A DNA stretch of 64,000 bases from Gemmatimonadaceae bacterium. Lineage in GTDB: Bacteria > Gemmatimonadota > Gemmatimonadetes > Gemmatimonadales > Gemmatimonadaceae. The stretch spans positions 768,001 to 832,000 of the forward strand of contig JBJMOW010000005.1 in assembly GCA_045803545.1 (NCBI GenBank). Reading direction: 5' to 3'. The stretch's first letter is position 1; each line of letters begins with the position of its first letter. The translations under genes were made by a program, and so were the position numbers. Below, piece by piece: positions 1 through 64,000 of this stretch. The notes below the pieces were generated by a model. That model made no database searches. It had not been told where the DNA came from and saw only the letters and a list, made by a program, of their open reading frames with translations.

Positions 1-129
1 TCATCGCACGAGTGCAGTAGATCCCGGCATCGCGAGGCATTGCAGAAAGTATTCCCATGATGTCTGTATTTATCGTACAGATGACTCGCTTACGCGTCAC
101 GCATTCGTTCCGCGAGAGAAAGAACTTCT

Positions 130-1038
130 GTGTACGCAACACGACAAAACTTCATCGCGCTTTTCTGGCTCTTCTCGCTCGTTGCATTCGAAGCGGCCAA
201 GCTCACTGCGCAAACGAATCTCACACTGCGAGTTGGCCTCGTTACCAGGGCTAACCCGGTGCCGAGCGCTGCCTCCATTGCGCGCGGGGTACAGCTGGGA
301 GCCGCGGAAGCAGAGAAGACCGCTACTCTGTTTGGTGGCAGCGTTTTGTTGTTCGAAGAATCGGTGACGAGTAGGGCCGAGGCTGCCGCGGCCAGGTTGT
401 TATCGCAACGTAAGGTTCAGTTGCTCGTTGGATCGTCCGCGCAAGACGCCGAGGCGCTCTCACGATTTGCGGAAACGCACGGATTGATTTTCTTCAACGC
501 GGCATCGCGGTCGTCCGCACTGCGCGTGTCGTGCCGTCGTCACACCTTTAACGTCGAGGCGAGCGACTCGATGTACTCCAGCGCGCTCCGCCGACGCACC
601 ACGCCCGGTGTGGCCGATTCAGCCGTTCTGTGGGCGGCATCGCTCGAGAAATATGGAGCCAGCCAAGTCAACGAGCGTTTTCGCAACAGGTACAAGCTGC
701 CAATGGATGGCAGCGCGTGGGCAGGCTGGATTGCGGTGAAAATTGCTGCGGAAGCGGCTCTGCGCGCGCGGTCGGCGCGTCCTGCCGACCTGCTCGCATA
801 TCTCGAGGCTTCGTCGACGTCCTTCGACGGCCACAAAGGCTGGCCACTCAGCTTTCGATCGGTCGATCACCAACTGAGGCAACCTTTATATGTAGTCGCG
901 CGCTTGCCTCGCGGGTCGTTGCCCAGAATTCAGGAGACACCGCAACTGAGCGCGCTCGGTGCCGCGGGCGCGACCGCCAACCAGTTGCTCGACCAACTCA
1001 TGCCGCAAGCATCGAGTTGTAGGCAGAATCGGATATGA
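130..1038 (+). CDS. Periplasmic-binding-protein-like ABC substrate-binding protein, of the type associated with PQQ-dependent alcohol dehydrogenase systems
   Basis: Signal-peptide-like N-terminus; GVQLGAAEA; C-terminal EKYGASQVNERF...AWAGWIAVK...FDGHKGWPLSFR..DHQLRQPL resembles that family; 4-nt overlap with the beta-propeller gene. Confidence 0.65.
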   Translation: MYATRQNFIALFWLFSLVAFEAAKLTAQTNLTLRVGLVTRANPVPSAASIARGVQLGAAEAEKTATLFGGSVLLFEESVTSRAEAAAARLLSQRKVQLLVGSSAQDAEALSRFAETHGLIFFNAASRSSALRVSCRRHTFNVEASDSMYSSALRRRTTPGVADSAVLWAASLEKYGASQVNERFRNRYKLPMDGSAWAGWIAVKIAAEAALRARSARPADLLAYLEASSTSFDGHKGWPLSFRSVDHQLRQPLYVVARLPRGSLPRIQETPQLSALGAAGATANQLLDQLMPQASSCRQNRI

Positions 1039-2018
1039 GCAAGGTCACGTCATGCCTCGCCGGCGTCGTCGCATGCCTTCTGGTTTCCCCGCCGATGTCG
1101 GCGCAAGCACTGATCGCCGTCAGCAACGAGCTCGGACATACTGTCACGCTGATAGATGCCGGGAGTCTCAGAGTCGTGCGCACGATCGGGCTTCCACAGC
1201 GGCCGCGCGGAATAGCGTTCGCGCCGGGCGGCAAGCAGATATTCGTGGCGCTCAGCGATCCGGATATCAGGAGACGAGGCGGCGGTGACGCCATCGCTGC
1301 CATCGATGTCCAGCGCAACACGATCACTGCTCTGTTCCCCGCGGGCAGCGATCCTGAGCGCTTTGCCATAACTCCGGACGGCAAGCGCATGTACTCGGCC
1401 AACGAAGACGGCAACTCAGCGACTGCGACCGATATCGCGTCGCGCAAGGAGATCGCAAGCCTCGTGGTAGGCATTGAGCCTGAGGGCGTAGGCATTACAC
1501 CCGACGGACGGTGGTGCTACGTGACAGCTGAGACCAGCAACAGCGTGTCGGTAATCGACATCCGCGCCAACAAGGTCGTAGCGAATTTTCTCGTCGACGT
1601 GCGGCCGCGCGCCGTTGCCTTCTCCCCGGATGGAAAGCGCGCTTACGTAACCGCAGAAATCGGCGGTACTCTCTCGGTGATCGACACCCGGACACATACG
1701 ATCGCGAAGACAATCCCGCTCGAGAATCGGCAAGGGAAGCCAGTAGGCGTCGCGGTGTCTCCGGACGGCAGATGGATCTACGTCGCGAATGGAAACGCGG
1801 GCGTCGTATCGGTCGTGGATGCGACGCGTAACGCAGTGGTCGGTCGAATAGCAGTTGGAAAGCGACCATGGGGGATAGCGGTGTCGACAGACGGACGCAC
1901 CATCTACACCGCGGACGGGCTGTCCGATACGATGAGCGTGATCGACGCTGCAGCCCGGCGTGTCACTGCCACGGTGAAAGTGGGACGACAGCCGTGGGGG
2001 GTCGCGGTCTCGCCATAA
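1035..2018 (+). CDS. YVTN-type beta-propeller repeat protein (PQQ-catabolism-associated type), secreted
   Basis: About 7 repeats of P.G(I/V)A(F/V/I)(S/T)PDG...YV...SVID; signal peptide ending SAQA. Confidence 0.85.
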   Translation: MSKVTSCLAGVVACLLVSPPMSAQALIAVSNELGHTVTLIDAGSLRVVRTIGLPQRPRGIAFAPGGKQIFVALSDPDIRRRGGGDAIAAIDVQRNTITALFPAGSDPERFAITPDGKRMYSANEDGNSATATDIASRKEIASLVVGIEPEGVGITPDGRWCYVTAETSNSVSVIDIRANKVVANFLVDVRPRAVAFSPDGKRAYVTAEIGGTLSVIDTRTHTIAKTIPLENRQGKPVGVAVSPDGRWIYVANGNAGVVSVVDATRNAVVGRIAVGKRPWGIAVSTDGRTIYTADGLSDTMSVIDAAARRVTATVKVGRQPWGVAVSP

Positions 2019-2020
2019 GA

Positions 2021-2049
2021 AAAAGGGCGCTCGATTCGAGCGCCCTTTT
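2021..2049. terminator. Bidirectional rho-independent terminator
   Basis: AAAAGGGCGCTCGA-T-TCGAGCGCCCTTTT between convergent genes. Confidence 0.85.
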
Positions 2050-2068
2050 GTGTTAAGCCAACCTCAGT

Positions 2069-2923
2069 TTACTGTCGACGCAGCTCGATGCTGCCGTTGA
2101 CACTGCTTGCGCGAATGTCGCGACCGCCGCCGTTCCCGATCGTACCGGAAGCATGGCGCGGTCCCCAGCGTCCCGACATCGTCATCGGAAAGTCGCTGTC
2201 GATGCCACCATGAACGGTGTCGAACCGGAAGTTCGCGTCGAAACGGGCGGGAACGTAGATCGAAACAGATCCGTTCACGGTCTTGAAGGTCATGTCGTCG
2301 TTACCCTGCAGCGCGGTCATGCGCGCATCGACGTTGCCGTTGACCGTCTCAGCGCTGACTGGCCCGTTCGCGGTCGAAACGTCGACGCCACCGTTCACCG
2401 TGTGCGCTACCACCGGCCCGGCGCTGTTGCGCACGTTCACACCGCCGTTGACTGACTCGGCGCGGACCTGCGCGCCAACATCACTGACTGACACGCCGCC
2501 GTTCACAGAGTGTGCGCCGACTCTGACAGTCCGCGGCACACGCACCGTGATCTTCACCGAGGTGTGGTTTTCGTTATTGCTCCGGTTGTGGAGATTCTCG
2601 ACGCCACCGTCTTCACAACGCGCGTTGTCGTTCCAGATCGCGCAGATCGTGACATTGCCGCCCGACTGCACGACTTCATAGTGAATGTCGTCCTGGTCGC
2701 GCCCGTCACGAGTTCTTTTCTCCGCTACCAGATGCACCTGGCCGTCGTCACTCGGCATAAAATCCACCGAGCCATTGACGTTGAACACGTGCATCCAACG
2801 TCCCGCTTCTACCCGGCCATCCCAGCGCCAGGTGTTCGAATCGCGTCCGTATTGCTGCTGGGCGCCTATGGCCGGCGCTACGAGGAGCAAGGCGAGAACC
2901 GCGCTCAGTCTCATCCCTTTCAT
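2069..2923 (-). CDS. DUF4097-family beta-strand-repeat protein, secreted
   Basis: Signal peptide; repeated (S/T)VNG(G/S/N)V motifs. Confidence 0.8.
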   Translation of the reverse strand: MKGMRLSAVLALLLVAPAIGAQQQYGRDSNTWRWDGRVEAGRWMHVFNVNGSVDFMPSDDGQVHLVAEKRTRDGRDQDDIHYEVVQSGGNVTICAIWNDNARCEDGGVENLHNRSNNENHTSVKITVRVPRTVRVGAHSVNGGVSVSDVGAQVRAESVNGGVNVRNSAGPVVAHTVNGGVDVSTANGPVSAETVNGNVDARMTALQGNDDMTFKTVNGSVSIYVPARFDANFRFDTVHGGIDSDFPMTMSGRWGPRHASGTIGNGGGRDIRASSVNGSIELRRQ

Positions 2924-3867
2924 TCTTCTTCTCTCCGGGTGGAGTCTCCGTTATTGATTACAATGCGCCCGCTGAATGTCGTCGCTGTAACCCTCGCCCT
3001 GCCATCGCCAAGCGTGAACTCCATGTGCCCTTCACTGCGTCGCGGACGCGCTGGAATGGTCACCGGGAAGCTCGTGCTGACGTCACCGCTGAAGGTGTCG
3101 ACGCTGAAGGAAGCGCCAGCATCCTTCGGAATGTCCATCCGTATGGTCCCCGAGTGCGACTCGAATCCATATCGGCCGGACGGTTCGATGGTTCCTACAT
3201 ATATGATGTCGCCACTGACCGTTTCGGTTTTAACATCGCGCGACTTGATTCCCGTCAGCCTGATCGTTCCGCTGACCGAGCTCGCTTCGACGTTCCCCGA
3301 CACGTTCTCGGCTCTCAGGTCGCCACTCACCGTCTCAGCTCGCAGGTTGCCGTTCACGTTGAACGCGTGCGCGGATCCGGACACAGATTCCACACTGGCG
3401 TTGCGCAGCGCATCGGAGATTTCCGCGTCGCCACTCACGCTCGTCGCCTCGACCTCGCCTTGTGATCCCTTGGCACTGACATCGCCCGAAACAGCTTCGA
3501 GAATCAGCCGAACGCCACGCGGAACCGAGACATCGTATTGAGCCTCGCCGACGTTGCCATGACCGTGACGACCGCGACGGCCGCCTTCATCGTCGACGCC
3601 CAACGTTATTCTCGAGGAATTGGCGCTCAGATCGAGATAACCGCTCTCGATCGACGCTTTGATATGGACATCGGGCCGATCCCAGCCGACGACGCGAATG
3701 CGGCCCGAGATGAGTGAAAGATCGACGGCGCCACCGCGGTCCAGACGCAGCGTCGTATCGATCTGCGTGAATTGTTCCTCGTCCTGGGCGCACGCCGAGC
3801 TCGGAGCGGCCCACACCAGAAGCGCGACGGCAAACCCCGTAAGCTTGAGTGAAGTAGTCATTGTCAT
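2920..3867 (-). CDS. DUF4097-family beta-strand-repeat protein, secreted
   Basis: Signal peptide; repeated (T/S)VSGD(V/L/I) motifs; coupled to neighbours by 4-nt overlaps. Confidence 0.8.
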   Translation of the reverse strand: MTMTTSLKLTGFAVALLVWAAPSSACAQDEEQFTQIDTTLRLDRGGAVDLSLISGRIRVVGWDRPDVHIKASIESGYLDLSANSSRITLGVDDEGGRRGRHGHGNVGEAQYDVSVPRGVRLILEAVSGDVSAKGSQGEVEATSVSGDAEISDALRNASVESVSGSAHAFNVNGNLRAETVSGDLRAENVSGNVEASSVSGTIRLTGIKSRDVKTETVSGDIIYVGTIEPSGRYGFESHSGTIRMDIPKDAGASFSVDTFSGDVSTSFPVTIPARPRRSEGHMEFTLGDGRARVTATTFSGRIVINNGDSTRREEE

Positions 3868-4697
3868 GTATTGACCGGCAGCATTGCTGCGCGGCGGAGA
3901 AGCTCGACTTTCTGGTCGAGCGCATGAGTCAGTTGGTCAGTGAGAAGTCTGCTGGCAGGATCATGAGCCAACGCGGCTTTGCTCTGCTCGATGGCGAGGT
4001 CGATGATCTGTAGATTTCTCTCGATGATCGCGACCGTTGTGGAATCGAGCTGAGTTTTCCGGTCAGTTACGATCCGCTGCAGCATGTCGATTTCCCTGCT
4101 GTAAACGGCTTCCGATGGAACTCCCGGGTCGTTCACCAGGCGAAGAGTCGCATCGCTTTGTGTCCCGACGCTGTTTCGGCTGGAGCTACCAGTCCTGGCA
4201 GCGGACGTTGCAGGCTGCGATGCCTCGGAAGGAGTCTGCGTCACCGCAACCTGCGGAGTGGAGGAATCGCCCTGATTGGGCTGATTCACCTTCGCAGCGG
4301 ATGCGGATGGAATTGGAGCGGCTGCAACGGTGCCCCGGAATGAGCGGGCGGTAAGGATGTATGTAATGCCGGCGGTGCTGACGATGAGAGCCGCGGCCGC
4401 GATCCCCATCCAAGTCGGCGCAAAGCGCCGTGGGCGCTCCGGCCGCGTCGCAAGCGGAATAACCGGCGCCGCGATACGAGTTTCGATTCCCTGCCACAGA
4501 TCACGCGATGGCGCCAGATCGGGAAGCTTGCCCGCCTCCGCCTCGATGTTGCGGAGATCCCTCGCCAGGCCGGTGCAACGCACACACTCTCTCAAGTGCC
4601 CTTCGACTGCTGGACGTAGCGATCCCTCAAGCATGCCCTCGAGATAATCCGGGAGCGCCTCGTCGAACGCTGCGCAGGTCATGTTGGAGTTTGTCAT
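3864..4697 (-). CDS. Zinc-finger (ZAS/zf-HC2) membrane anti-sigma factor
   Basis: HLRECVRC (HxxxCxxC) near the N-terminus, one TM segment (WMGIAAAALIVSTAGITYIL); directly downstream of an ECF sigma gene. Confidence 0.85.
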   Translation of the reverse strand: MTNSNMTCAAFDEALPDYLEGMLEGSLRPAVEGHLRECVRCTGLARDLRNIEAEAGKLPDLAPSRDLWQGIETRIAAPVIPLATRPERPRRFAPTWMGIAAAALIVSTAGITYILTARSFRGTVAAAPIPSASAAKVNQPNQGDSSTPQVAVTQTPSEASQPATSAARTGSSSRNSVGTQSDATLRLVNDPGVPSEAVYSREIDMLQRIVTDRKTQLDSTTVAIIERNLQIIDLAIEQSKAALAHDPASRLLTDQLTHALDQKVELLRRAAMLPVNT

Positions 4698-5317
4698 CGT
4701 TGCAGTGCCTCTCTCAAAAGAAGTCTCGCGCGATGCAGCTGCGCCTTACTTCCACCCGAGGTGATTCCCATCATCTCGGCAATTTCTTCGTGTTTGTACC
4801 CTTCGACATCGTGGAGCACGAATATCTTCCGCGCTCCCTCCGGCAGCTTCGAAATTGCCTCTGCCAGGTCCATCCTTTCAATCAGCAGCGGAGCACGCGA
4901 CATCTCGTCTCTCCGCTCGTCTTCGACATCACTTTGCTCGGTCCGCGAGGCGTGCTTGCCTTCGATCTTCCTCGCATTCAGTACAACGTTTACCGCCAGC
5001 CGGTGCAGCCATGTCGAGAACGCGCTCTCGCCACGAAACTGCGGGAGCTTTTCCCACGTGCGGACGAAGACATCCTGGGTCAGCTCCTCACCCCTCGATC
5101 GGCTCCCCGACATCCGCGCACAGAGCGTGAAAACCCTGTTGGCGTGCGTGCGGTACAGCCTCTCGAAAGCCTGACGATCTCCAGTCGCGGCCAGAGCCAC
5201 GTCGGCGGTATCACCCATTGGCGCGCGTACCACGTTTGATCTCGACGTCGCCCCCAAACCTGCCATCAGATCGTCTTCCGGCTCTTGTTGGGTGATTGGA
5301 TACTCTGGCTGGCTCAA
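4694..5317 (-). CDS. ECF RNA polymerase sigma factor (start uncertain; ATG at 5266 is an alternative)
   Basis: Region 2 EELTQDVFVRTWEKL..F.G.SAFSTWLHRLAVN; region 4 LPEGARKIFVLHDVEGYKHEEIA. Confidence 0.92.
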   Translation of the reverse strand: MSQPEYPITQQEPEDDLMAGLGATSRSNVVRAPMGDTADVALAATGDRQAFERLYRTHANRVFTLCARMSGSRSRGEELTQDVFVRTWEKLPQFRGESAFSTWLHRLAVNVVLNARKIEGKHASRTEQSDVEDERRDEMSRAPLLIERMDLAEAISKLPEGARKIFVLHDVEGYKHEEIAEMMGITSGGSKAQLHRARLLLREALQR

Positions 5318-5440
5318 TGGTTTGAATGGACGGCAACGGTGATTTTCTGGCGCTGTCCTTATGACAGCCCCAGCCCGGTTACGGGTTTGAAATGGCCTTC
5401 GGCGGGGCTTCGGCGGGCTAATCGGCTGAAAACTGCGTTT

Positions 5441-6547
5441 TCAGGCATCCTCTGGCGCCAAACCGAGCGCCCGGGCGATTTCGCTCGCCGCGCGCCCCAC
5501 GCCTGCCGCCGTTTGCGCCACCAAAGTCACATGCCCAACCTTTCTCTTTTCGGTCGGGGCCTTCCCATAGAGATGCAGGTGGGCGCCCTCGATCGCCACT
5601 ACGTCATTTATCGCGGGAATGTGTCCGAGGATGTTGTACATCACCGACCGCCCACGCAGCTGAGTGACGCCGAGTGGCAAATCGAGAATCGCGCGGAGAT
5701 GGTTCTCGAACTGACTGGTCTCGGCACCTTCGATCGTCCAATGCCCCGAATTGTGGACCCGCGGCGCGATCTCATTAGCCATCACAGTTCCATTGACTGC
5801 GAAGAGCTCGAGCGCCATCACGCCGACGTACTTCAACCGGTCCATGATCCTCCGACAGTGATCGATCGCGACAGCTGCGACCTCCGGCGTAATATTGGGC
5901 GCCGGTGACTCCGAGCGCCGCAGGACGCCTTCGCGGTGCCTGTTCTCTACGGGCGGATAGAAGACCTCGGCGCCGCTGACGTTGCGGACGCCCAACACCG
6001 AAAGTTCGTGCTGGAATGGGACGAACTGTTCGAGAATCAGGGGAGATTTGGCAAGCGAGCGAAACGCCGCGTCGACGTCGCTGCTGTGACGGAGCACGTA
6101 CTGGCCCTTCCCGTCGTAGCCAAGTCGTCGAGTCTTCAGCACTGCCGGCAACCCGATCTCGCTGGCCGCTCGCCTCAAATCTTCGATGCTATCGACTGCG
6201 GCGAACTTCGGCGTCGGAATGCCGAGCGCCTGGAAGAGTTGTTTTTCGAATAATCGATCCTGCGCGGTCTCGAGCGCTTTCACAGGTGGAAATACTTTTA
6301 CCCGTTCGGCGACGAATTCCACGGCGGACAGAGGGATGGATTCGAATTCGTAAGTGACCACGTCGACATCCTCGAGAAATCGACCGAGTGCGCTGCGATC
6401 GTCGTAGTTGCCGGCAATCAGCTCGCCGATTTGTCCGACTGGTGCGCCCGAATTTGGATCCAAGAATCGAAATTCAATGCCAAGTTGATAGCCCGCGAGT
6501 GCCAGCATTCTCCCGAGCTGGCCACCACCGAGTATTCCGATTCTCAC
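5441..6547 (-). CDS. purK: N5-carboxyaminoimidazole ribonucleotide synthase
   Basis: [39 protein letters not shown]. Confidence 0.97.
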
Positions 6548-7041
6548 TCGTTCTTCGCCGGGTCCGATTGAGCAAGGACGGCACTGGTTTGCTCGCTGCG
6601 AAACGCCTTCAGTCGCTCGCGGATCTCCGGTTGATCAAGCGCAATTATCGATGCCGCGAGAAGTGCCGCGTTGATCGCGCCGGCCTTGCCGATCGCCAGC
6701 GTTCCCACTGGGACGCCCGCTGGCATCTGAACGATGGAGAGCAGCGAGTCGATCCCCTGCAGTGTTTTCGTCTCGACCGGAACACCGAGGACGGGTAAGG
6801 TGGTTTTTGCCGCCGCCATTCCAGGGAGGTGCGCGGATCCGCCCGCGCCCGCAATGATCACGCGAATGCCCCGCTTCTCCGCTGCCTCCGCATACTCGAA
6901 CAGGAGATCTGGGGTCCGATGCGCGGAGACGACACGTGTCTCGTTGGCGACGCCGAGCGAGTCGAGCATCTGCGCGGCGTGCTGCATCGTCTCCCAGTCT
7001 GACTTTGAGCCCATGATGATTCCAACTAGCGGGTCAGTCAT
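6544..7041 (-). CDS. purE: N5-CAIR mutase (start trimmed to ATG 7041)
   Basis: [36 protein letters not shown]. Confidence 0.97.
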
Positions 7042-7864
7042 CGGCGTCCTCGAAGTAATCGTCCTCCGGATCATCCTCGTCGGGAATGCCGACGTCGGCG
7101 AGCACCTGTTGCTGCTCGCGGTCGTCGAGGTCGCTCTGGTGCTGTAGCTCGAGCAACAGATCGCTGATGCGGCAAAAGCTTTTCCGATGGTGGGGAGTGA
7201 TGCCGTAAGAGGTGAGACCAACCACGTGCTCGCGCGTGGTGTAGCCGGCGTTGTGATCCCAGATGTACTGCGGATAACGCTGCGCCAGCCGCGTCATCAG
7301 CAGATCGCGCGTTACTTTGGCGAGAATCGACGCACAAGCGATACTGAAGCAGCGACGATCGCCTTTCACGACCGCGGTGTGCGCGATCGGCAACGTGCGC
7401 ATCGCGCGTCCGTCGATGACGACGTGGTCGGGCTTGACGCGCAGGCGTGTGAGTGCGCGCTGCATTGCCAGCACGCTCGCCTGATAGATGTTGATTGTGT
7501 CGATCTCGCGTACGGATGCTGCGCCGATGGCAAAAGCAACAGCGCGCTCGCGGATCTTGCCGGCGAGACGCACGCGTTGGTCGTGGGTCAGCAGTTTGGA
7601 GTCATCGACACCGGCGATCGCGCGCGTATCGGGAGGCATGATCACGGCGCACGCGACGACTGGACCTGCGATTGGTCCGCGACCTACTTCGTCGACGCCG
7701 GCAAGGAGCGGCCCCTTCTCGAGCCGCAGGTCGCGCTCGATCGTCGTCCAGCGCTTGCGGCGCGGAACGCGGCGACGATGTGGTTTTAGTTGGTCGTTCG
7801 GGGACGGAGTGGGATCGCTTATCGGGGTCGAGTTGGGGGAGCCCGATTCGACCTCGTCCTGCAC
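7034..7864 (-). CDS. rnhB: Ribonuclease HII with an acidic C-terminal tail
   Basis: [19 protein letters not shown]...[14 protein letters not shown]. Confidence 0.95.
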
Positions 7865-7891
7865 TCTACTCAGCCCGCCCGTTAAAAGGCG

Positions 7892-8302
7892 TTAGGCCCC
7901 GGACCCGGCGCCGGTTTCAGCGGCAGCCGTGTCGATGGTCTCCGAGCCAGGCACCATGACCTTCGCCTTCCGCTCTCTGATGCGGGTCGCCTTGCCGGTG
8001 AGGTGACGCAGGTAGTACAGCTTGGCTCGCCGTACGCGACCGCGACGCACGACCAAGATCTCGGAGATCATTGGGCTGTGGAGCGGGAAAATGCGCTCGA
8101 CGCCGATTCCGTTGGAAATCTTGCGCACTGTGAACGTCGCGCTGACACCGCTACCGCGCTTGGCAATGCAAACGCCCTCGAACGCCTGGAGTCTTTCCTT
8201 ATCACCTTCGCGAACGCGGACATTGACGCGAAGTGTGTCGCCGGCCCTAAATGCCGGGACCTTACGGAGCCACTCTTTTTGGGTTTCGATAAAGGGGTGC
8301 AT
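7892..8302 (-). CDS. rplS: 50S ribosomal protein L19
   Basis: [44 protein letters not shown]. Confidence 0.98.
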
Positions 8303-8430
8303 ATGACGCTCTCGGCTGAGGTTACAGCCTGTGGGAAAGACTTGTTTAACGTGTTTGCGGACAGCCTCGAAAAGTAAACCCCGAAACCACTCAACGCCAG
8401 CGTTCCACGTCTTCGGACGGAGCTATTCGC

Positions 8431-9108
8431 CTAGTCGGATGTTGCCCTGCTCGCCCCTCTTAGTGCCGTCAGACGCGCACCCTGGTCGGCACGCCAACGG
8501 TCGATGCTGGCGTGATCTCCCGACAGCAATACGTCAGGGACCTTATAGCCACGGAATTCGGGAGGTCGGGTGTAGCTCGGCGCGCTCAGCCCCCGGCCAA
8601 AGAATGAATCCCCACGGGCGCTGTCCAGGTCGGACATCGATCCGGGGAGCAGTCGCACGGTGGCGTCGATGATCGCCAGCGCTGCCGCCTCACCTCCGCT
8701 CAGGACAAAATCGCCCAGCGATATCTCCTCGGTCGCCAGATGATCGGCGACTCGCTGATCGATGTCTTTGTAATGGCCGCACAGCAGTGTGAGCTCGCCG
8801 CCGGCCGCGAATCGTTCGGCATCGCCGTGGGCGAACACTTTTCCGCGAGGCGAAAGCAGAACAATCGGCGGGTTGGCGCTCAGGGATTCAACCGCCTCGA
8901 AGAACGGTCCGGGTTTCATCACCATTCCGGCGCCGCCGCCATATGGGTAGTCATCGACTGTGCGGTGCTTATCGTGCGTGAAATCGCGAAGATCGATGAT
9001 GTTATAGCTGACGCTGCCCGCCGCAGCCGCCCGAGATGGAATGCTCAGTGACAGCGGGCCGGCAAAGAATTCAGGGAAGATCGTGACGACGTTGATCTTG
9101 AGCGTCAC
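8431..9108 (-). CDS. trmD: tRNA (guanine37-N1)-methyltransferase
   Basis: VDDYPYGGGAGMVM, EISLGDFVLSGGE, YTRP; conserved operon position. Confidence 0.97.
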   Translation of the reverse strand: MTLKINVVTIFPEFFAGPLSLSIPSRAAAAGSVSYNIIDLRDFTHDKHRTVDDYPYGGGAGMVMKPGPFFEAVESLSANPPIVLLSPRGKVFAHGDAERFAAGGELTLLCGHYKDIDQRVADHLATEEISLGDFVLSGGEAAALAIIDATVRLLPGSMSDLDSARGDSFFGRGLSAPSYTRPPEFRGYKVPDVLLSGDHASIDRWRADQGARLTALRGASRATSD

Positions 9109-9110
9109 GT

Positions 9111-9686
9111 TTAGATCGGTTCACCGGAGTACGTGTCGGTGAAACCCATCGCTTCATTGATCACGACCGTTCGCGCGGCGACATCGGTGCGGACAATCAC
9201 TTCCGGTCGATACGGCACCAGGATGCTGCCCTTCGGTGTCTCGAGGTCGAGGATGATGCCCTGCGGGAGCTCGTAAAAAGTCTTCACAGTGCCGATCGGC
9301 TCACCGGTACTCGATTCCGCTTTCATCCCGATCAAGTCGTGGAGATAGACCTCGTCTCCTTCGGGTGGCGGCAACTCACTGAAGCGAGCGAGCAGATAGC
9401 GTCCCCGCCACAGCTCGGCGCTGTCCCGATCCGCGATTTCCTCGAAGCGGACGATCCAACCCTGCTTATAGGGCCGCGAATCGGAGATGGTGAGCGTGGG
9501 AATCTCTTCCTCGCCTTTTACGTCGTGGGTGATCGCGGGATCGCCATCGGCGGTACCTGCAAAAACACGACTGCCGGACGCGAAGATCACGTCCGGCTTG
9601 TCGGTAAGAGGCTCGACGATCACCTCGCCACGAATTCCCTGTGCTTTGCGAATCAGTCCGACGAGGGCGTATTCCGCATCAGACAT
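9111..9686 (-). CDS. rimM: 16S rRNA processing protein RimM (start trimmed to ATG 9686)
   Basis: VGLIRKAQGIRGEV, EVYLHDLIGM; lies between rpsP and trmD. Confidence 0.93.
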   Translation of the reverse strand: MSDAEYALVGLIRKAQGIRGEVIVEPLTDKPDVIFASGSRVFAGTADGDPAITHDVKGEEEIPTLTISDSRPYKQGWIVRFEEIADRDSAELWRGRYLLARFSELPPPEGDEVYLHDLIGMKAESSTGEPIGTVKTFYELPQGIILDLETPKGSILVPYRPEVIVRTDVAARTVVINEAMGFTDTYSGEPI

Positions 9687-9702
9687 TCCGCCTCCCGCTC
9701 GC

Positions 9703-10008
9703 TCAGCCCTCTGCGACAGGAACCGCGCCTGGCTGGCGCTCGATTCCCTTTCTCTGCTCGTGGCGACGCTTGAGGATGCCGGCTCGCCGAAGGAGCGACC
9801 GTACAGTGTCGGTCGGTTGGGCGCCCTGATTGAGCCAATGGTTTGCTCTCGCTTCGTCGATGTTGAGCGAGCCCTCACTTTTCCGGGGAGCGTACTGACC
9901 GATGACTTCGATGAACTTGCCGTCGCGTGGCATCTGCGAATCCGCGATGAGAATGCGATAGAACGGCGCGTTTTTGCGTCCGACACGACGGAGGCGAATC
10001 TTTACCAT
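9703..10008 (-). CDS. rpsP: 30S ribosomal protein S16 (start trimmed to ATG 10008)
   Basis: MVKIRLRRVG, PRDGKFIE, WLNQGAQPTDTV; AGGAG upstream. Confidence 0.97.
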   Translation of the reverse strand: MVKIRLRRVGRKNAPFYRILIADSQMPRDGKFIEVIGQYAPRKSEGSLNIDEARANHWLNQGAQPTDTVRSLLRRAGILKRRHEQRKGIERQPGAVPVAEG

Positions 10009-10122
10009 TTGGTACTTCTCCCTGGAGGGTGAAAAATGAGGCGCTTTCGCGCCTCTAAACCGGGCTCCTCGCGACGCCGGCAATTCCGACTCGCACCCGG
10101 TGAACAAGATCAGGCAATTTAA

Positions 10123-10268
10123 ATGACTTAGGGCCGAGGACCAAGTGCATCGATCACCGAGGATTAAGTGAGGATTGTCGACGACCGACGATTCGCGTGA
10201 TCCTCGATTGTCTTCGATCAGCAATTAGTCCGCGGTGATCGATGCGTTGGTCCTCGGCCCTCAGTCAT
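10123..10268. repeat. Long imperfect inverted repeat (about 45-bp arms) between ffh and rpsP
   Basis: Left arm 10123-10167 ATGACTTAGGGCCGAGGACCAAGTGCATCGATCACCGAGGATTAA matches the reverse complement of 10225-10268 (ATGACTGAGGGCCGAGGACCAACGCATCGATCACCGCGGACTAA) with a few mismatches and one gap. Confidence 0.85.
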
Positions 10269-10271
10269 CGC

Positions 10272-11609
10272 TTACCCCCTCCCAAACATCCCCGGCATTG
10301 ATGGCATCCCCATGCGACCTCCGCCCGCCATCTTCTTCATCATCTTCTGCATCTCGCGGAATTGATCCAGCAGGCGATTGACGTCGCTGATCGGCCGGCC
10401 CGAGCCCTTTGCGATTCGAGCGCGGCGCGAGCCGTTGATAATTCCGGGATTCTTCCGCTCCTCGGGGGTCATGGATAGCACGATCGCCTCGACGTGCTTG
10501 ATGCGCTTGGGATCGGCTTTCATCTGCTTCAACGCCTTGGTGTTGACCCCCGGAAGCATTTTCAGAATCCCCTCGAGCGGCCCCATCTTCTGGATCTGTT
10601 TCATGCTGTTGAGGAAATCGTTGAGGTCCATTCCCTCTTTGCGCACTTTCTTCTCGAGGCGCTTCGCTTCGGCCTCGTCGAAGGCGCTTTGGGCTTTCTC
10701 GACGAGGGAGACGATGTCACCCATTTGGAGAATGCGGCCGGCCATGCGTTCGGGGTGGAACTCTTCGAGCGCATCCGATTTCTCGCCGACGCCGATGTAT
10801 TTGATCGGTTTCTTTGTCACTCCGTAAATCGATAACGCAGCGCCGCCGCGGGCATCACCGTCCATCTTGGTGAGGATCACGCCAGTGATGTCGAGTGCCT
10901 GGTCGAAGCCCTGCGCGATTTTCACCGCGTCCTGTCCGGTCATGCCGTCCGCCACCAGCAGAATCTCGGAGGGTCGCAGCGCCTCCTTGAGATGCCTGAG
11001 CTCGTTCATCATCTCGTCGTCGATCTGGAGACGGCCGGCGGTGTCGACGATTGCTACGCGGTCGCGCTCTCGCAGCGCTTCGGCGACACCCGAGCGGGCG
11101 ATCTTTACGACGTCGGTCGTGCCACGCTCGGCATGAACGGGAATCGAAAGCTCACGGCCAAGAGTCTCCAGCTGATCAATGGCTGCGGGACGGTAGACGT
11201 CGGCTGCGATGAGTCGTGTCGAACGTCCTTCGCTTTTCAGCTTACGGGCGAGCTTCGCGGCGGTCGTAGTTTTTCCGGAACCCTGAAGACCGACCATCAT
11301 TATCACCGACGGCGGCACCGTACTGAGCTTTATGCCCTCACGACGCTCTCCAAGCATCTCGATGAGTTCTTCATGGACAACCTTGACCAGTTGTTGCCCG
11401 GGCGAGACGGTTGTGAGCGATATGATGCCGTTGGCTTTTTTCTCGACACGTTCAAGGAACTCGCGCGTCAATTGAAAGTTGACGTCCGCTTCAAGCAGAA
11501 CGCGACGGACCTCGCGCAGCCCTTCCTTGATGTCGGCTTCGGTCAGGACACCGCGGCCACGCAGTCGGGCGAACGTAGCCTCGAGCTTTTCGCTCAGGTC
11601 TTCGAACAT
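10272..11609 (-). CDS. ffh: Signal recognition particle protein Ffh
   Basis: GLQGSGKTT, DTAGR, TKMDGDARGGAALS, Met-rich M domain. Confidence 0.98.
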   Translation of the reverse strand: MFEDLSEKLEATFARLRGRGVLTEADIKEGLREVRRVLLEADVNFQLTREFLERVEKKANGIISLTTVSPGQQLVKVVHEELIEMLGERREGIKLSTVPPSVIMMVGLQGSGKTTTAAKLARKLKSEGRSTRLIAADVYRPAAIDQLETLGRELSIPVHAERGTTDVVKIARSGVAEALRERDRVAIVDTAGRLQIDDEMMNELRHLKEALRPSEILLVADGMTGQDAVKIAQGFDQALDITGVILTKMDGDARGGAALSIYGVTKKPIKYIGVGEKSDALEEFHPERMAGRILQMGDIVSLVEKAQSAFDEAEAKRLEKKVRKEGMDLNDFLNSMKQIQKMGPLEGILKMLPGVNTKALKQMKADPKRIKHVEAIVLSMTPEERKNPGIINGSRRARIAKGSGRPISDVNRLLDQFREMQKMMKKMAGGGRMGMPSMPGMFGRG

Positions 11610-11679
11610 AGCCTTTAAACTTATGCGCCGTTAAGTTCCCAAACAACTTGGAGTTACGACGACGCCACTGAGGAACTGA

Positions 11680-14169
11680 ATGCCGCCCGCCCAGCGCAAA
11701 GACGACATCCTGCAGGCTGACATACCCGCATCGCTGCCCTTGATGGCCTTGCGATCCACAATCGTTTACCCGCTTGGCACTATCGCGGTACAGATGGGCG
11801 CGCCGGAGAACCTGGCTCTGCTGAAGGCGAACGAGCAGTCGGGTCTCGTCGTTGGGTTGGTCGTAGCCAGTGGCGATCATGACGACGTACTCGACCCGGA
11901 GCGTTTTGTCGGCAGGGTCGGCGTGGCCGCTCGCGTTCACGAGCGCATCAACCTTCCCGGCGAAACTGTTCAGATCACTCTGCAGGGTCTACGTCGCATC
12001 GTCGTCGAAGGCGTGGTCCAGACCGATCCATTTCCGATCGTGCGCGTCAAGCCCGCGAAAGAGATCCCGCCCGATCCCAATGAAGTGGATGATTTGATCT
12101 CGCGCATCGTGACTGGTGCCGAAACACTCGCTGAGCTGATCGAGCGTATTCCGGACGAAGTGCCCGCGATTCTCAAGATGAACATCTCGGATCCAGGCCG
12201 GTTCGCTGATCTCGCGGCGACCAATCTCAACTTCAAGGTCTCCGACAAGGACGAGATCCTGCAGCGCCTCAACATCGGCCAGCGACTGAAGTTTCTGCTC
12301 GGTCGCGTCGAGCGCGAAGTAGGCCGTGCACGTGTCGCCGAAGACGTCAAGCGGCAAACCGAGATCAAGATCGAGCAACACCAGCGCGAGTTCTACCTCC
12401 GTCAGCAGCTGCGCGCGATTCAATCGGAGCTGGGCGAAGGCGATCCCGGCGAGAAAGAATCGATCGAGACCCTCAAGAAGCTCGAGGAAGCAAATCTCCC
12501 CGAGAAAGCAGCACAGGAAGGGCGACGTGAGATCGAACGGATGCGCAATCTCTCGCCCGCTTCGAGCGAGTATCAGGTCATCCGCACTTATCTCGACTGG
12601 ATGCTGGCGCTGCCCTGGAACAAGAAATCCGCGGCCGACGATGTGATCGAGCTGAAGAAAGTCGAGGACTTACTCGATAGCCGTCACTACGGCCTCAAGG
12701 AAGCGAAGGAGCGAATCGTCGAATATCTCGCGGTCAGGAAACTGCGTGGCGGCGATCCGCACGGACCAATTCTCTGCTTCGTCGGACCACCGGGAACCGG
12801 CAAGACCTCACTCGGCGAGGCAATCGCCAGCTCGATCTCGCGCGCGTTCTATCGCATTTCGGTCGGCGGGGTCCGCGACGAAGCCGAAATTCGCGGTCAC
12901 CGGCGCACGTACGTCGGCGCGATGCCGGGACTGATTCTTCAATCGCTCCGTCGCGTGCAGGTGCGCGACGCGGTGCTGATGATCGACGAAATCGATAAAA
13001 TGACGAGCGGAGGACCCTCCGGAGACCCGACGGCGGCGATGCTCGAAGTTCTGGATCCGTCACAGAACTCGAACTTCGTCGATCACTATCTCAATCTGCC
13101 GTTCGATCTCTCCAGCATCCTCTTCATCTGCACGGCAAACAATCTCTACGACATCCCGGCACCGCTGCGCGATCGCATGGAAGTCATTCGCGTCCTCGGC
13201 TACACCGTCGAAGAGAAAGTGGAGATCGCCTGGCGCTACATGCTGCCTCGCTTGATCGAGGAGCACGGAATTACCGACAAGGACATCCAGTTCACCGACG
13301 AGGTTCTTGGCTTCATCTCGAACCGCTATTCTCGCGAAGCGGGTCTTCGCAACTTCGAACGGAACATCGCGGCGTTGATGCGCAAGCGTGCGCGCAGGAA
13401 AGCAGAGGGTGAAGAGGGGGCCTGGGTTGTCGACAATCAGATGGTCATCGACATTCTTGGCAATCCCACATACACACTCGAGGATGCGGAGCAGGAGCCG
13501 GAGGTAGGTGCCGTCACGGGAATGGCGTGGACCGCAACAGGTGGCGACTTGATGGTGATCGAAGCCCTGAGAATGCCCGGCTCCGGTCGACTCACTGTCA
13601 CCGGCCAGCTGGGCGATGTCATGCGGGAGTCAGTGGACGCCGCGTACTCCTACGTTCGCTCGCGCGCTCACACGCTTGGGGTCGATGACGGGGAGTTCAA
13701 GGAAGTGGACCTGCACGTTCACTTCCCTGCTGGCGCGATTCCGAAGGATGGGCCGAGTGCTGGCGCTGCCGTAACTCTGGCGATTGCCAGCGTGCTGAGT
13801 CGCCGCCCAGTGCGCCGCGATCTCGCCCTTACGGGAGAGATGACTCTGCGCGGCAAGGTGCTGGAGATCGGCGGTGTGAAAGAGAAAGTGATGGCGGCGT
13901 ATCGTGCCGGCCTGCGTCAGGTGATTCTCCCGAAGGCAAATGAGAAAGACCTGCGCGGAATCCCGGACGAGGTCGTCAAGAGCATGTCATTCACCTTCGT
14001 GTCGACGATGGATGAGATCATGCACCTCGCGCTGCTGCCAAAGCCGCCGGGAACGCTTGCCGACGCACTGGAGCCGCACGGCGACATTCCGGCGAAGAAT
14101 GCGGTCGGCGATTCGCCGACAGCCTCGATCAATCGCACGGAGCCGGCGGTCGCGACCAAAGTAGGGTGA
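11680..14169 (+). CDS. lon: ATP-dependent Lon protease (LonA type), copy 1
   Basis: Walker A GPPGTGKT, RGHRRTYVGAMPG, catalytic PKDGPSAG and IGGVKEK. Confidence 0.95.
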   Translation: MPPAQRKDDILQADIPASLPLMALRSTIVYPLGTIAVQMGAPENLALLKANEQSGLVVGLVVASGDHDDVLDPERFVGRVGVAARVHERINLPGETVQITLQGLRRIVVEGVVQTDPFPIVRVKPAKEIPPDPNEVDDLISRIVTGAETLAELIERIPDEVPAILKMNISDPGRFADLAATNLNFKVSDKDEILQRLNIGQRLKFLLGRVEREVGRARVAEDVKRQTEIKIEQHQREFYLRQQLRAIQSELGEGDPGEKESIETLKKLEEANLPEKAAQEGRREIERMRNLSPASSEYQVIRTYLDWMLALPWNKKSAADDVIELKKVEDLLDSRHYGLKEAKERIVEYLAVRKLRGGDPHGPILCFVGPPGTGKTSLGEAIASSISRAFYRISVGGVRDEAEIRGHRRTYVGAMPGLILQSLRRVQVRDAVLMIDEIDKMTSGGPSGDPTAAMLEVLDPSQNSNFVDHYLNLPFDLSSILFICTANNLYDIPAPLRDRMEVIRVLGYTVEEKVEIAWRYMLPRLIEEHGITDKDIQFTDEVLGFISNRYSREAGLRNFERNIAALMRKRARRKAEGEEGAWVVDNQMVIDILGNPTYTLEDAEQEPEVGAVTGMAWTATGGDLMVIEALRMPGSGRLTVTGQLGDVMRESVDAAYSYVRSRAHTLGVDDGEFKEVDLHVHFPAGAIPKDGPSAGAAVTLAIASVLSRRPVRRDLALTGEMTLRGKVLEIGGVKEKVMAAYRAGLRQVILPKANEKDLRGIPDEVVKSMSFTFVSTMDEIMHLALLPKPPGTLADALEPHGDIPAKNAVGDSPTASINRTEPAVATKVG

Positions 14170-15119
14170 ATCTCGAGAACACCTGGGTTCAGTTTGGCAT
14201 CCATGTTTTCGTCGGCACGATGGCAGGAGGCCTCTCCGACACCGTAGCCGTCTGGATGTTGTTCAATCCGAAGCAGAAGCGGTGGGGATTTCAGGGAGCA
14301 ATTCCCAAGAACCAGGCGCGTCTCGCCAGGAGCCTTGGCCGCACCGTTGGCGAAAGGTTGCTGACGCCCGGCGATCTTCAGAAAGAGCTCGCTCGCCCCG
14401 AGTTGCTGACAGCGTTTCAATCCAGGCTCGAGGACGTCATCGCCAACATCCTGACGTCGCGCGAGCCGCTGATAGATAAAGTTCCACCCGCGGTAGTCAA
14501 TGCGCTCGAGGGCGCGATGACATCCTATCTACCGGTGGCGATGACCAAGCTCGGCTCCTTCCTCGGCCAGCCCACGACGCGCGTCAAGCTGCGCACCGCG
14601 CTGCACACGATGTTCAATCGCTTCGTCGACGACATGCGCTTCCATGAGCGCCTGTTCGCGAAGCTGATGATGACGGAGTCCAAGTTCGAGGCGGTGCTCG
14701 ACGCAATCGAGACCGACGGTGTCGAGCAGGTGGTCTCGCTGCTCGAAGAGCCCGAGATCCGCGAAGAGATCTCCAAGGCGATTCACGATGCGATCCTTAC
14801 CTATCTACAAAAGCCGATCTCCGATATCCTCGGCGATGTTGAAGCGAAGAAAGACCCCGATGCGCCCAAGCGTCTCGCCGCGCAAGCAGCGCCCATAATT
14901 TGGGAATGGGTGCACGATCAGCTGCCGGAGTTGATCAAAAAGCTCGACGTCCAGGCAATGGTTGAACGCAAAGTGATGTCATTCTCAATCGATCGTGTCG
15001 AGGAAATTCTGCGCAATGTGATTCAGAACGAGCTGAACCTCATTATCACGACCGGCTACGTGCTTGGCGGACTGATCGGTGTCTGCACGTTCGGTTTGCA
15101 GAAACTCCTCGGACTATAG
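14166..15119 (+). CDS. DUF445-family membrane protein
   Basis: N-terminal TM then VAVWMLFNP..QGAIPKNQARLARSLG; C-terminal ELNLI...GYVLGGLIG. Confidence 0.75.
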   Translation: MNLENTWVQFGIHVFVGTMAGGLSDTVAVWMLFNPKQKRWGFQGAIPKNQARLARSLGRTVGERLLTPGDLQKELARPELLTAFQSRLEDVIANILTSREPLIDKVPPAVVNALEGAMTSYLPVAMTKLGSFLGQPTTRVKLRTALHTMFNRFVDDMRFHERLFAKLMMTESKFEAVLDAIETDGVEQVVSLLEEPEIREEISKAIHDAILTYLQKPISDILGDVEAKKDPDAPKRLAAQAAPIIWEWVHDQLPELIKKLDVQAMVERKVMSFSIDRVEEILRNVIQNELNLIITTGYVLGGLIGVCTFGLQKLLGL

Positions 15120-15123
15120 GGCG

Positions 15124-16383
15124 CTACTGCTTCAGCGTCACCTGCGCGGGATTGACGATGTTCGGATTCGCCCCTGCCGGCACATCGACGTAGATCACCG
15201 TCGGCCGTCCCTGAATCTCCTGCGTCGAAACCTGAATCGTACGGCCGCCGGCTGAGTATTTCTTTACGAGATCGGTCGAACCCGCAGTGGCCTTGGTCGA
15301 GAAGCGCTTCTCAACCCCCTCACCTGCCATATGGTAGAACTCGCCCGCTTCTACCTGTGAATCCCAAACCGTCAGCCAGACGATGCCCTGTCCTTGCGGC
15401 GTGTTGACCACCGCGTAGCGATCTCCGTCCCAGCCGGTTGCTCCACGCACTGCTTCGTTCTGGTCAGCGAGCTGCTGAAACAGGAATAGACGGGTCTCGA
15501 ACTCGCCGAGGTCGTTCTCATATACCTTGGCCGCGTTCGTAAGAGTGCCGAGCCCTACTGCGGTCGGATTGTCTCGGGTTACGAAGAACGCGGCGGGATG
15601 AATGATCTGCTCGGTCGACACCGGCATATCGTTGTAGATGACTGATCCCGGCTTCCGCTCTTTGTAATTGCGGTAGAACTCGGCGCCGCTCAAGTACGGG
15701 AAGATGAGCGTTTCCTGAATCACTTTCGGCGCTGCTGCGAAGATCGGCATCGAACCCTTATTCTCGCTAATCATCTCGCGAATGCGGTCCCACCCGCCAG
15801 GAAGATTTATCGCGATGTTGGAACCTCCGAGCATGATTGAGATCTGCTCGTACACGGCCTGACCCTCGAACACTGATTGAGCGGCCGACAGTCGGTCGTT
15901 GTCGTTGCGCGTTTTCTGGATCGAGTCGAGGCTGATGTACTGATCCTGGAGGGCATGCACGAGCTCGTGGGTGATCGTCATCGAAGCCATATCCTGCGGC
16001 GCACCATCGACCACATACAGGATCTTCGTATGCGGATCATAAAAGCCGACGATCTGCTCCTCGAGCAGGCTGGTCAGGAACGGCTGCAGCTTGAGCGTAT
16101 CGGGAATCATCCCCAGCCGCTTGTACGCTGCTTCCTGACCGGCGATGTCTCGCGTAGCCTGTGAATCGGTGAACTGGCGGGTGACGAACTCGCGTACCTG
16201 CTCCTTCGACCGAGTTTCCACTTTGGGTGGTGTTTTGAATTTCAGCCCCACCGCCTTCTCGATCATCGGGATCGCGTCTCTGACTTCGCTCGCGTACGGA
16301 CCTTCGTAGGCCGGCTTTTGTCTTTCGCAGCCGGCCACGAAGACAATTGAGAGCGCCGCCGCCAGAGATCCAGCGCGCGTCAC
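15124..16383 (-). CDS. Putative zinc-metallopeptidase lipoprotein
   Basis: Lipobox FVAGC; GFYDP; zincin motif HELVHALQDQ; downstream EGQA. Confidence 0.7.
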   Translation of the reverse strand: MTRAGSLAAALSIVFVAGCERQKPAYEGPYASEVRDAIPMIEKAVGLKFKTPPKVETRSKEQVREFVTRQFTDSQATRDIAGQEAAYKRLGMIPDTLKLQPFLTSLLEEQIVGFYDPHTKILYVVDGAPQDMASMTITHELVHALQDQYISLDSIQKTRNDNDRLSAAQSVFEGQAVYEQISIMLGGSNIAINLPGGWDRIREMISENKGSMPIFAAAPKVIQETLIFPYLSGAEFYRNYKERKPGSVIYNDMPVSTEQIIHPAAFFVTRDNPTAVGLGTLTNAAKVYENDLGEFETRLFLFQQLADQNEAVRGATGWDGDRYAVVNTPQGQGIVWLTVWDSQVEAGEFYHMAGEGVEKRFSTKATAGSTDLVKKYSAGGRTIQVSTQEIQGRPTVIYVDVPAGANPNIVNPAQVTLKQ

Positions 16384-16464
16384 GCGAAGCTCCTGCCCGC
16401 GCGGGAAATCCGTGCGGACGGCGTAGCGTCAACGATCATTTGTTGCCGAATTAGGGTTTGCCGA

Positions 16465-17316
16465 TCAAAGTCCCGAGATACGAAGATACCACGCAATCAG
16501 CGCATCTCCATGGAGCAGCGCGATCAGCGCGGCGGGCGCAAGAAAGACGCCGAATGGAAGCTCGCGTTTGCGCCATGCTCCGCCTTCTTCGAGTGCGAGC
16601 TCGGTTTGACCTTTGTCGTCCGCCATACCGCGGGCAGATAGAGGGTAGACGACGGCGAGCAGCACGATCGGCGCGAGCAGCGACGCAATGAATATCGTGA
16701 GCAGGGCGCGGACGGGGCCGACTGCAGCGCCGACCACCGCCATCAGCGTCACGTCACCGAAGCCCATCGCCGGACGCTTCAGCCACACTTCGCCCAGCCA
16801 GCCAACGATTGAGATCGCGCCCGCACCGACACACATGCCAAGTATGGCGTCCCACGGCCGCGCAAAGGGCTCCGCCTCTCCAACGTAAAGTGCGGCAAGT
16901 GCGCTAAGGATTACGAAGAAGAGCCCGAAAACTGTGAATCCGTCGGGAATCAGAAAATGCTTGGCATCGGTGACCGCTATCCCAAGCAGGACGGTCGCCA
17001 GGACGGCGATGCGCAGTCCGGTCACGGTGAGTCCGAACTGGAAATACGCGACCAGCCAGATTAATCCCACCAGCAACTCCACGATCGGATACTGGATCGA
17101 AATGCGCTCACGGCAACCGCTGCAGCGCCCACGCAGCATCAGCCAGCCGACGATCGGGATGTTTTCTGACGCTGTAATCTGGTGGCCACATTTCGGGCAC
17201 CGTGATCGTGGCTTGACGACGCTCAGGCCTTCGGGCCACCGACCGATGCAGACATTCAAAAAGGAGCCGATTGCGGCTCCGATCAAAAAAACGAAAAAAC
17301 CTTCGAGAAACTCCAT
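16465..17316 (-). CDS. pilD: Type IV prepilin peptidase / N-methyltransferase
   Basis: GSFLNV, two CxxC pairs, MGFGDV, LPFGVFLA. Confidence 0.93.
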   Translation of the reverse strand: MEFLEGFFVFLIGAAIGSFLNVCIGRWPEGLSVVKPRSRCPKCGHQITASENIPIVGWLMLRGRCSGCRERISIQYPIVELLVGLIWLVAYFQFGLTVTGLRIAVLATVLLGIAVTDAKHFLIPDGFTVFGLFFVILSALAALYVGEAEPFARPWDAILGMCVGAGAISIVGWLGEVWLKRPAMGFGDVTLMAVVGAAVGPVRALLTIFIASLLAPIVLLAVVYPLSARGMADDKGQTELALEEGGAWRKRELPFGVFLAPAALIALLHGDALIAWYLRISGL

Positions 17317-18074
17317 TATTGACGAAGCTCGTAAAGAAGAATTCCCGCAGCCACGGCGACGTTGAGTGATTCGACGTCGCCGGAAATTGGAAGCGATATA
17401 GTTCGCTGCGCTTTCGCTCTTATAGAAGACGATATTCCCGCCCCTTCGTTGCCAAGTGCGACCGCCAGCTTCGCGGGGGCGGCCTTACCGTCCACCGGGA
17501 TTCCCTGAGTGTCGGTCGCCCAAAGCTCCACCGATTGGCGTGTAAGGAACTCGAGTGTTTCGTCGACAGCGGCGTGAAACGCCTGATGGTGAAACTGGGC
17601 GCCCATCGAGCTTCGAATCACTTTTGGATTCCACAAATCCACAGTTCCGGGTAATGCAATGGTGGCGCAGGCGCCGAGCGCGGCGGCGGTACGCAGAATA
17701 GTACCGACGTTGCCTGGATCCTGAACGGCGTCCAGCAACAGAATGCGGCACACTCCCGGCACCTGTAGTGTATCAAGGGTCCGTGACGGGACTTCGGCGA
17801 TTGCGAGTACTCCCTGCGGTGAATCCGTTTCGGCTGCGGAGCGGAAATCTTTCTCGCTGACTTCGGCGACTTCGACTCGCGACTGCTCGAGCTGGCGCCG
17901 CAGATCGGCGCCGCGCGGCGCGTCGGTCAGCTGCGGCGCAACGAGCGCACCCTGGATGTTGAGGCCGGAGCGCAGCAGCTCTTCGACCGATCGCACACCT
18001 TCCGCCACGAACATAGAGTGCTTTTCGCGGGCTTTCCGACGGGTCAAGTCGCGCGCGAGTGTGAGTAATTTCAC
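17316..18074 (-). CDS. TrmH/SpoU-family RNA methyltransferase (start trimmed to GTG 18074)
   Basis: VQDPGNVGTILRTA, LGNEGAG, ESLNVAVAAGI. Confidence 0.92.
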   Translation of the reverse strand: MKLLTLARDLTRRKAREKHSMFVAEGVRSVEELLRSGLNIQGALVAPQLTDAPRGADLRRQLEQSRVEVAEVSEKDFRSAAETDSPQGVLAIAEVPSRTLDTLQVPGVCRILLLDAVQDPGNVGTILRTAAALGACATIALPGTVDLWNPKVIRSSMGAQFHHQAFHAAVDETLEFLTRQSVELWATDTQGIPVDGKAAPAKLAVALGNEGAGISSSIRAKAQRTISLPISGDVESLNVAVAAGILLYELRQ

Positions 18075-18093
18075 GTCTCGCAATCCGACATGG

Positions 18094-18110
18094 CTGGAAT
18101 GGGTCTTGCC
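18094..18110 (+). promoter_or_regulatory. Putative sigma54 -24/-12 promoter for the M48 peptidase gene
   Basis: CTGGAATGGGTCTTGCC = GG-N10-GC with TTGC, about 37 nt before the ATG. Confidence 0.5.
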
Positions 18111-18146
18111 CCGCGTGTGAATAGAAATCTCATCGTTGGAGTACCA

Positions 18147-18953
18147 ATGAAACGCGTTCTCATAGGTATTGCGGTTACCGTCTCTTTGCTCGGCTGCGGA
18201 ATATCGCAGCAGCAGGAAGTTCAGATGGGACAGCAGTATGTGCAACAGATCAACGCCCAGCTGCCGATCGTCCAGGATCCGGAGCTGAATCGCTACATCA
18301 ACGTACTTGGCGATTCAATTGCCCGTCTCACGAGCCGCAAAGACCTTGACTGGCAATTCTTCATCGTCGACGCCCAGGAAGTGAATGCGTTTGCCGTGCC
18401 GGGGGGCTTCGTATACGTGAATCGTGGACTGATTCAGCGCGCCGATCAGATGGACGAGTTGGCTGGCGTGTTGGGCCACGAAATCGGACACGTCGTCCGC
18501 CGTCATACCGTGAAGCAAATGGAGAAGGCGCAGGGCGCGAACATCGGTGTCACGCTCGCGTGCGTCCTCACCAGCATTTGCAACAGCCAGGCGGCGGGCG
18601 CAGCGATAAACATCGCCGGAGGAGCCGTGTTCGCACGGTTTAGCCGCTCGGACGAGGCAGAGGCCGACGCCGAGGGAGTCAAGAACACGGTTCGCGCCGG
18701 AATCAGCCCGGTCGGAATGGTGACGATGTTTCAAAAGCTGCTCGAGGAGAGAAAGGCGCGTCCTGGAGCAGTGGAATCGTGGTTCCTGACGCACCCGCTC
18801 GAGGAAGATCGCATTACCGCAGTGCAGAGCATGATCAACGCAGTTCCTCCGAGTCAGCTCGCACAGCTAGGTACCGATAGTCGGAATTTCCACGCGTTCA
18901 AGTCACGAATTCAGTCGCTGCCCCCTTCGCCTCCACCGCGACAGGTTCAGTGA
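18147..18953 (+). CDS. M48-family (BepA/YfgC-like) zinc metalloprotease lipoprotein
   Basis: Lipobox LLGC; VNAFAVPGG, HEIGH, FSRSDEAEAD, THP. Confidence 0.9.
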   Translation: MKRVLIGIAVTVSLLGCGISQQQEVQMGQQYVQQINAQLPIVQDPELNRYINVLGDSIARLTSRKDLDWQFFIVDAQEVNAFAVPGGFVYVNRGLIQRADQMDELAGVLGHEIGHVVRRHTVKQMEKAQGANIGVTLACVLTSICNSQAAGAAINIAGGAVFARFSRSDEAEADAEGVKNTVRAGISPVGMVTMFQKLLEERKARPGAVESWFLTHPLEEDRITAVQSMINAVPPSQLAQLGTDSRNFHAFKSRIQSLPPSPPPRQVQ

Positions 18954-18972
18954 CACTCTAGCCGACAGAGTT

Positions 18973-19005
18973 GATGCGCCGTGGGATTCCGCGGCGCATC
19001 TTTTT
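18973..19005 (+). terminator. Rho-independent terminator after the M48 gene, ending 2 nt before the thiD ATG
   Basis: GATGCGCCGTGG-GATT-CCGCGGCGCATC followed by TTTTT. Confidence 0.7.
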
Positions 19006-19007
19006 AT

Positions 19008-19796
19008 ATGCGCATTGCGCTCACCATCGCCGGCTCTGATTCAGGCGGGGGCGCTGGAATTCAGGCCGACCTGAAGACTTTCCAGCGTTTCGGCGTTTTC
19101 GGGACGTCCGCGATTACCGCGATCACTGCCCAGAACACCCGTGGGGTTCGGCAATGGGAGCCAGTCTCGTCCACGCTTGTGCGCGCCCAGATCGACGCGG
19201 TAATCGAGGATCTTCCGCCAGCTGCGCTCAAGACCGGCATGATTGCGAATGGCGCGGTTGCGCTCGCTGTTGCCGCGGCAATCCGCGACCACTCATTACG
19301 CAACTACGTGCTCGATCCGGTGTTGGTTGCCACGTCCGGTGACAAATTGTTCGAAAACGACGCGATCGACGTAATACGCACCCAGCTCATTCCGCTGTCT
19401 TCTCTCGTCACTCCAAATCTGCATGAAGCCGAGATCCTTGTCGGCGATAAGCTCGAGGACGAGGAAGCGATCGTGCGTGCTGCGGAAACCATTGTCAACG
19501 AGATGGGGGCAGCCGCAGTGCTGATTAAAGGTGGCCACTTTGCATCCGGCGATCGTGTAGTAGACACACTGTTCGACGGCGACGTCCGCACCTTCCGGGG
19601 GAAGCGGCTGGAAACGACAAACACCCATGGGACTGGCTGCACACTGTCAGCCGCGATTGTGGCATTCCTCGCGAGAGGTGAATCGCTACACGCAGCGGTC
19701 CGGCGCTCCATCGAGTACGTGCAAAAGGCGATCGCGACGGCGCCGGGGCTCGGCTCGGGCAATGGCCCGCTAAATCATCTCGCCGACGAGAGCTGA
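19008..19796 (+). CDS. thiD: Hydroxymethylpyrimidine/phosphomethylpyrimidine kinase
   Basis: LTIAGSDSGGGAGIQADLKT, TAQNT, HGTGCTLS. Confidence 0.96.
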   Translation: MRIALTIAGSDSGGGAGIQADLKTFQRFGVFGTSAITAITAQNTRGVRQWEPVSSTLVRAQIDAVIEDLPPAALKTGMIANGAVALAVAAAIRDHSLRNYVLDPVLVATSGDKLFENDAIDVIRTQLIPLSSLVTPNLHEAEILVGDKLEDEEAIVRAAETIVNEMGAAAVLIKGGHFASGDRVVDTLFDGDVRTFRGKRLETTNTHGTGCTLSAAIVAFLARGESLHAAVRRSIEYVQKAIATAPGLGSGNGPLNHLADES

Positions 19797-20620
19797 GTCG
19801 CGGCGGTCTTCTCCAGAAACTCAGTCACCAGCGCTTCGAAACGGGCACTCACGCGGTTCGTTGTTTGGAGCACTTCGGCATGACTTAACGCGGCGCCAGT
19901 AACGCCAGCCGCGGCGTTGGTGATGCAGCTGACTCCGGCAACGCGCATTCGTAACGCGCGCGCCATTATCACCTCCGGCACCGTCGACATTCCAACCGCG
20001 TCAGCGCCCAGCATTCTGAGCATCTTCACTTCGCTGGGCGTCTCATACGACGGCCCGAGGAGACCCGCGTAAACTCCTTCACGCAGCGTGATGCCGAGCT
20101 GCTCGGCACTGTTCCGCAAGACGCGGCGGAAACCCGGATCATATGCGTCGGTCATGTCGGGGAATCGAATCTCGCCTTCCCCTAAAGCCCCGACGAGTGG
20201 ATTTGTGCCCATCAAGTTGAGGTGATCGCAAATCATCATCAGATCGCCGACCAAAAGCTTGGAAGAAATCCCACCGGCGGCGTTCGATACGAACAGCTCG
20301 CGCGCGCCCAGGGCGTGGAAAACACGCACGGGAAACGCGGCCAGGGCCGCGGGATGTCCTTCATACATGTGGAAGCGCCCATTCAGGGCGACGACCTCGC
20401 GTCCGCCGAGGTTGCCAAGCAGAACTGTTCCTTCGTGTCCGACCACGGTGGCTTCGGGGAAGCCAGGAATGTCGCCAAAGGGAATTCGCACGGCGTCGTC
20501 GATCTTGTTGGCGAGCCCTCCGAGACCGGAGCCAAGAATGATTCCGATGGTTGGCTGCCGCTCCGTGCGCGAGCGAATCGCCGTTGCGGCTGTCTTCGCC
20601 GCGTCCGCGGAGTATTTCAT
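19775..20620 (-). CDS. punA: Purine-nucleoside phosphorylase (trimeric type)
   Basis: GIILGSGLG, GRFHMYEG, GPSYETPSE, GADAVGMSTVPE. Confidence 0.95.
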   Translation of the reverse strand: MKYSADAAKTAATAIRSRTERQPTIGIILGSGLGGLANKIDDAVRIPFGDIPGFPEATVVGHEGTVLLGNLGGREVVALNGRFHMYEGHPAALAAFPVRVFHALGARELFVSNAAGGISSKLLVGDLMMICDHLNLMGTNPLVGALGEGEIRFPDMTDAYDPGFRRVLRNSAEQLGITLREGVYAGLLGPSYETPSEVKMLRMLGADAVGMSTVPEVIMARALRMRVAGVSCITNAAAGVTGAALSHAEVLQTTNRVSARFEALVTEFLEKTAATQLSSAR

Positions 20621-21687
20621 CAGGCTGCGCCTCCCCCGTTTCCGTCAACCGGCCCGAGCAGCTGGTCGATTGTGTCGGAGACTTCCTCGATCAACATCAA
20701 TCGATCTTCCCATGGGAGAAATGCGCTCTCGAAACCATTGAGCGCAATCCCTGCCAGCTCCTCGACGGTGAATCCGAGGTGCTCGGCGGCGAAGACATAC
20801 TCGTCGGTAAGCGTGGTTGCGCTCATCAAACGATTGTCGGTGTTGAGTGTGACGTTGAGTCCGCGATCGAAATACTCGCGCACCGGATGCGTCGCGTACG
20901 AGTCGGCGACGCGTGTCTGGACGTTGCTCGTCAGGCAAACTTCGAGCGCGATCCTGCGATCATTCACGTACTGGGTGAGCTCTGCATCTTCGATCAGCCG
21001 CGTGCCGTGGCCAATGCGATTCGCTCCGCAAAGGTGCACAGCCTCGGCGATCGACTCCGGACCATCGCCTTCACCGGCGTGCACCGTCACGGCCAGATTG
21101 TGCTCGCGAGCATAGGTGAATGCGGCTGCGTGCCGCGACGCGGGATTCCCCTTCTCGGCCCCGGCAAGGTCGAACGCGACAACACCGTCATTCCTGAATT
21201 CGACCGCAAGTTTCGCCAGGTCGAGGGAAGTCTCCGGCGGAAGCTGGCGTAGTCCCGCGATGATGAATCGCGCGGTAATTCCAAAATCATTCTCGGCGCG
21301 ACGGAGGCCGCGCAGTGGCGCCTCGATCGCTTCAACTAGCGTCAGGCCTTTCACAACATTCAGAATGGGTGCATTCCGGATCTCGATGTAGCGCACGCCA
21401 TCCTCATGAGCATCCTCTGCCAACTCGTACGCGGCACGCTCGAGCGCCTCTTCCGTCTGCAGTACCGAGATCGTGACATCGAAGCGACGTAAGTAATCCT
21501 CGAGGTCGTTTGCGTCGTCGACGCGCATGAACTCGGCGAGCTCCTCGGGACTCTGCTTCGGAAGTGTCACACGTTGATCACGCGCAAGCTCGAGCAGCGT
21601 CGAGGGACGCATCGATCCGTCGAGATGACAATGGAGTTCAGCCTTCGGAAGTTGCCGAAGCTTACTCGAGAAAATTGAAAGGGGCAT
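20620..21687 (-). CDS. add: Adenosine deaminase
   Basis: LPKAELHCHLDGS, TVHAGE, RIGHG, EVCLTSN, NTDN. Confidence 0.95.
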   Translation of the reverse strand: MPLSIFSSKLRQLPKAELHCHLDGSMRPSTLLELARDQRVTLPKQSPEELAEFMRVDDANDLEDYLRRFDVTISVLQTEEALERAAYELAEDAHEDGVRYIEIRNAPILNVVKGLTLVEAIEAPLRGLRRAENDFGITARFIIAGLRQLPPETSLDLAKLAVEFRNDGVVAFDLAGAEKGNPASRHAAAFTYAREHNLAVTVHAGEGDGPESIAEAVHLCGANRIGHGTRLIEDAELTQYVNDRRIALEVCLTSNVQTRVADSYATHPVREYFDRGLNVTLNTDNRLMSATTLTDEYVFAAEHLGFTVEELAGIALNGFESAFLPWEDRLMLIEEVSDTIDQLLGPVDGNGGGAA

Positions 21688-21932
21688 TAAAGCGGGTTGT
21701 CTTCCACGTCGTCATCGGCCTGTCGCGCGCGAACGATGCGAAAGATGGCGCCGTTATGGACCGGTGCGTCAGCGGTAGTCGGGATGCCGCGACTATCGGT
21801 GAGCATCCGCTCGCCGTTGCGGATGGCAGCGGCCTGAGTTGCATCCCATTGTTCGACTGCTTCGAGCGCGGTTGCGGAAGCGGCAACGTCGACTGGCCTG
21901 GCGTTGATATAGATGCGAACAGTCTCACTCAT
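21687..21932 (-). CDS. Small hypothetical protein, possibly beta-grasp fold
   Basis: 81 aa, overlapping both neighbours in the operon; VRIYINARPVDV.A.AT.LEA pattern. Confidence 0.7.
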   Translation of the reverse strand: MSETVRIYINARPVDVAASATALEAVEQWDATQAAAIRNGERMLTDSRGIPTTADAPVHNGAIFRIVRARQADDDVEDNPL

Positions 21933-24900
21933 TGAGCGGTGATCGGAGCAATGCGGACTTCGGCCGGAGCAGTGGTCGGCGAGGGCAAAGAACGCAGATA
22001 GTCGATCAAGGCATCAAGATCGCCAATGTTGAGCGCTTTCATTGATGTCGCTCTCTGGCCGGCGTTGTAGCCCTCGCCGCCAGTCGCCAGGAAATCGTTG
22101 ACGATGACGTTGTACGTCTTTGTATCCGACAGCTGCGATCCGTCAGCCATGGTCACCGAGACAAGTCGGGATCCAGCCGGCTTGGCCGGGTCAAATCTGA
22201 TGGTAAGTCCGCTTACATGGTCGTCGACAGATTTCGTCAGCATTGCTTCGAGCAGCCCGCGCAGCTGCGCGCCAGTCATTGTCAGCGAATAGAGGACGTT
22301 GCCAAAAGGCTGGATCTCGAACAACGATCCGTAAGTTGCTTCACCAGCGCGAAGGTCAGTGCGGATGCCGCCGTTGTTCATGATCGCAACGTCACCTTTT
22401 GCAGCCCAACGCTGCGCGTCGGCGATCAGGTTGCCGAGCGCGTATTGATTTCCCTGGCGCGGCAGCGCAACCGGAATCGTTGCGACATGGCGATTAACGA
22501 GCGGAGCAACGCGCGCAACTGCCTGCTCTACGATCTTCTCGACCGCCGGATCCGGCTTGAGCGTGTCGACAGCGATCTCACGCACCTCATGGCGCGTCGG
22601 AATGTTTCCGTAGTGCTGTAATGGGAGATCGACGACGTCTATGGCGCGGCCGCTCGACCGCGCCTGTACCACCGGCTTATCAGCGATATCCGCATTGACG
22701 AGCGTGTGGGTATGGCCTGAGATCACCGCGTCGACCTTTGTCGTCAACTGCCGCGCGAAGTCGATTATCTCTCCGTTGCAGCTCGTCGCGCCGTCATGGC
22801 TGCAGAACGCGCCGGCGTGTGCGATGACGATCACGAAGTCCGCGCCACGCTTGCGCAGCGCGGTACCGATGCTGTCGATAATTGGCGCGGGTGGGTCGAA
22901 GCGCAGTCCGACGACGTTGGATGCGCGGGTGGTCGTTGGAGTCGCCACGGTGGACCAGCCAATGATGCCGATCTTCGTTTTGCCGCGCGTGACGATGGTG
23001 TCATTGGGGATCCATTCGACGTCGCGACCGTTGGTGTAGCGCACGTTGGCACCGAAGATTCCGAACTTCGCCTGTCTCATGCGGGCGCGCAGCGTGTCTG
23101 TTCCCCAATCGAACTCATGGTTCCCCAACGCTGCGGCGGCGTATCCCATTCTATTGTAGTACTCGACCACTGGACGCCCGTAGGACAGGTTCGAAGCGGG
23201 CGTGCCCTGAAACAGGTCGCCGGCATCGACCAGCAGAATTTCGCAGCGCGGAACACATTCACTGCGCGCCCGCTCGATAGCCGCCGCGACGTATGAAGCA
23301 CCGCCGCGTCTTACACCATTGGCATCGGGGCGCGGCTCGAGGGCGCCGTGGAAATCATTGGTCGCGATGATACGAAGAAATCGCGTGCCCGTCGGGAACG
23401 CAGGACGTGATGTCGTCACAGCGGGCGGCACGACGGGATTGATCGCCGCGCTGATTTGGCCACCACCGCGCAGCAGCGACCAGTTCGGGGTGAAATAATC
23501 CTGCTGCCGCAGAGTACCTTTAGCGCGTACCTCGTCGATCAACAGCTGCCTGATTTCTTGCTGTCGATCGTAGACGACCGGCGCTCCGCTCAACATCGTG
23601 TATCCACCGCCTCCGGTCTGCCGATAGTTGTTGAGTGCCATTGTGAAGGAATCGGCGTCGGTAACTGGACGGCCCTTGTACTCGAGGCGCGTGACGCGCG
23701 ACCCGATCGGCCGAGAGACGTCTATCGCGTACTCGACCCCGGAGACAATGTCAAAGTTGTAGCCGGGAATCTGCGCGTCGGTTTCCAACGCCGCGGTCGC
23801 CGTCGCCGGCGTGCGGTAATAGCGGGCACTGTACTCGAGGTAGTCGCGCAGTTGCTTCCCGCTGATTCGCACCGCCCGCAACGTGTTGTCGTATGGGTAG
23901 ACCTGGGCGACCTGCGCGATGGTGATCGGGCCCGGATTCAAAACAACATCAGTGGAGAACGCTGCCGTCGATGCGAGGTCGGCTCCGGCGGCTTTTCTCT
24001 CGGTCTCCAGCATGAAATCGATCAGCGGAGTGTCCTTCATTCGCGCCGAGTCGGCGCTCCACTTCTCTGATGTCGAGCCGATCGTAGTGGTGACGTAACC
24101 GACGGTCTCGCGGTGGGCTGCGTCCGTGACGGCGAGCACGCTCGCGTTCTCAGCGTGATTGGCTGCCTGCACCAGGTCGCTGTGTTTGTCGGTCACGGTC
24201 CACTTGCCGCCGCGACGCGCCAGCGCAATGTGAGCGACGTCGACACTCGTCGCCCAATTCTTCGGTTGAATGAGGAGCGTCTGTCCCACTGTTGCGCCGC
24301 GAACTTCCTTGTGCGAGTGGCCATACAGTAGCAGATCGATCCCCGGCACCTCGCGCGCAATTCGCTCGGCGACGTTCTCGCTCGGCAACCCGGTAGTTGT
24401 CGTGTCGTAGCTCGAGGGCTCGTCCAGCCCCGAGTGCACGGTGACAACCACTATATCGGCGCCGGCGTTCCGAGCCTGCTCGACTGCCTCGCGCACCGCC
24501 GGGATGATGTCGCCAAATCGCAACCGACCCGCGATGTTCTGCGCATCCCATACGGCCACACCGGGTGTTGTGGCGCCAACAATTCCAACCTTCACGCCAG
24601 CCCGATCGAGGATCGTCCACGCGTTATACGCGTGGACACCGGCGGGATCGATGCGATAGGTGTTCGCCGACAGGAACGGGAATTTCGCCTGGCGAATCGC
24701 TGAATCCAGGTACGGCACGCCGTAGTTATACTCGTGATTTCCAATCGCAGCCGCATCGTACTGCATGGCGTTCATCGCGGCGATAATTGGATTGATAGGA
24801 TTTCTCGACAGCCGCGCCGCCACATACGCGAGCGGATTCCCCTGTAGCAGGTCACCCGCATCGAGGAGAATCACTCTGCCCGGATTTCCCGCGCGCAGCG

Positions 24901-25138
24901 AATCCACGATCGTCGCCGCGCGGGTGAGCCCGCGGACGGACTCCTCCCGATTCGCGTAGTAATCCCAGGCTCGTACCCGCCCGTGCACATCCGTCGTAGT
25001 CGCGAAAACGAGATCGACTGTCTGTGGCGTGCGAGGCAATTGCCTCGGCATGCATCCGAGTGCCAGCGCGAGCACGACTAGCGCCGTTGAACCGCGTCTT
25101 TTGTGTCGTTTGTTCACGTGAACAGCAAAGCTAAACAC
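21929..25138 (-). CDS. Tandem 2',3'-cyclic-nucleotide phosphodiesterase / 5'-nucleotidase lipoprotein (YfkN-like double module); start may be GTG 25117
   Basis: Two metallophosphoesterase modules (TTDVHG..DAGDLLQG..GNHE..GHSH; TNDFHG..DAGDLFQG..GNHE..GHTH), each followed by a 5'-nucleotidase C domain; lipobox ALGC. Confidence 0.9.
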   Translation of the reverse strand: MFSFAVHVNKRHKRRGSTALVVLALALGCMPRQLPRTPQTVDLVFATTTDVHGRVRAWDYYANREESVRGLTRAATIVDSLRAGNPGRVILLDAGDLLQGNPLAYVAARLSRNPINPIIAAMNAMQYDAAAIGNHEYNYGVPYLDSAIRQAKFPFLSANTYRIDPAGVHAYNAWTILDRAGVKVGIVGATTPGVAVWDAQNIAGRLRFGDIIPAVREAVEQARNAGADIVVVTVHSGLDEPSSYDTTTTGLPSENVAERIAREVPGIDLLLYGHSHKEVRGATVGQTLLIQPKNWATSVDVAHIALARRGGKWTVTDKHSDLVQAANHAENASVLAVTDAAHRETVGYVTTTIGSTSEKWSADSARMKDTPLIDFMLETERKAAGADLASTAAFSTDVVLNPGPITIAQVAQVYPYDNTLRAVRISGKQLRDYLEYSARYYRTPATATAALETDAQIPGYNFDIVSGVEYAIDVSRPIGSRVTRLEYKGRPVTDADSFTMALNNYRQTGGGGYTMLSGAPVVYDRQQEIRQLLIDEVRAKGTLRQQDYFTPNWSLLRGGGQISAAINPVVPPAVTTSRPAFPTGTRFLRIIATNDFHGALEPRPDANGVRRGGASYVAAAIERARSECVPRCEILLVDAGDLFQGTPASNLSYGRPVVEYYNRMGYAAAALGNHEFDWGTDTLRARMRQAKFGIFGANVRYTNGRDVEWIPNDTIVTRGKTKIGIIGWSTVATPTTTRASNVVGLRFDPPAPIIDSIGTALRKRGADFVIVIAHAGAFCSHDGATSCNGEIIDFARQLTTKVDAVISGHTHTLVNADIADKPVVQARSSGRAIDVVDLPLQHYGNIPTRHEVREIAVDTLKPDPAVEKIVEQAVARVAPLVNRHVATIPVALPRQGNQYALGNLIADAQRWAAKGDVAIMNNGGIRTDLRAGEATYGSLFEIQPFGNVLYSLTMTGAQLRGLLEAMLTKSVDDHVSGLTIRFDPAKPAGSRLVSVTMADGSQLSDTKTYNVIVNDFLATGGEGYNAGQRATSMKALNIGDLDALIDYLRSLPSPTTAPAEVRIAPITAQ

Positions 25139-25200
25139 GCACGCTCAGCCGAGGGAGTGCAACTGTGGCGCACCGTCCGACGGAATCGCACCGATGTGTG

Positions 25201-25226
25201 GTGACGCATTCGTGACAGATTGTGAG
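25201..25226. promoter_or_regulatory. Pho-box-like 11-bp direct repeats between the nucleotidase and phoB
   Basis: GTGAC at 25201 and 25212, GTGAG at 25222. Confidence 0.6.
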
Positions 25227-25262
25227 TTGACGCCAGCTCAACTGCTCAGCCAACTTCCAGCC

Positions 25263-25976
25263 GTGACAGAACCCAGCGCCGCCGAGCGCGTTCTCGTCGT
25301 CGACGACGAGCCGGATATCGTCGCGCTCGTCGCGTACCACTTGGCCAAATCAGGATACGCAGTTTCCACAGCGGCCAGCGGGTCGGAAGGACTGATCGCG
25401 GCGCGTCGAGAAAAGCCCTCACTGATCGTTCTCGACCTGATGCTCCCCGGACTATCCGGCCTCCAGGTGATGGAGGAGCTGCGCTCGGATCCGTCCACAT
25501 CGAGCATTGCAGTGCTGATGCTTACCGCCCGGCGTGAGGAGAGCGATCGCATCAAAGGGCTCACCATGGGCGCCGACGACTACCTCACCAAGCCATTCAG
25601 CCCGCAGGAGCTGGTGCTCCGCGTCGGAGCCATCCTGCGTCGCCTCAAAGTCGGTCGCGCAGATTCTGAAGACGTGAAACAGGTTGGGCCATTGAGAATC
25701 GACAGCACCGCGCATCGCGTAACGGTTGATGGTCGCGAGGTCGACCTTACCCCGACCGAGTTCAAGCTGCTCCACCTGCTTGCCGAGCGGAAAGGTCGGG
25801 TGCAGCCGCGAAACCTGCTGCTGGAGATTGTGTGGGAAGCCGCGCCCGACATTCAGACGCGAACGGTCGACATGCACGTGCAGCGCTTGCGCGCTAAACT
25901 CGGCGCCGCCGGTGATCTGATCGAGACCGTGCGAGGGTTCGGCTACCGGATCAGGAACGTAAGCGAACGCACGTGA
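25263..25976 (+). CDS. phoB: OmpR/PhoB-family response regulator (start approximate, GTG 25263)
   Basis: VLVVDDE, LDLMLPG, GADDYLTKPFS, TRTVDMHVQRLR, ETVRGFGY; upstream of the pst genes. Confidence 0.88.
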   Translation: MTEPSAAERVLVVDDEPDIVALVAYHLAKSGYAVSTAASGSEGLIAARREKPSLIVLDLMLPGLSGLQVMEELRSDPSTSSIAVLMLTARREESDRIKGLTMGADDYLTKPFSPQELVLRVGAILRRLKVGRADSEDVKQVGPLRIDSTAHRVTVDGREVDLTPTEFKLLHLLAERKGRVQPRNLLLEIVWEAAPDIQTRTVDMHVQRLRAKLGAAGDLIETVRGFGYRIRNVSERT

Positions 25977-27679
25977 AGCTGGCGCACCGGCTGTTGCTTC
26001 AGTCGCTGGCAATCGTAGCGGTGATGGTGATCGCGGTGGTGCTGATCATCGACAACCAGCTTCACAACAACATCACCGATCAGACGACGCAGGACCTTGC
26101 CGGCGAGGCCCGACTCGTCGCACTGCAGTGGAAACCCGCGGCAAATGCTGACTCCGTCGCCGACAATGCGGGGGAGGCCACAGGTCACCGCATCACGCTG
26201 ATCGATAGCACCGGCCACGTCATCGGCGATTCCGACTTCGACGGGCCGGCCTTGCAAGCTCTGGAAAATCATAGCGCTCGTCCCGAAGTAGTCGTCGCGC
26301 GCGCGAGTGGCATGGGCTCGAGCAGACGCATGAGCCCGTCGACGGGCGAAGAGCAGCTCTACGTGGCAGTGAGGGCTCCGTTCGGATTTGCGCGCGTGTC
26401 GGTGACGACCAAAAAGGTCGAGGAGCTCTTCGAGCGCGCGCGGCGCGGCGTTTTGTTGGCCGGTGCAATTTCATTCCTGCTGGCGGCTATTCTCGCAGGC
26501 CTGTTTGCACGCTCGGTGTCCCGGCCCATCACCGATCTCCGCGATGTCGCGCGCTCGATAGCTGCCGGCGAGCGGAAGTTGCACCCTGCCCTCGCCGCGC
26601 CGGGCGAGGTCGGAGATCTCGCCGATGCAATTCACCGACTCGCCGAGCAGCTCGAAGCGAGGTTGACCGCGCTCGATATGGAGCAGGCAAGACTGTCCGC
26701 GCTCGTCGAGACTCTTAATGAAGGCGTGATGGCGATCTCGCCCCAGCATCGGGTCGAGCGGATCAATGACACCGGTCGTCGACTGCTCTCGATCAACGCC
26801 CGCGTTCCTTTCGGGATGGATTATCTCCCGCGTGAAGCCACACTGCGAAATGCAATCACGCGTGCCCTCGAGGGCACCGAGACCGAGCCCGAGGAAATCA
26901 TGCTCGGGGACCGGACACTCTCACTTACGGCGAAACCCCTCACGAACGGCGGTGCCGTAGTGGCATTGTTCGATCTGACACCCATTCGCAGGCTCGAGGC
27001 GGTGCGTCGCGATTTCGTTGCGAATGTATCTCATGAGCTGCGCACACCACTCACGATCGTCGGCGGATTCGCCGAGACGCTGCAGGATCCGGACATCCCA
27101 CCGGAACGGCGTGCTGAGTTCGCGCGTACGATCTTCAACAACACCCGTCGCATGCAGCGGATTGTCGACGAGCTGCTCGATCTGTCGCGGATCGAATCGG
27201 GTCACTGGCAACCGCGACCGCAGGCGGTCCGCGTCGCCGACGTCGCGGCGGAAGTATTTGGCCGCCTCGGCCAGCTCGCGCGCGAAAAGGGCATAACACT
27301 CGATACCCGAATAGAGGCTGAGTCAGCGGTCATCCAGGCCGATCGAACAGCGCTCGAGCAAATCGCGTTCAATCTCGTCGAGAATGCCATTCGCCATACG
27401 GCTTCGGCTGGGAGCATATCGATCGAGACAAGGCGCGAAGGCCAATTCATCGCCTTTTCGGTGCGCGACACCGGCTCGGGAATTCCAGTTGCGCACCTGC
27501 CACGAATATTCGAGCGGTTTTATCGCGCTGATGCCGGACGTTCCCGCGAAGCAGGTGGAACGGGCCTCGGCCTCGCTATCGTGAAGCATCTCGTCGAGAC
27601 GCATGGCGGCACCGTCGGAGCCGACAGTATCGAGGGCAAAGGCACGACCATCAAAGTGCTTTTCCCGAGCAGCGACTGA
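25973..27679 (+). CDS. phoR: Phosphate regulon sensor histidine kinase (HAMP, PAS-like, HisKA, HATPase)
   Basis: RRDFVANVSHELRTPLT, NLVENA, DTGSG, FERFYR, GGTGLGLAIVKH. Confidence 0.9.
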   Translation: MKLAHRLLLQSLAIVAVMVIAVVLIIDNQLHNNITDQTTQDLAGEARLVALQWKPAANADSVADNAGEATGHRITLIDSTGHVIGDSDFDGPALQALENHSARPEVVVARASGMGSSRRMSPSTGEEQLYVAVRAPFGFARVSVTTKKVEELFERARRGVLLAGAISFLLAAILAGLFARSVSRPITDLRDVARSIAAGERKLHPALAAPGEVGDLADAIHRLAEQLEARLTALDMEQARLSALVETLNEGVMAISPQHRVERINDTGRRLLSINARVPFGMDYLPREATLRNAITRALEGTETEPEEIMLGDRTLSLTAKPLTNGGAVVALFDLTPIRRLEAVRRDFVANVSHELRTPLTIVGGFAETLQDPDIPPERRAEFARTIFNNTRRMQRIVDELLDLSRIESGHWQPRPQAVRVADVAAEVFGRLGQLAREKGITLDTRIEAESAVIQADRTALEQIAFNLVENAIRHTASAGSISIETRREGQFIAFSVRDTGSGIPVAHLPRIFERFYRADAGRSREAGGTGLGLAIVKHLVETHGGTVGADSIEGKGTTIKVLFPSSD

Positions 27680-27689
27680 CTGCACAGTC

Positions 27690-27727
27690 GTGACAAATCC
27701 TTTACGTAGGATGTGATCGACCGTGAC
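27690..27727 (+). promoter_or_regulatory. Pho-box-like 11-bp periodic repeats upstream of pstS1
   Basis: GTGAC 27690, TTTAC 27701, GTGAT 27713, GTGAC 27723. Confidence 0.55.
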
Positions 27728-27777
27728 GTGAACGGGAGAGTTTAAGCGCGACAATAAACCTCCCTCACGGAGCACAA

Positions 27778-28833
27778 GTGATCAAAACCGTTCGCAGCAT
27801 TGCTGTCGCTTTTTCTGCGACAGCGCTTCTCTCAGGTATTGCCGCAGCGCAATCAGTCGATCTGACGGGAGCGGGCGCGACGTTCCCATATCCGATCTAC
27901 TCGAAGTGGTTTGCCGACTACGCACAGAGCACCGGCGTCAAAATCAATTACCAGTCGATCGGGTCGGGTGGCGGGATTCGCCAGCTATCCGAACAGACCG
28001 TCGACTTCGGCGCGTCAGACAGCCCCATGAGCGATCAGGAACTGGCCGGCGCCAAGGGTGGTACAGTGCTGCACTTCCCCACGGTAATGGGCGCCGTCGT
28101 CATCACCTATAACGTTCCGGGCATCACCAAGCCAATCAATCTCAGCGGCGAAATTATCGCCGATATCTTCACCGGGAAGGTCACCAAGTGGAATGATGCG
28201 CAGATTGTCGCACAGAACCGCGGGGTGACTCTTCCCAACTCTGACATTCTCGTCGTGCACCGCTCCGATGGCAGCGGCACGACATACATCTTCAGCGATT
28301 ACCTCACTGCGGTCAGCCCCTCCTGGTCGGGCACACTCGGCAAGGGCAAGGAGATCAAGTGGCCGGTCGGACTGGGCGGTAAGGGCAACGAAGGTGTCGC
28401 TGGTCAGGTGAAGCAGATACCAGGCTCGATTGGATACGTCGAACTCGCGTACGCGAAGCAGAACAAGCTGCCGTATGCCAATGTGCGCAACGCACAGGGC
28501 CGCTATGTTACTCCGACAATTGCGTCGGTAAGCGCGGCTGCCGCCGGCGTGAAGCTGCCGAAGAACACCGACTATCGTGTTTCGATCGTCAACGCTCCGG
28601 GCAAGGATTCATATCCCATCTCTTCCATGACATGGATACTCGTATACCAGAATCAGCTCGACCGAGTGAAGGGGCAGAAGTTGATTGACTTCCTGCGCTG
28701 GGCGTACACCAGCGGCGAGAAGTCGGCAGAGTCTCTCGACTACGCTCCGCTGCCGGCAGCAATGCGCGCGAACCTCGAGAAGCGCCTCGCCACGATTACC
28801 GTCGCGGGCAAGCCGGTTGGAGCAGCTCGATGA
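27778..28833 (+). CDS. pstS: Phosphate ABC transporter substrate-binding protein, copy 1 (cleavable signal peptide)
   Basis: GAGATFPYP, YQSIGSGGG, DFGASD, RSDGSGTT, GKGNEGV. Confidence 0.96.
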   Translation: MIKTVRSIAVAFSATALLSGIAAAQSVDLTGAGATFPYPIYSKWFADYAQSTGVKINYQSIGSGGGIRQLSEQTVDFGASDSPMSDQELAGAKGGTVLHFPTVMGAVVITYNVPGITKPINLSGEIIADIFTGKVTKWNDAQIVAQNRGVTLPNSDILVVHRSDGSGTTYIFSDYLTAVSPSWSGTLGKGKEIKWPVGLGGKGNEGVAGQVKQIPGSIGYVELAYAKQNKLPYANVRNAQGRYVTPTIASVSAAAAGVKLPKNTDYRVSIVNAPGKDSYPISSMTWILVYQNQLDRVKGQKLIDFLRWAYTSGEKSAESLDYAPLPAAMRANLEKRLATITVAGKPVGAAR

Positions 28834-30002
28834 AGCTTACTCGCGCAGTTCTCTTCCTGGTCGCGCCGGTTGCGTTGGCAGCGCAGCAGCCGACCCCCGA
28901 CACGACCAAGCCGGCATCACCGCCGCCTGCGCAAGCGCCGGCCACCGTCTCGATCCCGGTTGATTTCTCCGGGGTGTTGTACGCGAACTTTCAGTATCGC
29001 GGGGATGCCGGCGCGGCGAAGGCTTTCAACAAGTTCGATCTGGAGCGTGCTTACCTGACCTTCAGAATGCCGGCAGGTGATCGCGCCAGCATTCGCATCA
29101 CTGCAGACGTCTTCCAGCAACAGACGGCGCCGAACGACTCTTACTACAGAGGTTGGGTAGTTCGCGCCAAGTACGCGTACCTCCAGTACGATCTGATCAA
29201 GAGCTCGACGTGGAATGCGAACATTCGCGGCGGGCTGCTTCACAACGTCGTCATCGATCACATGGAGCAGTTCTGGCCGCGCTGGCTTTCGCAGACGCCG
29301 GTCGAGCGCAACGGCTGGTTCGCTTCGTCCGACGCTGGAGTCGCGACGACGCTGAGCTTCCCCAACAAGCTTGGCGAGTTCTACGCGAATGTCGTCAATG
29401 GACCGGGGTACACTTCCCGCGAGACGGATCGATTCAAGGACTATGCGGCAAGACTGACCCTTACCCCGCTGGGCAATTCGGACAACAAGATCCTCAAGAC
29501 GTTCGCGCTGACCGGCTATAGCTATATAGGCGCGGTGGCCAGCTCGTTCGCCGCCGGCGGAGCGGGGCAGATCGGACCCGTTGGTTCATCGCTCCCGCGC
29601 ACACGCGCTGGAGTATTTGCCGGAGTACGCGATCCGCGGCTGTCTGCAGGGGTGGAGTGGGACACTCGCAAGGACGCGAGAGAGACCGGTGCAAATACCG
29701 TTGTCGCGCCGCGTGTCGAGGTCGACTCGACCGGCAGACTGATTGCCGGCTTCGCCCTCGTCAAACCATTTCAGTTGCTCAATGACAAGTCGACCTTCCC
29801 GCTCGGTCTCGTCGGACGATGGGATCGGTTTAAGCCGAACACGGATCTGGATGGCTACATCAACATCGTTATCGGCGGACTGACCTGGGACCTCAATAAG
29901 AAAGCGGCCCTGTCGCTCGATTATCAGGAGCAAACACCGCACAGCGGCGCGGTGATAGCCGCGACGAAGACTTACTTCCTGCACATGGTAGCAAACTTCT
30001 AG
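28830..30002 (+). CDS. Outer-membrane beta-barrel porin, probably phosphate-associated
   Basis: Signal peptide, FDLERAYL, alternating amphipathic strands, C-terminal Phe; lies in the pst cluster. Confidence 0.7.
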   Translation: MKLTRAVLFLVAPVALAAQQPTPDTTKPASPPPAQAPATVSIPVDFSGVLYANFQYRGDAGAAKAFNKFDLERAYLTFRMPAGDRASIRITADVFQQQTAPNDSYYRGWVVRAKYAYLQYDLIKSSTWNANIRGGLLHNVVIDHMEQFWPRWLSQTPVERNGWFASSDAGVATTLSFPNKLGEFYANVVNGPGYTSRETDRFKDYAARLTLTPLGNSDNKILKTFALTGYSYIGAVASSFAAGGAGQIGPVGSSLPRTRAGVFAGVRDPRLSAGVEWDTRKDARETGANTVVAPRVEVDSTGRLIAGFALVKPFQLLNDKSTFPLGLVGRWDRFKPNTDLDGYINIVIGGLTWDLNKKAALSLDYQEQTPHSGAVIAATKTYFLHMVANF

Positions 30003-30039
30003 GAAGTAGCTCCCGCGGTTTGCATGCCTCCGCTCGGTT

Positions 30040-30055
30040 GTGACAATGTCGTTAC
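30040..30055 (+). promoter_or_regulatory. Pho-box-like repeat upstream of pstS2
   Basis: GTGACAATGTC GTTAC: GTGAC 30040, GTTAC 30051. Confidence 0.55.
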
Positions 30056-30140
30056 CCGGCATTGGACATAACCGATCGGGGGCATTCCTATTTTTCAGCG
30101 CAAGCCAGCGCACACCCTTCAATCGACCCAGGAGCATTCG

Positions 30141-31214
30141 ATGAGAGCCACGAATCTCGCCGCCCTCATTCTGTTGATCGCCGCTTGCGGTAAGGAAAGC
30201 GCGAACAACTCTTCCACAGCATCGTCCACCAGCTCCGGCGGATCCGTCGACTTGACCGGTGCCGGCGCGACCTTCCCATATCCGATCTATTCCAAATGGT
30301 TTGCCGACTACGCCAGGCAAACGGGTGTGAAGATCAATTATCAGTCGATCGGCTCCGGCGGAGGAATCCGACAGCTCTCGGAGCAGACGGTCGACTTCGG
30401 CGCCTCAGACAGCCCGATGTCTGACGACGATTTGGCGAACGCCAAAGGCGGTCCGGTGCTGCACATCCCGACAGTACTCGGCGCGGTCGTCATCACCTAC
30501 AACCTTCCCGGACTCGCGGCGCCGATCAACCTTACTTCGAATGCGATCGCCGACATCTTCGCGGGCAAAATCACCAAGTGGAGTGACACGCGGATTGGCT
30601 CGCTCAATCCCGGAGTCAGGCTGCCGTCGACGGATATTCTGGTCGTTCATCGCTCGGACGGAAGCGGCACGACGTTCATCTTCACGGATTACCTGAGCAA
30701 AGCAGTACCGGCGTGGAACTCGAGCATCGGGAAAGGAAAGGAAGTGAGGTGGCCGGTTGGATTAGGGGCCAAAGGAAACGAAGGCGTCGCCGGTCAGGTC
30801 AAACAGACTCCTGGCGCAGTGGGGTACGTCGAGCTCGCGTACGCGAAGCAGAACAACCTTCCGTTCGCCGCGATCACCAACAAGTCAGGCAAGAACGTTC
30901 TCGCTTCGGTTGCAGGCGTGACCGCAGCCGCAGCGGGAGCCGCCCAAACGCTTCCCGCTAACACCGATTATCGCCTTTCGATCGTCGACGCGCCGGGCGC
31001 TGACTCTTATCCGATCTCCTCGTTCACGTGGATTCTCGCGTATCAGCATCAGCGCGACGCGGCGAAGGGCAAGAAGCTGGTCGACTTTCTGAACTGGGCG
31101 CTCACGACAGGAGAGGGTGAAGCGTCGGCGCTCGACTACGCACCGCTCCCGGCCGACATGGCGGCAAAAGTTAAGGCGCGGCTCGCGACGATTACCATCG
31201 CCGAGGCGAAGTGA
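30141..31214 (+). CDS. pstS: Phosphate ABC transporter substrate-binding protein, copy 2 (lipoprotein)
   Basis: Lipobox IAAC, Ser-rich linker, same PstS motifs as copy 1. Confidence 0.96.
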   Translation: MRATNLAALILLIAACGKESANNSSTASSTSSGGSVDLTGAGATFPYPIYSKWFADYARQTGVKINYQSIGSGGGIRQLSEQTVDFGASDSPMSDDDLANAKGGPVLHIPTVLGAVVITYNLPGLAAPINLTSNAIADIFAGKITKWSDTRIGSLNPGVRLPSTDILVVHRSDGSGTTFIFTDYLSKAVPAWNSSIGKGKEVRWPVGLGAKGNEGVAGQVKQTPGAVGYVELAYAKQNNLPFAAITNKSGKNVLASVAGVTAAAAGAAQTLPANTDYRLSIVDAPGADSYPISSFTWILAYQHQRDAAKGKKLVDFLNWALTTGEGEASALDYAPLPADMAAKVKARLATITIAEAK

Positions 31215-32185
31215 CCGCAGTTTCCGCAGAGTGGGTCGAGAACGATCGACGCCACCTTCGCGTCGAGCAATCCGCAATTGGTGACAAGATCTATGGAATC
31301 GTCACCGCTGGTTGCGCGCTCGTCGTCCCCGCGATTGTGGTGGCGATTGCGATTGCCATTTTCGCAGCGGCGTGGCCGGCGTTCGCGAAGCTTGGTTTGT
31401 CGATTCTCACCTCCAGCGACTGGGACGTCGCCAACGGACACTTCGGCGCCGCTCCCGCAATCTTCGGTACTCTCGTCTCTTCGGCCGTCGCACTGGTAAT
31501 CGCGACACCGCTGGCAGTCGGCGTAGCAATTTTTCTCTCCGAGTTTTCTCCCGCGTGGCTCCGATCACCGGTGGCGTTTCTTGTCGACCTGCTGGCCGCG
31601 ATCCCGAGCGTCGTCTACGGGCTCTGGGGAATCTTTGTCCTGATTCCGATCATGCGCGACCATGTGATGCGCTTCATGCGTGACACGCTGCACCTCGGAG
31701 GGACGCCGTTGTTCACCGGACCGGCATATGGACCAAGTATGCTGACCGCCGGGGTCATTCTCGCAATCATGTGCCTCCCGAGCATCTCGGCTGTCTCACG
31801 CGAAGTGTTGCTGGCGGTACCGAGGTCGCAGCGCGAGGCCGCGCTCGCATTGGGTGCGACTCGCTGGGAGATGATCAGAGACGCGGTGATTCCGTTCGCT
31901 CGATCCGGAATCGTCGGAGGAATCATCCTCGGTCTCGGCCGGGCTCTCGGTGAGACGATGGCAGTGACGATGGTGATCGGTAACCGTCCCGAGATCTCGG
32001 CCTCTTTGTTCGCTCCTGGTTATACGATGGCGTCGCTGATCGCGAACGAGTTCAGCGAGGCCACCAACGATCTGCATCTCTCGGCGCTGATGGCGGTCGG
32101 AGCGATCCTGTTCGTGATCACGCTGATCGTGAACGCCATTGCGCGCTGGCTGGTCTGGGGTGTCGCGCGCGAGAAGGGTAAATGA
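31211..32185 (+). CDS. pstC: Phosphate ABC transporter permease
   Basis: LLAAIPSVVYGLWG, EAALALGATRWE, GRALGETMAV. Confidence 0.96.
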   Translation: MTAVSAEWVENDRRHLRVEQSAIGDKIYGIVTAGCALVVPAIVVAIAIAIFAAAWPAFAKLGLSILTSSDWDVANGHFGAAPAIFGTLVSSAVALVIATPLAVGVAIFLSEFSPAWLRSPVAFLVDLLAAIPSVVYGLWGIFVLIPIMRDHVMRFMRDTLHLGGTPLFTGPAYGPSMLTAGVILAIMCLPSISAVSREVLLAVPRSQREAALALGATRWEMIRDAVIPFARSGIVGGIILGLGRALGETMAVTMVIGNRPEISASLFAPGYTMASLIANEFSEATNDLHLSALMAVGAILFVITLIVNAIARWLVWGVAREKGK

Positions 32186-33030
32186 GAACCGCGCGCAGTC
32201 GACATATCGTGAGCGGCGGTATGATCGGTCTCACTTACGTCGCAGCAGCGTTGGCCACGCTCCCGTTGTTACTCATTCTCCTTCACCTCGTAAGAAAGGG
32301 CGCTTCTTCGCTGTCGCTCGATTTCTTCACTCGCATGCCGCAGCCGGTGGGAGAAGTTGGGGGCGGCATGGCAAACGCCATTGTTGGCACGCTGGTTTTG
32401 ATCGGCATCGCGAGTCTGATTGGACTGCCGGTCGGCATTGGCGCCGGGCTCCATCTCGCCGAGAAGCGAAGCACCAGGCTGGCGCATACAGTGCGTTTCC
32501 TCTCGGACGTCCTTAACGGCTTGCCATCGATCGTCGTCGGAATTTTCGCCTGGGAGTTTCTGGTCAAACCAGTCGGACATTTCTCCGCACTGGCTGGGGG
32601 CATCGCGCTGGGCACGATGATGATTCCGCTGGTAACACGGACGACTGAAGAAATGCTCAAAGTCGTGCCAAACTCCCTGCGTGAAGCGGCACTCGCGCTC
32701 GGATACCAACGATGGCGGACGTCGCTATCGATCGTGCTTCGGACAGCCATGGCCGGCATCGCGACCGGTGCGCTCGTCGCCGTCGCCAGAATCGCCGGTG
32801 AAACCGCTCCTCTCCTCTTCACCGCGTTCGGCAACCAGTTCTGGTCATTATCGCCCGGCCAGCCAATCGCCGCGTTGCCGCTGCAGATTTTCACGTACGC
32901 GGTCAGTCCGTATGACGAATGGCACCGGCTGGCTTGGGCTGGCGCATTGGTGTTGATCGCAATGGTGCTCGTCATCAGCATCCTCGCGCGCCTGGTAACG
33001 AGGTCACGGTTCGGTGCTCCAGTCGACTGA
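32182..33030 (+). CDS. pstA: Phosphate ABC transporter permease
   Basis: LNGLPSIVVG, LREAALALG, ARIAGETAPLLFT. Confidence 0.96.
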   Translation: MRTARSRHIVSGGMIGLTYVAAALATLPLLLILLHLVRKGASSLSLDFFTRMPQPVGEVGGGMANAIVGTLVLIGIASLIGLPVGIGAGLHLAEKRSTRLAHTVRFLSDVLNGLPSIVVGIFAWEFLVKPVGHFSALAGGIALGTMMIPLVTRTTEEMLKVVPNSLREAALALGYQRWRTSLSIVLRTAMAGIATGALVAVARIAGETAPLLFTAFGNQFWSLSPGQPIAALPLQIFTYAVSPYDEWHRLAWAGALVLIAMVLVISILARLVTRSRFGAPVD

Positions 33031-33877
33031 AGTGACTCCCAGCAAGCCGTCCCGCGTTGTCACGCCGACGGTGCAGGTGCGCGCCGTCGCGTCGACGCCG
33101 CTGGTGGACGACGTCAAGCCGTGCATCGAGACCAAAGAGCTGACGGCCCTGTTCAATAGTACCGCCGCGGTGAAGAACGTCACGATGACAGTCCCACAGC
33201 GCGCCGTCACCGCCATCATCGGTCCTTCCGGCTGCGGCAAGTCGACACTTCTTCGTTGTTTCAACCGCATGCACGAGACGGTGCCCGGCGCACGCGTCGA
33301 GGGTTTCGTCACTGTTCTGGGCACGCCGATCTACGGAGACGGGACAAGTCCCATTGCAGTGCGCCGGCACGTCGGCATGGTCTTTCAGCGCCCGACACCG
33401 TTTCCGACGATGTCGATTCGGAACAACGTCGTCGCCGGTCTACGCGTTGATTCACGCCTCCGGGAATCGCGCAAGGACGTCGATGGCATCGTCGAGGAGG
33501 CGCTGCAGCGCGCCGGACTGTGGACCGAAGTGAAGGACCGCTTGCATGAAAGCGCGATGGCACTCTCGGGAGGTCAGCAGCAGCGGCTCTGCATCGCGCG
33601 CGCGCTCGCGACCCGCCCGCGCGTGATTCTGCTTGACGAACCGACTGCGTCGCTCGATCCACTCAGCACCCAGAAAGTGGAGGAGCTCGTTTACGAGCTT
33701 CGCAACACAGTCAGCGTGGTGATCGTGACGCACAACATGCAGCAGGCCGCGCGCGTCTCCGATATGACGGCATTTCTGTTGGCAGGAGAGCTGGTCGAAT
33801 TGACTTCAACCAGAGAACTCTTCACCGCGCCCGCCGACGAGCGCACGGAGGCTTATATCACGGGACGGTTCGGATGA
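33014..33877 (+). CDS. pstB: Phosphate ABC transporter ATPase, copy 1 (start uncertain)
   Basis: [30 protein letters not shown]. Confidence 0.95.
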
Positions 33878-34677
33878 CCGTAGTCGCGTCCGGGCCCTCG
33901 AGACCCGTCGCCATTGCGTCCTCGGTCGGCTCGATCGAGGCGAGGAATTTTTCTTTCTGGTACGGAAAGAAGCAGGCACTGCACAACATCTCCCTCGCAG
34001 TTCGTCCGCGCTCGGTGACCGCGCTAATCGGTCCGTCCGGTTGCGGCAAATCCACGTTCTTGCGCTCGATCAACCGCCTCAACGACCTGATTCCGGGAAT
34101 CAGGCACGAAGGAGATCTGACTCTCGATGCCAAGAGCGTGTACGACAAGTCGCTCGACATCGTGGCGCTGCGCCAGAGAGTGGGAATGGTGTTTCAGCGC
34201 TGGAATCCATTTCCGAAGTCGATATACGAGAACGTTGCCTACGGCCCGCGGATCAACGGGATCGCCGACGGACCAGGCCTCGACGAAATCGTCGAACAAT
34301 CGCTTCGTCGCGCCGCAATCTGGGATGAAGTGAAAGATCGGTTGCGCAGCAGCGCACTCGGCTTGTCGGGTGGCCAGCAGCAGCGCGTCTGCATCGCGCG
34401 CGCGCTCGCCAATCAACCCGAGGTGCTGTTGCTGGACGAGCCGGCAAGCGCGCTCGACCCAAGCTCGACCCAACGCATCGAAGAGCTCCTCTACGAGCTC
34501 AAACGGGAGTTGACCATTATCATCGTGACGCACAACCTGCAACAGGCGGCAAGGGCGTCCGACTTTACGGCGTTTTTCTTCACCGGCCAGCTCGTAGAGT
34601 TCGGCCAGACGGAGCAACTGTTCACGAGCCCGCGCGAAGAACGCACCGACGCCTATATCACCGGGAGATTTGGATGA
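33874..34677 (+). CDS. pstB: Phosphate ABC transporter ATPase, copy 2
   Basis: [30 protein letters not shown]. Confidence 0.96.
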
Positions 34678-35402
34678 CAGCTGACTCGAGCCCAGCCGGT
34701 TTCCGGCATTTTCACGATCAGCTTTCCTCGCTGAAGGAAAAGCTGCTTCGTATGTCGTCGACTGCTGAGGAGAGAACGGACCTAGCCGTCGAAGCGCTGC
34801 TCAATCGCGACAGAGAGAAAGCAAATCTTGTGATCGAGGGCGACGCGGATCTGAATCGCGCCGAGATGGAGGTCGAGCAGGCAGCGGTGGAACTTCTCGC
34901 TCTCCAGCAGCCAATGGCGCGTGATCTCCGCTTCATCATCGGCGCGATCAAGGTCTCGAACGACCTCGAGCGCGTCGGCGATCACGCCGTCAACATCGCC
35001 GAGAGCGCACTGCGCCTGACGGAAAAACCGACGTCCGCCCTCCGCATCCCCGAGATCGAGGTTATGGCGCGGGGCGCGCGGAAAATGCTCGGAGATTCAC
35101 TGGACGCATTCATTCGGGCCGACGGCGCACTCGGACGACAGGTCTGTAAGGATGACGACGTCGTCGATTCCCTCCACGATTCGGTGTTTCGCGTCCTGTT
35201 GACCCACATGATGGCAGACCCAAAGACCATCACTCCATCGCTGGAGTTACTGCTGGTCGGCCGAAACCTCGAGCGGATCGCCGACCTCGCGACCAACATC
35301 GGTGAGGACGCTGTCTATCTGGCGGAGGGCAAGCAAATCAAGCACCACCGGGAGGACGAGCACGTCATCGCAGACCGGCTGCTGACAATCCCCAGTAACT
35401 GA
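34674..35402 (+). CDS. phoU: Phosphate signalling protein PhoU
   Basis: [35 protein letters not shown]. Confidence 0.95.
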
Positions 35403-36399
35403 TCGCCGCGACGAGTGCCGATGCGGGTATGGTGATCACCCACGCCCACACGATCCGGCGCGCGATTCCCCACCGCACCGCGGAGAAGCGGTAAGTCGCG
35501 CCGGCTCCCATAATGGAGCCGGCGATGGTGTGCGTAGTGCTGACCGGAATCCCGTAGTGAGTCGCAAGGCTGATCGCGATGGCGCCACCGGTCTCGGCGG
35601 CGAATCCGCTGACTGGTCGCAGTCGCGTGATGCGCGATCCCATCGTGTGAACAATTCGCCAGCCGCCGAAAAAGGTCCCCAGCGAGATCGCGGTGTACGC
35701 GCCCATCTTCACCCACAGCGGAATTCCGTCGCCCGAGACGTAGAGGTGGTGGAAGAATCCCGTCTGCGCCGCCATCAGCGGTTTCACCGAGACGAGCAGG
35801 CCGACGATGATGCCCATTGTTTTCTGTGCGTCGTTGCCGCCGTGCGCGTGTGACAGGAATGCTGAGCTAAGTAGCTGAGCGCCGCGAAAGAACCGGTCCA
35901 CGCGGGCCGGCGCCATTGTCTGAAACAGCCAGTAGACCGCAACCATCAGCAGAAAGCCCGCAAGCATTCCGACAAGTGGAGAGATCGCGATGAAGGAGAG
36001 CGTCTGGATCCACTTCTCTCCCCAGGTGATTGCGCTCCATCCAGCTTTCGCGACACCCGCGCCCGCGTAACCGCCGATTAAGGCGTGGGACGAGCTCGAC
36101 GGAATGCCGTAGAACCAGGTGATGAGATTCCATGCGATCGCGCCGATCAGACCCGCCAGAATCAGGTTGGGGGTGACGATATCCGTGCGGATGATGCCTT
36201 TCTGAATCGCCTTGGCGACGAGCTCTCCGGCAGTGAAAGCCGCCGTGAAGTTGAAAAACCCCGCCCAGAGCACGGCTGCGAACGGACTGAGCACGCGGGT
36301 CCCGACGATCGTGGCGATTGAGTTCGCCGAATCGTGGAAGCCGTTGATGAAATCGAATATGAATGCGATCAGGACGATCGCGCTGACGTAGTAGACCAC
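35365..36399 (-). CDS. pit: Inorganic phosphate transporter, Pit family
   Basis: NGFHDSANSIAT, GIPSSSSHALIGG, HGGNDAQK, GIPVSTTH. Confidence 0.95.
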   Translation of the reverse strand: MVYYVSAIVLIAFIFDFINGFHDSANSIATIVGTRVLSPFAAVLWAGFFNFTAAFTAGELVAKAIQKGIIRTDIVTPNLILAGLIGAIAWNLITWFYGIPSSSSHALIGGYAGAGVAKAGWSAITWGEKWIQTLSFIAISPLVGMLAGFLLMVAVYWLFQTMAPARVDRFFRGAQLLSSAFLSHAHGGNDAQKTMGIIVGLLVSVKPLMAAQTGFFHHLYVSGDGIPLWVKMGAYTAISLGTFFGGWRIVHTMGSRITRLRPVSGFAAETGGAIAISLATHYGIPVSTTHTIAGSIMGAGATYRFSAVRWGIARRIVWAWVITIPASALVAAISYWGLSAAGLR

Positions 36400-37010
36400 T
36401 AAGCGTTCTTAAGCGCGATGCTCTGTAGGACGTTGCCGACGTCCTCACACTTATCCAGTGCGTCTTCGATCTTGTCGTACAGGTCCTTCCACTTCACGAC
36501 CTCGAGTGCATCGCCACCCTCGGCAAACAGCTTCCCCATCGCCTCGTGATATACGGCGTCGCCTTCCTCTTCCAGCGTCTTGAGCTTTTCGCTGACCGCG
36601 TAGACGTATTTCGCGTCTTTCATTTTGCGAACACCGTCTTCGACGACACATCCAGCCCGGGACAAAACCTCGGCCAGCACTCCGGCAGCGGGGCGCGTTT
36701 TCTGAATTCGAAAGATCTGCGCTCTCCGAGCCGTCCCATCGATCAGGTCGATTACCTCGTCCAGCTCCGAAGCAAGAGCGTGAATGTCCTCGCGGTCGAA
36801 CGGCGTGACGAACGTCCGATCGATGCGATCGATGATGTCATGGGTGATGTTGTCGGCTTCGTGCTCGAGCCCTTTGATCGCGCTGACTTGCGAATCGAGC
36901 TGCCCCGGATTCTGAAAGAGCTCACGAAGCAGGTTCGCAGAGCCTGTGAGTCGCTTCGCCAGCTCAGTGAACAGATCATAGAACTTTTCGTCGCGAGGAA
37001 GGATGCGCAA
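36399..37010 (-). CDS. DUF47-family Pit accessory protein
   Basis: LEHEAD, TFVTPFDREDI, LEEEGD; coupled to pit. Confidence 0.9.
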   Translation of the reverse strand: MRILPRDEKFYDLFTELAKRLTGSANLLRELFQNPGQLDSQVSAIKGLEHEADNITHDIIDRIDRTFVTPFDREDIHALASELDEVIDLIDGTARRAQIFRIQKTRPAAGVLAEVLSRAGCVVEDGVRKMKDAKYVYAVSEKLKTLEEEGDAVYHEAMGKLFAEGGDALEVVKWKDLYDKIEDALDKCEDVGNVLQSIALKNA

Positions 37011-37083
37011 AGTAGAGCTCCGTGGAGGTGCGGAAAATCTAACTACAACTGAAAACTACCTGCTCGGCGCTTCGCTGTTCTCT

Positions 37084-37818
37084 TCAGGCAATCCCTGTAC
37101 GCCTCACAACCAGATGCCTGTTCTCAAAGAACTTCACCAGCACGACGCCGGTTATGAATCCGCCCACGTGCGCCCAAACGGCGACTCCGCCCGTCAGATC
37201 CGCGCCATTCGTCAGCTCCGGAAGCGCTGCCACCACCTGCCAGAAGAACCACCAGATCAGCACCAGCCACGCCCGAATCGGCACGATGAAGAAAATGAAC
37301 AGCATCCGGACCCGAACGCGCGGATATAGCACTAGATAGGCGCCAAGGACTCCGGAGATCGCGCCAGACGCGCCAACCGTTGGCAGTGGAGAGGCCGGCT
37401 GCGCAATGACGTGCGCCGCCGCCGCAGCCAGGCCACACACGATGTAGAAAACCAGAAAGCGAAAGCTGCCGAGGCTGTCTTCTATGTTGTTACCGAAAAC
37501 CCAGAAGAAGAGACAGTTGCCGAGCAAATGTCCCCAGCCGCCGTGAAGAAACATCGAGATCAACGGCGTCAGCAGATTGATTGGATCGTTGTCGACGACG
37601 CATGCCAGGCCGCGCCCCAGCGGAACCGCTGTTCCGATCGGCGCCATGTGGGTCAGCTCTCCCGGCACCATTCCAAGGTTACAGACGCTCGCTACCAGGG
37701 CCTGTTGATCGAAGCCGGCCCCTTGCACGAAAACCCACACAAGGAGCATTGCCGCCAGCAGCGCGTACGTCATCCAGGGCGTGCGGACTGTGGGCAGCTC
37801 GTCGCTAAGCGGGATCAT
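37084..37818 (-). CDS. Rhomboid-family intramembrane serine protease
   Basis: MFLHGGWGHLLGN, GASGAISG, AHVGGF. Confidence 0.93.
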   Translation of the reverse strand: MIPLSDELPTVRTPWMTYALLAAMLLVWVFVQGAGFDQQALVASVCNLGMVPGELTHMAPIGTAVPLGRGLACVVDNDPINLLTPLISMFLHGGWGHLLGNCLFFWVFGNNIEDSLGSFRFLVFYIVCGLAAAAAHVIAQPASPLPTVGASGAISGVLGAYLVLYPRVRVRMLFIFFIVPIRAWLVLIWWFFWQVVAALPELTNGADLTGGVAVWAHVGGFITGVVLVKFFENRHLVVRRTGIA

Positions 37819-37908
37819 CTAGAACGATCGTTTCAGGTAGCGGTTGCGAAGTAAGTTAGCCCTTGGCAGTCTCGACATCCGAATCCGAGCGTAGCCAAGA
37901 ATCGCGCA

Positions 37909-38014
37909 GCCAAGATGGCGCACCGATTATAGAGCGGCAAGTTGGCACCCTGAGCCGCCCTTAAAACTCCGATTATCGGCCGTTATGGCAGGGATTTACG
38001 GCCTCGTGCTTGCC
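37909..38014 (+). promoter_or_regulatory. Putative sigma54 promoter and upstream palindromes for dnaK
   Basis: GG-N10-GC at 38000-38013 (CGGCCTCGTGCTTGCC); G(C/G)C-N5-GGC elements at 37909, 37936, 37979. Confidence 0.4.
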
Positions 38015-38075
38015 TATACCGACGGGAATAGAATACCGACATGGAGGCGCCACCGCCTTCCAGGAGAAATCAAGA

Positions 38076-40025
38076 ATGGCTGACAAAGTAATTGGAATCG
38101 ATCTGGGCACCACCAACTCCGTGGTTGCGGTCATGGAAGGCGGCGATCCCGTCGTCATCCCCAACGCGGAAGGTGGTCGCACCACACCGTCTGTCGTAGG
38201 CTTCACCAAAGACGGAGAGCGTCTGGTTGGACAGATCGCCAAAAGGCAGGCAGTAACCAACCCGCAGAACACCGTCTTCTCGATCAAGCGCTTCATGGGC
38301 CGCAAGATCTCGGAAGTGGCCGAAGAGACGAAGCGCGTACCCTACAAGGTCGTCGCGGGCCCGAACGACGTCGCGATGGTCGAAGTCCAGGGCAAGCGGT
38401 ACTCGCCGCCCGAGATCTCCGCGATGATCCTTCAGAAAATGAAGCAGACCGCTGAAGACTACCTCGGCTACAAAGTCGAGAAGGCAGTCATTACGGTCCC
38501 GGCGTACTTCAACGATTCCCAGCGTCAGGCGACCAAAGACGCCGGCAAGATCGCCGGCCTCGACGTGCTCCGCATCATCAATGAGCCGACAGCGGCTGCA
38601 CTCGCTTATGGTCTCGACAAGAAAAAGGACGAGAAGGTCGCCGTGTTCGACCTCGGTGGCGGTACGTACGACATCTCGGTGCTAGAGCTGTACGACGTCG
38701 AAGGCTCACGTCAGTTCGAAGTGAAATCGACCAACGGTGATACACACTTGGGCGGCGACGACTTCGATCAGCGTGTCATCGATTGGCTCGTAAGTGAGTT
38801 CAAGCGAGATCAGGCCATCGATCTGTCCAAGGATCCGATGGCGTTGCAGCGCCTGAAGGAGGCGGGCGAGAAGGCGAAGATGGAATTGTCCACCACCCAG
38901 TCCACGGACATCAATCTGCCTTTCATTACCGCCGACCAGAGCGGACCAAAGCATCTCAACTACACGCTCACCAGAGCGAAATTCGAGCAGCTCGTCGACG
39001 ATCTGATTCAGCGCACCATTCCGCCGATGGAACAGGCGCTCAAGGACGCGGGGATCAAGCCGAATGAGATCGATGAAGTGCTTCTCGTCGGTGGTTCGAC
39101 TCGTATTCCCAAGATCCAGGACATCGTACGCAAGTTCTTCGGGAAGGAGCCGAACAAGGGTGTCAATCCGGACGAAGTGGTCGCGATCGGCGCCGCGGTC
39201 CAGGGTGCAGTGCTCACCGGTGAGCAGAAGGATGTATTGCTGCTCGACGTAACACCGCTCTCGCTAGGTATCGAGACCCTTGGTGGAGTCACCACGGTGC
39301 TCATCCCGCGCAACACTACGATCCCGACTAAGAAGAGCGAGACCTTCTCGACGGCTGACGACAATCAGACGACGGTGGAGATCCACGTTCTCCAGGGGGA
39401 GCGCGAGCTCGCGACATACAACAAGACCATCGGCAAATTCCAGCTTACCGGAATTCCGCCCGCACCACGTGGAATGCCGCAGGTGGAGGTGACCTTCGAC
39501 ATCGACGCCAACGGTATTCTGCACGTGACCGCGAAGGACAAGGCGACCGGCAAGGAGCAGAAGATCCGTATCGAAGCTTCGAGCGGTTTGTCCGACTCCG
39601 AAATCGACCGTATGGTCAAGGACGCGGAAAAAAATGCGGCGGAGGACAAGAAGCAGCGTGAAGCGATCGACGCACGCAATCGCCTCGACTCGATGACCTA
39701 CGAAGTCGAGAAGAATGTCAAGGAATGGGGCGACAAAGTCTCAGCCGACACCAAGTCGAAGATCGACGCCGCAATCGAGCGCGCACGCAAGGCGCTTCGC
39801 GGCGACGATATGAACGAGATTCGCGCAGCGCAGGAAGAGCTCACCAAAGTCTTCAGCGAGGCAGGACAGGCGTTCTACCAGCAGCAGGCGCAGGCAGGTG
39901 CACAGCCCGATGCTGGTGCGACGGCGGGTGCAAATGCAGGCGCGAGCCCGGGCCCCGAAGCCGGGGGCGCCAAGCAGGATGATGTCGTCGAAGCCGATTA
40001 CGAAATCGTAGACGAGAAGAAGTAA
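38076..40025 (+). CDS. dnaK: Chaperone DnaK (start trimmed to ATG 38076)
   Basis: [38 protein letters not shown] upstream. Confidence 0.98.
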
Positions 40026-40055
40026 GACTTTGCGGCGGCCGGTTCGCGCACCGTC

Positions 40056-40097
40056 AAACAAAAGGCCCGACTGGTTTCCCAGTCGGGCCTTTTGTTT
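40056..40097. terminator. Bidirectional terminator between dnaK and the peptide-signalling locus
   Basis: AAACAAAAGGCCCGACTGG-TTTC-CCAGTCGGGCCTTTTGTTT. Confidence 0.9.
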
Positions 40098-40106
40098 TTT
40101 GGGCGT

Positions 40107-40412
40107 TCACGAGCCGGTCGAATCCGGCAGAATCTGGACGGTATCAGCAGGAAAGGCGTCCAGCGGATCGGGGCTGGAGTTGGGAATTCCCTCGACCTTC
40201 TCGCCTGGGCCGCTGTCGTCGCAGTCTTCCTCGCAGGTGACAACGCCGGAAATCAGGATGTATCGGCCGAAGGCGGCACCCGTGGGGGCGGTCAAACTGG
40301 CTTTCTTTTGAAGCGGACTGGTGGGGCCGGAGGGACCGGTGGAATCGCTGCAAGCGACGCTGCCACCGACGGCAAGAAGAGCAAAGCCCCAAAGCCAATG
40401 ACGACCTGACAT
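40107..40412 (-). CDS. Small lipoprotein (101 aa) carrying FGRYILISG-xxx-CEEDC; candidate peptide precursor
   Basis: GAGGGA upstream, lipobox SVAC, own sigma54 promoter, paralog at 46186-46416. Confidence 0.8.
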   Translation of the reverse strand: MSGRHWLWGFALLAVGGSVACSDSTGPSGPTSPLQKKASLTAPTGAAFGRYILISGVVTCEEDCDDSGPGEKVEGIPNSSPDPLDAFPADTVQILPDSTGS

Positions 40413-40472
40413 CAACGGATCCCTCGACGATAGAAGATCGGTGGAACACCTTAGATCTAACGACCCGGCCTA

Positions 40473-40519
40473 AGCATACCATGTGCCCCGAAGCAAGTCG
40501 TTTCGCCGTCGATACTTAG
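40473..40519 (-). promoter_or_regulatory. Sigma54 -24/-12 promoter with adjacent GCAA-N19-TTAG element
   Basis: Minus strand GGGCACATGGTATGCT (GG 40487-40486, GC 40475-40474); element 40493-40519. Confidence 0.8.
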
Positions 40520-40613
40520 TTTTTTGACGAGTCGTGCATTGCGTGTCTTCTGCAACAGTTCTGTCGCGCGGGAATTCGAAAAGCGGTCATGTCGCGAGCA
40601 AACAGCCGTCTCG

Positions 40614-42224
40614 CTAACCAGTGACCGTCCACTCGGCGAGATCCACCCACCACGCGTTTGGCCTGATTCCGATCGGATGAATCCGTTTGGATGCACCCTG
40701 GACGTTTCTCAACTCATAGATCCACATCGCAGGTGCGTCATCGGTGAGTATCCGATACGCCCGACGATACAACTCGGTGCTACGCGTCGGGTTCATCTCT
40801 CTGACTGCGCTGTCGATAAGGGCGTCGAACGCCGGATTGCTATAGGAGGTCGCGTTGTACCCGCCCTTCTTGATCTCAGAGCTCGCCCACTCCTCCCGCA
40901 CTGAAGATGGTGTCGGATCGATATGCCAGGCATTGAGCAGCACCTCGAATTTCCTGTTTTCCATATTGGCGCCGAAGGTGTTCAGCTCGAGCTCGTCGAT
41001 GCGAACTTCGGCGCCCGCCTTCCGCCACTGCTCCTGAAGCAAGACTGCGATTCGCTTACGAATGGTGCTCGAGCTTGGTACGCTCAAGCTGAATGAAAGC
41101 GGGATCGACCCGCGGGCGCGCATGCCGTTGGCGCCACGCTTCCAACCCAGGGAGTCAAGCGTGCGCGCCGCTCCGTCCGGATCATAGCGAAGCCCGAGGG
41201 TTGTATCGCTCGTGGCAAGAATTCGAGTCGCTGGACCATAGGCAACGAGGCCGAGCGTGTCGAATACGTTTTTCACGATCGACGCGCGATCGATTGCTCT
41301 CACCAAGGCGCGTCGGGTCTCTCGGTCGCCGAACACCGGGTGCGGTCCAGTATTCCGCGCATCGCGGAGGTTGAAAGCGGCGTACCCGTAGTCGAGGCTT
41401 CCGGCGGAGACGATCACGTCTTTGCCCTTCGACTTCACTTCCGCGACCCGTTCGGGCTTCACCACGTCGAGGAAGTCGGCGGTGCCGTCCAGAAATCTGA
41501 GCTCGGCGGTCGGATAATCCGCGGCGATCACCCAGATCACCCTGTCGGCATTCGGTCGACCCCGATAGTTGGTGGTGTCGGCCTGCAGCACGATTCGCGC
41601 GCTACGGTCCCACGACCCGAACTTGAAGCGGCCACTACCAACTGGCGCCCGGGCGAAATCGCTTTCCGCGAGCTTGGCCGCTTGTGTCTTCTCGAGCAAA
41701 TGTTGAGGCAGGATGACAACGGGTGTCGCCGCCTTGAAGAACTGATCGGGCGCACGTCTGTGAAACCATACGACTGCCGTCAGTGAATCGGGCACTGTCA
41801 CCGAATCAACATCGTCGAGATTCCCCGACAGCGGCGAAGCCAGTGAAGTGTCCTTCACCAGGCCGAAGGTGTAGCGCACGTCGTACGCGCTGACCGCCAC
41901 CCCGTCGTGCCAGCGTGCGCTGGGATTTATGTGAAATGATATCCAGGTCGAGTCGGGACTCCACCGCCAGCGATCGGCGAGTCGAGGAGTGAAGCCGGCG
42001 TCGCCGACGGTGTTCAAGGTCGGGCCCACATCAGCAAGGTTATCGAAAACCTGATCTACGACTTGCTTGCCCTGCAGCGTCAGTGTGAGGGGCGGCAACA
42101 GAACGTCAGCGTCTGCAGCGGTCGAGATGACGATCGTTCCACCTACACGCCTCTCCGTCGAGCACGCCGCGAGAACCGACATCAACGCGAGCGTGATCGA
42201 GAAAATGGGAGCTATTCTCTTCAA
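40614..42224 (-). CDS. Peptide ABC transporter substrate-binding lipoprotein (OppA/AppA-like, family 5), no permeases nearby
   Basis: Lipobox LAAC; LADRW, WHDG..VSAYDV.YT, PVGSGRFK, RRAL..AIDR; TTG start overlaps the upstream TGA (TTGA 42224-42221). Confidence 0.88.
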   Translation of the reverse strand: MKRIAPIFSITLALMSVLAACSTERRVGGTIVISTAADADVLLPPLTLTLQGKQVVDQVFDNLADVGPTLNTVGDAGFTPRLADRWRWSPDSTWISFHINPSARWHDGVAVSAYDVRYTFGLVKDTSLASPLSGNLDDVDSVTVPDSLTAVVWFHRRAPDQFFKAATPVVILPQHLLEKTQAAKLAESDFARAPVGSGRFKFGSWDRSARIVLQADTTNYRGRPNADRVIWVIAADYPTAELRFLDGTADFLDVVKPERVAEVKSKGKDVIVSAGSLDYGYAAFNLRDARNTGPHPVFGDRETRRALVRAIDRASIVKNVFDTLGLVAYGPATRILATSDTTLGLRYDPDGAARTLDSLGWKRGANGMRARGSIPLSFSLSVPSSSTIRKRIAVLLQEQWRKAGAEVRIDELELNTFGANMENRKFEVLLNAWHIDPTPSSVREEWASSEIKKGGYNATSYSNPAFDALIDSAVREMNPTRSTELYRRAYRILTDDAPAMWIYELRNVQGASKRIHPIGIRPNAWWVDLAEWTVTG

Positions 42225-43867
42225 ACGAAGTTTCCTATTGAGACGGCTGCAATGTTTTGCGGCGTCTGCCGGTCGGGAATCGTGGTGCTCGATGCCCATT
42301 CCAGAAACGCATCGAGCAGCATCGGATCGAACTGCCCGTTAGACGAGCGCATCACTTCGGCGGCACGCGCATGCGACAAGCTATCCCGGTACGACCGCGC
42401 CGTTGTCAGCGCGTCGTAGACGTCGGCGACGCAAAGAATCCGCGCAGCAAACGGGATATCATCCCCTTTCAGTCCATCCGGGTAGCCACTGCCATCCCAC
42501 CGCTCGTGATGATTGCGGATAATCGATCGCACATCACCCGGAAAATCGATGTCGGCCACGAGGTCCAGCCCCGCTTCCGGATGGCGCTTCATGATCGACC
42601 ACTCTTCCTCGGTGAGATCGCCCGCCTTGTTCAATACTTCGGTCGGTACGATGATCTTGCCGATGTCGTGGAGCAGTGCGCCAAGCCTGAACCAGAAGAG
42701 GGACTGGGCGTCCATCCCCATGCTGTCCGCCAGTACGCATGCAAAGAACGCGACGCGTTGGCAGTGACCCTGGGTGTAATGGTCTTTGCTCTCGATCGAA
42801 TCGCCCCAGTGGTGCGCCATCTCGAGAAACCTGGCTTCCAGCGCTGCGTTGCGACGTTCCACCTGCGCTACGCGGTGCTGTGCCTTTAGTCGTGAGTAAA
42901 GCGCGTGCGATTCGTTGAGGTGCGCGAGCATATCGCGATGCCGCTTCTGGGTCCAATACAGCTCCGCGAGTTGCTCGGTGACGTCTGCCTTCAGCAGCAG
43001 GTCCTCTGCTTCCTCGGCGCATTCTGACGCGCGGCCGAGGTATTCGGCGGCCTTCATGGAGTCGCCACGCTCACGTGCAATCACGCCGACATGGCGGAAG
43101 ACTTCACCGCGCCAGGAAGCGGTGATCTCACCCGTAAGCTCCAATAGTGGCGAGGCGCGTTCCTGCGCTTCCTCGAACCGGCCAGTCGCGATGCAGAGCT
43201 GAATCTGATTGAGGGCGACGTTCAGTCTGTTCGCCTGATCGTTCTCCTCACCGAAAGTGCGTTCCGCTTCGGCGTAGGCTTGCGCGGCGCTTTCGAGGTC
43301 CCCGAGGTCGCTATACGCGAGGCCAATGTTGTTGAGGACCTGCGCCGCCTGATCGCGCCGACCGAGCTTTCGATACCCTTCGAAACTCGACTTGAATGCG
43401 CTGAGCGCGCGGTTGATGTCACCGCGAATGCTGGCGACGGTACCCAGATTCTGATCGATCATCGCCAGTGCCTCTGCATCGCCAATCGACTGCGCGGTGA
43501 GGCGTGCTTCCGTGTAGCGCGACTCCGCCAGATCGAGATCACCACCGGTCTGATGGACGATGGCGACTACGTTGAGCGCTTGCGCGATTGCAGACGCTGA
43601 GCCGGCCTGCGATGCAGCGGCAACAGCCGCCTCCAATACATCCATCGCGGCGCCGCGATTGCCCAGCTCGAGGTAGACCCGGCCCAGCCAGCGCAGAGCG
43701 GACAGGCGGGTTACGTCGTCGGCAAACGGATTGCGCACGAGCAGCTCGTAGCGGTGCGACGCATCCGTCCAGCGACCCTCCCGCTCCGCGACTTTCGCTT
43801 CTTCAACGAGAGATTGTATTGCCTGCGATTCCACCTCGCTCTCGCGAGATGTGGAACGTGCCGTCAT
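42221..43867 (-). CDS. TPR-repeat plus HD-GYP phosphodiesterase, copy 1
   Basis: N-terminal TPRs; ESKDHYTQGH, LLHDIGK, HHERWDGSGYP, ADVYDAL. Confidence 0.92.
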   Translation of the reverse strand: MTARSTSRESEVESQAIQSLVEEAKVAEREGRWTDASHRYELLVRNPFADDVTRLSALRWLGRVYLELGNRGAAMDVLEAAVAAASQAGSASAIAQALNVVAIVHQTGGDLDLAESRYTEARLTAQSIGDAEALAMIDQNLGTVASIRGDINRALSAFKSSFEGYRKLGRRDQAAQVLNNIGLAYSDLGDLESAAQAYAEAERTFGEENDQANRLNVALNQIQLCIATGRFEEAQERASPLLELTGEITASWRGEVFRHVGVIARERGDSMKAAEYLGRASECAEEAEDLLLKADVTEQLAELYWTQKRHRDMLAHLNESHALYSRLKAQHRVAQVERRNAALEARFLEMAHHWGDSIESKDHYTQGHCQRVAFFACVLADSMGMDAQSLFWFRLGALLHDIGKIIVPTEVLNKAGDLTEEEWSIMKRHPEAGLDLVADIDFPGDVRSIIRNHHERWDGSGYPDGLKGDDIPFAARILCVADVYDALTTARSYRDSLSHARAAEVMRSSNGQFDPMLLDAFLEWASSTTIPDRQTPQNIAAVSIGNFV

Positions 43868-44883
43868 GACGATGCGAGAATGGTGCGCCGCTGGGAGCCT
43901 TCATCGCGCAGTTTGCGCGTCAAAGTGGGGCGGGAGATTCCAAGAATGCGGGCGGCCGCGCTCAGATTGCCACCGGTGAGGCCGATGGTGGTGTGAATCG
44001 CTTCGTCGACGATCGCCTGCAACGACTTCCCCTCGGGCGGGATGCGGATCATGCCGCCCGTCGGAGTTTCGACCAGCGGCACGTAGGAACGCCGCTGAAG
44101 TGAAAGGTGGTGCGGCTGAATGACGTCACCGGTACAGACGACAACCGCGCGCTCGATGACATTCTTGAGCTCGCGGATATTGCCCGGCCAACGGTGTCTT
44201 TCCAGCGCGGCGATCGAGTCCTGGCCCAGACGCAGGTTCTCCCGACCCTCACTTTCGGCGTGGCGGCGAACGAAAAAGTTGGCGAGGATAGGAATGTCTC
44301 CTTCCCTCTCGCGCAACGCCGGAAGCTCGAGCCTTGCAACGTTAAGTCGATAAAAGAGATCGGCACGGAAGCGGTTGTCAGCGACCGCCGTCTCCAGAGA
44401 CGAGTTTGTCCCTGCGACAATGCGTGCGTCAAGAGCGCGTTCTTCGGACCCGCCCAACCGCCGGAATCGCCTGTCTTCGACGACCCTTAGGAGCTTTGCC
44501 TGCAGCTTAAGTGGCAGTTCCGCGACCTCGTCGAGAAAAACAGTCCCGGCGCCGGCCACTTCGAAAAGACCCCGTTTTAACGCGCGGGCATCAGTAAACG
44601 CTCCCGGCTCGTGTCCAAAGAGCTCGCTTTCGAGCAAGGTTTCCGGGATGGCAGCGCAGTTAATCGCTACGAAAGGCTCGGCAGCCCGGGCGCTCGCCGC
44701 GTGGATGCCGCGGGCGAAAAGCTCTTTGCCAGTGCCCGTTTCACCTACGAGCAATACTGTCACGCTGCGACTCGCTGCCACTTGCGTCGCCAGGGCAATG
44801 ACTTCGCGGATTGCAGGGCTCTGTCCGATTACGTGAGCATCCCACCGCTCCTGCGCGGTTTGCTGCAGTCGGGCTGTAATAAT
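43864..44883 (-). CDS. Sigma54-dependent activator (AAA+ and Fis HTH, no sensory domain); true start probably upstream of GTG 44781, candidate ATT 44883/44880
   Basis: GETGTGKE, ESELFGHEPGAFTDA, FLDEV, FRADLFYRLN, WPGNIRELKN, GNLSAAARILGISRPTL; in-frame upstream IGQSPAIREV. Confidence 0.88.
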   Translation of the reverse strand: MITARLQQTAQERWDAHVIGQSPAIREVIALATQVAASRSVTVLLVGETGTGKELFARGIHAASARAAEPFVAINCAAIPETLLESELFGHEPGAFTDARALKRGLFEVAGAGTVFLDEVAELPLKLQAKLLRVVEDRRFRRLGGSEERALDARIVAGTNSSLETAVADNRFRADLFYRLNVARLELPALREREGDIPILANFFVRRHAESEGRENLRLGQDSIAALERHRWPGNIRELKNVIERAVVVCTGDVIQPHHLSLQRRSYVPLVETPTGGMIRIPPEGKSLQAIVDEAIHTTIGLTGGNLSAAARILGISRPTLTRKLRDEGSQRRTILASS

Positions 44884-45018
44884 TCCACCGTTCCTTTATC
44901 GCGTGGGCAACAACTGCCCGCGCGCGGAATTGTCATCGAGCGAATTGTCCCCAGCAACGGGGTTGGGCTTATCTAGGAGACGAGGAGACTGGTGGCCAAG
45001 TCACCAGTTTTGTTGGAC

Positions 45019-46128
45019 TTAGAGCTCTGCCGTTGGGGGCTCTGAAATGTCCGGATTCGGGCGGATGTACTTCGGGCGCAATCGCGCAGCCTTCTCCTTC
45101 GATGGGCCTGTTCCGAGCGTTGCGAGCAGTGCTTTAATCTCGGCGGCGTCGGTTCTGGCACCAAGGTCGTCAAATGACTCAGCCGCCTCACGCCAGGCCA
45201 GCTCGGCGTCAGCATTGTTTCCCAGGGCGTGCGAGGTCTGACCGAGCTCACGAAGCATCTCCGCCTGTAAGAGGCGGTCTTCCAGCCCCTCTGCCTCGAA
45301 GATTCCGATACGAAGCGTAGCGAGACTGGCGCTCAGCGACCCGCGTTCGCGCTCGATGCGGGCACGGCACTTCAGCGCCTCGGCCATGGTGAGGTGGTCC
45401 CCGCGGTGGTGGGCGCTCCCATAGGCTTCGGCGCACGCGTGCTCCGCTTCGTCGAGTTTTCCCATCGCGACCCAAACCCAGCCGAGATTGAGAACCAGTA
45501 CGCTCTCGACGAGTGCATCGCCCCGATTGCGGGCAATTCGCAACCCGCGGTCGAAAGTCTCTACCGCCCGCTGATAGTGTCCGAGCTTCGTGTACAGCAT
45601 GCCCAGGTTATTGAGAACCCAGGACATTGCCTCGCTATCCCTTGTCTGCTCGAACGCGCCAAGGCTGTTGTAGTAGCGAGCTTCCGCGGCGACGAATCTG
45701 CCGCGCATGTTGAGGAGAACGCCCCGGTTCTGCTCGATCATTCCGAGCAGACGCACGTCGCCCGCTCTGGCGGCGTACTCCGCCGCTTCGTGATAAAGGC
45801 GCTCGCATTCGATGAGGTTGCCGCGTCGCTGGGCGATGATCGCCAGGCAATTGTACGCGTGTGCCTTGCAGGCGGCCGATCCAGAGAGATCCGCCTGGTG
45901 CAGACTCTCTGTGTAGCAGCGATACGCGGCTTCCGTCTCACCCTGCTCGCGATGCAGAGTTCCCTTCCAGCGAAGGGCTTCGGCTAGAGCAGCTGATTCC
46001 TGCTCACGCTCGAGGGATTCGATGGCGTCGTCGTAGTAGCCGAATGCCTTCGCTGTATCACCCCGCCGCTCAGCATCGCGTGCCAGCTCGATCAGGCGAC
46101 GCGATTCTTCAGGTGCAGTCTGCTTCAT
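45019..46128 (-). CDS. Cytoplasmic TPR-only protein, copy 1
   Basis: Tandem helical repeats (LRWKGTLHREQGE, MIEQNRG, VLNNLG); no signal peptide; paralog of 48326-49348. Confidence 0.88.
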   Translation of the reverse strand: MKQTAPEESRRLIELARDAERRGDTAKAFGYYDDAIESLEREQESAALAEALRWKGTLHREQGETEAAYRCYTESLHQADLSGSAACKAHAYNCLAIIAQRRGNLIECERLYHEAAEYAARAGDVRLLGMIEQNRGVLLNMRGRFVAAEARYYNSLGAFEQTRDSEAMSWVLNNLGMLYTKLGHYQRAVETFDRGLRIARNRGDALVESVLVLNLGWVWVAMGKLDEAEHACAEAYGSAHHRGDHLTMAEALKCRARIERERGSLSASLATLRIGIFEAEGLEDRLLQAEMLRELGQTSHALGNNADAELAWREAAESFDDLGARTDAAEIKALLATLGTGPSKEKAARLRPKYIRPNPDISEPPTAEL

Positions 46129-46185
46129 AAAAGCGAGACTGTGTTTCGGCCCATGCTACCCCTCGCGAGCGGTGAGGTGAACAGT

Positions 46186-46416
46186 CTACTTCAAACTGTC
46201 GGTTCTGAAAAGAAGATTTTTCGCTTGGTCGGTGCAGCCTTCGACACAGGCTTGCGCGCCAGAGATGAGAATGTAGCGCGAATATGCTGCAGTAACCGGA
46301 GAGCTGGAATTTACGGTTTTAAGAGGCGGGCTGGTAAGAGCGGTGTAATCTCCGCACGCAAGACACGCGACGGCGCTCACAGCCGCCAAATACTTAAACA
46401 AACGGCGACCTAACAT
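46186..46416 (-). CDS. Small lipoprotein (76 aa) carrying YSRYILISG-xxx-CVEGC; candidate peptide precursor
   Basis: GAGGTGG upstream, lipobox CLAC, own sigma54 promoter, paralog at 40107-40412. Confidence 0.8.
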   Translation of the reverse strand: MLGRRLFKYLAAVSAVACLACGDYTALTSPPLKTVNSSSPVTAAYSRYILISGAQACVEGCTDQAKNLLFRTDSLK

Positions 46417-46462
46417 GTGAACCACCTCGGAAAGAGATCTGGGTCCTTCCCAGCTCAACCGT

Positions 46463-46578
46463 GGCATAGGGCGTGCCCTTTGCTAACCCACTGTTCTACA
46501 TGATCTTAGCGCGAGTGGGTTGGTTTCCCGCATCCATTTTGTCGTAACGCCGCTTTACGATCGTAAACGTTTCTTTAG
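46463..46578 (-). promoter_or_regulatory. Sigma54 promoter, CTAA-N19-TTAG element and two putative activator sites
   Basis: Minus strand GGGCACGCCCTATGCC (GG 46477-46476, GC 46465-46464); element 46483-46509; CGTAACGCCGCTTTACG 46543 and CGTAAACGTTTCTTTAG 46562. Confidence 0.8.
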
Positions 46579-46594
46579 CGGACTTTCTTCGGCG

Positions 46595-48241
46595 TCACGC
46601 GGCGGGACTGGAGGCGAAAATCGCCAACCTTTGTGGCGTCGGACGGCCTGGAATGTCGGCGGTCTCGGCCCAGGCAAGGAAGGTTTCGAGTAGCTCGGGA
46701 TCAAATTGACCTGCTGATGACTGCATGATCTCGGCTGCGCGGGCGTGGGTCAGGCCCGGACGATAGGATCTGGTCGTGGTCAGGGCGTCGTAGACATCGG
46801 CCACGCAGAGAATTCGCGCCGCGTAAGGGATCTGCTCGCCCTTGAGGCCGTCCGGGTAGCCGGCACCATCCCAGCGCTCGTGATGATTGCGAATGATGGC
46901 GCGTATGTCACCGGGAAAATCGATGTCAGCGACCAGTTCGAGCCCCGCCTCGGGGTGACGCTTCATGATCGACCACTCTTCATCGGTCAGCTTGCCCGGC
47001 TTGTTTAGCACCTCGGTGGGAACGATGATTTTGCCAATGTCGTGCAGAAGTGCGCCAATCCTGAACCAGAACAGTGAGCGCGAATTGAATCCCGCGGTCT
47101 CGGCGAGTACGCACGCGAAGAAAGCGACGCGCTCGCAGTGGCCCTGGGTGTAGCGATCCTTGCTTTCGATCGAGTTGCCCCACTGCTTCGCCATCTCGAG
47201 GAAACGGGACTCCAAGGCATCGTTGCGCTTATCGACCTGTGCCACCCGATGCTGCGCCTTGAGCTGCGAATAGAGTGAGTGCGACTCGTTGAGCGAGTGA
47301 AGCATGTCGCGGTGCCGCTTCTGTGACCAGTAAACTTCCGCGAGCTGCTCCGCGACGTCCGCCCGCAGGAGAAGGTCACCGCTGTCGATTGCGAGATCTT
47401 CTGCGCGCAACAGGCTGTCGGTCGCTTTCGCGTAATCTCCGCACTCGCGAGCGATCACGCCCACGTGGCGGTGTACCTCCCCGCGCCACGGCGCCTGCTC
47501 CTTCGTGGCGACCTCCAATAGCTCGTCGCATTGGACGAGCGCTTCGTCGAAGCGACGTGCCGCGATGTAGAGCTGCACCTTGTTGACAGCGAGGTCGAGT
47601 TGTCGCGCGCGGTCTCCCTCTTCTTCGAACGCCCGAGCGGCTTCGTTGTACGCAACTTCGGCATCGCTCAGCTCGCCGAGCTCCATGTAGGCGAGTGCGA
47701 TGTTGTTCAGTATCTGAGCTTCATGATTACGCATGCCCAGAGTCTGGTATCCGAGATGGCTCAGACGGAAAGCTTCGAGCGCAACCCGGATGTCGCCGCG
47801 GATCATTGCGACCGTGCCGAGGTTTTGATCGATCATGGCGATCAATGCGCCGTCGCCGGCCACCTCCGCTTTGGCGCGCGCGGCGGCGTAAATAGCGGCA
47901 GCCTGGTCGAGGTCTCCGCCAACCTGGTAGGCGATGCCAACCACGTTGAGCGCCTGAGCCACGGCCGGTGGCGAGCCACAGATGTCAGCAGATGTGACCG
48001 CCAATTCGAGCACGTCCAGCGCCGCGCCACGATTCCCCTGCTCGAGATAGGCGCGACCGAGCCAGCGGAGGGCGGCAAGGCGAGTATCCGGCTGCGTGTG
48101 GGGGTCGCGAACCAACGTCTCATAGACTGCGCAGGCGTCGGCCCATCGACCTTCCCGCTCGGCTTTCTTGGCGAGGTCAATACTTTCGCGAACGGTGGTG
48201 GATTCCACCGCCTTCAATTCAACTGTGGGCCGGTTGGTCAT
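46595..48241 (-). CDS. TPR-repeat plus HD-GYP phosphodiesterase, copy 2
   Basis: 548 aa like copy 1; ESKDRYTQGH, LLHDIGK, HHERWDGAGYP. Confidence 0.92.
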   Translation of the reverse strand: MTNRPTVELKAVESTTVRESIDLAKKAEREGRWADACAVYETLVRDPHTQPDTRLAALRWLGRAYLEQGNRGAALDVLELAVTSADICGSPPAVAQALNVVGIAYQVGGDLDQAAAIYAAARAKAEVAGDGALIAMIDQNLGTVAMIRGDIRVALEAFRLSHLGYQTLGMRNHEAQILNNIALAYMELGELSDAEVAYNEAARAFEEEGDRARQLDLAVNKVQLYIAARRFDEALVQCDELLEVATKEQAPWRGEVHRHVGVIARECGDYAKATDSLLRAEDLAIDSGDLLLRADVAEQLAEVYWSQKRHRDMLHSLNESHSLYSQLKAQHRVAQVDKRNDALESRFLEMAKQWGNSIESKDRYTQGHCERVAFFACVLAETAGFNSRSLFWFRIGALLHDIGKIIVPTEVLNKPGKLTDEEWSIMKRHPEAGLELVADIDFPGDIRAIIRNHHERWDGAGYPDGLKGEQIPYAARILCVADVYDALTTTRSYRPGLTHARAAEIMQSSAGQFDPELLETFLAWAETADIPGRPTPQRLAIFASSPAA

Positions 48242-48325
48242 TGCGCTCTGCAGGCGACAACGAAAGACGAGCGGCGCTCTGGTGCTGCAACCAGAGTCTA
48301 TGGAAAAGCGACTGCCTGGAAGTGC

Positions 48326-49348
48326 CTACTGCAGCAGCTCGAGCTGATTCCTGACTTCTGTTAGCTCTGGCACAGCTCCGATCTTCTCGTACGAGTCAAA
48401 AGCTTCTCGCAAGGCAGAGCGCGCAGCGCCGGCGTTGCCTACGGCACGGGAGATCTCGCCCAGCTCGCGAAGCATTTCGGCGTGGAGGAGCCGGTCTTCG
48501 GCTCCTTCGGCTTCGTAGATCGCGATGCGGAGCGTGGCAATGCTCATGTCGAGCGCACCACGCTGCCGCTCGATGGCGGCACGGACACGCAGCGCGCCAG
48601 CAGCGCTGAGGTGGTCTCCGCGACGTTGCGCCTGACCAAGTGCGTCGACGCACCAGAGGTCTGCTTTGTCGAGTCTGCCGAGACCCATCCACGCTTCGGC
48701 GATGTTCAGCGTGATGACGTTCTTCACGATGCTATCGTTCCGGGCGATTGCGATCGCCATCCCGCGCTGCAGATGCTCGAGCGCTTCGCCGTAATTGCGC
48801 AACTTGGTGTTCAGAATTCCCAGGTTGTTGAGAACCCAGGACATCGGTTCGGTGTCACCCGCGGTCTCGAAAGCACCGAGGCTATTGGAGTAGAACGCCG
48901 CGGCCTTTCCATAGTCGCCAACCATGCTCGCGAGCACACCGCGATTCTGTTCTATCATGCCGAGCAGGCGCGCCTCTCCAGCCTTCACGGCGAGCTCGGA
49001 CGCTTCCGCGTAGAGACGCTCGGTTTCCTTGTGCTCGCAGCGACGCTGCGAGATGGTGCCGAGGCAGTTGAGTGCGTGAGCCTGGTGACCGATGGAACCG
49101 GTCGCTCTTGCCCTCTCCAGGCTTGCCGTATAACAGCGAAACGCTGCTTCGGTTTCGCCCCGCTCCCGAAGCAGCGTTCCTTTCCATCGCAAAACGTCGG
49201 CGATAAATGCGTCGGTGCAATCCTCACCGAGCTGCGCCAGCGCATCGTCGAACAGACCAAGCGCCTTGTCGTTTTCTTCCCGCTTTTCAGCTGTTCGCGC
49301 CAGTTCTACAAGTTGGCGGGCGCGCTCTACATTCTTTGAGTTTTTCAT
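48326..49348 (-). CDS. Cytoplasmic TPR-only protein, copy 2
   Basis: LRWKGTLLRERGETEAA, MIEQNRG, VLNNLG, EDRLLHAEMLRELG. Confidence 0.88.
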   Translation of the reverse strand: MKNSKNVERARQLVELARTAEKREENDKALGLFDDALAQLGEDCTDAFIADVLRWKGTLLRERGETEAAFRCYTASLERARATGSIGHQAHALNCLGTISQRRCEHKETERLYAEASELAVKAGEARLLGMIEQNRGVLASMVGDYGKAAAFYSNSLGAFETAGDTEPMSWVLNNLGILNTKLRNYGEALEHLQRGMAIAIARNDSIVKNVITLNIAEAWMGLGRLDKADLWCVDALGQAQRRGDHLSAAGALRVRAAIERQRGALDMSIATLRIAIYEAEGAEDRLLHAEMLRELGEISRAVGNAGAARSALREAFDSYEKIGAVPELTEVRNQLELLQ

Positions 49349-49396
49349 GTAGACCTGCCCGTTAGAGACACTGGTCGATCTTGGTGCTACACCGGC

Positions 49397-50050
49397 TCAG
49401 CCTGACGCCAGCATGTATCGGGAGAAGTGGTTCAACAGCCACGTCTCGACTTCAGCCTGGCCGCTGCGTGGATTCGAGAAAATCGTGGTCGTTTCGATTT
49501 CCAACGCACGTAGAATGCCTGACAGATCCAGCAGGTCGTGGGCGAAATACGCGCCGAACGAATTCAGTGCCTTCGGCGTGCCGTATACCGCAGTGTTGTT
49601 GAGGCGCTGGGTGACGACCACCGGTTTACGGAACGTGAGACCGTGCGGCTGCATGTCATAAGCGACGTAGCCGGTGCCGTCCGACGTGATGGTGATAGTG
49701 GTCGACGAGGTCAACGCGCCGTAGGGGAAACTGATCGTGAAGTCCGATCCCGGGATGGCGAGGGTTCCACCATTGACGCCAATCGTCGCAGAAACGCTGC
49801 GGACCTGATTGACGTGAGAAGGTGACCACTTCACTGCGTTGACCGGTATACCGTTCGGATCCGTCTGGAATCCGATGACGCGGATCACGTCGCCGAGGAG
49901 ATTGACGACTCCGCCGACGAGTCCTGAAAGGAGACCGTTATCGGCGGTGGTTGGAGCGACTGGTTGAGTTGGGATGCTGTCCGTGCACGACATGACTCCG
50001 ACAGCCGTGACAACGAGCAGCAGCGAGCGGAAAAATCTTGAGCGAATCAT
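49397..50050 (-). CDS. ZU5-like-domain lipoprotein ending HFSRYMLASG (start trimmed to ATG 50050)
   Basis: Lipobox VMSC; IGVNGGTLAIPGSDFTISFPYGAL and MQPHGLTFRKPV match the ZU5 pattern; terminal HFS. Confidence 0.8.
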   Translation of the reverse strand: MIRSRFFRSLLLVVTAVGVMSCTDSIPTQPVAPTTADNGLLSGLVGGVVNLLGDVIRVIGFQTDPNGIPVNAVKWSPSHVNQVRSVSATIGVNGGTLAIPGSDFTISFPYGALTSSTTITITSDGTGYVAYDMQPHGLTFRKPVVVTQRLNNTAVYGTPKALNSFGAYFAHDLLDLSGILRALEIETTTIFSNPRSGQAEVETWLLNHFSRYMLASG

Positions 50051-50085
50051 TGGGCGAACCTGGCTAAGGGGAAAAGGCGCGGTGA

Positions 50086-50706
50086 TCAACCAGAAGCAAG
50101 CATGTAACGCGAGAAGTGCCTGATGATCCACACCTGCGCTTCAGGGAGCCGCGCATTGAGTGGCGAGAAGATCGTGGTCGAAGGCTCGATCTCGAGGACC
50201 GGGACTTTGCCACTGAGCTTCACCTTATCATCGGAGATATAGGCCGCGAAGATCGACGTTCTCAGCGGCTGACCTGCGACGGTGGTGTTGCGCAGGGACT
50301 GCGTGATGGTGACGTCTTTTTTGAACTGCGTCCCCGTCGGCTCCATCTTGTAGGCGACGTACTTCTCGTCGGCCGTGACGGTGATGGTCAGCGCCGAGCC
50401 GAGCGCCCCGGCCGGGATGTCCATCGTGAAGCCGGTTTCGGGAATCGAGATCCGCCCGCCAGACTGATCGACGCGCTGCGAAACCTTTACCTGAGTTTTG
50501 CCTTTGTTGCTCCACCACAGGGCATGCAGCTCGAGGTCAGCCGCGGCATTGTTTATCGAACTGGTAACCGAGCCGGAGCCAGGACCTTTCGCGGCAGCTG
50601 CGTCCAGGGGAGCAGTGAGACTCTGGAGAGCGGGATCGGCGCAGGAAGCGATAAGGAGCGCGCCGACGAGCGAGCCAAAGGATCTGAAGAGTCTAAGGCG
50701 AAGCAT
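50086..50706 (-). CDS. ZU5-like-domain lipoprotein ending HFSRYMLASG
   Basis: Lipobox IASC; VDQSGGRISIPETGFTMDIPAGAL and MEPTGTQFKKDV; terminal HFS. Confidence 0.8.
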   Translation of the reverse strand: MLRLRLFRSFGSLVGALLIASCADPALQSLTAPLDAAAAKGPGSGSVTSSINNAAADLELHALWWSNKGKTQVKVSQRVDQSGGRISIPETGFTMDIPAGALGSALTITVTADEKYVAYKMEPTGTQFKKDVTITQSLRNTTVAGQPLRTSIFAAYISDDKVKLSGKVPVLEIEPSTTIFSPLNARLPEAQVWIIRHFSRYMLASG

Positions 50707-50748
50707 TCTGGGTCCGTGTTAGGGAAGCGGGGTTGAGGCCCTCCCTAA

Positions 50749-50881
50749 GGCAACGGCTGTGCCCAGCGCTAAGCTGTTTTAAATCAATGAGTTAGCTTTT
50801 CCACATTGAGCGAGCTCATCAATAACGGTGCAATATTTTTTTACACCCGAAATTTTTCTTTACATCTGTCAATTTTTTACG
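50749..50881 (-). promoter_or_regulatory. Sigma54 promoter, IHF-consensus site and putative activator sites
   Basis: Minus strand TGGGCACAGCCGTTGCC (GG 50763-50762, GC 50751-50750); CTAA-N19-TTAG 50769-50795 containing AATCAATGAGTTA (WATCAANNNNTTR); TTTAC at 50840, 50859, 50876. Confidence 0.85.
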
Positions 50882-51084
50882 TCCAACCTGTCAGTCGGCC
50901 GGAGCGGGCGAAAAAAATGTGTTCGCGCCCCAAAGCATCTTGCTTCCGCGCCGCGTAGTAGTAGATGATGTTGGGCGGCCAAAACAGGGCGCGCGTCAGG
51001 AATAAAGTTTTAATGGGCTGGCGTGAAACCTGTAGGTCCATCAACGTGTCTCATAGTTACAACCTTTAGCCACATCAGCCGTAT

Positions 51085-52650
51085 ATGTCGATGGCAAATA
51101 ACAGAGCACGGCTCGTCGTAGCCGTAATTACCGCTTTTGTAGGCGGATTGATCGTCGCATCCGGGTTCAACTGGACCAAGCTCGGATTTGCGCAAACTCG
51201 TCCCGCCGCGGCAGTAGTCCAGCCAATTGCCGAGGCCAGCAACGCGTTCGTCGCGATCGCCAACAACGTCACTCCGGCGGTCGTTTCGATCGAAGTCGTA
51301 AGCACGCCGAAGAGCTCGAATAGCACGACTCGCGGACGCGTCCAGGTTCCACAAGGCGTTCCGCCTGACATGCAGGACTTCTTCCGTCAATTCGATATCC
51401 CGCAGCAATCGCGTCCAATGCGCGGTCAGGGTTCCGGGTTCATCGTAACGTCGAACGGATACATTCTTACCAACAATCACGTCGTCACCAATCAGGATCG
51501 TGAAACGGTGGCCGATCGCGTGACGGTGAGACTGCTCGATCATCGCGTGTTCACTGCGAAAGTGATCGGTCACGATCGCACGACCGACGTCGCGGTAATC
51601 AAGATCGATGGCAGCAACTTCCCCACCTTGCCGCTTGGCAACGATATGAACGCGCGCACCGGCGAATGGGTACTCGCGATCGGCAATCCGCTTGGTCTCG
51701 AAAATACCGTCACCGCCGGTATCATCAGCGCGAAAGGCCGCAGCCTCGCCGAGCTGATGAATCCGAATGGAACGAATCAGTACGCGATCAGCGATCTGAT
51801 ACAGACCGACGCGGCGATCAACCCCGGCAACTCCGGTGGTCCGCTCGTCAATGCGCGTGGCGAAGTGATCGGCATCAACAGCGCGATCGCCAGTCCGACC
51901 GGCTATAACGCGGGCTACGGTTTCGCAATTCCGATCACGCTGGCTAAGCGCGTCATGGATCAGCTCATTGCCAATGGGCGCGTACGCGTTCCGGCGCTCG
52001 GCATCGGCATCGATGATGTGAGTCCTGAAGACGCAGCGGTCGCGGGCGTGAAAGACATTCGAGGCGTTCTCGTTCGGAACTTCCCGAGCGACGATACGCC
52101 GGCTAAGAAGGCGGGCCTTCAGCCGGGTGACGTGATCATCACGGCGGATGGTCAGCCGGTCGATCGCGTCAGCACTCTCCAGAGAATCGTGCGCAATCAC
52201 AACCCTGGCGAGACGATCGAGATCGAAGCGATGCGGTACGGTCAGCGCAAGACTTTCAGCGTCAAGTTGATGGAAGCGCAGACTGACGCCGAAGTCGCTT
52301 CCAGTAACTCCACTCCCGCGAGCAACGGCGGCACCATTCATCCGGCGCTGGGGATCGCAGTGGCGCCGGTAAGTGCCGAGATGGCGGCGCAGGCAAGGAT
52401 GCCAACTCCAGTTCGTGGCGTCATGGTTTCCGATGTCACCCCTGGCGGTCCTGCCGACGAGAAGCTGACTCAGAACGACGTCATCACCGAAGTCCTTTAC
52501 CCGCTGCCGCGCCGTCCGATCAACTCGCCGACGGATCTACAGTCGATACTGAAAGGATTGAAGAACGGCGAGTATATCAGTCTCAGTGTTTTCAACCTAG
52601 CGGACAGAAATCATGCTCCGCGGATCGTCAACATTCAGGTTGGCAGATAG
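51085..52650 (+). CDS. degP: HtrA/DegP-family serine protease with two PDZ domains
   Basis: GSGFIV, TNNHVV, DVAVIK, QTDAAINPGNSGGPL. Confidence 0.92.
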   Translation: MSMANNRARLVVAVITAFVGGLIVASGFNWTKLGFAQTRPAAAVVQPIAEASNAFVAIANNVTPAVVSIEVVSTPKSSNSTTRGRVQVPQGVPPDMQDFFRQFDIPQQSRPMRGQGSGFIVTSNGYILTNNHVVTNQDRETVADRVTVRLLDHRVFTAKVIGHDRTTDVAVIKIDGSNFPTLPLGNDMNARTGEWVLAIGNPLGLENTVTAGIISAKGRSLAELMNPNGTNQYAISDLIQTDAAINPGNSGGPLVNARGEVIGINSAIASPTGYNAGYGFAIPITLAKRVMDQLIANGRVRVPALGIGIDDVSPEDAAVAGVKDIRGVLVRNFPSDDTPAKKAGLQPGDVIITADGQPVDRVSTLQRIVRNHNPGETIEIEAMRYGQRKTFSVKLMEAQTDAEVASSNSTPASNGGTIHPALGIAVAPVSAEMAAQARMPTPVRGVMVSDVTPGGPADEKLTQNDVITEVLYPLPRRPINSPTDLQSILKGLKNGEYISLSVFNLADRNHAPRIVNIQVGR

Positions 52651-52669
52651 TCATTAGCTGACCTTCTTG

Positions 52670-52711
52670 AACAAAACCCGTGGAGCGAAAAAGCTCCGCG
52701 GGTTTTTTGTT
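52670..52711 (+). terminator. Rho-independent terminator
   Basis: AAAACCCGTGGAGC-GAAAAA-GCTCCGCGGGTTTTTT. Confidence 0.85.
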
Positions 52712-52755
52712 GCGCACTGGTTCGTCAATAACTCGGAGTGAATATTTCAGAGCAC

Positions 52756-52838
52756 GCGGAAGTGGCGGAATTTGGTAGACGCGCTGGACTTAGGATCCAG
52801 TGGAGCAATCCGTGGGGGTTCGAGTCCCCCCTTTCGCA
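52756..52838 (+). tRNA. tRNA-Leu(TAG), CCA not encoded
   Basis: Acceptor GCGGAAG/CTTTCGC, anticodon arm CTGGA-CTTAGGA-TCCAG, long variable arm, GTTCGAGT T loop. Confidence 0.96.
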
Positions 52839-52862
52839 CTGCTGCGCATCCATGAGGATTTT

Positions 52863-53030
52863 ATGAAACGCAAACCGATAATTCCCGACTTCTCGAAGAA
52901 GAAAAAGGAAATTCCGCAGGCTGGGGTTCCCGCCGATCCGTCGAAGACCCAGCATCAGCATCTGCCGAACCCACAGGTCCGTCCGAAGCCAACATCGACG
53001 TCGATCAAATCTGGGCGACGCGGTTCGTAA
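52863..53030 (+). CDS. Small basic, Pro-rich hypothetical protein (55 aa)
   Basis: GAGGA just upstream of ATG; fills the gap between the tRNA and the terminator. Confidence 0.6.
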   Translation: MKRKPIIPDFSKKKKEIPQAGVPADPSKTQHQHLPNPQVRPKPTSTSIKSGRRGS

Positions 53031-53090
53031 GAGTTTTGTCGCGATCCGGGAAGGTGTCCCGAGAAGCCGTCGCGATCGCGTAACAACGGT

Positions 53091-53127
53091 AAAAAAAAAG
53101 GCCCGGCGTCGTGAGACGCCGGGCCTT
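53091..53127 (-). terminator. Rho-independent terminator for the DUF892 gene
   Basis: AAGGCCCGGCGTC-GTGA-GACGCCGGGCCTT with an A9 run on the left (U-tract on the minus strand). Confidence 0.88.
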
Positions 53128-53141
53128 GTGCTTTACCGCTA

Positions 53142-53633
53142 TCAGACTTCTGCTTCTACGTTGATTCCCGATTCCGCCAGCGCGGTTAGCAACTGGTCTG
53201 TCTTCCCTTCTTCATCGAGGGTCTGCTGCAGCAGGTCTGCGTGATTGTCGAAGCCGAGTTGACGCGCGTAGGTGCGCACGGTTCCATATCCAGCGATCTC
53301 GTAATGCTCAACGTGCTGCGCCTTGTTGATCAAACCGGCGTCCAGAACATCGGGATCGGGATCTTCCTTCATCAATTCGCTACCTTCCTCGATCAATCCT
53401 TCCATGCCAACGCATTTCTTGCCGCGTGGGCTTACACCGAGATCCCGGCAGATTTGCTCGAGCCGCTCCGCGTGCTTCCGCGTTTCCTGGAGGTGAGTGC
53501 GGAATGCTTCCTTCAACTGTGGATCGTTTGCAGCCTTGGCCATTTTCGGCAGCGCCTTCACCAGCTGCTTCTCTGCGCTGTAAAGGTCTTTGAGTTCGTC
53601 AACGAACAGGTCTTTAAGGGTGTCGAGTTCCAT
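53142..53633 (-). CDS. Ferritin-like DUF892 (YciE/YciF) stress protein
   Basis: LKDLYSAEKQL, HLQETRKH, AQHVEHYEIAGYGT. Confidence 0.92.
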   Translation of the reverse strand: MELDTLKDLFVDELKDLYSAEKQLVKALPKMAKAANDPQLKEAFRTHLQETRKHAERLEQICRDLGVSPRGKKCVGMEGLIEEGSELMKEDPDPDVLDAGLINKAQHVEHYEIAGYGTVRTYARQLGFDNHADLLQQTLDEEGKTDQLLTALAESGINVEAEV

Positions 53634-53689
53634 AGCTGATTTCCTCCCAGGAAAGCCGTGTTTTCGATTGCTTTTGACGCTTTCAACAA

Positions 53690-53705
53690 AGCAATTGCGG
53701 TGCCG
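53690..53705 (-). promoter_or_regulatory. Sigma54 -24/-12 promoter for the DUF892 gene
   Basis: Minus strand CGGCACCGCAATTGCT. Confidence 0.7.
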
Positions 53706-53737
53706 CCCACGCTTTTTCGTACTGTTATATTCCGTAC

Positions 53738-54985
53738 ATGAAAATCGAGTTCACGCCGCGTGCCTCTGAGGGTGTGGAGAGACACATCCAGGTCTCCGTG
53801 CCGGCAGAAGCCGTCAAGGACGCCGAGGATAAGGCGGCGAGAAGGTACGCATCAACTGTAAGGCTGCCCGGGTTCAGGCCCGGCAAAGCCCCAGCTACGG
53901 TGGTGCGCAAGAAATTCGGCGAGGCAATCCGTCAGGAGGCGCTCGAATCGCTGGTACGCGACGCCTACGAGGAGTTCGTCGAGAAGGAAAGCATCAAGGT
54001 GGCCTCGCAGCCTCACGTACACGACCTCAAATTCGAGGAAGGTAACCCACTTACGTTCGAGCTCCATCTCGAGCTGCGGCCAACGATCAACCTGGCGCGC
54101 ACCAACGGCTTCCGGGTTCAACGCCAGAAACCGACCATTACCGACGAACAGGTAGCAGAGCAGCTGGAGCAGATCCGCGACGAAAAGGCAACCTGGACAC
54201 CTGTCGCGGAACAGCCAAAGCCAGGAGATATGGTCAACGTCGAACTGGCGACGGCAAGCCCGGGCGATACGTTGAACGAAGGGAAGAGCTACCCATTGGT
54301 TTTGGGCTCGGGCCAGGCGATTTCAGGAATTGAAGAGCTAATCATGGAGGCGACCCCGGGCGAGACAATCGAGCGTCCGGTCAAGTGGCCTGATGACTTC
54401 CCGGATGAAAAGCAGCGCGGGCAGACCAAGACCGTTCGCATTACTCTAAACGAAGTCAAACGCAAAGCCGCGCCGGCGCTCGACGATGCATTGGCGCGCG
54501 AAGTTGGAGACTTTGAATCACTCGATGCACTCCGCACCACAGTCCGATACGATTTGGAGCGACATGCGGAGCACGAGATCGAAGCGAACGTGAGACAACA
54601 GCTGATCGATCAGATAATTTCAGCGAACGCGTTCGACATTCCCAAGAGCTGGATTCAGCAGTTCGTGCAGAACTACGCCGAAGTATACCAAGTACCTGAG
54701 GATCAGCGCGACAAGTTCGCGGGCGAATTCCGCTCGCTGGCGGAGCGCCAGATCCGGCGAGACCTTGTGATCGAGACAATTGCAGACAAGGAAACTCTCG
54801 CCGCCACCGAGAAGGATCTCGATGACAGGATCGCCGAACAGGCGGAAAAACGCGGCGTGAATCCTGGCCAGCTTTACGCCCAGCTCGAAAAGAGCGGCCG
54901 ACTGAAAGAAATGGAGCGCAGCATCACTGAAGACAAAGTCTTCAAGTGGCTGTTGGACCGAAACGATGTATCGACTAATGCCTAA
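53738..54985 (+). CDS. tig: Trigger factor
   Basis: [10 protein letters not shown] ribosome-binding motif; precedes clpP-clpX. Confidence 0.95.
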
Positions 54986-55010
54986 ACGGCGAGAGGAAGA
55001 AGACGAACAA

Positions 55011-55631
55011 ATGCCGACGATTTACACGCCGTACGTAATCGAGCGCTCCAGCCGCGGAGAGCGCACCTATGATGTTTTTTCCCGGCTTCTGATGGACCGG
55101 ATCATCTTTCTCGGTACGCCAATCAACGATGATGTCGCCAACATTGTGATCGCGCAGCTGCTGTTCCTGGAATCCGATAATCCGGAGCGCGACATCCATA
55201 TCTACATCAACTCTCCCGGCGGCAGCGTTTCCGCAGGGCTGGCGATTTACGACACGATGCAATTCCTCAAGTCGCCGGTGAACACCAATTGCATGGGGCT
55301 GGCGGCAAGCATGGGCGCATTTCTGCTGGCGTCCGGCCGTCCCGGCAAGCGGTCTGCGCTTCCCCACTCCCGGATCATGATCCACCAGCCGTCGCAGGGC
55401 GGAGGGGGCGGGACGGCGTCGGATATCGAGATCCAGGCAAAGGAGATCCTGCACCTTCGTTCGGAGATGAACAAGCTGATGGCCAAGCACACCGGCCAAC
55501 CGACCGAGCGAATCGAGCGCGACACCGACAGGGACCGGTTCATGTCCGCCACCGAGGCCAAGGAATACGGTCTGATCGACAACGTGATTTCGTACCGCGG
55601 GGAGATGGAAGAGGCGTTAAAGCAAGCCTGA
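55011..55631 (+). CDS. clpP: ATP-dependent Clp protease proteolytic subunit (start trimmed to ATG 55011)
   Basis: YINSPGG, GLAASMG, IMIHQP. Confidence 0.97.
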
Positions 55632-55762
55632 GCAGCACTACTGTTACTTGTGAAAATGTTCACGAGTCCTGCCCTCGTATTTTGCTTGACCGCTTACAGA
55701 CCCGCTGTTAGGTATCTTTAGTCCAGTACACCTTTTAGCCGCCGCAACCGGTTTTCGCCGAA

Positions 55763-57007
55763 ATGTCCCAAGAGAAACACCTTCGCTGCTCATTCTGCGG
55801 AAAATCCAAAGATTCTGTCCGGAAGTTCATTTCCGGACCGTCCGTGTACATCTGCAACGAGTGCATTGCGCTCTGCAATGAGATCCTTGCGGAGGACGAA
55901 GAGCGCGAAGTTGCGGAGGCTATAACCCAGGTACCGTCGCCGCAGGAGATAAAAGACGTTCTCGACCAGTATGTGATCGGTCAGGAACAGGCGAAGAAGG
56001 CACTGGCAGTCTCGGTTTACAACCACTACAAGCGCATCAATTCGACGTCCCTCAAGGACGATGACGTCGAGCTCGACAAATCGAACATTCTGCTGATTGG
56101 CCCAACCGGCGTCGGCAAAACCCTTCTGGCCAGAACGCTCGCCAGAATCCTCGATGTCCCCTTCACCATCGCCGACGCGACGACCCTCACCGAAGCGGGC
56201 TATGTCGGTGAAGACGTCGAGAACATTCTCGTCAGGCTGCTCCAGGCCGGGGATTTCAACGTCGCCGAATGCGAACGCGGTATCGTCTACATCGACGAAA
56301 TCGACAAGATCGCACGGAAATCCGAGAATCCCAGTATCACCCGTGACGTATCCGGTGAAGGCGTTCAGCAGGCACTACTCAAGATCATCGAAGGGACCGT
56401 TGCCTCCGTGCCGCCGCAGGGCGGCCGCAAGCACCCACAGCAGGAATACATTCAGCTCAACACCAAGGACATTCTCTTCATCTGCGGCGGCGCTTTCGAC
56501 GGACTCGAGAAGATCATCGAGGCCCGCACCGGACGCCGGCAGATCGGGTTCAACGGCGCAGCTGCCCGTGACAAGAAGCTGGTCCAGACCAAGATCTTCG
56601 CCGAAGTCGAGCCGGACGATCTGCTCCGCTACGGTCTGATTCCGGAACTGGTCGGCCGCTTACCTGTCACCGTCGCACTTGAAGGACTCGACGAAGACGC
56701 GCTCGTTCGCATCCTGAAGGAGCCGAAGAACGCGCTCACCAAGCAGTACGCGAAGCTGTTCGGCCTCGAGGATGTAAAGATCACCTTCGACGAAGCCGCG
56801 CTCGTCGCAATAGCCAACAAGGCGCTCAAACGCGGCACCGGCGCGCGTGGTCTGCGCGCCATCCTGGAAGAGGTTCTGATGGAGGTCATGTTCGACCTCC
56901 CGAGCAGAGAGGACGTTGTCGAGGTCAAGGTGACCGAGTCCTGCATCACCAACGGAACCCAGCCGCTCCTCGAGATCTCGCCGATGCGCAGGAAGAAGGA
57001 AGCGTAG
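55763..57007 (+). CDS. clpX: ClpX ATPase
   Basis: CSFCGK zinc finger, [17 protein letters not shown] loop. Confidence 0.98.
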
Positions 57008-57009
57008 GG

Positions 57010-59433
57010 CTGACCCAGACATTCCAGCGCGACAACGAAACTATTACGACGTCGGATCGGATTCCGGTCCTGCCTCTCCGCGATGTCGTCATTTTCCCCT
57101 ATGTAGTGATCCCGCTCCTCGTCGGCCGGCCCGCATCATTGGCCGCGATCGAGGCAGCGCTGGCAGAAGACAAGTTCCTGCTGCTGGTCGCACAACGAGA
57201 CGGTGAGAAGCAGGAGCCCGCCGCCGCTGATCTTCACCGCACTGGGGTTGTAGGTCGCGTGGTGCAGGTTTCGCGGCTACCGACCGGCACCACTCGGGTG
57301 TTGGTCGAAGGAGTCGCCCGAGCGCGCATCACCCGCTACATACCGTCCGGCAACATGCTGCGCGCGGCGGTGACGGCCGCACCTTTCGACGGCCCAGCAC
57401 CCAAGGATGCGGCAGAGACGGAGGCGATCAGCCGACGCGTCCTGAACTCGTTCGAAGAATATGTCGGCCTTCAGCGCCGGATTCCGCCCGAGATCGTCTC
57501 AATCATTCAGAGCACCAGTTCGGCCGAGCGGCAGGCGTTCGGCGTCGCGGCGCACGTCGCCGTGCGCTTCGAGCTGCGCCAATCGCTGCTCGAAGCAGAG
57601 ACCCTACGCGCACTGCTCGAAATGTTGGGCGAACTGTTGTCAGGCGAAATAGAGCTGCTGCGTCTGGAGCGGAAGATCGACGATGACGTGCGCGGGGCGA
57701 TGTTTCAGAATCAGCGCGAGTTCTACCTGCAGGAGCAGCTGCGCGTCATCCACAAGGAGCTGGGCGAGGATGACGGTGACGACTTCGCCGATCTCGAAGC
57801 CCAGATCAAAAAGAAGGCGCTGCCGAAGCACGTCGAGGAGCGGACGCTCCGGGAGCTGCGCAAGCTACGCCGGATGCCGCCGATGTCACCCGAGTTCACG
57901 GTCGCGCGAAACTTCGTCGACTGGATCGTGTCGATTCCCTGGACCGAGCGAACCGATGAAGTGCTCGATGTGGCTCACGCACGGGGAATTCTCGACGCCG
58001 ATCACTATGGTCTCGACGAGGTCAAAGACCGCATTCTCGACTTCATCGCGGTGATGTCGCTGGTCGGTCGTCTGGACGGCCAGATACTCTGCCTCGTCGG
58101 TCCGCCCGGTGTCGGCAAGACATCACTCGGCCGATCAATCGCGCGGGCGCTGGGCAGAAAGTTCGTGCGCATGGCGCTTGGCGGGGTGCGTGATGAAGCA
58201 GAGATTCGCGGCCATCGCCGCACGTACATTGGCTCGATGCCGGGGAGAATCATCCAAGCGATGCGGCGGGCCGAAGTAATCAATCCGGTGATCCTCCTCG
58301 ACGAAGTCGATAAGCTCGGCCAGGATTTCCGTGGCGATCCCGCGGCAGCGCTGCTAGAGGTTCTCGATCCAGAACAGAACACCACCTTCAACGACAATTA
58401 TCTCGAGGTCGACTACGACCTGTCACAGGTGTTGTTCATCACGACTGCCAATTCCCTCGCCGGTATCCCAGAGCCACTGCGCGACCGGATGGAAATCCTA
58501 CGCATCGCCGGCTATCTCGACCACGAGAAGATGGCGATCGCGAGGCAGTACCTGTTGCCGCGCCAAATCGAAGCGAACGGTTTGAAGCGAGAAGATGTGG
58601 CGGTCGAGCCGGACGTTTTGATGGCGATCATGCGTGGCTACACGCGCGAAGCCGGTGTGCGAGAGCTTGAGCGCCGCATCGCGCGCGTGGCGCGAAAGCT
58701 GGCTCGCAAACGCGCCGAAGCCCCCGCCGAGACGACTGCTACCGACGGCACGGTCAGGCACACCATCAGAGTCGACGATCTCAAGGATTTGCTTGGGCAG
58801 CCACCGTTCGACCCGGACGACACATCACTGGAAGACAAGGTGGGGGTGGCATCGGGCCTTGCGTACACCTCTGCGGGGGGCGAGGTGCTGGAGATCGAGG
58901 TGAGCGTCGTCAAAGGCCGCGGCAAGGTGCACATGACGGGTACACTGGGCGACGTGATGAAGGAGTCGGCTAGTGCGGCACTGTCTTATGCGCGGGCGCG
59001 GGCGCGCGGCCTTGGGATCGATCCGGAATTCTATCGCACGAAGGACATCCACATTCACATGCCTGCCGGCGCCACGCCGAAGGATGGACCTTCCGCAGGA
59101 ATCGCAATCGCGACCGCAGTGATCAGTGCGCTCACCGGGGCCCCGGTGCGCGGAGATATCGCCATGACGGGTGAGATCACATTGCGCGGCCGAGTGCTGC
59201 CGATCGGCGGGCTGAAAGAGAAATCCGTCGCCGCGCATCGCAATAAGGTGAGCGAGGTTATCGTGCCGCACGGCAATGCACGAGATATCGAGGAGCTGCC
59301 GGAGGAAGTGCGTGCTTCAGTCCGCTTTCACCCGGTCAAGACGATGGACGAAGTGCTGGCGCTAGCGCTGCGGCGCCAGCCGTCCGCCAGTGCGTCCGCC
59401 GGCGAAGCGCTCTACGACACAGTCACCCACTGA
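57010..59433 (+). CDS. lon: ATP-dependent Lon protease, copy 2; probable CTG start at 57010
   Basis: In-frame IPVLPLRDVVIFPY upstream of GTG 57106; GPPGVGKT, PKDGPSAG, IGGLKEK. Confidence 0.93.
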   Translation: MTQTFQRDNETITTSDRIPVLPLRDVVIFPYVVIPLLVGRPASLAAIEAALAEDKFLLLVAQRDGEKQEPAAADLHRTGVVGRVVQVSRLPTGTTRVLVEGVARARITRYIPSGNMLRAAVTAAPFDGPAPKDAAETEAISRRVLNSFEEYVGLQRRIPPEIVSIIQSTSSAERQAFGVAAHVAVRFELRQSLLEAETLRALLEMLGELLSGEIELLRLERKIDDDVRGAMFQNQREFYLQEQLRVIHKELGEDDGDDFADLEAQIKKKALPKHVEERTLRELRKLRRMPPMSPEFTVARNFVDWIVSIPWTERTDEVLDVAHARGILDADHYGLDEVKDRILDFIAVMSLVGRLDGQILCLVGPPGVGKTSLGRSIARALGRKFVRMALGGVRDEAEIRGHRRTYIGSMPGRIIQAMRRAEVINPVILLDEVDKLGQDFRGDPAAALLEVLDPEQNTTFNDNYLEVDYDLSQVLFITTANSLAGIPEPLRDRMEILRIAGYLDHEKMAIARQYLLPRQIEANGLKREDVAVEPDVLMAIMRGYTREAGVRELERRIARVARKLARKRAEAPAETTATDGTVRHTIRVDDLKDLLGQPPFDPDDTSLEDKVGVASGLAYTSAGGEVLEIEVSVVKGRGKVHMTGTLGDVMKESASAALSYARARARGLGIDPEFYRTKDIHIHMPAGATPKDGPSAGIAIATAVISALTGAPVRGDIAMTGEITLRGRVLPIGGLKEKSVAAHRNKVSEVIVPHGNARDIEELPEEVRASVRFHPVKTMDEVLALALRRQPSASASAGEALYDTVTH

Positions 59434-60077
59434 TGTCTGAACCGGGTGAGCGCTCCGAGAAGGAGGCGCTGATCATCCGGAACCTCGAGTTCCTCGGCGG
59501 GATGTCGGAAAGAGGTGGCTGGCGCCCGCCGTCGGATCTTCCGGAGATCGCATTCGCGGGCCGTTCGAACGTCGGAAAATCATCGCTGCTCAACACGCTG
59601 GTGCGTCGCAAATCATTCGCTCGCGTGAGTCGCACGCCTGGTCGAACCCGAGAGATCAACTTTTTTCGGGTCAACAACGGATTCCTGCTGGTTGATCTGC
59701 CCGGTTATGGGTATGCCCGCATCTCGAAAGAAAAGAAATCCGAGTGGAGACCATTGATCGCAGCGTACCTGAAGCGAACCAGTCAGCTTCGGGGTATTGT
59801 TCTGCTGCTGGACATTCGCCGTGAGCCGACCGATGATGATCGGGCGATGCTCGACTTTCTGGCAGAGGTGGAGGTGCCAACGATCGTGGCGTTGACAAAG
59901 ACCGACAAGTTGAGCAAAGCCGCGGCAGACGCGCGGGCAGCCGAGATTTCACAAGCGCTGGCTCTCGACGCCGATCAGGTGATTCCATTCAGCGCGGTGA
60001 CAGGAGCGGGCCGCGTCGAGCTCCTCGAAGCAATTGTGCAGCTCGTAGAGTCTCCGGGGAGCGTGAACAGTGATTGA
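59433..60077 (+). CDS. engB: Ribosome biogenesis GTPase EngB/YihA
   Basis: GRSNVGKSS, PGRT, DLPGYG, TKTDK. Confidence 0.95.
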   Translation: MSEPGERSEKEALIIRNLEFLGGMSERGGWRPPSDLPEIAFAGRSNVGKSSLLNTLVRRKSFARVSRTPGRTREINFFRVNNGFLLVDLPGYGYARISKEKKSEWRPLIAAYLKRTSQLRGIVLLLDIRREPTDDDRAMLDFLAEVEVPTIVALTKTDKLSKAAADARAAEISQALALDADQVIPFSAVTGAGRVELLEAIVQLVESPGSVNSD

Positions 60078-60726
60078 GCGATGGCGTTTAGCCCTGGGTC
60101 TCTTACTCGGGTGTGCCATTGCTGCATGCGCCGGCGGCACGCAGTCCGCGGCCGGGCAATCGCAGACACTGACGCCAATAACCGACGACACCACTGGGAG
60201 AGCCAGTGTCCCAGTTGGCTACGGCACGCTGCGTCAGGACGATATCGCGATTCGCATGGAGCTGCCGGGACTCATCGTCCGAGCCATTCCACTTGAAGAG
60301 AATCTCATTCGGCTGCTGACTCCCGATTCATATCGCGCGCTGCGCGAGCTTCAGGAGAGCAACAAGCAGTCGATTGCGGCGGTGACGCGTCGAACTGGCG
60401 GCAGGTCGCCCGATTTGTGGTATGTGTCCTTTTATGGTGTGCAACCGGACGTGCATTTCAGTCCGATGGAGCTGGTCATCACGAGCAGCGGGCGCGACTT
60501 CCGACCGCTCGAAGTGATTCCGCTCAGCTCCGGTTTCGGCGAGCAGAGATTGAAACAGCGCGAGGCGCAGAGCGCGATTTATTTGTTCGACGAGGCGATC
60601 GATCTCGATCAGCCGCTCAGCGTAGTGTTTCAGAACATTCGCGACGACAGCTGGGAACAGATACTTACTCGTGTCGAGCGCGAACGCGCACTAGTGCGTG
60701 CCCGCGCATCGCACCCGAGTCAATAG
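60070..60726 (+). CDS. Hypothetical lipoprotein
   Basis: Lipobox IAAC; overlaps the engB stop. Confidence 0.7.
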   Translation: MIERWRLALGLLLGCAIAACAGGTQSAAGQSQTLTPITDDTTGRASVPVGYGTLRQDDIAIRMELPGLIVRAIPLEENLIRLLTPDSYRALRELQESNKQSIAAVTRRTGGRSPDLWYVSFYGVQPDVHFSPMELVITSSGRDFRPLEVIPLSSGFGEQRLKQREAQSAIYLFDEAIDLDQPLSVVFQNIRDDSWEQILTRVERERALVRARASHPSQ

Positions 60727-60762
60727 CTGGTTTTTCGCCGCCGCGACACCCAACTTTCCGTC

Positions 60763-61590
60763 ATGGCGATCTACCCTCTACGCAAACTTCCGGCGCTTCC
60801 CTGCTCCGGGCTGGCGAATGAGTGGCTGGACAAGATCGACGCCGAGCTCACGGCAGGAGCGGATCGCGCGCTATTGTGCAGACAGACACTCTGCGAGATC
60901 AGTTATCCGGAGTTTGTCGGTAACTGGGAAACCGCGGTCGAAGACAAGAAGCTTTCGACTGCCACGCGACTCGCGCTGACGGCGCTCGACCCGCGCAACG
61001 TCACTCTCGAGCCCGAATATTACGCTGAGGTCGACGACGCGAAGTTTGCGAAGGTGAAGCCGCTGCTGTGGCTCTGGTACTCGTTCGATCGCACAGTACT
61101 GGGCGGCCAGAACGTCGAGCTTGGAGTGCGCCTGAGACGCGTTCTCGCCCCGCACATCTTCAAAAAGTGCGGCGAGAATTTCAAGGCGTTTCAGTTCGTC
61201 GAGTTTTCCTTCGGTTACAACCTGGAGGTCGGCGACAATGTGGTCGTGCACCGGTACGTGCTGCTCGACGATCGTGGCGGAATCAGGCTGGGCAACAGCG
61301 TCTCGATCAGTGATTTCGCGAACGTCTATAGTCACACCCACAGCATTGTCGATCAGCGCGACGTCACCGACGCGCAGACCCTGATCGACGACGGAGTGCG
61401 GATCACCTATCACGCGACGGTGTTGGCTGGCGTTCATGTCCACGAGCAGGCGATGGTGGGTGCGATGGCGGTAGCAACGAAAGACGTGCGACCCTATCAC
61501 GTGTACGTCGGCATTCCCGCCAAGAGTGTGCGGATCAAGCCGAACGCACCACCGGGGCTCGATCCCGTTACTACGGTCAAGCCCAGATAA
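60763..61590 (+). CDS. Hexapeptide-repeat acyltransferase
   Basis: Left-handed beta-helix repeats (LEVGDNVVVH, IRLGNSVSIS, IDDGVRI), VGAMAVATKDV, VGIPAK. Confidence 0.85.
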   Translation: MAIYPLRKLPALPCSGLANEWLDKIDAELTAGADRALLCRQTLCEISYPEFVGNWETAVEDKKLSTATRLALTALDPRNVTLEPEYYAEVDDAKFAKVKPLLWLWYSFDRTVLGGQNVELGVRLRRVLAPHIFKKCGENFKAFQFVEFSFGYNLEVGDNVVVHRYVLLDDRGGIRLGNSVSISDFANVYSHTHSIVDQRDVTDAQTLIDDGVRITYHATVLAGVHVHEQAMVGAMAVATKDVRPYHVYVGIPAKSVRIKPNAPPGLDPVTTVKPR

Positions 61591-61619
61591 GGAATCGGGC
61601 TGCCGAAAGCTCGCTGACG

Positions 61620-63758
61620 CTATTTAATCCGAAGGACGTCCTCGGCCGGTCCCGCATCGCCCGTCTTGAGCAAATGGTGGGCATCGCGAAGTGCGTGGGC
61701 TTCTCGCGGCCAGGTGAAGCGCTCGCAGGCGCGCTCGAGAGTCAGCCACTCGAAACGTTGATGCTCGTCGCTGAGCTCGACGTCTGCATCAGCAGCGACG
61801 AAGGCGGCGAAGGTAAGACACATCTGAATGGTGTTCGAAGCGTGCAGGTAGAAGCTGCTGACGGTAACGTTGTACAATGACTCGGCTTTGAGCCCGGTTT
61901 CTTCTTTGAGCTCGCGGACTACAGCTTTTTCCGGCTTCTCACGGGCGTCGACTTTTCCGTAGACGGTTTCCCAGGAATTCGGTCGCTTGCCATCGGCGGC
62001 CCGCTGCAGTACAAGCACCCGCCAGTCGCCACCGTTGTGCTTGATCACGAACAGCTCGACGACGCCCGGTTTGATCTTGGTCATTCCTTCCTCACGACTG
62101 CGCTCGTAAACCATCCCTCCAGGCGAATTATATGATGCCGATGGCGTCGAAGGCGTCGAGCGTGATGTCTCGGGTTCGATCACACGTACCAGCTCTTCAG
62201 CACTGGTGTTGCCGGCAAGGAGCTGAGCGCAGCCACATACCCATAGCGAACGGGTACCCGATTGGCGCGCGGCTGAGAGCAGTCGCTCCGGCGGCTCATT
62301 GCCTGCGATCGCGCGCTCGATTTCGGGTGTAGTGACCAGCACTTCGGTCACGGCAACTCGTCCCGCATATCCCGTCATCGAGCATTCGGCGCAACCAATT
62401 GGAATGTAGATCATTGACGTTTGCGGAATCGCGCCGAGCAGGCGACGGGGTACGCCGGCATTTGCCACCAGCTTGCACGCAGGACAGAGCCGACGAATGA
62501 GACGTTGCGCGACGACACCCTTGAGCGCTCCGGCGAGCTTGACCGAATCGACCCCGAGGTCGGTGAGGCGAATGATCGAGCTGCAGGCATCGTTGGTGTG
62601 AAGGGTCGCGAAGACGAGGTGACCGGTGAGCGACGCCTGAATTGCGATGGCTGCGGTCTCACGATCGCGAATCTCGCCGATGAGGACCACGTCGGGATCC
62701 TGTCTCAACACGGATCGCAGCGCCGACGCGAAGGTAAGGCCCGCTTTCTCGTGGATCTGCACCTGAACGATACCGGGAATCCGGTACTCGACCGGATCTT
62801 CAACGGTGATAATGTTGACGCCGCGGTGCAGCAGCAGCCGCAGCGCAGCATAGAGCGTCGTCGTTTTGCCAGAGCCGGTCGGCCCCGTCACGAGGATCAG
62901 TCCCTCGCGGACATCCAGCAGCTTCTGCATGCGCGGGCCGTCGACCGGATCGAGACCGAGCGATTCGACCGAGCGGACCGCGGCGCGGGAATCCAGAATA
63001 CGGATCACGACTTTCTCGCCGTGTGACGCCGGCAGTGTGGAGACCCGTAGGTCGACCCGTGCGCCATTGATCGAGACCCGCGCGCGTCCTCCCTGTGGCC
63101 TCAGCCGGTCGGCGATGTCCATTCCCGACATGATCTTGATTCGCGAAACCAATGGAATGCCGACTGCCTTCGGCAAAACCATCACTTCCTTGAGCATCCC
63201 GTCGATGCGATATCGTACCGCGATTCCATGCTCGCCCGCCTCGAGATGGATGTCGCTTGCCCCGGCGGCAATGCCCTCCGCAACGATGTGATCGACCAGC
63301 TTGATGACGGGCCGCTCGGCCTGCTGGTCGTCGAGCGACGGGTCGGCTGCCAGCTCCGCCTTTTCGGTGACTGGCTGTGGCCCTTCCGTCGACGTCTTGT
63401 CGACAAGCTTGCCGATCGGATCGAGTGGCGCGTACACCTCTTCGATTCTATCGGCGATGCGCTGCGGCGCTGAAAGGAGCATGCGGATTTTCCTGCCGGT
63501 CGCAAATGCCAGAGTCTTCTCGCAGTCAATGTCGAAGGGGTTCGACGTTGCGACATCGAGGACGGAATCTGAGATGGCGAGCGGAAGAATCGCGAAGCGT
63601 CGGGCGAAGCGCTCGGGAACGCTGTCACGTGCCTCGGCGCTCACAACGAGACTGTGCGCGATCGTCGTTTCGCTCTGAGCGGCGAGGACCTCGAGGATTT
63701 GTTCTTCAGATCCAAGTCCGGACTTGGAAACGTCATCCCAGGTCAGCAGTGCGGTCAT
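61620..63758 (-). CDS. GspE/PilB-family secretion ATPase fused in frame to a C-terminal Nudix hydrolase
   Basis: ASDIHLE, GPTGSGKTTT, TVEDPVE, LRQDPD, TGHLV..TLH, CxxC pairs; Nudix box GKVDAREKPEKAVVRELKEETGL. Confidence 0.88.
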   Translation of the reverse strand: MTALLTWDDVSKSGLGSEEQILEVLAAQSETTIAHSLVVSAEARDSVPERFARRFAILPLAISDSVLDVATSNPFDIDCEKTLAFATGRKIRMLLSAPQRIADRIEEVYAPLDPIGKLVDKTSTEGPQPVTEKAELAADPSLDDQQAERPVIKLVDHIVAEGIAAGASDIHLEAGEHGIAVRYRIDGMLKEVMVLPKAVGIPLVSRIKIMSGMDIADRLRPQGGRARVSINGARVDLRVSTLPASHGEKVVIRILDSRAAVRSVESLGLDPVDGPRMQKLLDVREGLILVTGPTGSGKTTTLYAALRLLLHRGVNIITVEDPVEYRIPGIVQVQIHEKAGLTFASALRSVLRQDPDVVLIGEIRDRETAAIAIQASLTGHLVFATLHTNDACSSIIRLTDLGVDSVKLAGALKGVVAQRLIRRLCPACKLVANAGVPRRLLGAIPQTSMIYIPIGCAECSMTGYAGRVAVTEVLVTTPEIERAIAGNEPPERLLSAARQSGTRSLWVCGCAQLLAGNTSAEELVRVIEPETSRSTPSTPSASYNSPGGMVYERSREEGMTKIKPGVVELFVIKHNGGDWRVLVLQRAADGKRPNSWETVYGKVDAREKPEKAVVRELKEETGLKAESLYNVTVSSFYLHASNTIQMCLTFAAFVAADADVELSDEHQRFEWLTLERACERFTWPREAHALRDAHHLLKTGDAGPAEDVLRIK

Positions 63759-63861
63759 CGGGTCAACCTAAGAAAACCAACGCAGCTGACCATACACGAA
63801 TCATCGACGGTGACATCGTCGGCGCGCGGTGACTCGGACCAGCGAGACCTCGTCAACTGAT

Positions 63862-64000
63862 ATGCGTCTATACCTCCTAACCGTTCTCGCCCTCGTCGCC
63901 GCTCAGACAGCGGCTGGTCAGCAAACTTGCCGTTCGCTCCCCGCCGCGCGCGGTGCAATCGACCGTGGCTGGACAGCGTACCGTGCTAACGACATGACCG
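63862..64000 (+). CDS. Start of a secreted protein, truncated by the window edge
   Basis: MRLYLLTVLALVAAQTAAGQQ... signal-peptide-like, open to the end of the window. Confidence 0.55.
   Translation, partial: MRLYLLTVLALVAAQTAAGQQTCRSLPAARGAIDRGWTAYRANDMT

Follow-up and report, generated by a model that had tools for sequence, protein, structure and literature searches.

A Gemmatimonadota gene module that pairs ZU5-fold lipoproteins with TPR-HD-GYP proteins, a possible peptide-signalling circuit

The window analysed here is a stretch of 64,000 nucleotides from the genome of a Gemmatimonadaceae bacterium. ORF reading and Pfam searches found ten ORFs between dnaK (38010-40025, plus strand) and degP (51085-52650, plus strand), every one of them on the minus strand, as an earlier note on this DNA had reported. 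They encode two ZU5-fold lipoproteins, two small lipoproteins, two TPR proteins, two TPR-HD-GYP proteins, a sigma54 activator and a family-5 solute-binding protein (SBP). The genes and the hairpin beside them are as follows (the hyphen in the ZU5A ending marks the predicted cleavage site).

50086..50706, minus strand: ZU5A, a 206-aa lipoprotein with lipobox IASC and a ZU5 fold, ending HF-SRYMLASG; tail codons 50089-50112
49397..50050, minus strand: ZU5B, a 217-aa lipoprotein, paralog of ZU5A, lipobox VMSC; tail codons 49400-49423
48326..49348, minus strand: TPR1, 340 aa, a stand-alone cytoplasmic TPR protein; Pfam TPR only
46595..48241, minus strand: TPRHD1, 548 aa, TPR N-terminal and HD-GYP C-terminal, HDIGK and GAGYP intact; HD_5 E 4e-40
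46186..46416, minus strand: sLipo1, a 76-aa lipoprotein-like precursor with AYSRYILISG-x3-C-x3-C; motif codons 46258-46281
45019..46128, minus strand: TPR2, 369 aa, a stand-alone TPR protein of 17 helices; Pfam TPR only
43864..44883, minus strand: sigma54 activator (bEBP), AAA+ and HTH_8 only, GAFTDA loop
42221..43867, minus strand: TPRHD2, 548 aa, TPR and HD-GYP; HD_5 E 3e-42
40614..42299, minus strand: SBP, an orphan family-5 solute-binding lipoprotein; SBP_bac_5 E 1e-65
40107..40412, minus strand: sLipo2, a 101-aa lipoprotein with lipobox SVAC and AFGRYILISG-x3-C-x3-C; motif codons 40245-40268
40056..40100, no strand assigned: GC-rich hairpin with A and T runs at its flanks, separating the convergent dnaK and sLipo2

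The ORF set of the earlier gene models was kept, but three starts were revised. ZU5B now begins at 50050 (MIRSRFF) and sLipo1 at 46416, the ATG at 46467 falling within a promoter-like site. No ATG, GTG or TTG was found upstream of 44781 for the activator, which probably starts at a non-canonical ATT, a conserved Ile codon near 44880-44883; its stop codon overlaps the TPRHD2 start (ATGA). The hairpin was read by eye and is probably a bidirectional terminator; a simple terminator scan gave no match there.

Both of the lipoproteins of about 200 residues scored slightly under the Pfam ZU5 cut-off of 21 bits (20.4 and 20.7). Their proposed ZU5 fold was recovered in an AF2 model, confident over residues 60-206, for which Foldseek returned the ZU5 domains of ankyrin-B, UNC5b and ZO-1 as top matches (probability 1.00, E 4e-5), and GAIN domains too. 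Lipoboxes were clear in ZU5A, ZU5B and sLipo2. The His-Phe-Ser (HFS) signature of self-cleavage was indeed invariant in both ZU5 alignments (A1 and A2), cleavage itself being predicted, and lay 7-8 residues before the C-terminus in most members. Among the best 150 representatives in the database, 129 have it near the C-terminus, and in the other 21 the match stops short of the profile end. HFS is documented as the cleavage motif of PIDD and Nup98 (PMC3210808).

In 119 ZU5 genes the median length of the tail following HF was 8 residues; there were 61 distinct 8-mers, and 87 of the tails ended by position 8. ZU5A and ZU5B are 41% identical, yet their last 10 residues are the same, and the HFSRYMLASG ends were identical between the two in all six genomes with both. 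Hence the tail looks to be under selection in its own right. On the other hand, the tail forms a strand of the sandwich in the ZU5 model (residues 200-205, paired with 188-197), and the fragments of many self-cleaving proteins remain together (PMC3210808), so that fold and catalysis alone may account for the conservation of S1, Y3 and the alternating hydrophobics. The lipoprotein motif is shared as claimed, but its conservation is partly structural, because it is mostly the last ZU5 strand plus the catalytic Ser. A genome-wide six-frame scan (3,700,320 bases) with the loose pattern [SGAT]RY[MILV]L[AIVLS]SG returned four matches, all within this locus, which are the four copies described before.

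The small lipoproteins had been taken for a second, different architecture. This was not upheld: they are genus-specific derivatives of the module-2 ZU5 lipoprotein which lost the ZU5 body and kept the tail. Neither sLipo1 nor sLipo2 matched a Pfam family. All 25 aligned small lipoproteins keep RYILISG unchanged, which also speaks for selection on the tail itself. The motif lies inside these proteins; 20-50 residues come after it, and two Cys are found there in another strand-like segment. The sLipo1 lipobox is atypical, (C/G)LAC-GD, with an invariant Cys. These proteins are unable to self-cleave because the His is absent, and in sLipo2 the Ser is absent too.

No signal peptide was found in the TPR proteins, which are LGN/Pins-like superhelices, in keeping with the cytoplasmic location first assigned to them. 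The best PDB matches of the TPR2 model (pLDDT 90.8) were LGN/Pins TPR domains whose structures contain bound peptides, and it matched Rap-pheromone complexes as well (TMq 0.56-0.59); by sequence, LGN was matched at 1e-14 to 1e-17 versus E 1.5e-3 for RapJ. On these scores RRNPP receptors stand no nearer to the TPR proteins than generic TPR superhelices do. Asn 93, 134, 174 and 214 of TPR2, about 40 positions apart, were invariant in 38 sequences. The TPR subfamily occurs in this genome only in the cluster, bar one weak match (E 3.5e-8). In the HD-GYP proteins the input domain is an 8-repeat TPR, and the HD and GYP motifs of HD_5 are intact. The genome has 9 GGDEF and 9 HD_5 matches, thus c-di-GMP signalling exists in it.

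The best PDB match of the SBP was the oligopeptide-binding protein AppA (1xoc, E 8.9e-39), and by its sequence the SBP is a peptide binder. No permease is encoded among the cluster genes; the genome contains a single oppABCDF-like locus, outside the cluster, and three orphan family-5 SBPs. Of 48 eligible loci, 11 have an SBP gene behind that of the TPR-HD-GYP protein. The OppA-like binder of the earlier note is thus present as a peptide-type SBP, but it is an accessory part of the module and not a core one.

The predicted sigma54 activator was confirmed by Pfam, which found Sigma54_activat, AAA_lid_14 and HTH_8 (43864-44781); a sensory domain was absent from it in all 12 loci examined. The genome contains rpoN, and three promoter-like sites and a conserved block were recognized in the cluster.

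50749..50764, minus strand: sigma54-type promoter-like site 1, GGGCACAGCCGTTGCC, upstream of ZU5A
46463..46478, minus strand: sigma54-type promoter-like site 2, GGGCACGCCCTATGCC, upstream of sLipo1
40473..40488, minus strand: sigma54-type promoter-like site 3, GGGCACATGGTATGCT, upstream of sLipo2
50811..50868, minus strand: conserved block before site 1, GTGTAAAAAAAnnTTGCACCGTTATTGATGAGCT

The core of site 1 (GGCAC...TTGC) was kept in 8 of 8 aligned orthologous regions, site 2 is conserved too, and site 3 was conserved, among the fetched loci, only in L023. The block GTGTAAAAAAAnnTTGCACCGTTATTGATGAGCT was conserved in six of eight aligned genus loci, being degenerate in L032 and L028, and is a candidate activator-binding or IHF-binding region. 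The pattern GGGCAC-N5-WTGCY occurs exactly three times in the window (0.10 expected), on the minus strand upstream of ZU5A, sLipo1 and sLipo2, and eight times genome-wide, a count that is circular because the pattern was derived from these same sites. The textbook TGGCAC-N5-TTGCW with up to two mismatches showed no enrichment (19 found vs 26 expected). Independent support came from GGCAC-N5-NTGC, found upstream of the lipoprotein gene in 10 of 11 same-genus loci, and upstream of ZU5 genes also in three other genera (L076, L084 and L085).

We then considered the distribution of these genes in 79 loci from Gemmatimonadota species genomes, 71 of them eligible. A TPR, TPR-HD-GYP or activator gene starts within 1.2 kb downstream of ZU5 on the same strand in 60 of the 71; none was found downstream in the remaining 11. 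The same pairing was present in 16 of 20 loci picked over five families of the phylum. The earlier note had made co-occurrence in other genomes one test of its proposal, and the pairing does extend far past this genome. The module is real and phylum-wide in the soil-dwelling Gemmatimonadota, and confined to that phylum as far as we searched. Its core appears to be an exported ZU5-fold lipoprotein and a cytoplasmic TPR-HD-GYP protein. The commonest architectures were ZU5-TPRHD (15 loci) and ZU5-TPR-activator-TPRHD (13 loci), followed by the latter plus SBP (11 loci) and ZU5-activator-TPRHD (6 loci). In 28 of 37 eligible cases a stand-alone TPR gene lies immediately upstream of the activator gene, and six of the loci with an activator lack a stand-alone TPR gene. 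The genome studied here has two copies of the module and so two tail types, and to each type belong one TPR and one TPR-HD-GYP protein.

Co-variation of peptide and TPR, another check proposed at the outset, gave a divided answer. A Mantel-type test of 60 modules was positive: with divergence of the ZU5 body and the HD domain controlled for, tail divergence followed TPR-domain divergence with a partial r of 0.27, a value that 0 of 999 permutations reached (reverse controls 0.01 and 0.003). The test of 29 independent sister pairs was null; tail differences there tracked overall divergence (rho with HD distance 0.83), and the TPR residual explained nothing beyond that (rho 0.09, p 0.65).

We propose, with a probability of roughly 0.45, that autoproteolysis between Phe and Ser sets free a C-terminal peptide, and that the TPR proteins sense this peptide after its re-import. 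The lipoprotein would be exported and lipidated, as its invariant lipobox Cys suggests, and its fold and motif point to self-cleavage at His-Phe-Ser through an N-to-O acyl shift like that of PIDD and Nup98. Cleavage would leave a peptide of 7-10 residues, SRYMLASG in module 1 and SRYILISG with a Cys-bearing tail in module 2, in which the small lipoproteins, having no ZU5 body, would need processing by another protease. As the peptide is the last ZU5 beta-strand, it is probably docked until the domain unfolds or is degraded, and the tail may be a cryptic signal freed by damage or turnover rather than constitutively secreted. The free peptide would be caught by an SBP (the in-cluster orphan where present), imported via the single Opp-type permease of the genome, and bound by the LGN-like TPR proteins in their concave groove, which is lined with Asn. 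Peptide-bound TPR-HD-GYP proteins would alter c-di-GMP hydrolysis, while the stand-alone TPR protein would control the sensor-less activator in trans. The activator would drive the GG-N10-GC promoters before each lipoprotein gene and so close a feedback loop. Several results count against this scheme: the null outcome in the sister pairs, the possible structural cause of tail conservation, the absence of the SBP from most loci and of a permease gene from the module, the 11 ZU5 loci lacking a partner gene, small lipoproteins that are unable to cut themselves, and TPR proteins that stand no closer to RRNPP receptors than to other TPR superhelices.

Other readings of the same data have to be weighed. 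The lipoprotein may be the output and not the signal, the TPR sensors answering an unrelated cytoplasmic cue and setting c-di-GMP and the sigma54 transcription of an operon that has an envelope lipoprotein as its cargo, with ZU5 self-cleavage serving lipoprotein maturation or anchoring. We consider this rather unlikely, although much agrees with it: the lipoprotein genes lie directly downstream of sigma54-type sites, the ZU5 model offers a structural cause for tail conservation, co-variation was null in the sister pairs, and most modules have no SBP. Moreover, comparative work has led to the proposal that ZU5 domains carry out autoprocessing of bacterial surface proteins (PMC3482391). It leaves unexplained why the ZU5 body was lost while the tail stayed invariant in every aligned small lipoprotein, why the two diverged paralogs end identically, why a peptide-type SBP joined repeatedly (11 loci), and why the TPR subfamily is, bar its one weak match, restricted to the cluster. 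A distinctly less probable scheme dispenses with re-import: the TPR proteins would bind the exposed C-terminal tail of unexported lipoprotein precursor, and precursor piling up under limiting Sec, Lgt, Lsp or Lol would change c-di-GMP and sigma54 transcription. Recognition of C-terminal peptides by TPR domains is well known, for example in Hop with EEVD and PEX5 with PTS1. The scheme also suits a tail that forms the very end of the protein in most members (87 of 119), the making of precursor and receptors in one compartment, and the scarcity of the SBP, but it gives no role to the invariant HFS site and the ZU5 fold, does not fit the internal motif of the small lipoproteins, and does not explain the SBP where present.

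Two further readings are less likely still. A cleaved ZU5 domain could swap its last strand in the periplasm with small lipoproteins or other ZU5 proteins to give lipoprotein complexes; regulation of expression would then be the only task of the TPR, HD-GYP and activator genes. The motif is the strand completing the sandwich, the small lipoproteins have the same strand followed by the strand-like segment with two Cys, and self-cleaved fragments stay associated non-covalently (PMC3210808). We regard this as improbable, since ZU5-less small lipoproteins are limited to this genus (a scan of 110 loci gave four real cases, which belong to L023, L024 and L025), so that strand exchange cannot be the general function of a phylum-wide module, and the tight pairing with cytoplasmic TPR proteins is left unexplained. 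Lastly, the small motif ORFs could be functionless, decaying ZU5 remnants and the four-fold motif a by-product of gene duplication. A full ZU5 gene does occupy the exact slot of sLipo1 in the same-genus loci L027, L029 and L030, and sLipo2 is confined, among the fetched same-genus loci, to this genome and its closest relative L023. Nevertheless, sLipo1 has 45 database cluster representatives (54-94% identity) with an intact signal peptide and invariant RYILISG and two Cys between variable flanks, and its sigma54-type site is conserved, which makes decay very improbable. Contigs from four soil RNA libraries covered parts of the cluster, among them both lipoprotein types (sLipo1 included) and the sLipo1-TPR2 junction, weak evidence because DNA carry-over is possible.

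If the preferred reading of a released and re-imported peptide is right, the module may be a peptide-signalling circuit, a type so far known only from Gram-positive bacteria. We found no description of it in print. It resembles the RRNPP/RRNPPA systems (Rap-Phr, NprR-NprX, PlcR-PapR, PrgX, Rgg-SHP and AimR-AimP) in logic, not in ancestry. In both, the gene of an exported precursor adjoins that of a cytoplasmic TPR-type receptor, the putative signal is the short precursor C-terminus, and a family-5 peptide-binding protein is available for uptake; the stand-alone TPR beside a transcription factor recalls Rap acting on a partner, and feedback onto the precursor gene is likely. In contrast, there is no sign of common ancestry, the module TPR being nearest to LGN/Pins and kinesin light chain and not to Rap. 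The N-terminal HTH of those receptors is replaced by a C-terminal effector (HD-GYP) or a separate protein (bEBP), and their propeptide of about 40 aa, cut by extracellular proteases, by a folded, probably self-cleaving lipoprotein of about 200 aa. The host is a diderm outside Firmicutes, whereas PMC10075063 describes RRNPP systems for Firmicutes and their mobile elements.

The lipoprotein shares with PIDD, Nup98, the FIIND of NLRP1/CARD8 and GAIN a beta-sandwich with the H-F-S triad in the turn before the last strand (PMC3210808), but it is a stand-alone bacterial lipoprotein that stops just behind this strand, so that only 7-10 residues would be released and no effector domain. Bacterial ZU5 domains discussed in print lie within large polymorphic toxins and surface proteins (PMC3482391). 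The strand after the cut belongs to the ZU5 fold, so it could be a hidden ligand that becomes accessible only when the domain is disrupted. The 'Stachel' peptide of the GAIN domain in adhesion GPCRs is a tethered agonist of this kind. Sensor-less sigma54 activators are under the control of partner proteins in trans in PspF-PspA and HrpR/S-HrpV, and the module activator likewise has only AAA+ and HTH and mostly a stand-alone TPR gene upstream; unlike in those systems, the presumed partner is a TPR superhelix, and it is absent from six loci. Alternatively, the activator might be controlled by c-di-GMP, as FleQ is. RpfG is an HD-GYP phosphodiesterase with sensory input, and the module proteins keep intact HD and GYP motifs in HD_5, but their input is the 8-repeat TPR and not a receiver domain, and the candidate substrate is c-di-GMP or another cyclic dinucleotide.

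The interval between dnaK (38010-40025, plus strand) and degP (51085-52650, plus strand) was filled by ten ORFs on the minus strand, arranged as two modules and a last small lipoprotein gene.

Genes between dnaK and degP, first to tenth in transcription order
50086-50706, minus strand, ZU5A, ZU5-fold lipoprotein (first; module 1)
49397-50050, minus strand, ZU5B, ZU5-fold lipoprotein (second; module 1)
48326-49348, minus strand, TPR1, TPR protein (third; module 1)
46595-48241, minus strand, TPRHD1, TPR-HD-GYP protein (fourth; module 1)
46186-46416, minus strand, sLipo1, small lipoprotein (fifth; module 2)
45019-46128, minus strand, TPR2, TPR protein (sixth; module 2)
43864 to about 44883, minus strand, sigma54 activator (seventh; module 2)
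42221-43867, minus strand, TPRHD2, TPR-HD-GYP protein (eighth; module 2)
40614-42299, minus strand, SBP, family-5 solute-binding protein (ninth; module 2)
40107-40412, minus strand, sLipo2, small lipoprotein (tenth)

TPR, HD_5, Sigma54_activat plus HTH_8, and SBP_bac_5 domains were confirmed in the cluster with Pfam. NCBIfam held no model for the four lipoproteins, and its remaining matches in the cluster were all under cut-off. The anti-phage defence models of PADLOC gave generic TPR, HD and AAA+ matches to the module proteins and none to the lipoproteins and the SBP. According to the earlier note, the four lipoproteins share the motif (F/Y)(S/G)RY(M/I)L(A/I)SG. This motif is real and well beyond chance expectation: in a six-frame search of the whole 3.7-Mb genome a loose form of it matched four times, always in this cluster. 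A RiPP reading of the Cys-bearing small proteins was rejected, because Pfam revealed no maturase-type genes in the cluster.

ZU5A and ZU5B, of about 200 residues, scored 20.4 and 20.7 bits against the Pfam ZU5 model, just below its cut-off of 21. An AlphaFold2 model built from 18 sequences was confident over residues 60-206 (mostly pLDDT >80) and adopted the ZU5 beta-sandwich. Foldseek searches of the PDB placed the ZU5 domains of ankyrin-B, ankyrin-R, UNC5b and ZO-1 on top (probability 1.00, best E 4.2e-5), followed by autoproteolytic GAIN domains. H197, F198, S199 and the lipobox Cys were invariant in two alignments (18 and 26 sequences), and the three consecutive residues lie in the turn between the last two strands of the model, 188-197 and 200-205. 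This is the place of the H-F-S (or S-F-S) triad of ZU5 superfamily autopeptidases, before the last strand, and we consider that the lipoproteins carry a putative self-cleavage signature, with the predicted cut between Phe and Ser. HFS is described as the cleavage motif in PIDD and Nup98, where Ser attacks the peptide bond before it and the fragments often remain associated (PMC3210808). All 872 close homologues of the ZU5 lipoprotein were unnamed or labelled "ZU5 domain". A profile search (E up to 1e-3) retrieved 2449 cluster representatives; among the best 150, HFS and a short tail stood at the end in 129, while the matches of the other 21 stopped before the end of the profile.

The residues after HF, here called the tail, were then compared across 119 ZU5 genes of the fetched homologous loci. 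The Ser was invariant and Tyr occupied position +3 in 117; the tail (median 8 residues) comprised 61 different 8-mers. Although ZU5A and ZU5B share only 41% identity, their last ten residues were the same in all six genomes having both. SRYMLASG was always found in module 1 and SRYILISG always in module 2. Three genomes of the genus had a full ZU5 lipoprotein in the sLipo1 slot; it ended in HFSRYILISG plus a short tail, and one such tail contained the C-x3-C pair. Since a ZU5 lipoprotein occupies this slot, sLipo1 is, judged from these sequences, a derivative without the ZU5 body that has retained signal peptide, linker and tail. It might be objected that such small motif ORFs are remnants of gene decay. 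However, sLipo1 is no wreck: it formed 45 database clusters at 54-94% identity, and RYILISG and both Cys were invariant in all 25 aligned sequences while the flanks varied. We therefore regard decay as very improbable. Outside the genus, a regular-expression search of 110 loci detected no small lipoprotein lacking ZU5; it gave seven matches, of which four were real, all in same-genus loci L023, L024 and L025, and those in L112, L114 and L154 were spurious. sLipo2 was confined to this genome and its closest relative. The identical ends of ZU5A and ZU5B, and a tail that outlives the ZU5 body, point to a putative tail function beyond completing the ZU5 fold.

The lipoprotein was detected in 13 of 24 genomes of the genus, most of which are incomplete, and the whole cluster lay between dnaK and degP in the same-genus loci that were long enough to reveal it. 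At the level of the phylum, 115 of 301 genomes had a family member (113 of 299 when the unpublished G087 and G209 are left out). Species-representative genomes, searched by pattern, yielded 79 loci, all labelled Gemmatimonadota; the patterns used were biased toward the HFSGYI subfamily, so that the figure describes this one subfamily. The earlier note had also expected the motif lipoprotein genes to co-occur with TPR and HD-GYP genes elsewhere, and they do: of the 71 loci with sufficient downstream sequence, 60 had a TPR, TPR-HD-GYP or activator gene starting at most 1.2 kb downstream on the same strand, and the same pairing was seen in 16 of 20 further loci picked across five families. The recurring architectures were ZU5-TPRHD (15 loci), ZU5-TPR-activator-TPRHD (13 loci), the latter plus SBP (11 loci) and ZU5-activator-TPRHD (6 loci). 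A stand-alone TPR protein accompanied the activator in 28 of 37 eligible cases, and the SBP was present in 11 of 48. Therefore, the core of the module is the lipoprotein and the TPR-HD-GYP protein, and the SBP is accessory. Tandem duplication of the module was also observed in other Gemmatimonadaceae (loci L163, L107 and L071); L163, for example, reads ZU5-TPRHD-ZU5-TPRHD, its two tails being SGYIVASD... and SGYTVASA.... The pairing of modules that differ in tail is thus recurrent.

The TPR proteins have no signal peptide. The model of TPR2 contained 17 helices (pLDDT 90.8), and its closest solved relatives were the TPR domains of LGN/Pins, each crystallised in complex with an extended peptide; other matches were Rap-pheromone complexes, MalT and APC subunits. 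In sequence searches Pins/LGN reached E values of 4e-17 to 4e-14 and RapJ 1.5e-3, and Foldseek ranked LGN first, with Rap entries at ranks 36-46 among generic TPR superhelices. Four Asn, spaced about 40 positions apart, were invariant in 38 TPR sequences. Asn ladders of this kind grip the main chain of extended peptides in both LGN and the RRNPP receptors. Apart from one weak match, the genome had no member of this TPR subfamily outside the cluster. The two TPR-HD-GYP proteins scored 137.6 and 144.5 bits against HD_5 (cut-off 27.2), and HDIGK and G(A/S)GYP were readable in their translations; with both HD and GYP motifs intact, these are predicted HD-GYP phosphodiesterase domains. The genome had nine GGDEF and nine HD_5 matches.

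Co-folding of TPR2 (38-row alignment) with mature sLipo1 (residues 22-76), run without controls, scored 0.02 against a mark of 0.32, a value that speaks neither for nor against an interaction. The claim that peptide and TPR sequences co-vary held in one comparison and failed in another. Across 60 modules, tail divergence correlated with TPR-domain divergence when the ZU5 body and the HD domain were controlled for (partial r 0.27), a value reached in none of 999 permutations, which ignore relatedness. The reverse controls were about 0, and the effect persisted with the TPR columns subsampled down to ZU5-body length (mean 0.22). However, in 29 non-overlapping sister pairs the tail differences tracked overall divergence (rho 0.83), and no excess of tail change with the TPR residual was found (rho 0.09, P = 0.65).

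The SBP scored 222 bits against SBP_bac_5, and its best solved relative was the oligopeptide binder AppA (1xoc, E 8.9e-39), which places it by sequence among the family-5 (cluster C) peptide-binding proteins; all NCBIfam equivalog models fell below their cut-offs. A single oppABCDF-like locus, on another contig, and four family-5 binding proteins were located in the genome (C5:222683-228333, plus C2:1060479-1061576 and C4:1091023-1092141). Consequently, three of the latter are orphans, the cluster SBP among them.

The activator combined a Sigma54_activat AAA+ domain (210 bits) with a DNA-binding HTH_8 domain (39.7 bits), and its sigma54-contact loop, GAFTDA, is one change from the GAFTGA-type consensus, as in a bacterial enhancer-binding protein. 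An N-terminal sensory domain was absent in all 12 loci examined and, in this genome, from any possible start. GGGCAC-N5-WTGC was located just upstream of ZU5A, sLipo1 and sLipo2, three occurrences against 0.10 expected, a figure that is circular because the pattern was derived from the same sites. Conservation is the stronger evidence: the core of the site recurred at orthologous positions, ahead of a lipoprotein gene in 10 of 11 loci of the genus and also in loci L076, L084 and L085, which come from other genera. With GG and GC ten bases apart, as in -24/-12 elements, these are candidate sigma54 promoters, and rpoN is present in the genome. The textbook sigma54 consensus was not enriched in the window, and a sigma70 and terminator scan gave counts at chance level.

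Export, re-import and cytoplasmic TPR sensing of peptide signals are regarded as a speciality of Firmicutes. The earlier note had proposed an analogous circuit in a diderm, and the gene arrangement would fit it: as in RRNPP systems (Rap, NprR, PlcR, PrgX, Rgg and AimR), the gene of an exported protein adjoins that of a putative receptor, and the tail may be the signal. The module would work alike, yet it departs from that family in receptor homology, domain order and host range. Neither sequence nor structure placed the TPR proteins among RRNPP receptors, and no RRNPP-specific Pfam or NCBIfam model matched a cluster protein. In RRNPP receptors the TPR region is C-terminal, behind an N-terminal HTH or Rap-type effector, whereas the TPR proteins of the module have it at the N-terminus, before a C-terminal HD-GYP domain, or consist of TPR only. 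Considering that circuits of export, re-import and sensing are recognised by a gene for a soluble cytoplasmic sensor beside one for an exported protein, we propose, with a probability of about 45%, that the tail peptide of the ZU5 lipoprotein is exported, re-imported and sensed by the cytoplasmic TPR proteins. Lying 7-8 residues before the C-terminus, the invariant predicted cleavage site would offer a built-in route to the peptide. As the tail forms one strand of the ZU5 fold, its release would be expected only when the domain is disturbed, and the system might then report on protein turnover or damage in the periplasm no less than on cell density.

The main rival is that the lipoprotein is merely regulated cargo, which we consider unlikely, although a serious contender. 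It is improbable that the unexported precursor is what gets sensed by the TPR proteins, which share its compartment before export, and more improbable again that the tail acts by strand exchange in the periplasm. A fuller version of the import-and-sense reading, which we hold only tentatively and judge somewhat doubtful, is that Gemmatimonadota possess a system independent of Firmicutes RRNPP, with a ZU5 autoprotease as pro-peptide, its last strand as cryptic agonist and an LGN-like TPR readout. Periplasmic unfolding or degradation would free the last strand, which would parallel the tethered agonist found in adhesion GPCRs, and once it is taken up the LGN-like sensors would adjust both the c-di-GMP level and transcription by sigma54. 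On this view each of the 61 tail 8-mers would serve as a private signal, and a genome with duplicated modules, like this one, would run orthogonal channels.

By sequence, the parts of the module belong to known families: ZU5, TPR, HD-GYP, bacterial enhancer-binding proteins and SBP_bac_5. For their combination, no description was found in full-text literature searches. The passages on bacterial ZU5 domains in two comparative papers (one of them PMC3482391) concern toxins, surface proteins and death-domain systems; bacterial ZU5 proteins are tabulated in Additional File 1 of PMC3482391, and the present lipoprotein family may be among them. If the import-and-sense reading is true, a diderm soil phylum has a non-homologous counterpart of RRNPP, and this logic of peptide sensing has two or more evolutionary origins. 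The reading would also provide the first function for bacterial stand-alone ZU5 autoproteases, tie peptide sensing directly to c-di-GMP turnover and reveal a new mode of control for a sensor-less sigma54 activator. Even if it is wrong, a phylum-wide operon joining a putatively self-cleaving exported lipoprotein to soluble cytoplasmic sensors is without a described explanation.

Several minor observations were made. Soil metatranscriptome contigs from four libraries (at least 92% identity) covered ZU5A/ZU5B, sLipo1 plus the beginning of TPR2, and sLipo2. They hint only weakly at transcription, given that DNA carry-over is possible, strand and level are not readable, and uncovered parts mean nothing. 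Contigs from four soil RNA libraries fused the HD-GYP regions of TPRHD2 and TPRHD1 (window 42432/46827 and 47003/42650), leaving out about 4.4 kb and inserting 15-23 unrelated letters where the two meet; they may come from single-module relatives or be assembly chimeras between paralogs. Upstream of the AAA+ core of the activator (around 44860-44900, minus strand) there was no ATG, GTG or TTG. The roughly 35 codons before the core were conserved as protein in six same-genus loci, all of which have an Ile codon (ATT, ATC or ATA) at one shared position; in this genome AAGGAA and GGTGGA come before it. The conserved Ile codon without a canonical start suggests a non-canonical start, and the level of the activator is possibly under translational control. 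TGGCAC-N5-TTGC[AT] had no exact match in the whole genome, although rpoN is there, and GGGCAC-N5-WTGCY had eight, three within the cluster. Phylogenetic footprints lay upstream of two sigma54-type sites (50811-50868 and 46500-46560, minus strand); both hold TAAAGAAA...TTT...GTAAA-like elements, the former adding an A-tract and then TTGCACCGTTATTGAT, and they are candidates for binding by the activator or IHF. One more sigma54-type site, CGGCACCGCAATTGCT (53690-53705, minus strand), stands upstream of a 163-aa ORF (53142-53633), and similar GGCACCGCTATTGC sites were present in same-genus loci L032 and L033.

Follow-up and report, generated by a model that had tools for sequence, protein, structure and literature searches.

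A window of 64,000 nucleotides from a Gemmatimonadaceae bacterium contains a small gene that raises the question of what a lipoprotein might do that carries the last strand of a putatively self-cleaving domain and lacks the domain itself. A sequence-only reading of this window had described a 76-amino-acid (aa) lipoprotein with the motif YSRYILISG and with neither a ZU5 domain nor a catalytic His, and had proposed that it is a minimal precursor, a variant agonist or antagonist, or a strand that swaps into an emptied ZU5 domain. Bacterial ZU5 domains are described as processing domains of toxins and large surface proteins (PMC3482391). As described in a preprint on the MAIN domain, the cut falls between F and S of an HFS motif and the last strand is held noncovalently; the preprint states that signaling has so far not been linked to the C-terminal fragment, and its main text does not contain the terms “ZU5,” “lipoprotein,” “Gemmatimonad,” or “tetratricopeptide” (bioRxiv 10.64898/2026.05.12.724683). 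The repeated loss of the cutting domain with retention of its eight-residue tail, reported here, suggests that the tail is a portable signaling peptide for the adjacent TPR regulator.

The gene and its locus

The gene is real and lies on the minus strand, read from 46416 to 46186; the plus-strand reading is not the gene. Its lipobox, Ser/Thr/Pro linker, core, and CVEGC motif, all named in the sequence-only reading, were located between 46362 and 46234 (Table 1). The protein matched no family in Pfam or NCBIfam, and the ZU5/GAIN-B beta-sandwich found in its long orthologs is absent. Where an HxS/T motif would stand it has AYS, the His having gone with the deletion described below; H-F-S is unchanged in all 28 aligned long forms, and the lipobox Cys (C21) is unchanged in all 27 aligned short forms. 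A six-frame scan of the 3.7-Mb genome with the core pattern gave nine matches, four of them in the locus (the two ZU5 genes, the 76-aa gene, and a second ZU5-less lipoprotein gene) and five that fit the loose pattern only. Assembly error does not account for the missing domain, since a DNA-run contig from another study covers 45721 to 46690 without a gap and shows 22 differences. Soil metatranscriptome contigs also cover the gene (X15, 46033 to 46430, 11 differences; X8, 45927 to 46293); we did not count them as expression because their strand and level are not given and DNA carry-over is possible.

Along the minus strand, the locus consists of a sigma54 site, ZU5 genes A and B, TPR1, TPR-HD-GYP 1, a second sigma54 site, the 76-aa gene (“slot 3”), TPR2, a sigma54 activator gene, TPR-HD-GYP 2, a family-5 binding protein gene, a third sigma54 site, and the second ZU5-less lipoprotein gene (“slot 4”), beyond which dnaK lies on the other strand. 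The placement proposed earlier, as the first gene behind a sigma54-type promoter and directly upstream of a TPR gene in the position that ZU5 genes hold elsewhere, was borne out: the -24/-12 site lies 48 nucleotides (nt) before the ATG, TPR2 begins 57 nt downstream, and the same order recurs in 41 loci. The sites were named by the sigma54 -24/-12 consensus. All 40 orthologous slot-3 promoters with enough sequence have the site, against about 0.002 sites expected per stretch of that size, and slot-3 and slot-4 sites stand at near-fixed distances. With a matrix built from the slot-3 and slot-4 sites, the three precursor promoters took ranks 1 to 3 of 776 genome candidates, slot 3 at the top; this ranking is partly circular, the promoter of ZU5 A having been left out of the matrix construction. 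The genome encodes sigma54, four family-5 binding proteins (SBP_bac_5), three S8 peptidases, and, outside the locus, two OppC-type (OppC_N) permeases. Among 12 distant loci, several of which stop at contig ends, a family-5 binding protein gene adjoins the unit in two.

Table 1. Features of the locus and of related loci. Positions are those of the window unless a contig handle precedes them; a slash marks the predicted cleavage site.
Feature	Position	Strand	Basis or remark
ZU5 lipoprotein A, ending HF/SRYMLASG-stop	50086..50706	-	Pfam ZU5 weak, E 4-6e-4 (A and B)
ZU5 lipoprotein B, ending HF/SRYMLASG-stop	49397..50050	-	Pfam ZU5 weak, E 4-6e-4 (A and B)
Sigma54-type site before ZU5 A	50750..50763	-	2nd of 776 candidate genome sites
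TPR1, stand-alone TPR protein, follows MLA-type cores	48326..49348	-	
TPR-HD-GYP protein 1	46595..48241	-	
Sigma54-type -24/-12 site of the 76-aa gene	46464..46477	-	40/40 orthologous promoters
76-aa ZU5-less lipoprotein precursor (slot 3)	46186..46416	-	ORF and locus comparison
Signal peptide and lipobox LAC (LAC at 46362-46354), Cys21 the conserved Cys	46354..46416	-	
Ser/Thr/Pro linker ending VTAAY, equal to the xASF-ending linker ahead of ZU5 in long orthologs	46282..46353	-	
Core octapeptide SRYILISG, corresponding to the strand that follows HF/ in orthologs with ZU5	46258..46281	-	YSRYILISG at 46284-46258
Cys pair CVEGC, presumed disulfide	46234..46248	-	
TPR2, stand-alone TPR protein, presumed receptor of the ILI core	45019..46128	-	no signal peptide seen
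Sigma54 enhancer-binding protein without sensory domain	43864..44883	-	start inferred at ATT codon behind AAGGA
TPR-HD-GYP protein 2	42221..43867	-	HD and GYP motifs present
Family-5 (Opp/Dpp-type) solute-binding lipoprotein	40614..42299	-	true start probably further in
Sigma54-type site of the second short gene	40474..40487	-	7/7 orthologs
Second ZU5-less precursor (slot 4), 101 aa, core GRYILISG (40268-40245) and CEEDC	40107..40412	-	
TRYILASG lipoprotein behind dnaK	L116:14309-14587	-	
TRYILASG lipoprotein behind dnaK	L139:7672-7941	-	
TRYILASG lipoprotein behind dnaK	L135:1567-1830	+	

The short form derives from a full ZU5 lipoprotein

A search with TPR2 found a match in 60 of 108 other genomes of the genus; long regions were compared for 43 of these, which with the window makes 44 loci. 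Genomes flagged as unpublished (G007, G033, G034, G134, G213, G214, G297, and G298) entered the search tallies only. Slot 3 holds a gene in 41, short in 20 and long, i.e., a full ZU5 lipoprotein ending HF/SRYILISG, in 21. Two genomes (G133 and G279) have a single unit only, and slot 3 of a third (G238, L131:960-1215) consists of a sigma54 site and a start-less tail, the TPR2 there lying on a long branch.

The long form, a lipoprotein of 208 to 220 aa, shares its signal and linker with the short form; these are followed by a ZU5 body and, as the tail, HF-SRYILIS[GN]. The AlphaFold model of the long form (pLDDT 84.5) matches the ZU5 domains of ankyrin and UNC5b (best E, 3e-6), and the core is the terminal ZU5 strand in that model (E199-209). 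In the 19 complete long forms, the linker closes with xx-F 24 to 29 residues after the Cys, and joining this F to the S after HF removes 148 to 150 residues and yields the short form, whose junction coincides exactly with the predicted scissile bond. The “AAY” of the 76-aa protein is therefore the old linker end and not a mutated “NHF.” A full precursor ending in HFS precedes the TPR gene in 24 of 26 loci from other genera, so that the long form is ancestral. By this comparison, the gene is shown to encode a lipoprotein derived from a full ZU5 lipoprotein through an in-frame deletion that left the linker (...xASF) directly joined to SRYILISG, the strand that follows the autoproteolytic site.

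Recurrence of the deletion and selection on the core

A tree of five locus proteins (41 rows) requires at least three changes between short and long forms, and at least four when 13 metagenome loci are added. In a tree of the promoter and N-terminal DNA that both forms share, short forms group with long sisters, and a single short clade was rejected (p-AU, 8e-5; 47 rows, two long rows flagged). As judged from these trees, the ZU5-less form is shown to have arisen at least four times in the genus; by the change counts alone, the ZU5 domain may instead have been regained by recombination in some branches. Microhomology at the junction is 0 to 6 nt in the present long forms (19 genes), while the same genes offer 5 to 16 other in-frame repeats of at least 5 nt. 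Mutation bias alone thus does not explain the common junction, and the comparison of these genes points to selection as its cause.

Pairwise pN/pS among 19 short forms (G282 left out; synonymous sites near saturation) was 0.056 for the core, 0.24 for the Cys tail, 0.34 for the junction, 0.62 for the linker, and 0.89 for the signal sequence. Judging by these ratios, the core is under strong purifying selection. The open frame, lipobox, and promoter are kept in all 20 short loci. The Cys pair is present in 19 of 20 short forms versus 5 of 21 long forms; these counts reduce to three independent pairs (sign test, P = 0.5).

In the JGI metagenomes, 158 relatives were found with the short-form profile, of which 80 were kept. 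The profile also gave 33 loci in GTDB genomes, whose titles all read Gemmatimonadaceae, Gemmatimonadales, Gemmatimonadetes, or Gemmatimonadota, and, in a protein collection, 293 clusters among 8,000 scored. The 113 metagenome and GTDB loci gave 72 distinct short sequences, 66 of which have a Cys-to-core distance of 25 to 26; the residue before the core is F or Y in 71 of 72, as the scan pattern required, and the invariance of the core was likewise built into the pattern and is not evidence. Outside the genus, the slot-3 profile matched signal peptides only in 301 genomes of the order, and a single-protein search of 201 family genomes (E ≤ 1) returned mostly noise, with only two genus-mates informative. 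Among viral contigs, the short-form pattern gave one stretch and no relative, and the single match to P0153, a two-core protein described below, covers the signal peptide only; the ZU5-less precursor is not phage-borne within the viral contigs searched.

The putative TPR partner

The TPR2 model is an all-helical TPR superhelix (pLDDT 94.4) whose best matches are the peptide-binding TPRs of LGN/Pins; by fold, the RapJ-CSF complex matches with a TM score of 0.66. By profile, RapJ (E, 3e-6) and NprR (E, 4e-5) are far surpassed by LGN/Pins and kinesin light chain, so that the likeness may be one of TPRs in general. In a tree of 75 TPRs, a single clade unites all 41 TPRs encoded behind an ILI-type core, irrespective of precursor length; this association may be plain coinheritance of neighbors. 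No specific covariation was seen between Y-to-W core variants (four genomes) and six locus proteins including TPR2 or between G-to-D/N core variants (five genomes) and TPR1, and the columns diagnostic of short versus long forms tracked the big clade, not the independent deletions.

The ILI tail of the 21 full-length slot-3 genes, together with the 41 of 41 clade, identifies ILI as the normal allele of this slot and not an antagonist variant. The earlier suggestion of a variant agonist or antagonist (IL-I versus ML-A) is accordingly not supported: in 21 of 41 loci, SRYILISG is the ordinary tail of the full ZU5 protein of this slot.

A wider family of ZU5-less precursors

The slot-4 gene belongs to a same-strand duplicate type with its own sigma54 site, which was found in 7 of 28 intervals between the binding protein gene and dnaK; in the window its core has Ser1 replaced by Gly. 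One genome (G267) has the duplicate and still has a long slot-3 gene. Three other such intervals hold an opposite-strand lipoprotein of unrelated type with TRYILASG and C-x9-C (Table 1). No sigma54 site was found for this type, which has 26 relatives and occurs in two further genomes.

Profiles of the slot-4 and TRYILASG types reached stand-alone ZU5-less lipoproteins of 57 to 107 aa. Among 46 such hits, the core is SRYILISG in 23, SRYMLASG in 15, SRYMLASD in 2, and SRYILISN in 2, with six single variants. The free cores SRYILISG, SRYMLASG, SRYMLASD, SRYILISN, SRYILVSG, and TRYILASG have identical or nearly identical counterparts among the ZU5 tails, where the D and N variants also occur. ZU5-less forms have S, T, G, A, or N at core position 1, which therefore does not require a nucleophile. 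The residue before the core in stand-alone forms is N, S, Y, T, or another, and most short forms have 10 to 50 residues after the core. A Cys pair is found in 45 of the 46 hits, the profile itself having contained Cys; the types differ in its spacing (x2, x3, x9, or x10) but retain the core, and neither G282 nor P0155 has the pair. Two of the 46 carry tandem cores with repeated upstream spacers (P0153, MLA plus ILI; P0155, ILI twice); each is represented by one database sequence, the contigs being 616 and 1,960 bases long and without gene context.

Two stand-alone profiles, each run against 301 family genomes, gave one real case outside the genus. Beside its HD-GYP genes, G143, of another genus, encodes a lipoprotein of 64 aa that carries SGYIYATG and a Cys pair (L316:1459-1653, minus strand), and its ZU5 protein ends in the similar HF-SGYIWSTG. 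The 31 genomes of the genus of G143 gave one weak further match, unconfirmed by the motif filter. By these comparisons, the core moves from one delivery vehicle to another and follows the local ZU5 allele, as expected of a ligand.

A propeptide model and its alternatives

We favor, with a probability of about 0.6, the reading that the gene encodes a Phr-like lipoprotein propeptide whose core would be cut out by envelope proteases, imported, and read by a cytoplasmic TPR protein that controls the sigma54 activator and the HD-GYP enzymes. The precursor would be exported and lipidated, and the octapeptide core would be its functional product, a signal. In long forms, by analogy with MAIN, the core would be made by ZU5 self-cleavage at HF/S. 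In short forms, it would be excised by envelope proteases, roughly 25 residues away from the lipid anchor. Sequences of the form xA[SAT][FY]/S would suit the specificity of subtilisin- or chymotrypsin-like enzymes, and such an enzyme may cut there to release the slot-3 core. With the domain lost, the Cys pair may take over the protection or shaping of the free end. The peptide would be taken up by an Opp/Dpp-type importer through the family-5 binding protein of the locus and would bind cytoplasmic TPR2, which would act on the sensorless sigma54 activator, the TPR-HD-GYP enzymes, or both. Because all three precursor promoters are of the sigma54 type, such a loop would be autoinducing, and the locus would hold two channels, an MLA core with TPR1 and an ILI core with TPR2. 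Translation, cleavage, import, and binding are steps that we infer from sequence comparison. Counting against the mechanism, the P1 residue differs between slot-3 forms (F/Y) and stand-alone forms, so that no single protease rule applies, and the 10 to 50 residues after the core in most short forms would call for a second cut. The absence of residue-level covariation between core variants and either TPR, the closer likeness of TPR2 to LGN than to RRNPP proteins, and the rare adjacency of the binding protein gene in distant loci (2 of 12) also weigh against it. The earlier proposal of a minimal precursor agrees with this reading, the gene being conserved and its product incapable of self-cleavage, with the His removed and Gly, Ala, or Asn at core position 1 in some relatives.

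The lack of a common P1 residue in stand-alone forms and the long, variable tails after the core would also fit an uncut ligand tethered in the envelope. The core would then stand at a fixed distance from the membrane, closed by a disulfide; its receptor, periplasmic or on the cell surface, would be the family-5 binding protein or another envelope protein. Consistent with this, the lipid anchor is always kept, as is, in 66 of 72 short forms, the Cys-to-core distance. We nevertheless consider such tethering unlikely: the stop-terminated cores of ZU5 A and B would be free octapeptides, the tandem cores with their repeated spacers look like excised units, and the conserved neighbors are cytoplasmic TPRs, while the binding protein gene is often not adjacent.

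Strand exchange, in which the core would enter ZU5 A or B in place of the cleaved last strand and displace the resident peptide or block the domain, draws on the position of the core as the terminal ZU5 strand and on the match between free and ZU5 alleles. At least two upstream ZU5 genes are present in 10 of 10 short versus 9 of 13 long loci, a small and nonindependent sample. The swap into an emptied ZU5 domain suggested by the sequence-only reading is disfavored, however, since the cognate ILI-type ZU5 is the one that was deleted and the remaining ZU5s carry MLA. Moreover, short forms stay before TPR2 behind the same promoter as the long forms they replaced, and G, A, or N at core position 1 excludes completion of autoproteolysis in trans for those copies. 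Strand exchange is therefore quite unlikely in our judgment.

An antagonist or interference peptide against the MLA channel would account for the two-residue difference from MLA, and the extra and stand-alone copies, some of them on the opposite strand without a sigma54 site, could serve cross-talk. The standing of ILI as the normal full ZU5 tail in 21 slot-3 loci and its tracking of the TPR2 clade (41 of 41) make this role improbable. We give even less weight to a RiPP precursor or a small metal- or redox-active lipoprotein with CxxxC as the working part. The prevalence of the Cys pair (19 of 20 short forms and 45 of 46 stand-alone hits, with a profile that contained Cys) speaks for such a function, but no modifying enzyme was found among the scanned locus genes (TPR, HD-GYP, sigma54 activator, binding protein, and ZU5 genes), the spacing of the Cys pair varies around a constant core, and G282 and P0155 do without the pair. 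That the gene is a decaying ZU5 remnant is scarcely credible: the start-less tail in G238 shows that the gene can be lost, but decay is contradicted by the codon data (core pN/pS of 0.056 with synonymous sites near saturation), by the intact frame, lipobox, and promoter of all 20 short loci, and by duplication with the promoter in 7 of 28 intervals and the 293 protein clusters.

Relation to known systems and significance

The propeptide reading resembles the RRNPP(A) propeptide-receptor pairs of Bacillota (Phr-Rap, PapR-PlcR, and NprX-NprR), some of whose propeptides are described as carrying duplicated pheromones (PMC11343458), much as some precursors here carry tandem cores. A small exported propeptide gene adjoins a cytoplasmic TPR gene (57 nt before TPR2; 41 loci), a family-5 binding protein is encoded nearby, a short conserved core sits in a variable precursor, the TPR protein is Rap-like in having no DNA-binding domain, and the genome has Opp-type reimport genes as a candidate route for the peptide. 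The differences are as follows: the hosts belong to a diderm phylum, the named relatives being Gemmatimonadaceae or Gemmatimonadota metagenome-assembled genomes and not Bacillota; the precursor has a lipobox Cys with the core in the mature part, in contrast to a Sec/signal peptidase I propeptide; the ancestral precursor appears to include a ZU5 domain that cleaves itself; TPR2 bears a closer likeness to eukaryotic LGN/Pins than to Rap or NprR; and the outputs would be a sigma54 activator and HD-GYP enzymes. We thus regard the system as Phr- or PapR-like in its working and do not file it as RRNPP, given the lipoprotein precursor, the diderm host, and a receptor whose likeness to Rap and NprR may be no more than that of TPR proteins in general. 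Propeptide-TPR signaling is a known kind, and there is a real chance of a new class here.

Enterococcal sex pheromones are hydrophobic 7- to 8-mers from lipoprotein genes that are taken up by Opp-type import and bound by a receptor of TPR fold. Their peptide lies within the signal sequence, whereas the core here lies 25 residues after the lipidated Cys and the signal sequence is nearly unconstrained (pN/pS, 0.89). With the ZU5, GAIN, and MAIN domains, the system shares long orthologs that have the ZU5 fold and an unchanged HFS; the 76-aa protein, with neither the domain nor the His, is not itself a ZU5 or MAIN protein, though descended from one. ZU5 and MAIN domains are described as freeing large ectodomains or toxins, while the fragment here has 8 to 30 residues and survives loss of the domain. 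The literature searched, mostly outside subscription journals, contained no description of a ZU5-TPR system or of ZU5-less forms. Judged by their titles and abstracts, papers in which the strings HFSRY or HFSGY occur were unrelated.

The repeated deletions amount to a dissection carried out by nature, in which selection cares about the eight residues after the cut and not about the domain. Since repeated, precise domain loss names the active part, the system is testable with synthetic octapeptides. If the core binds, imported-peptide signaling through cytoplasmic TPRs, which the papers searched describe in Bacillota, would extend to a diderm soil phylum. Binding would also answer, for one bacterial family, whether the C-terminal fragment of an HFS domain signals, a point left open in the MAIN preprint (bioRxiv 10.64898/2026.05.12.724683). 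More tentatively, and at slightly less than even odds, Gemmatimonadota may run a multichannel peptide communication of their own. The terminal beta-strand of a ZU5 domain that cuts itself would serve as the signal, as a bacterial “tethered agonist” that is freed and imported. The self-cleaving precursor, possibly gated by force or stress, would repeatedly have given rise to pheromone precursors that are constitutive and matured by proteases, extending to polyproteins with two signals, and the output would be sigma54 transcription and c-di-GMP breakdown.

Further observations on the locus

An HtrA-like protease gene (51085 to 52650, plus strand) is divergent from the locus in this genus; HtrA was considered as a dedicated partner and dropped, being found in none of 12 distant loci. 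The sigma54 site at 46462 to 46477 is nearly palindromic, so that GG-N10-GC also occurs on the plus strand, facing the end of TPR-HD-GYP 1; that copy scores 8.7, and no open reading frame was found behind it. Slot-3 promoters carry an A/T-rich element ending in TTAG or TTGG about 10 nt before the -24 box, which in some genomes fits the IHF consensus. Several orthologs of the sigma54 activator gene have no ATG, GTG, or TTG at the likely start and instead have AAGGA followed by ATT, ATC, or ACT-ATC, which suggests a noncanonical start codon. Finally, precursor-TPR pairs are duplicated as units in L114, L115, L105, L125, L216, and L222, where either an extra SRYILASG ZU5 gene accompanies an extra TPR1-type gene or an extra long slot-3 gene accompanies an extra TPR2.
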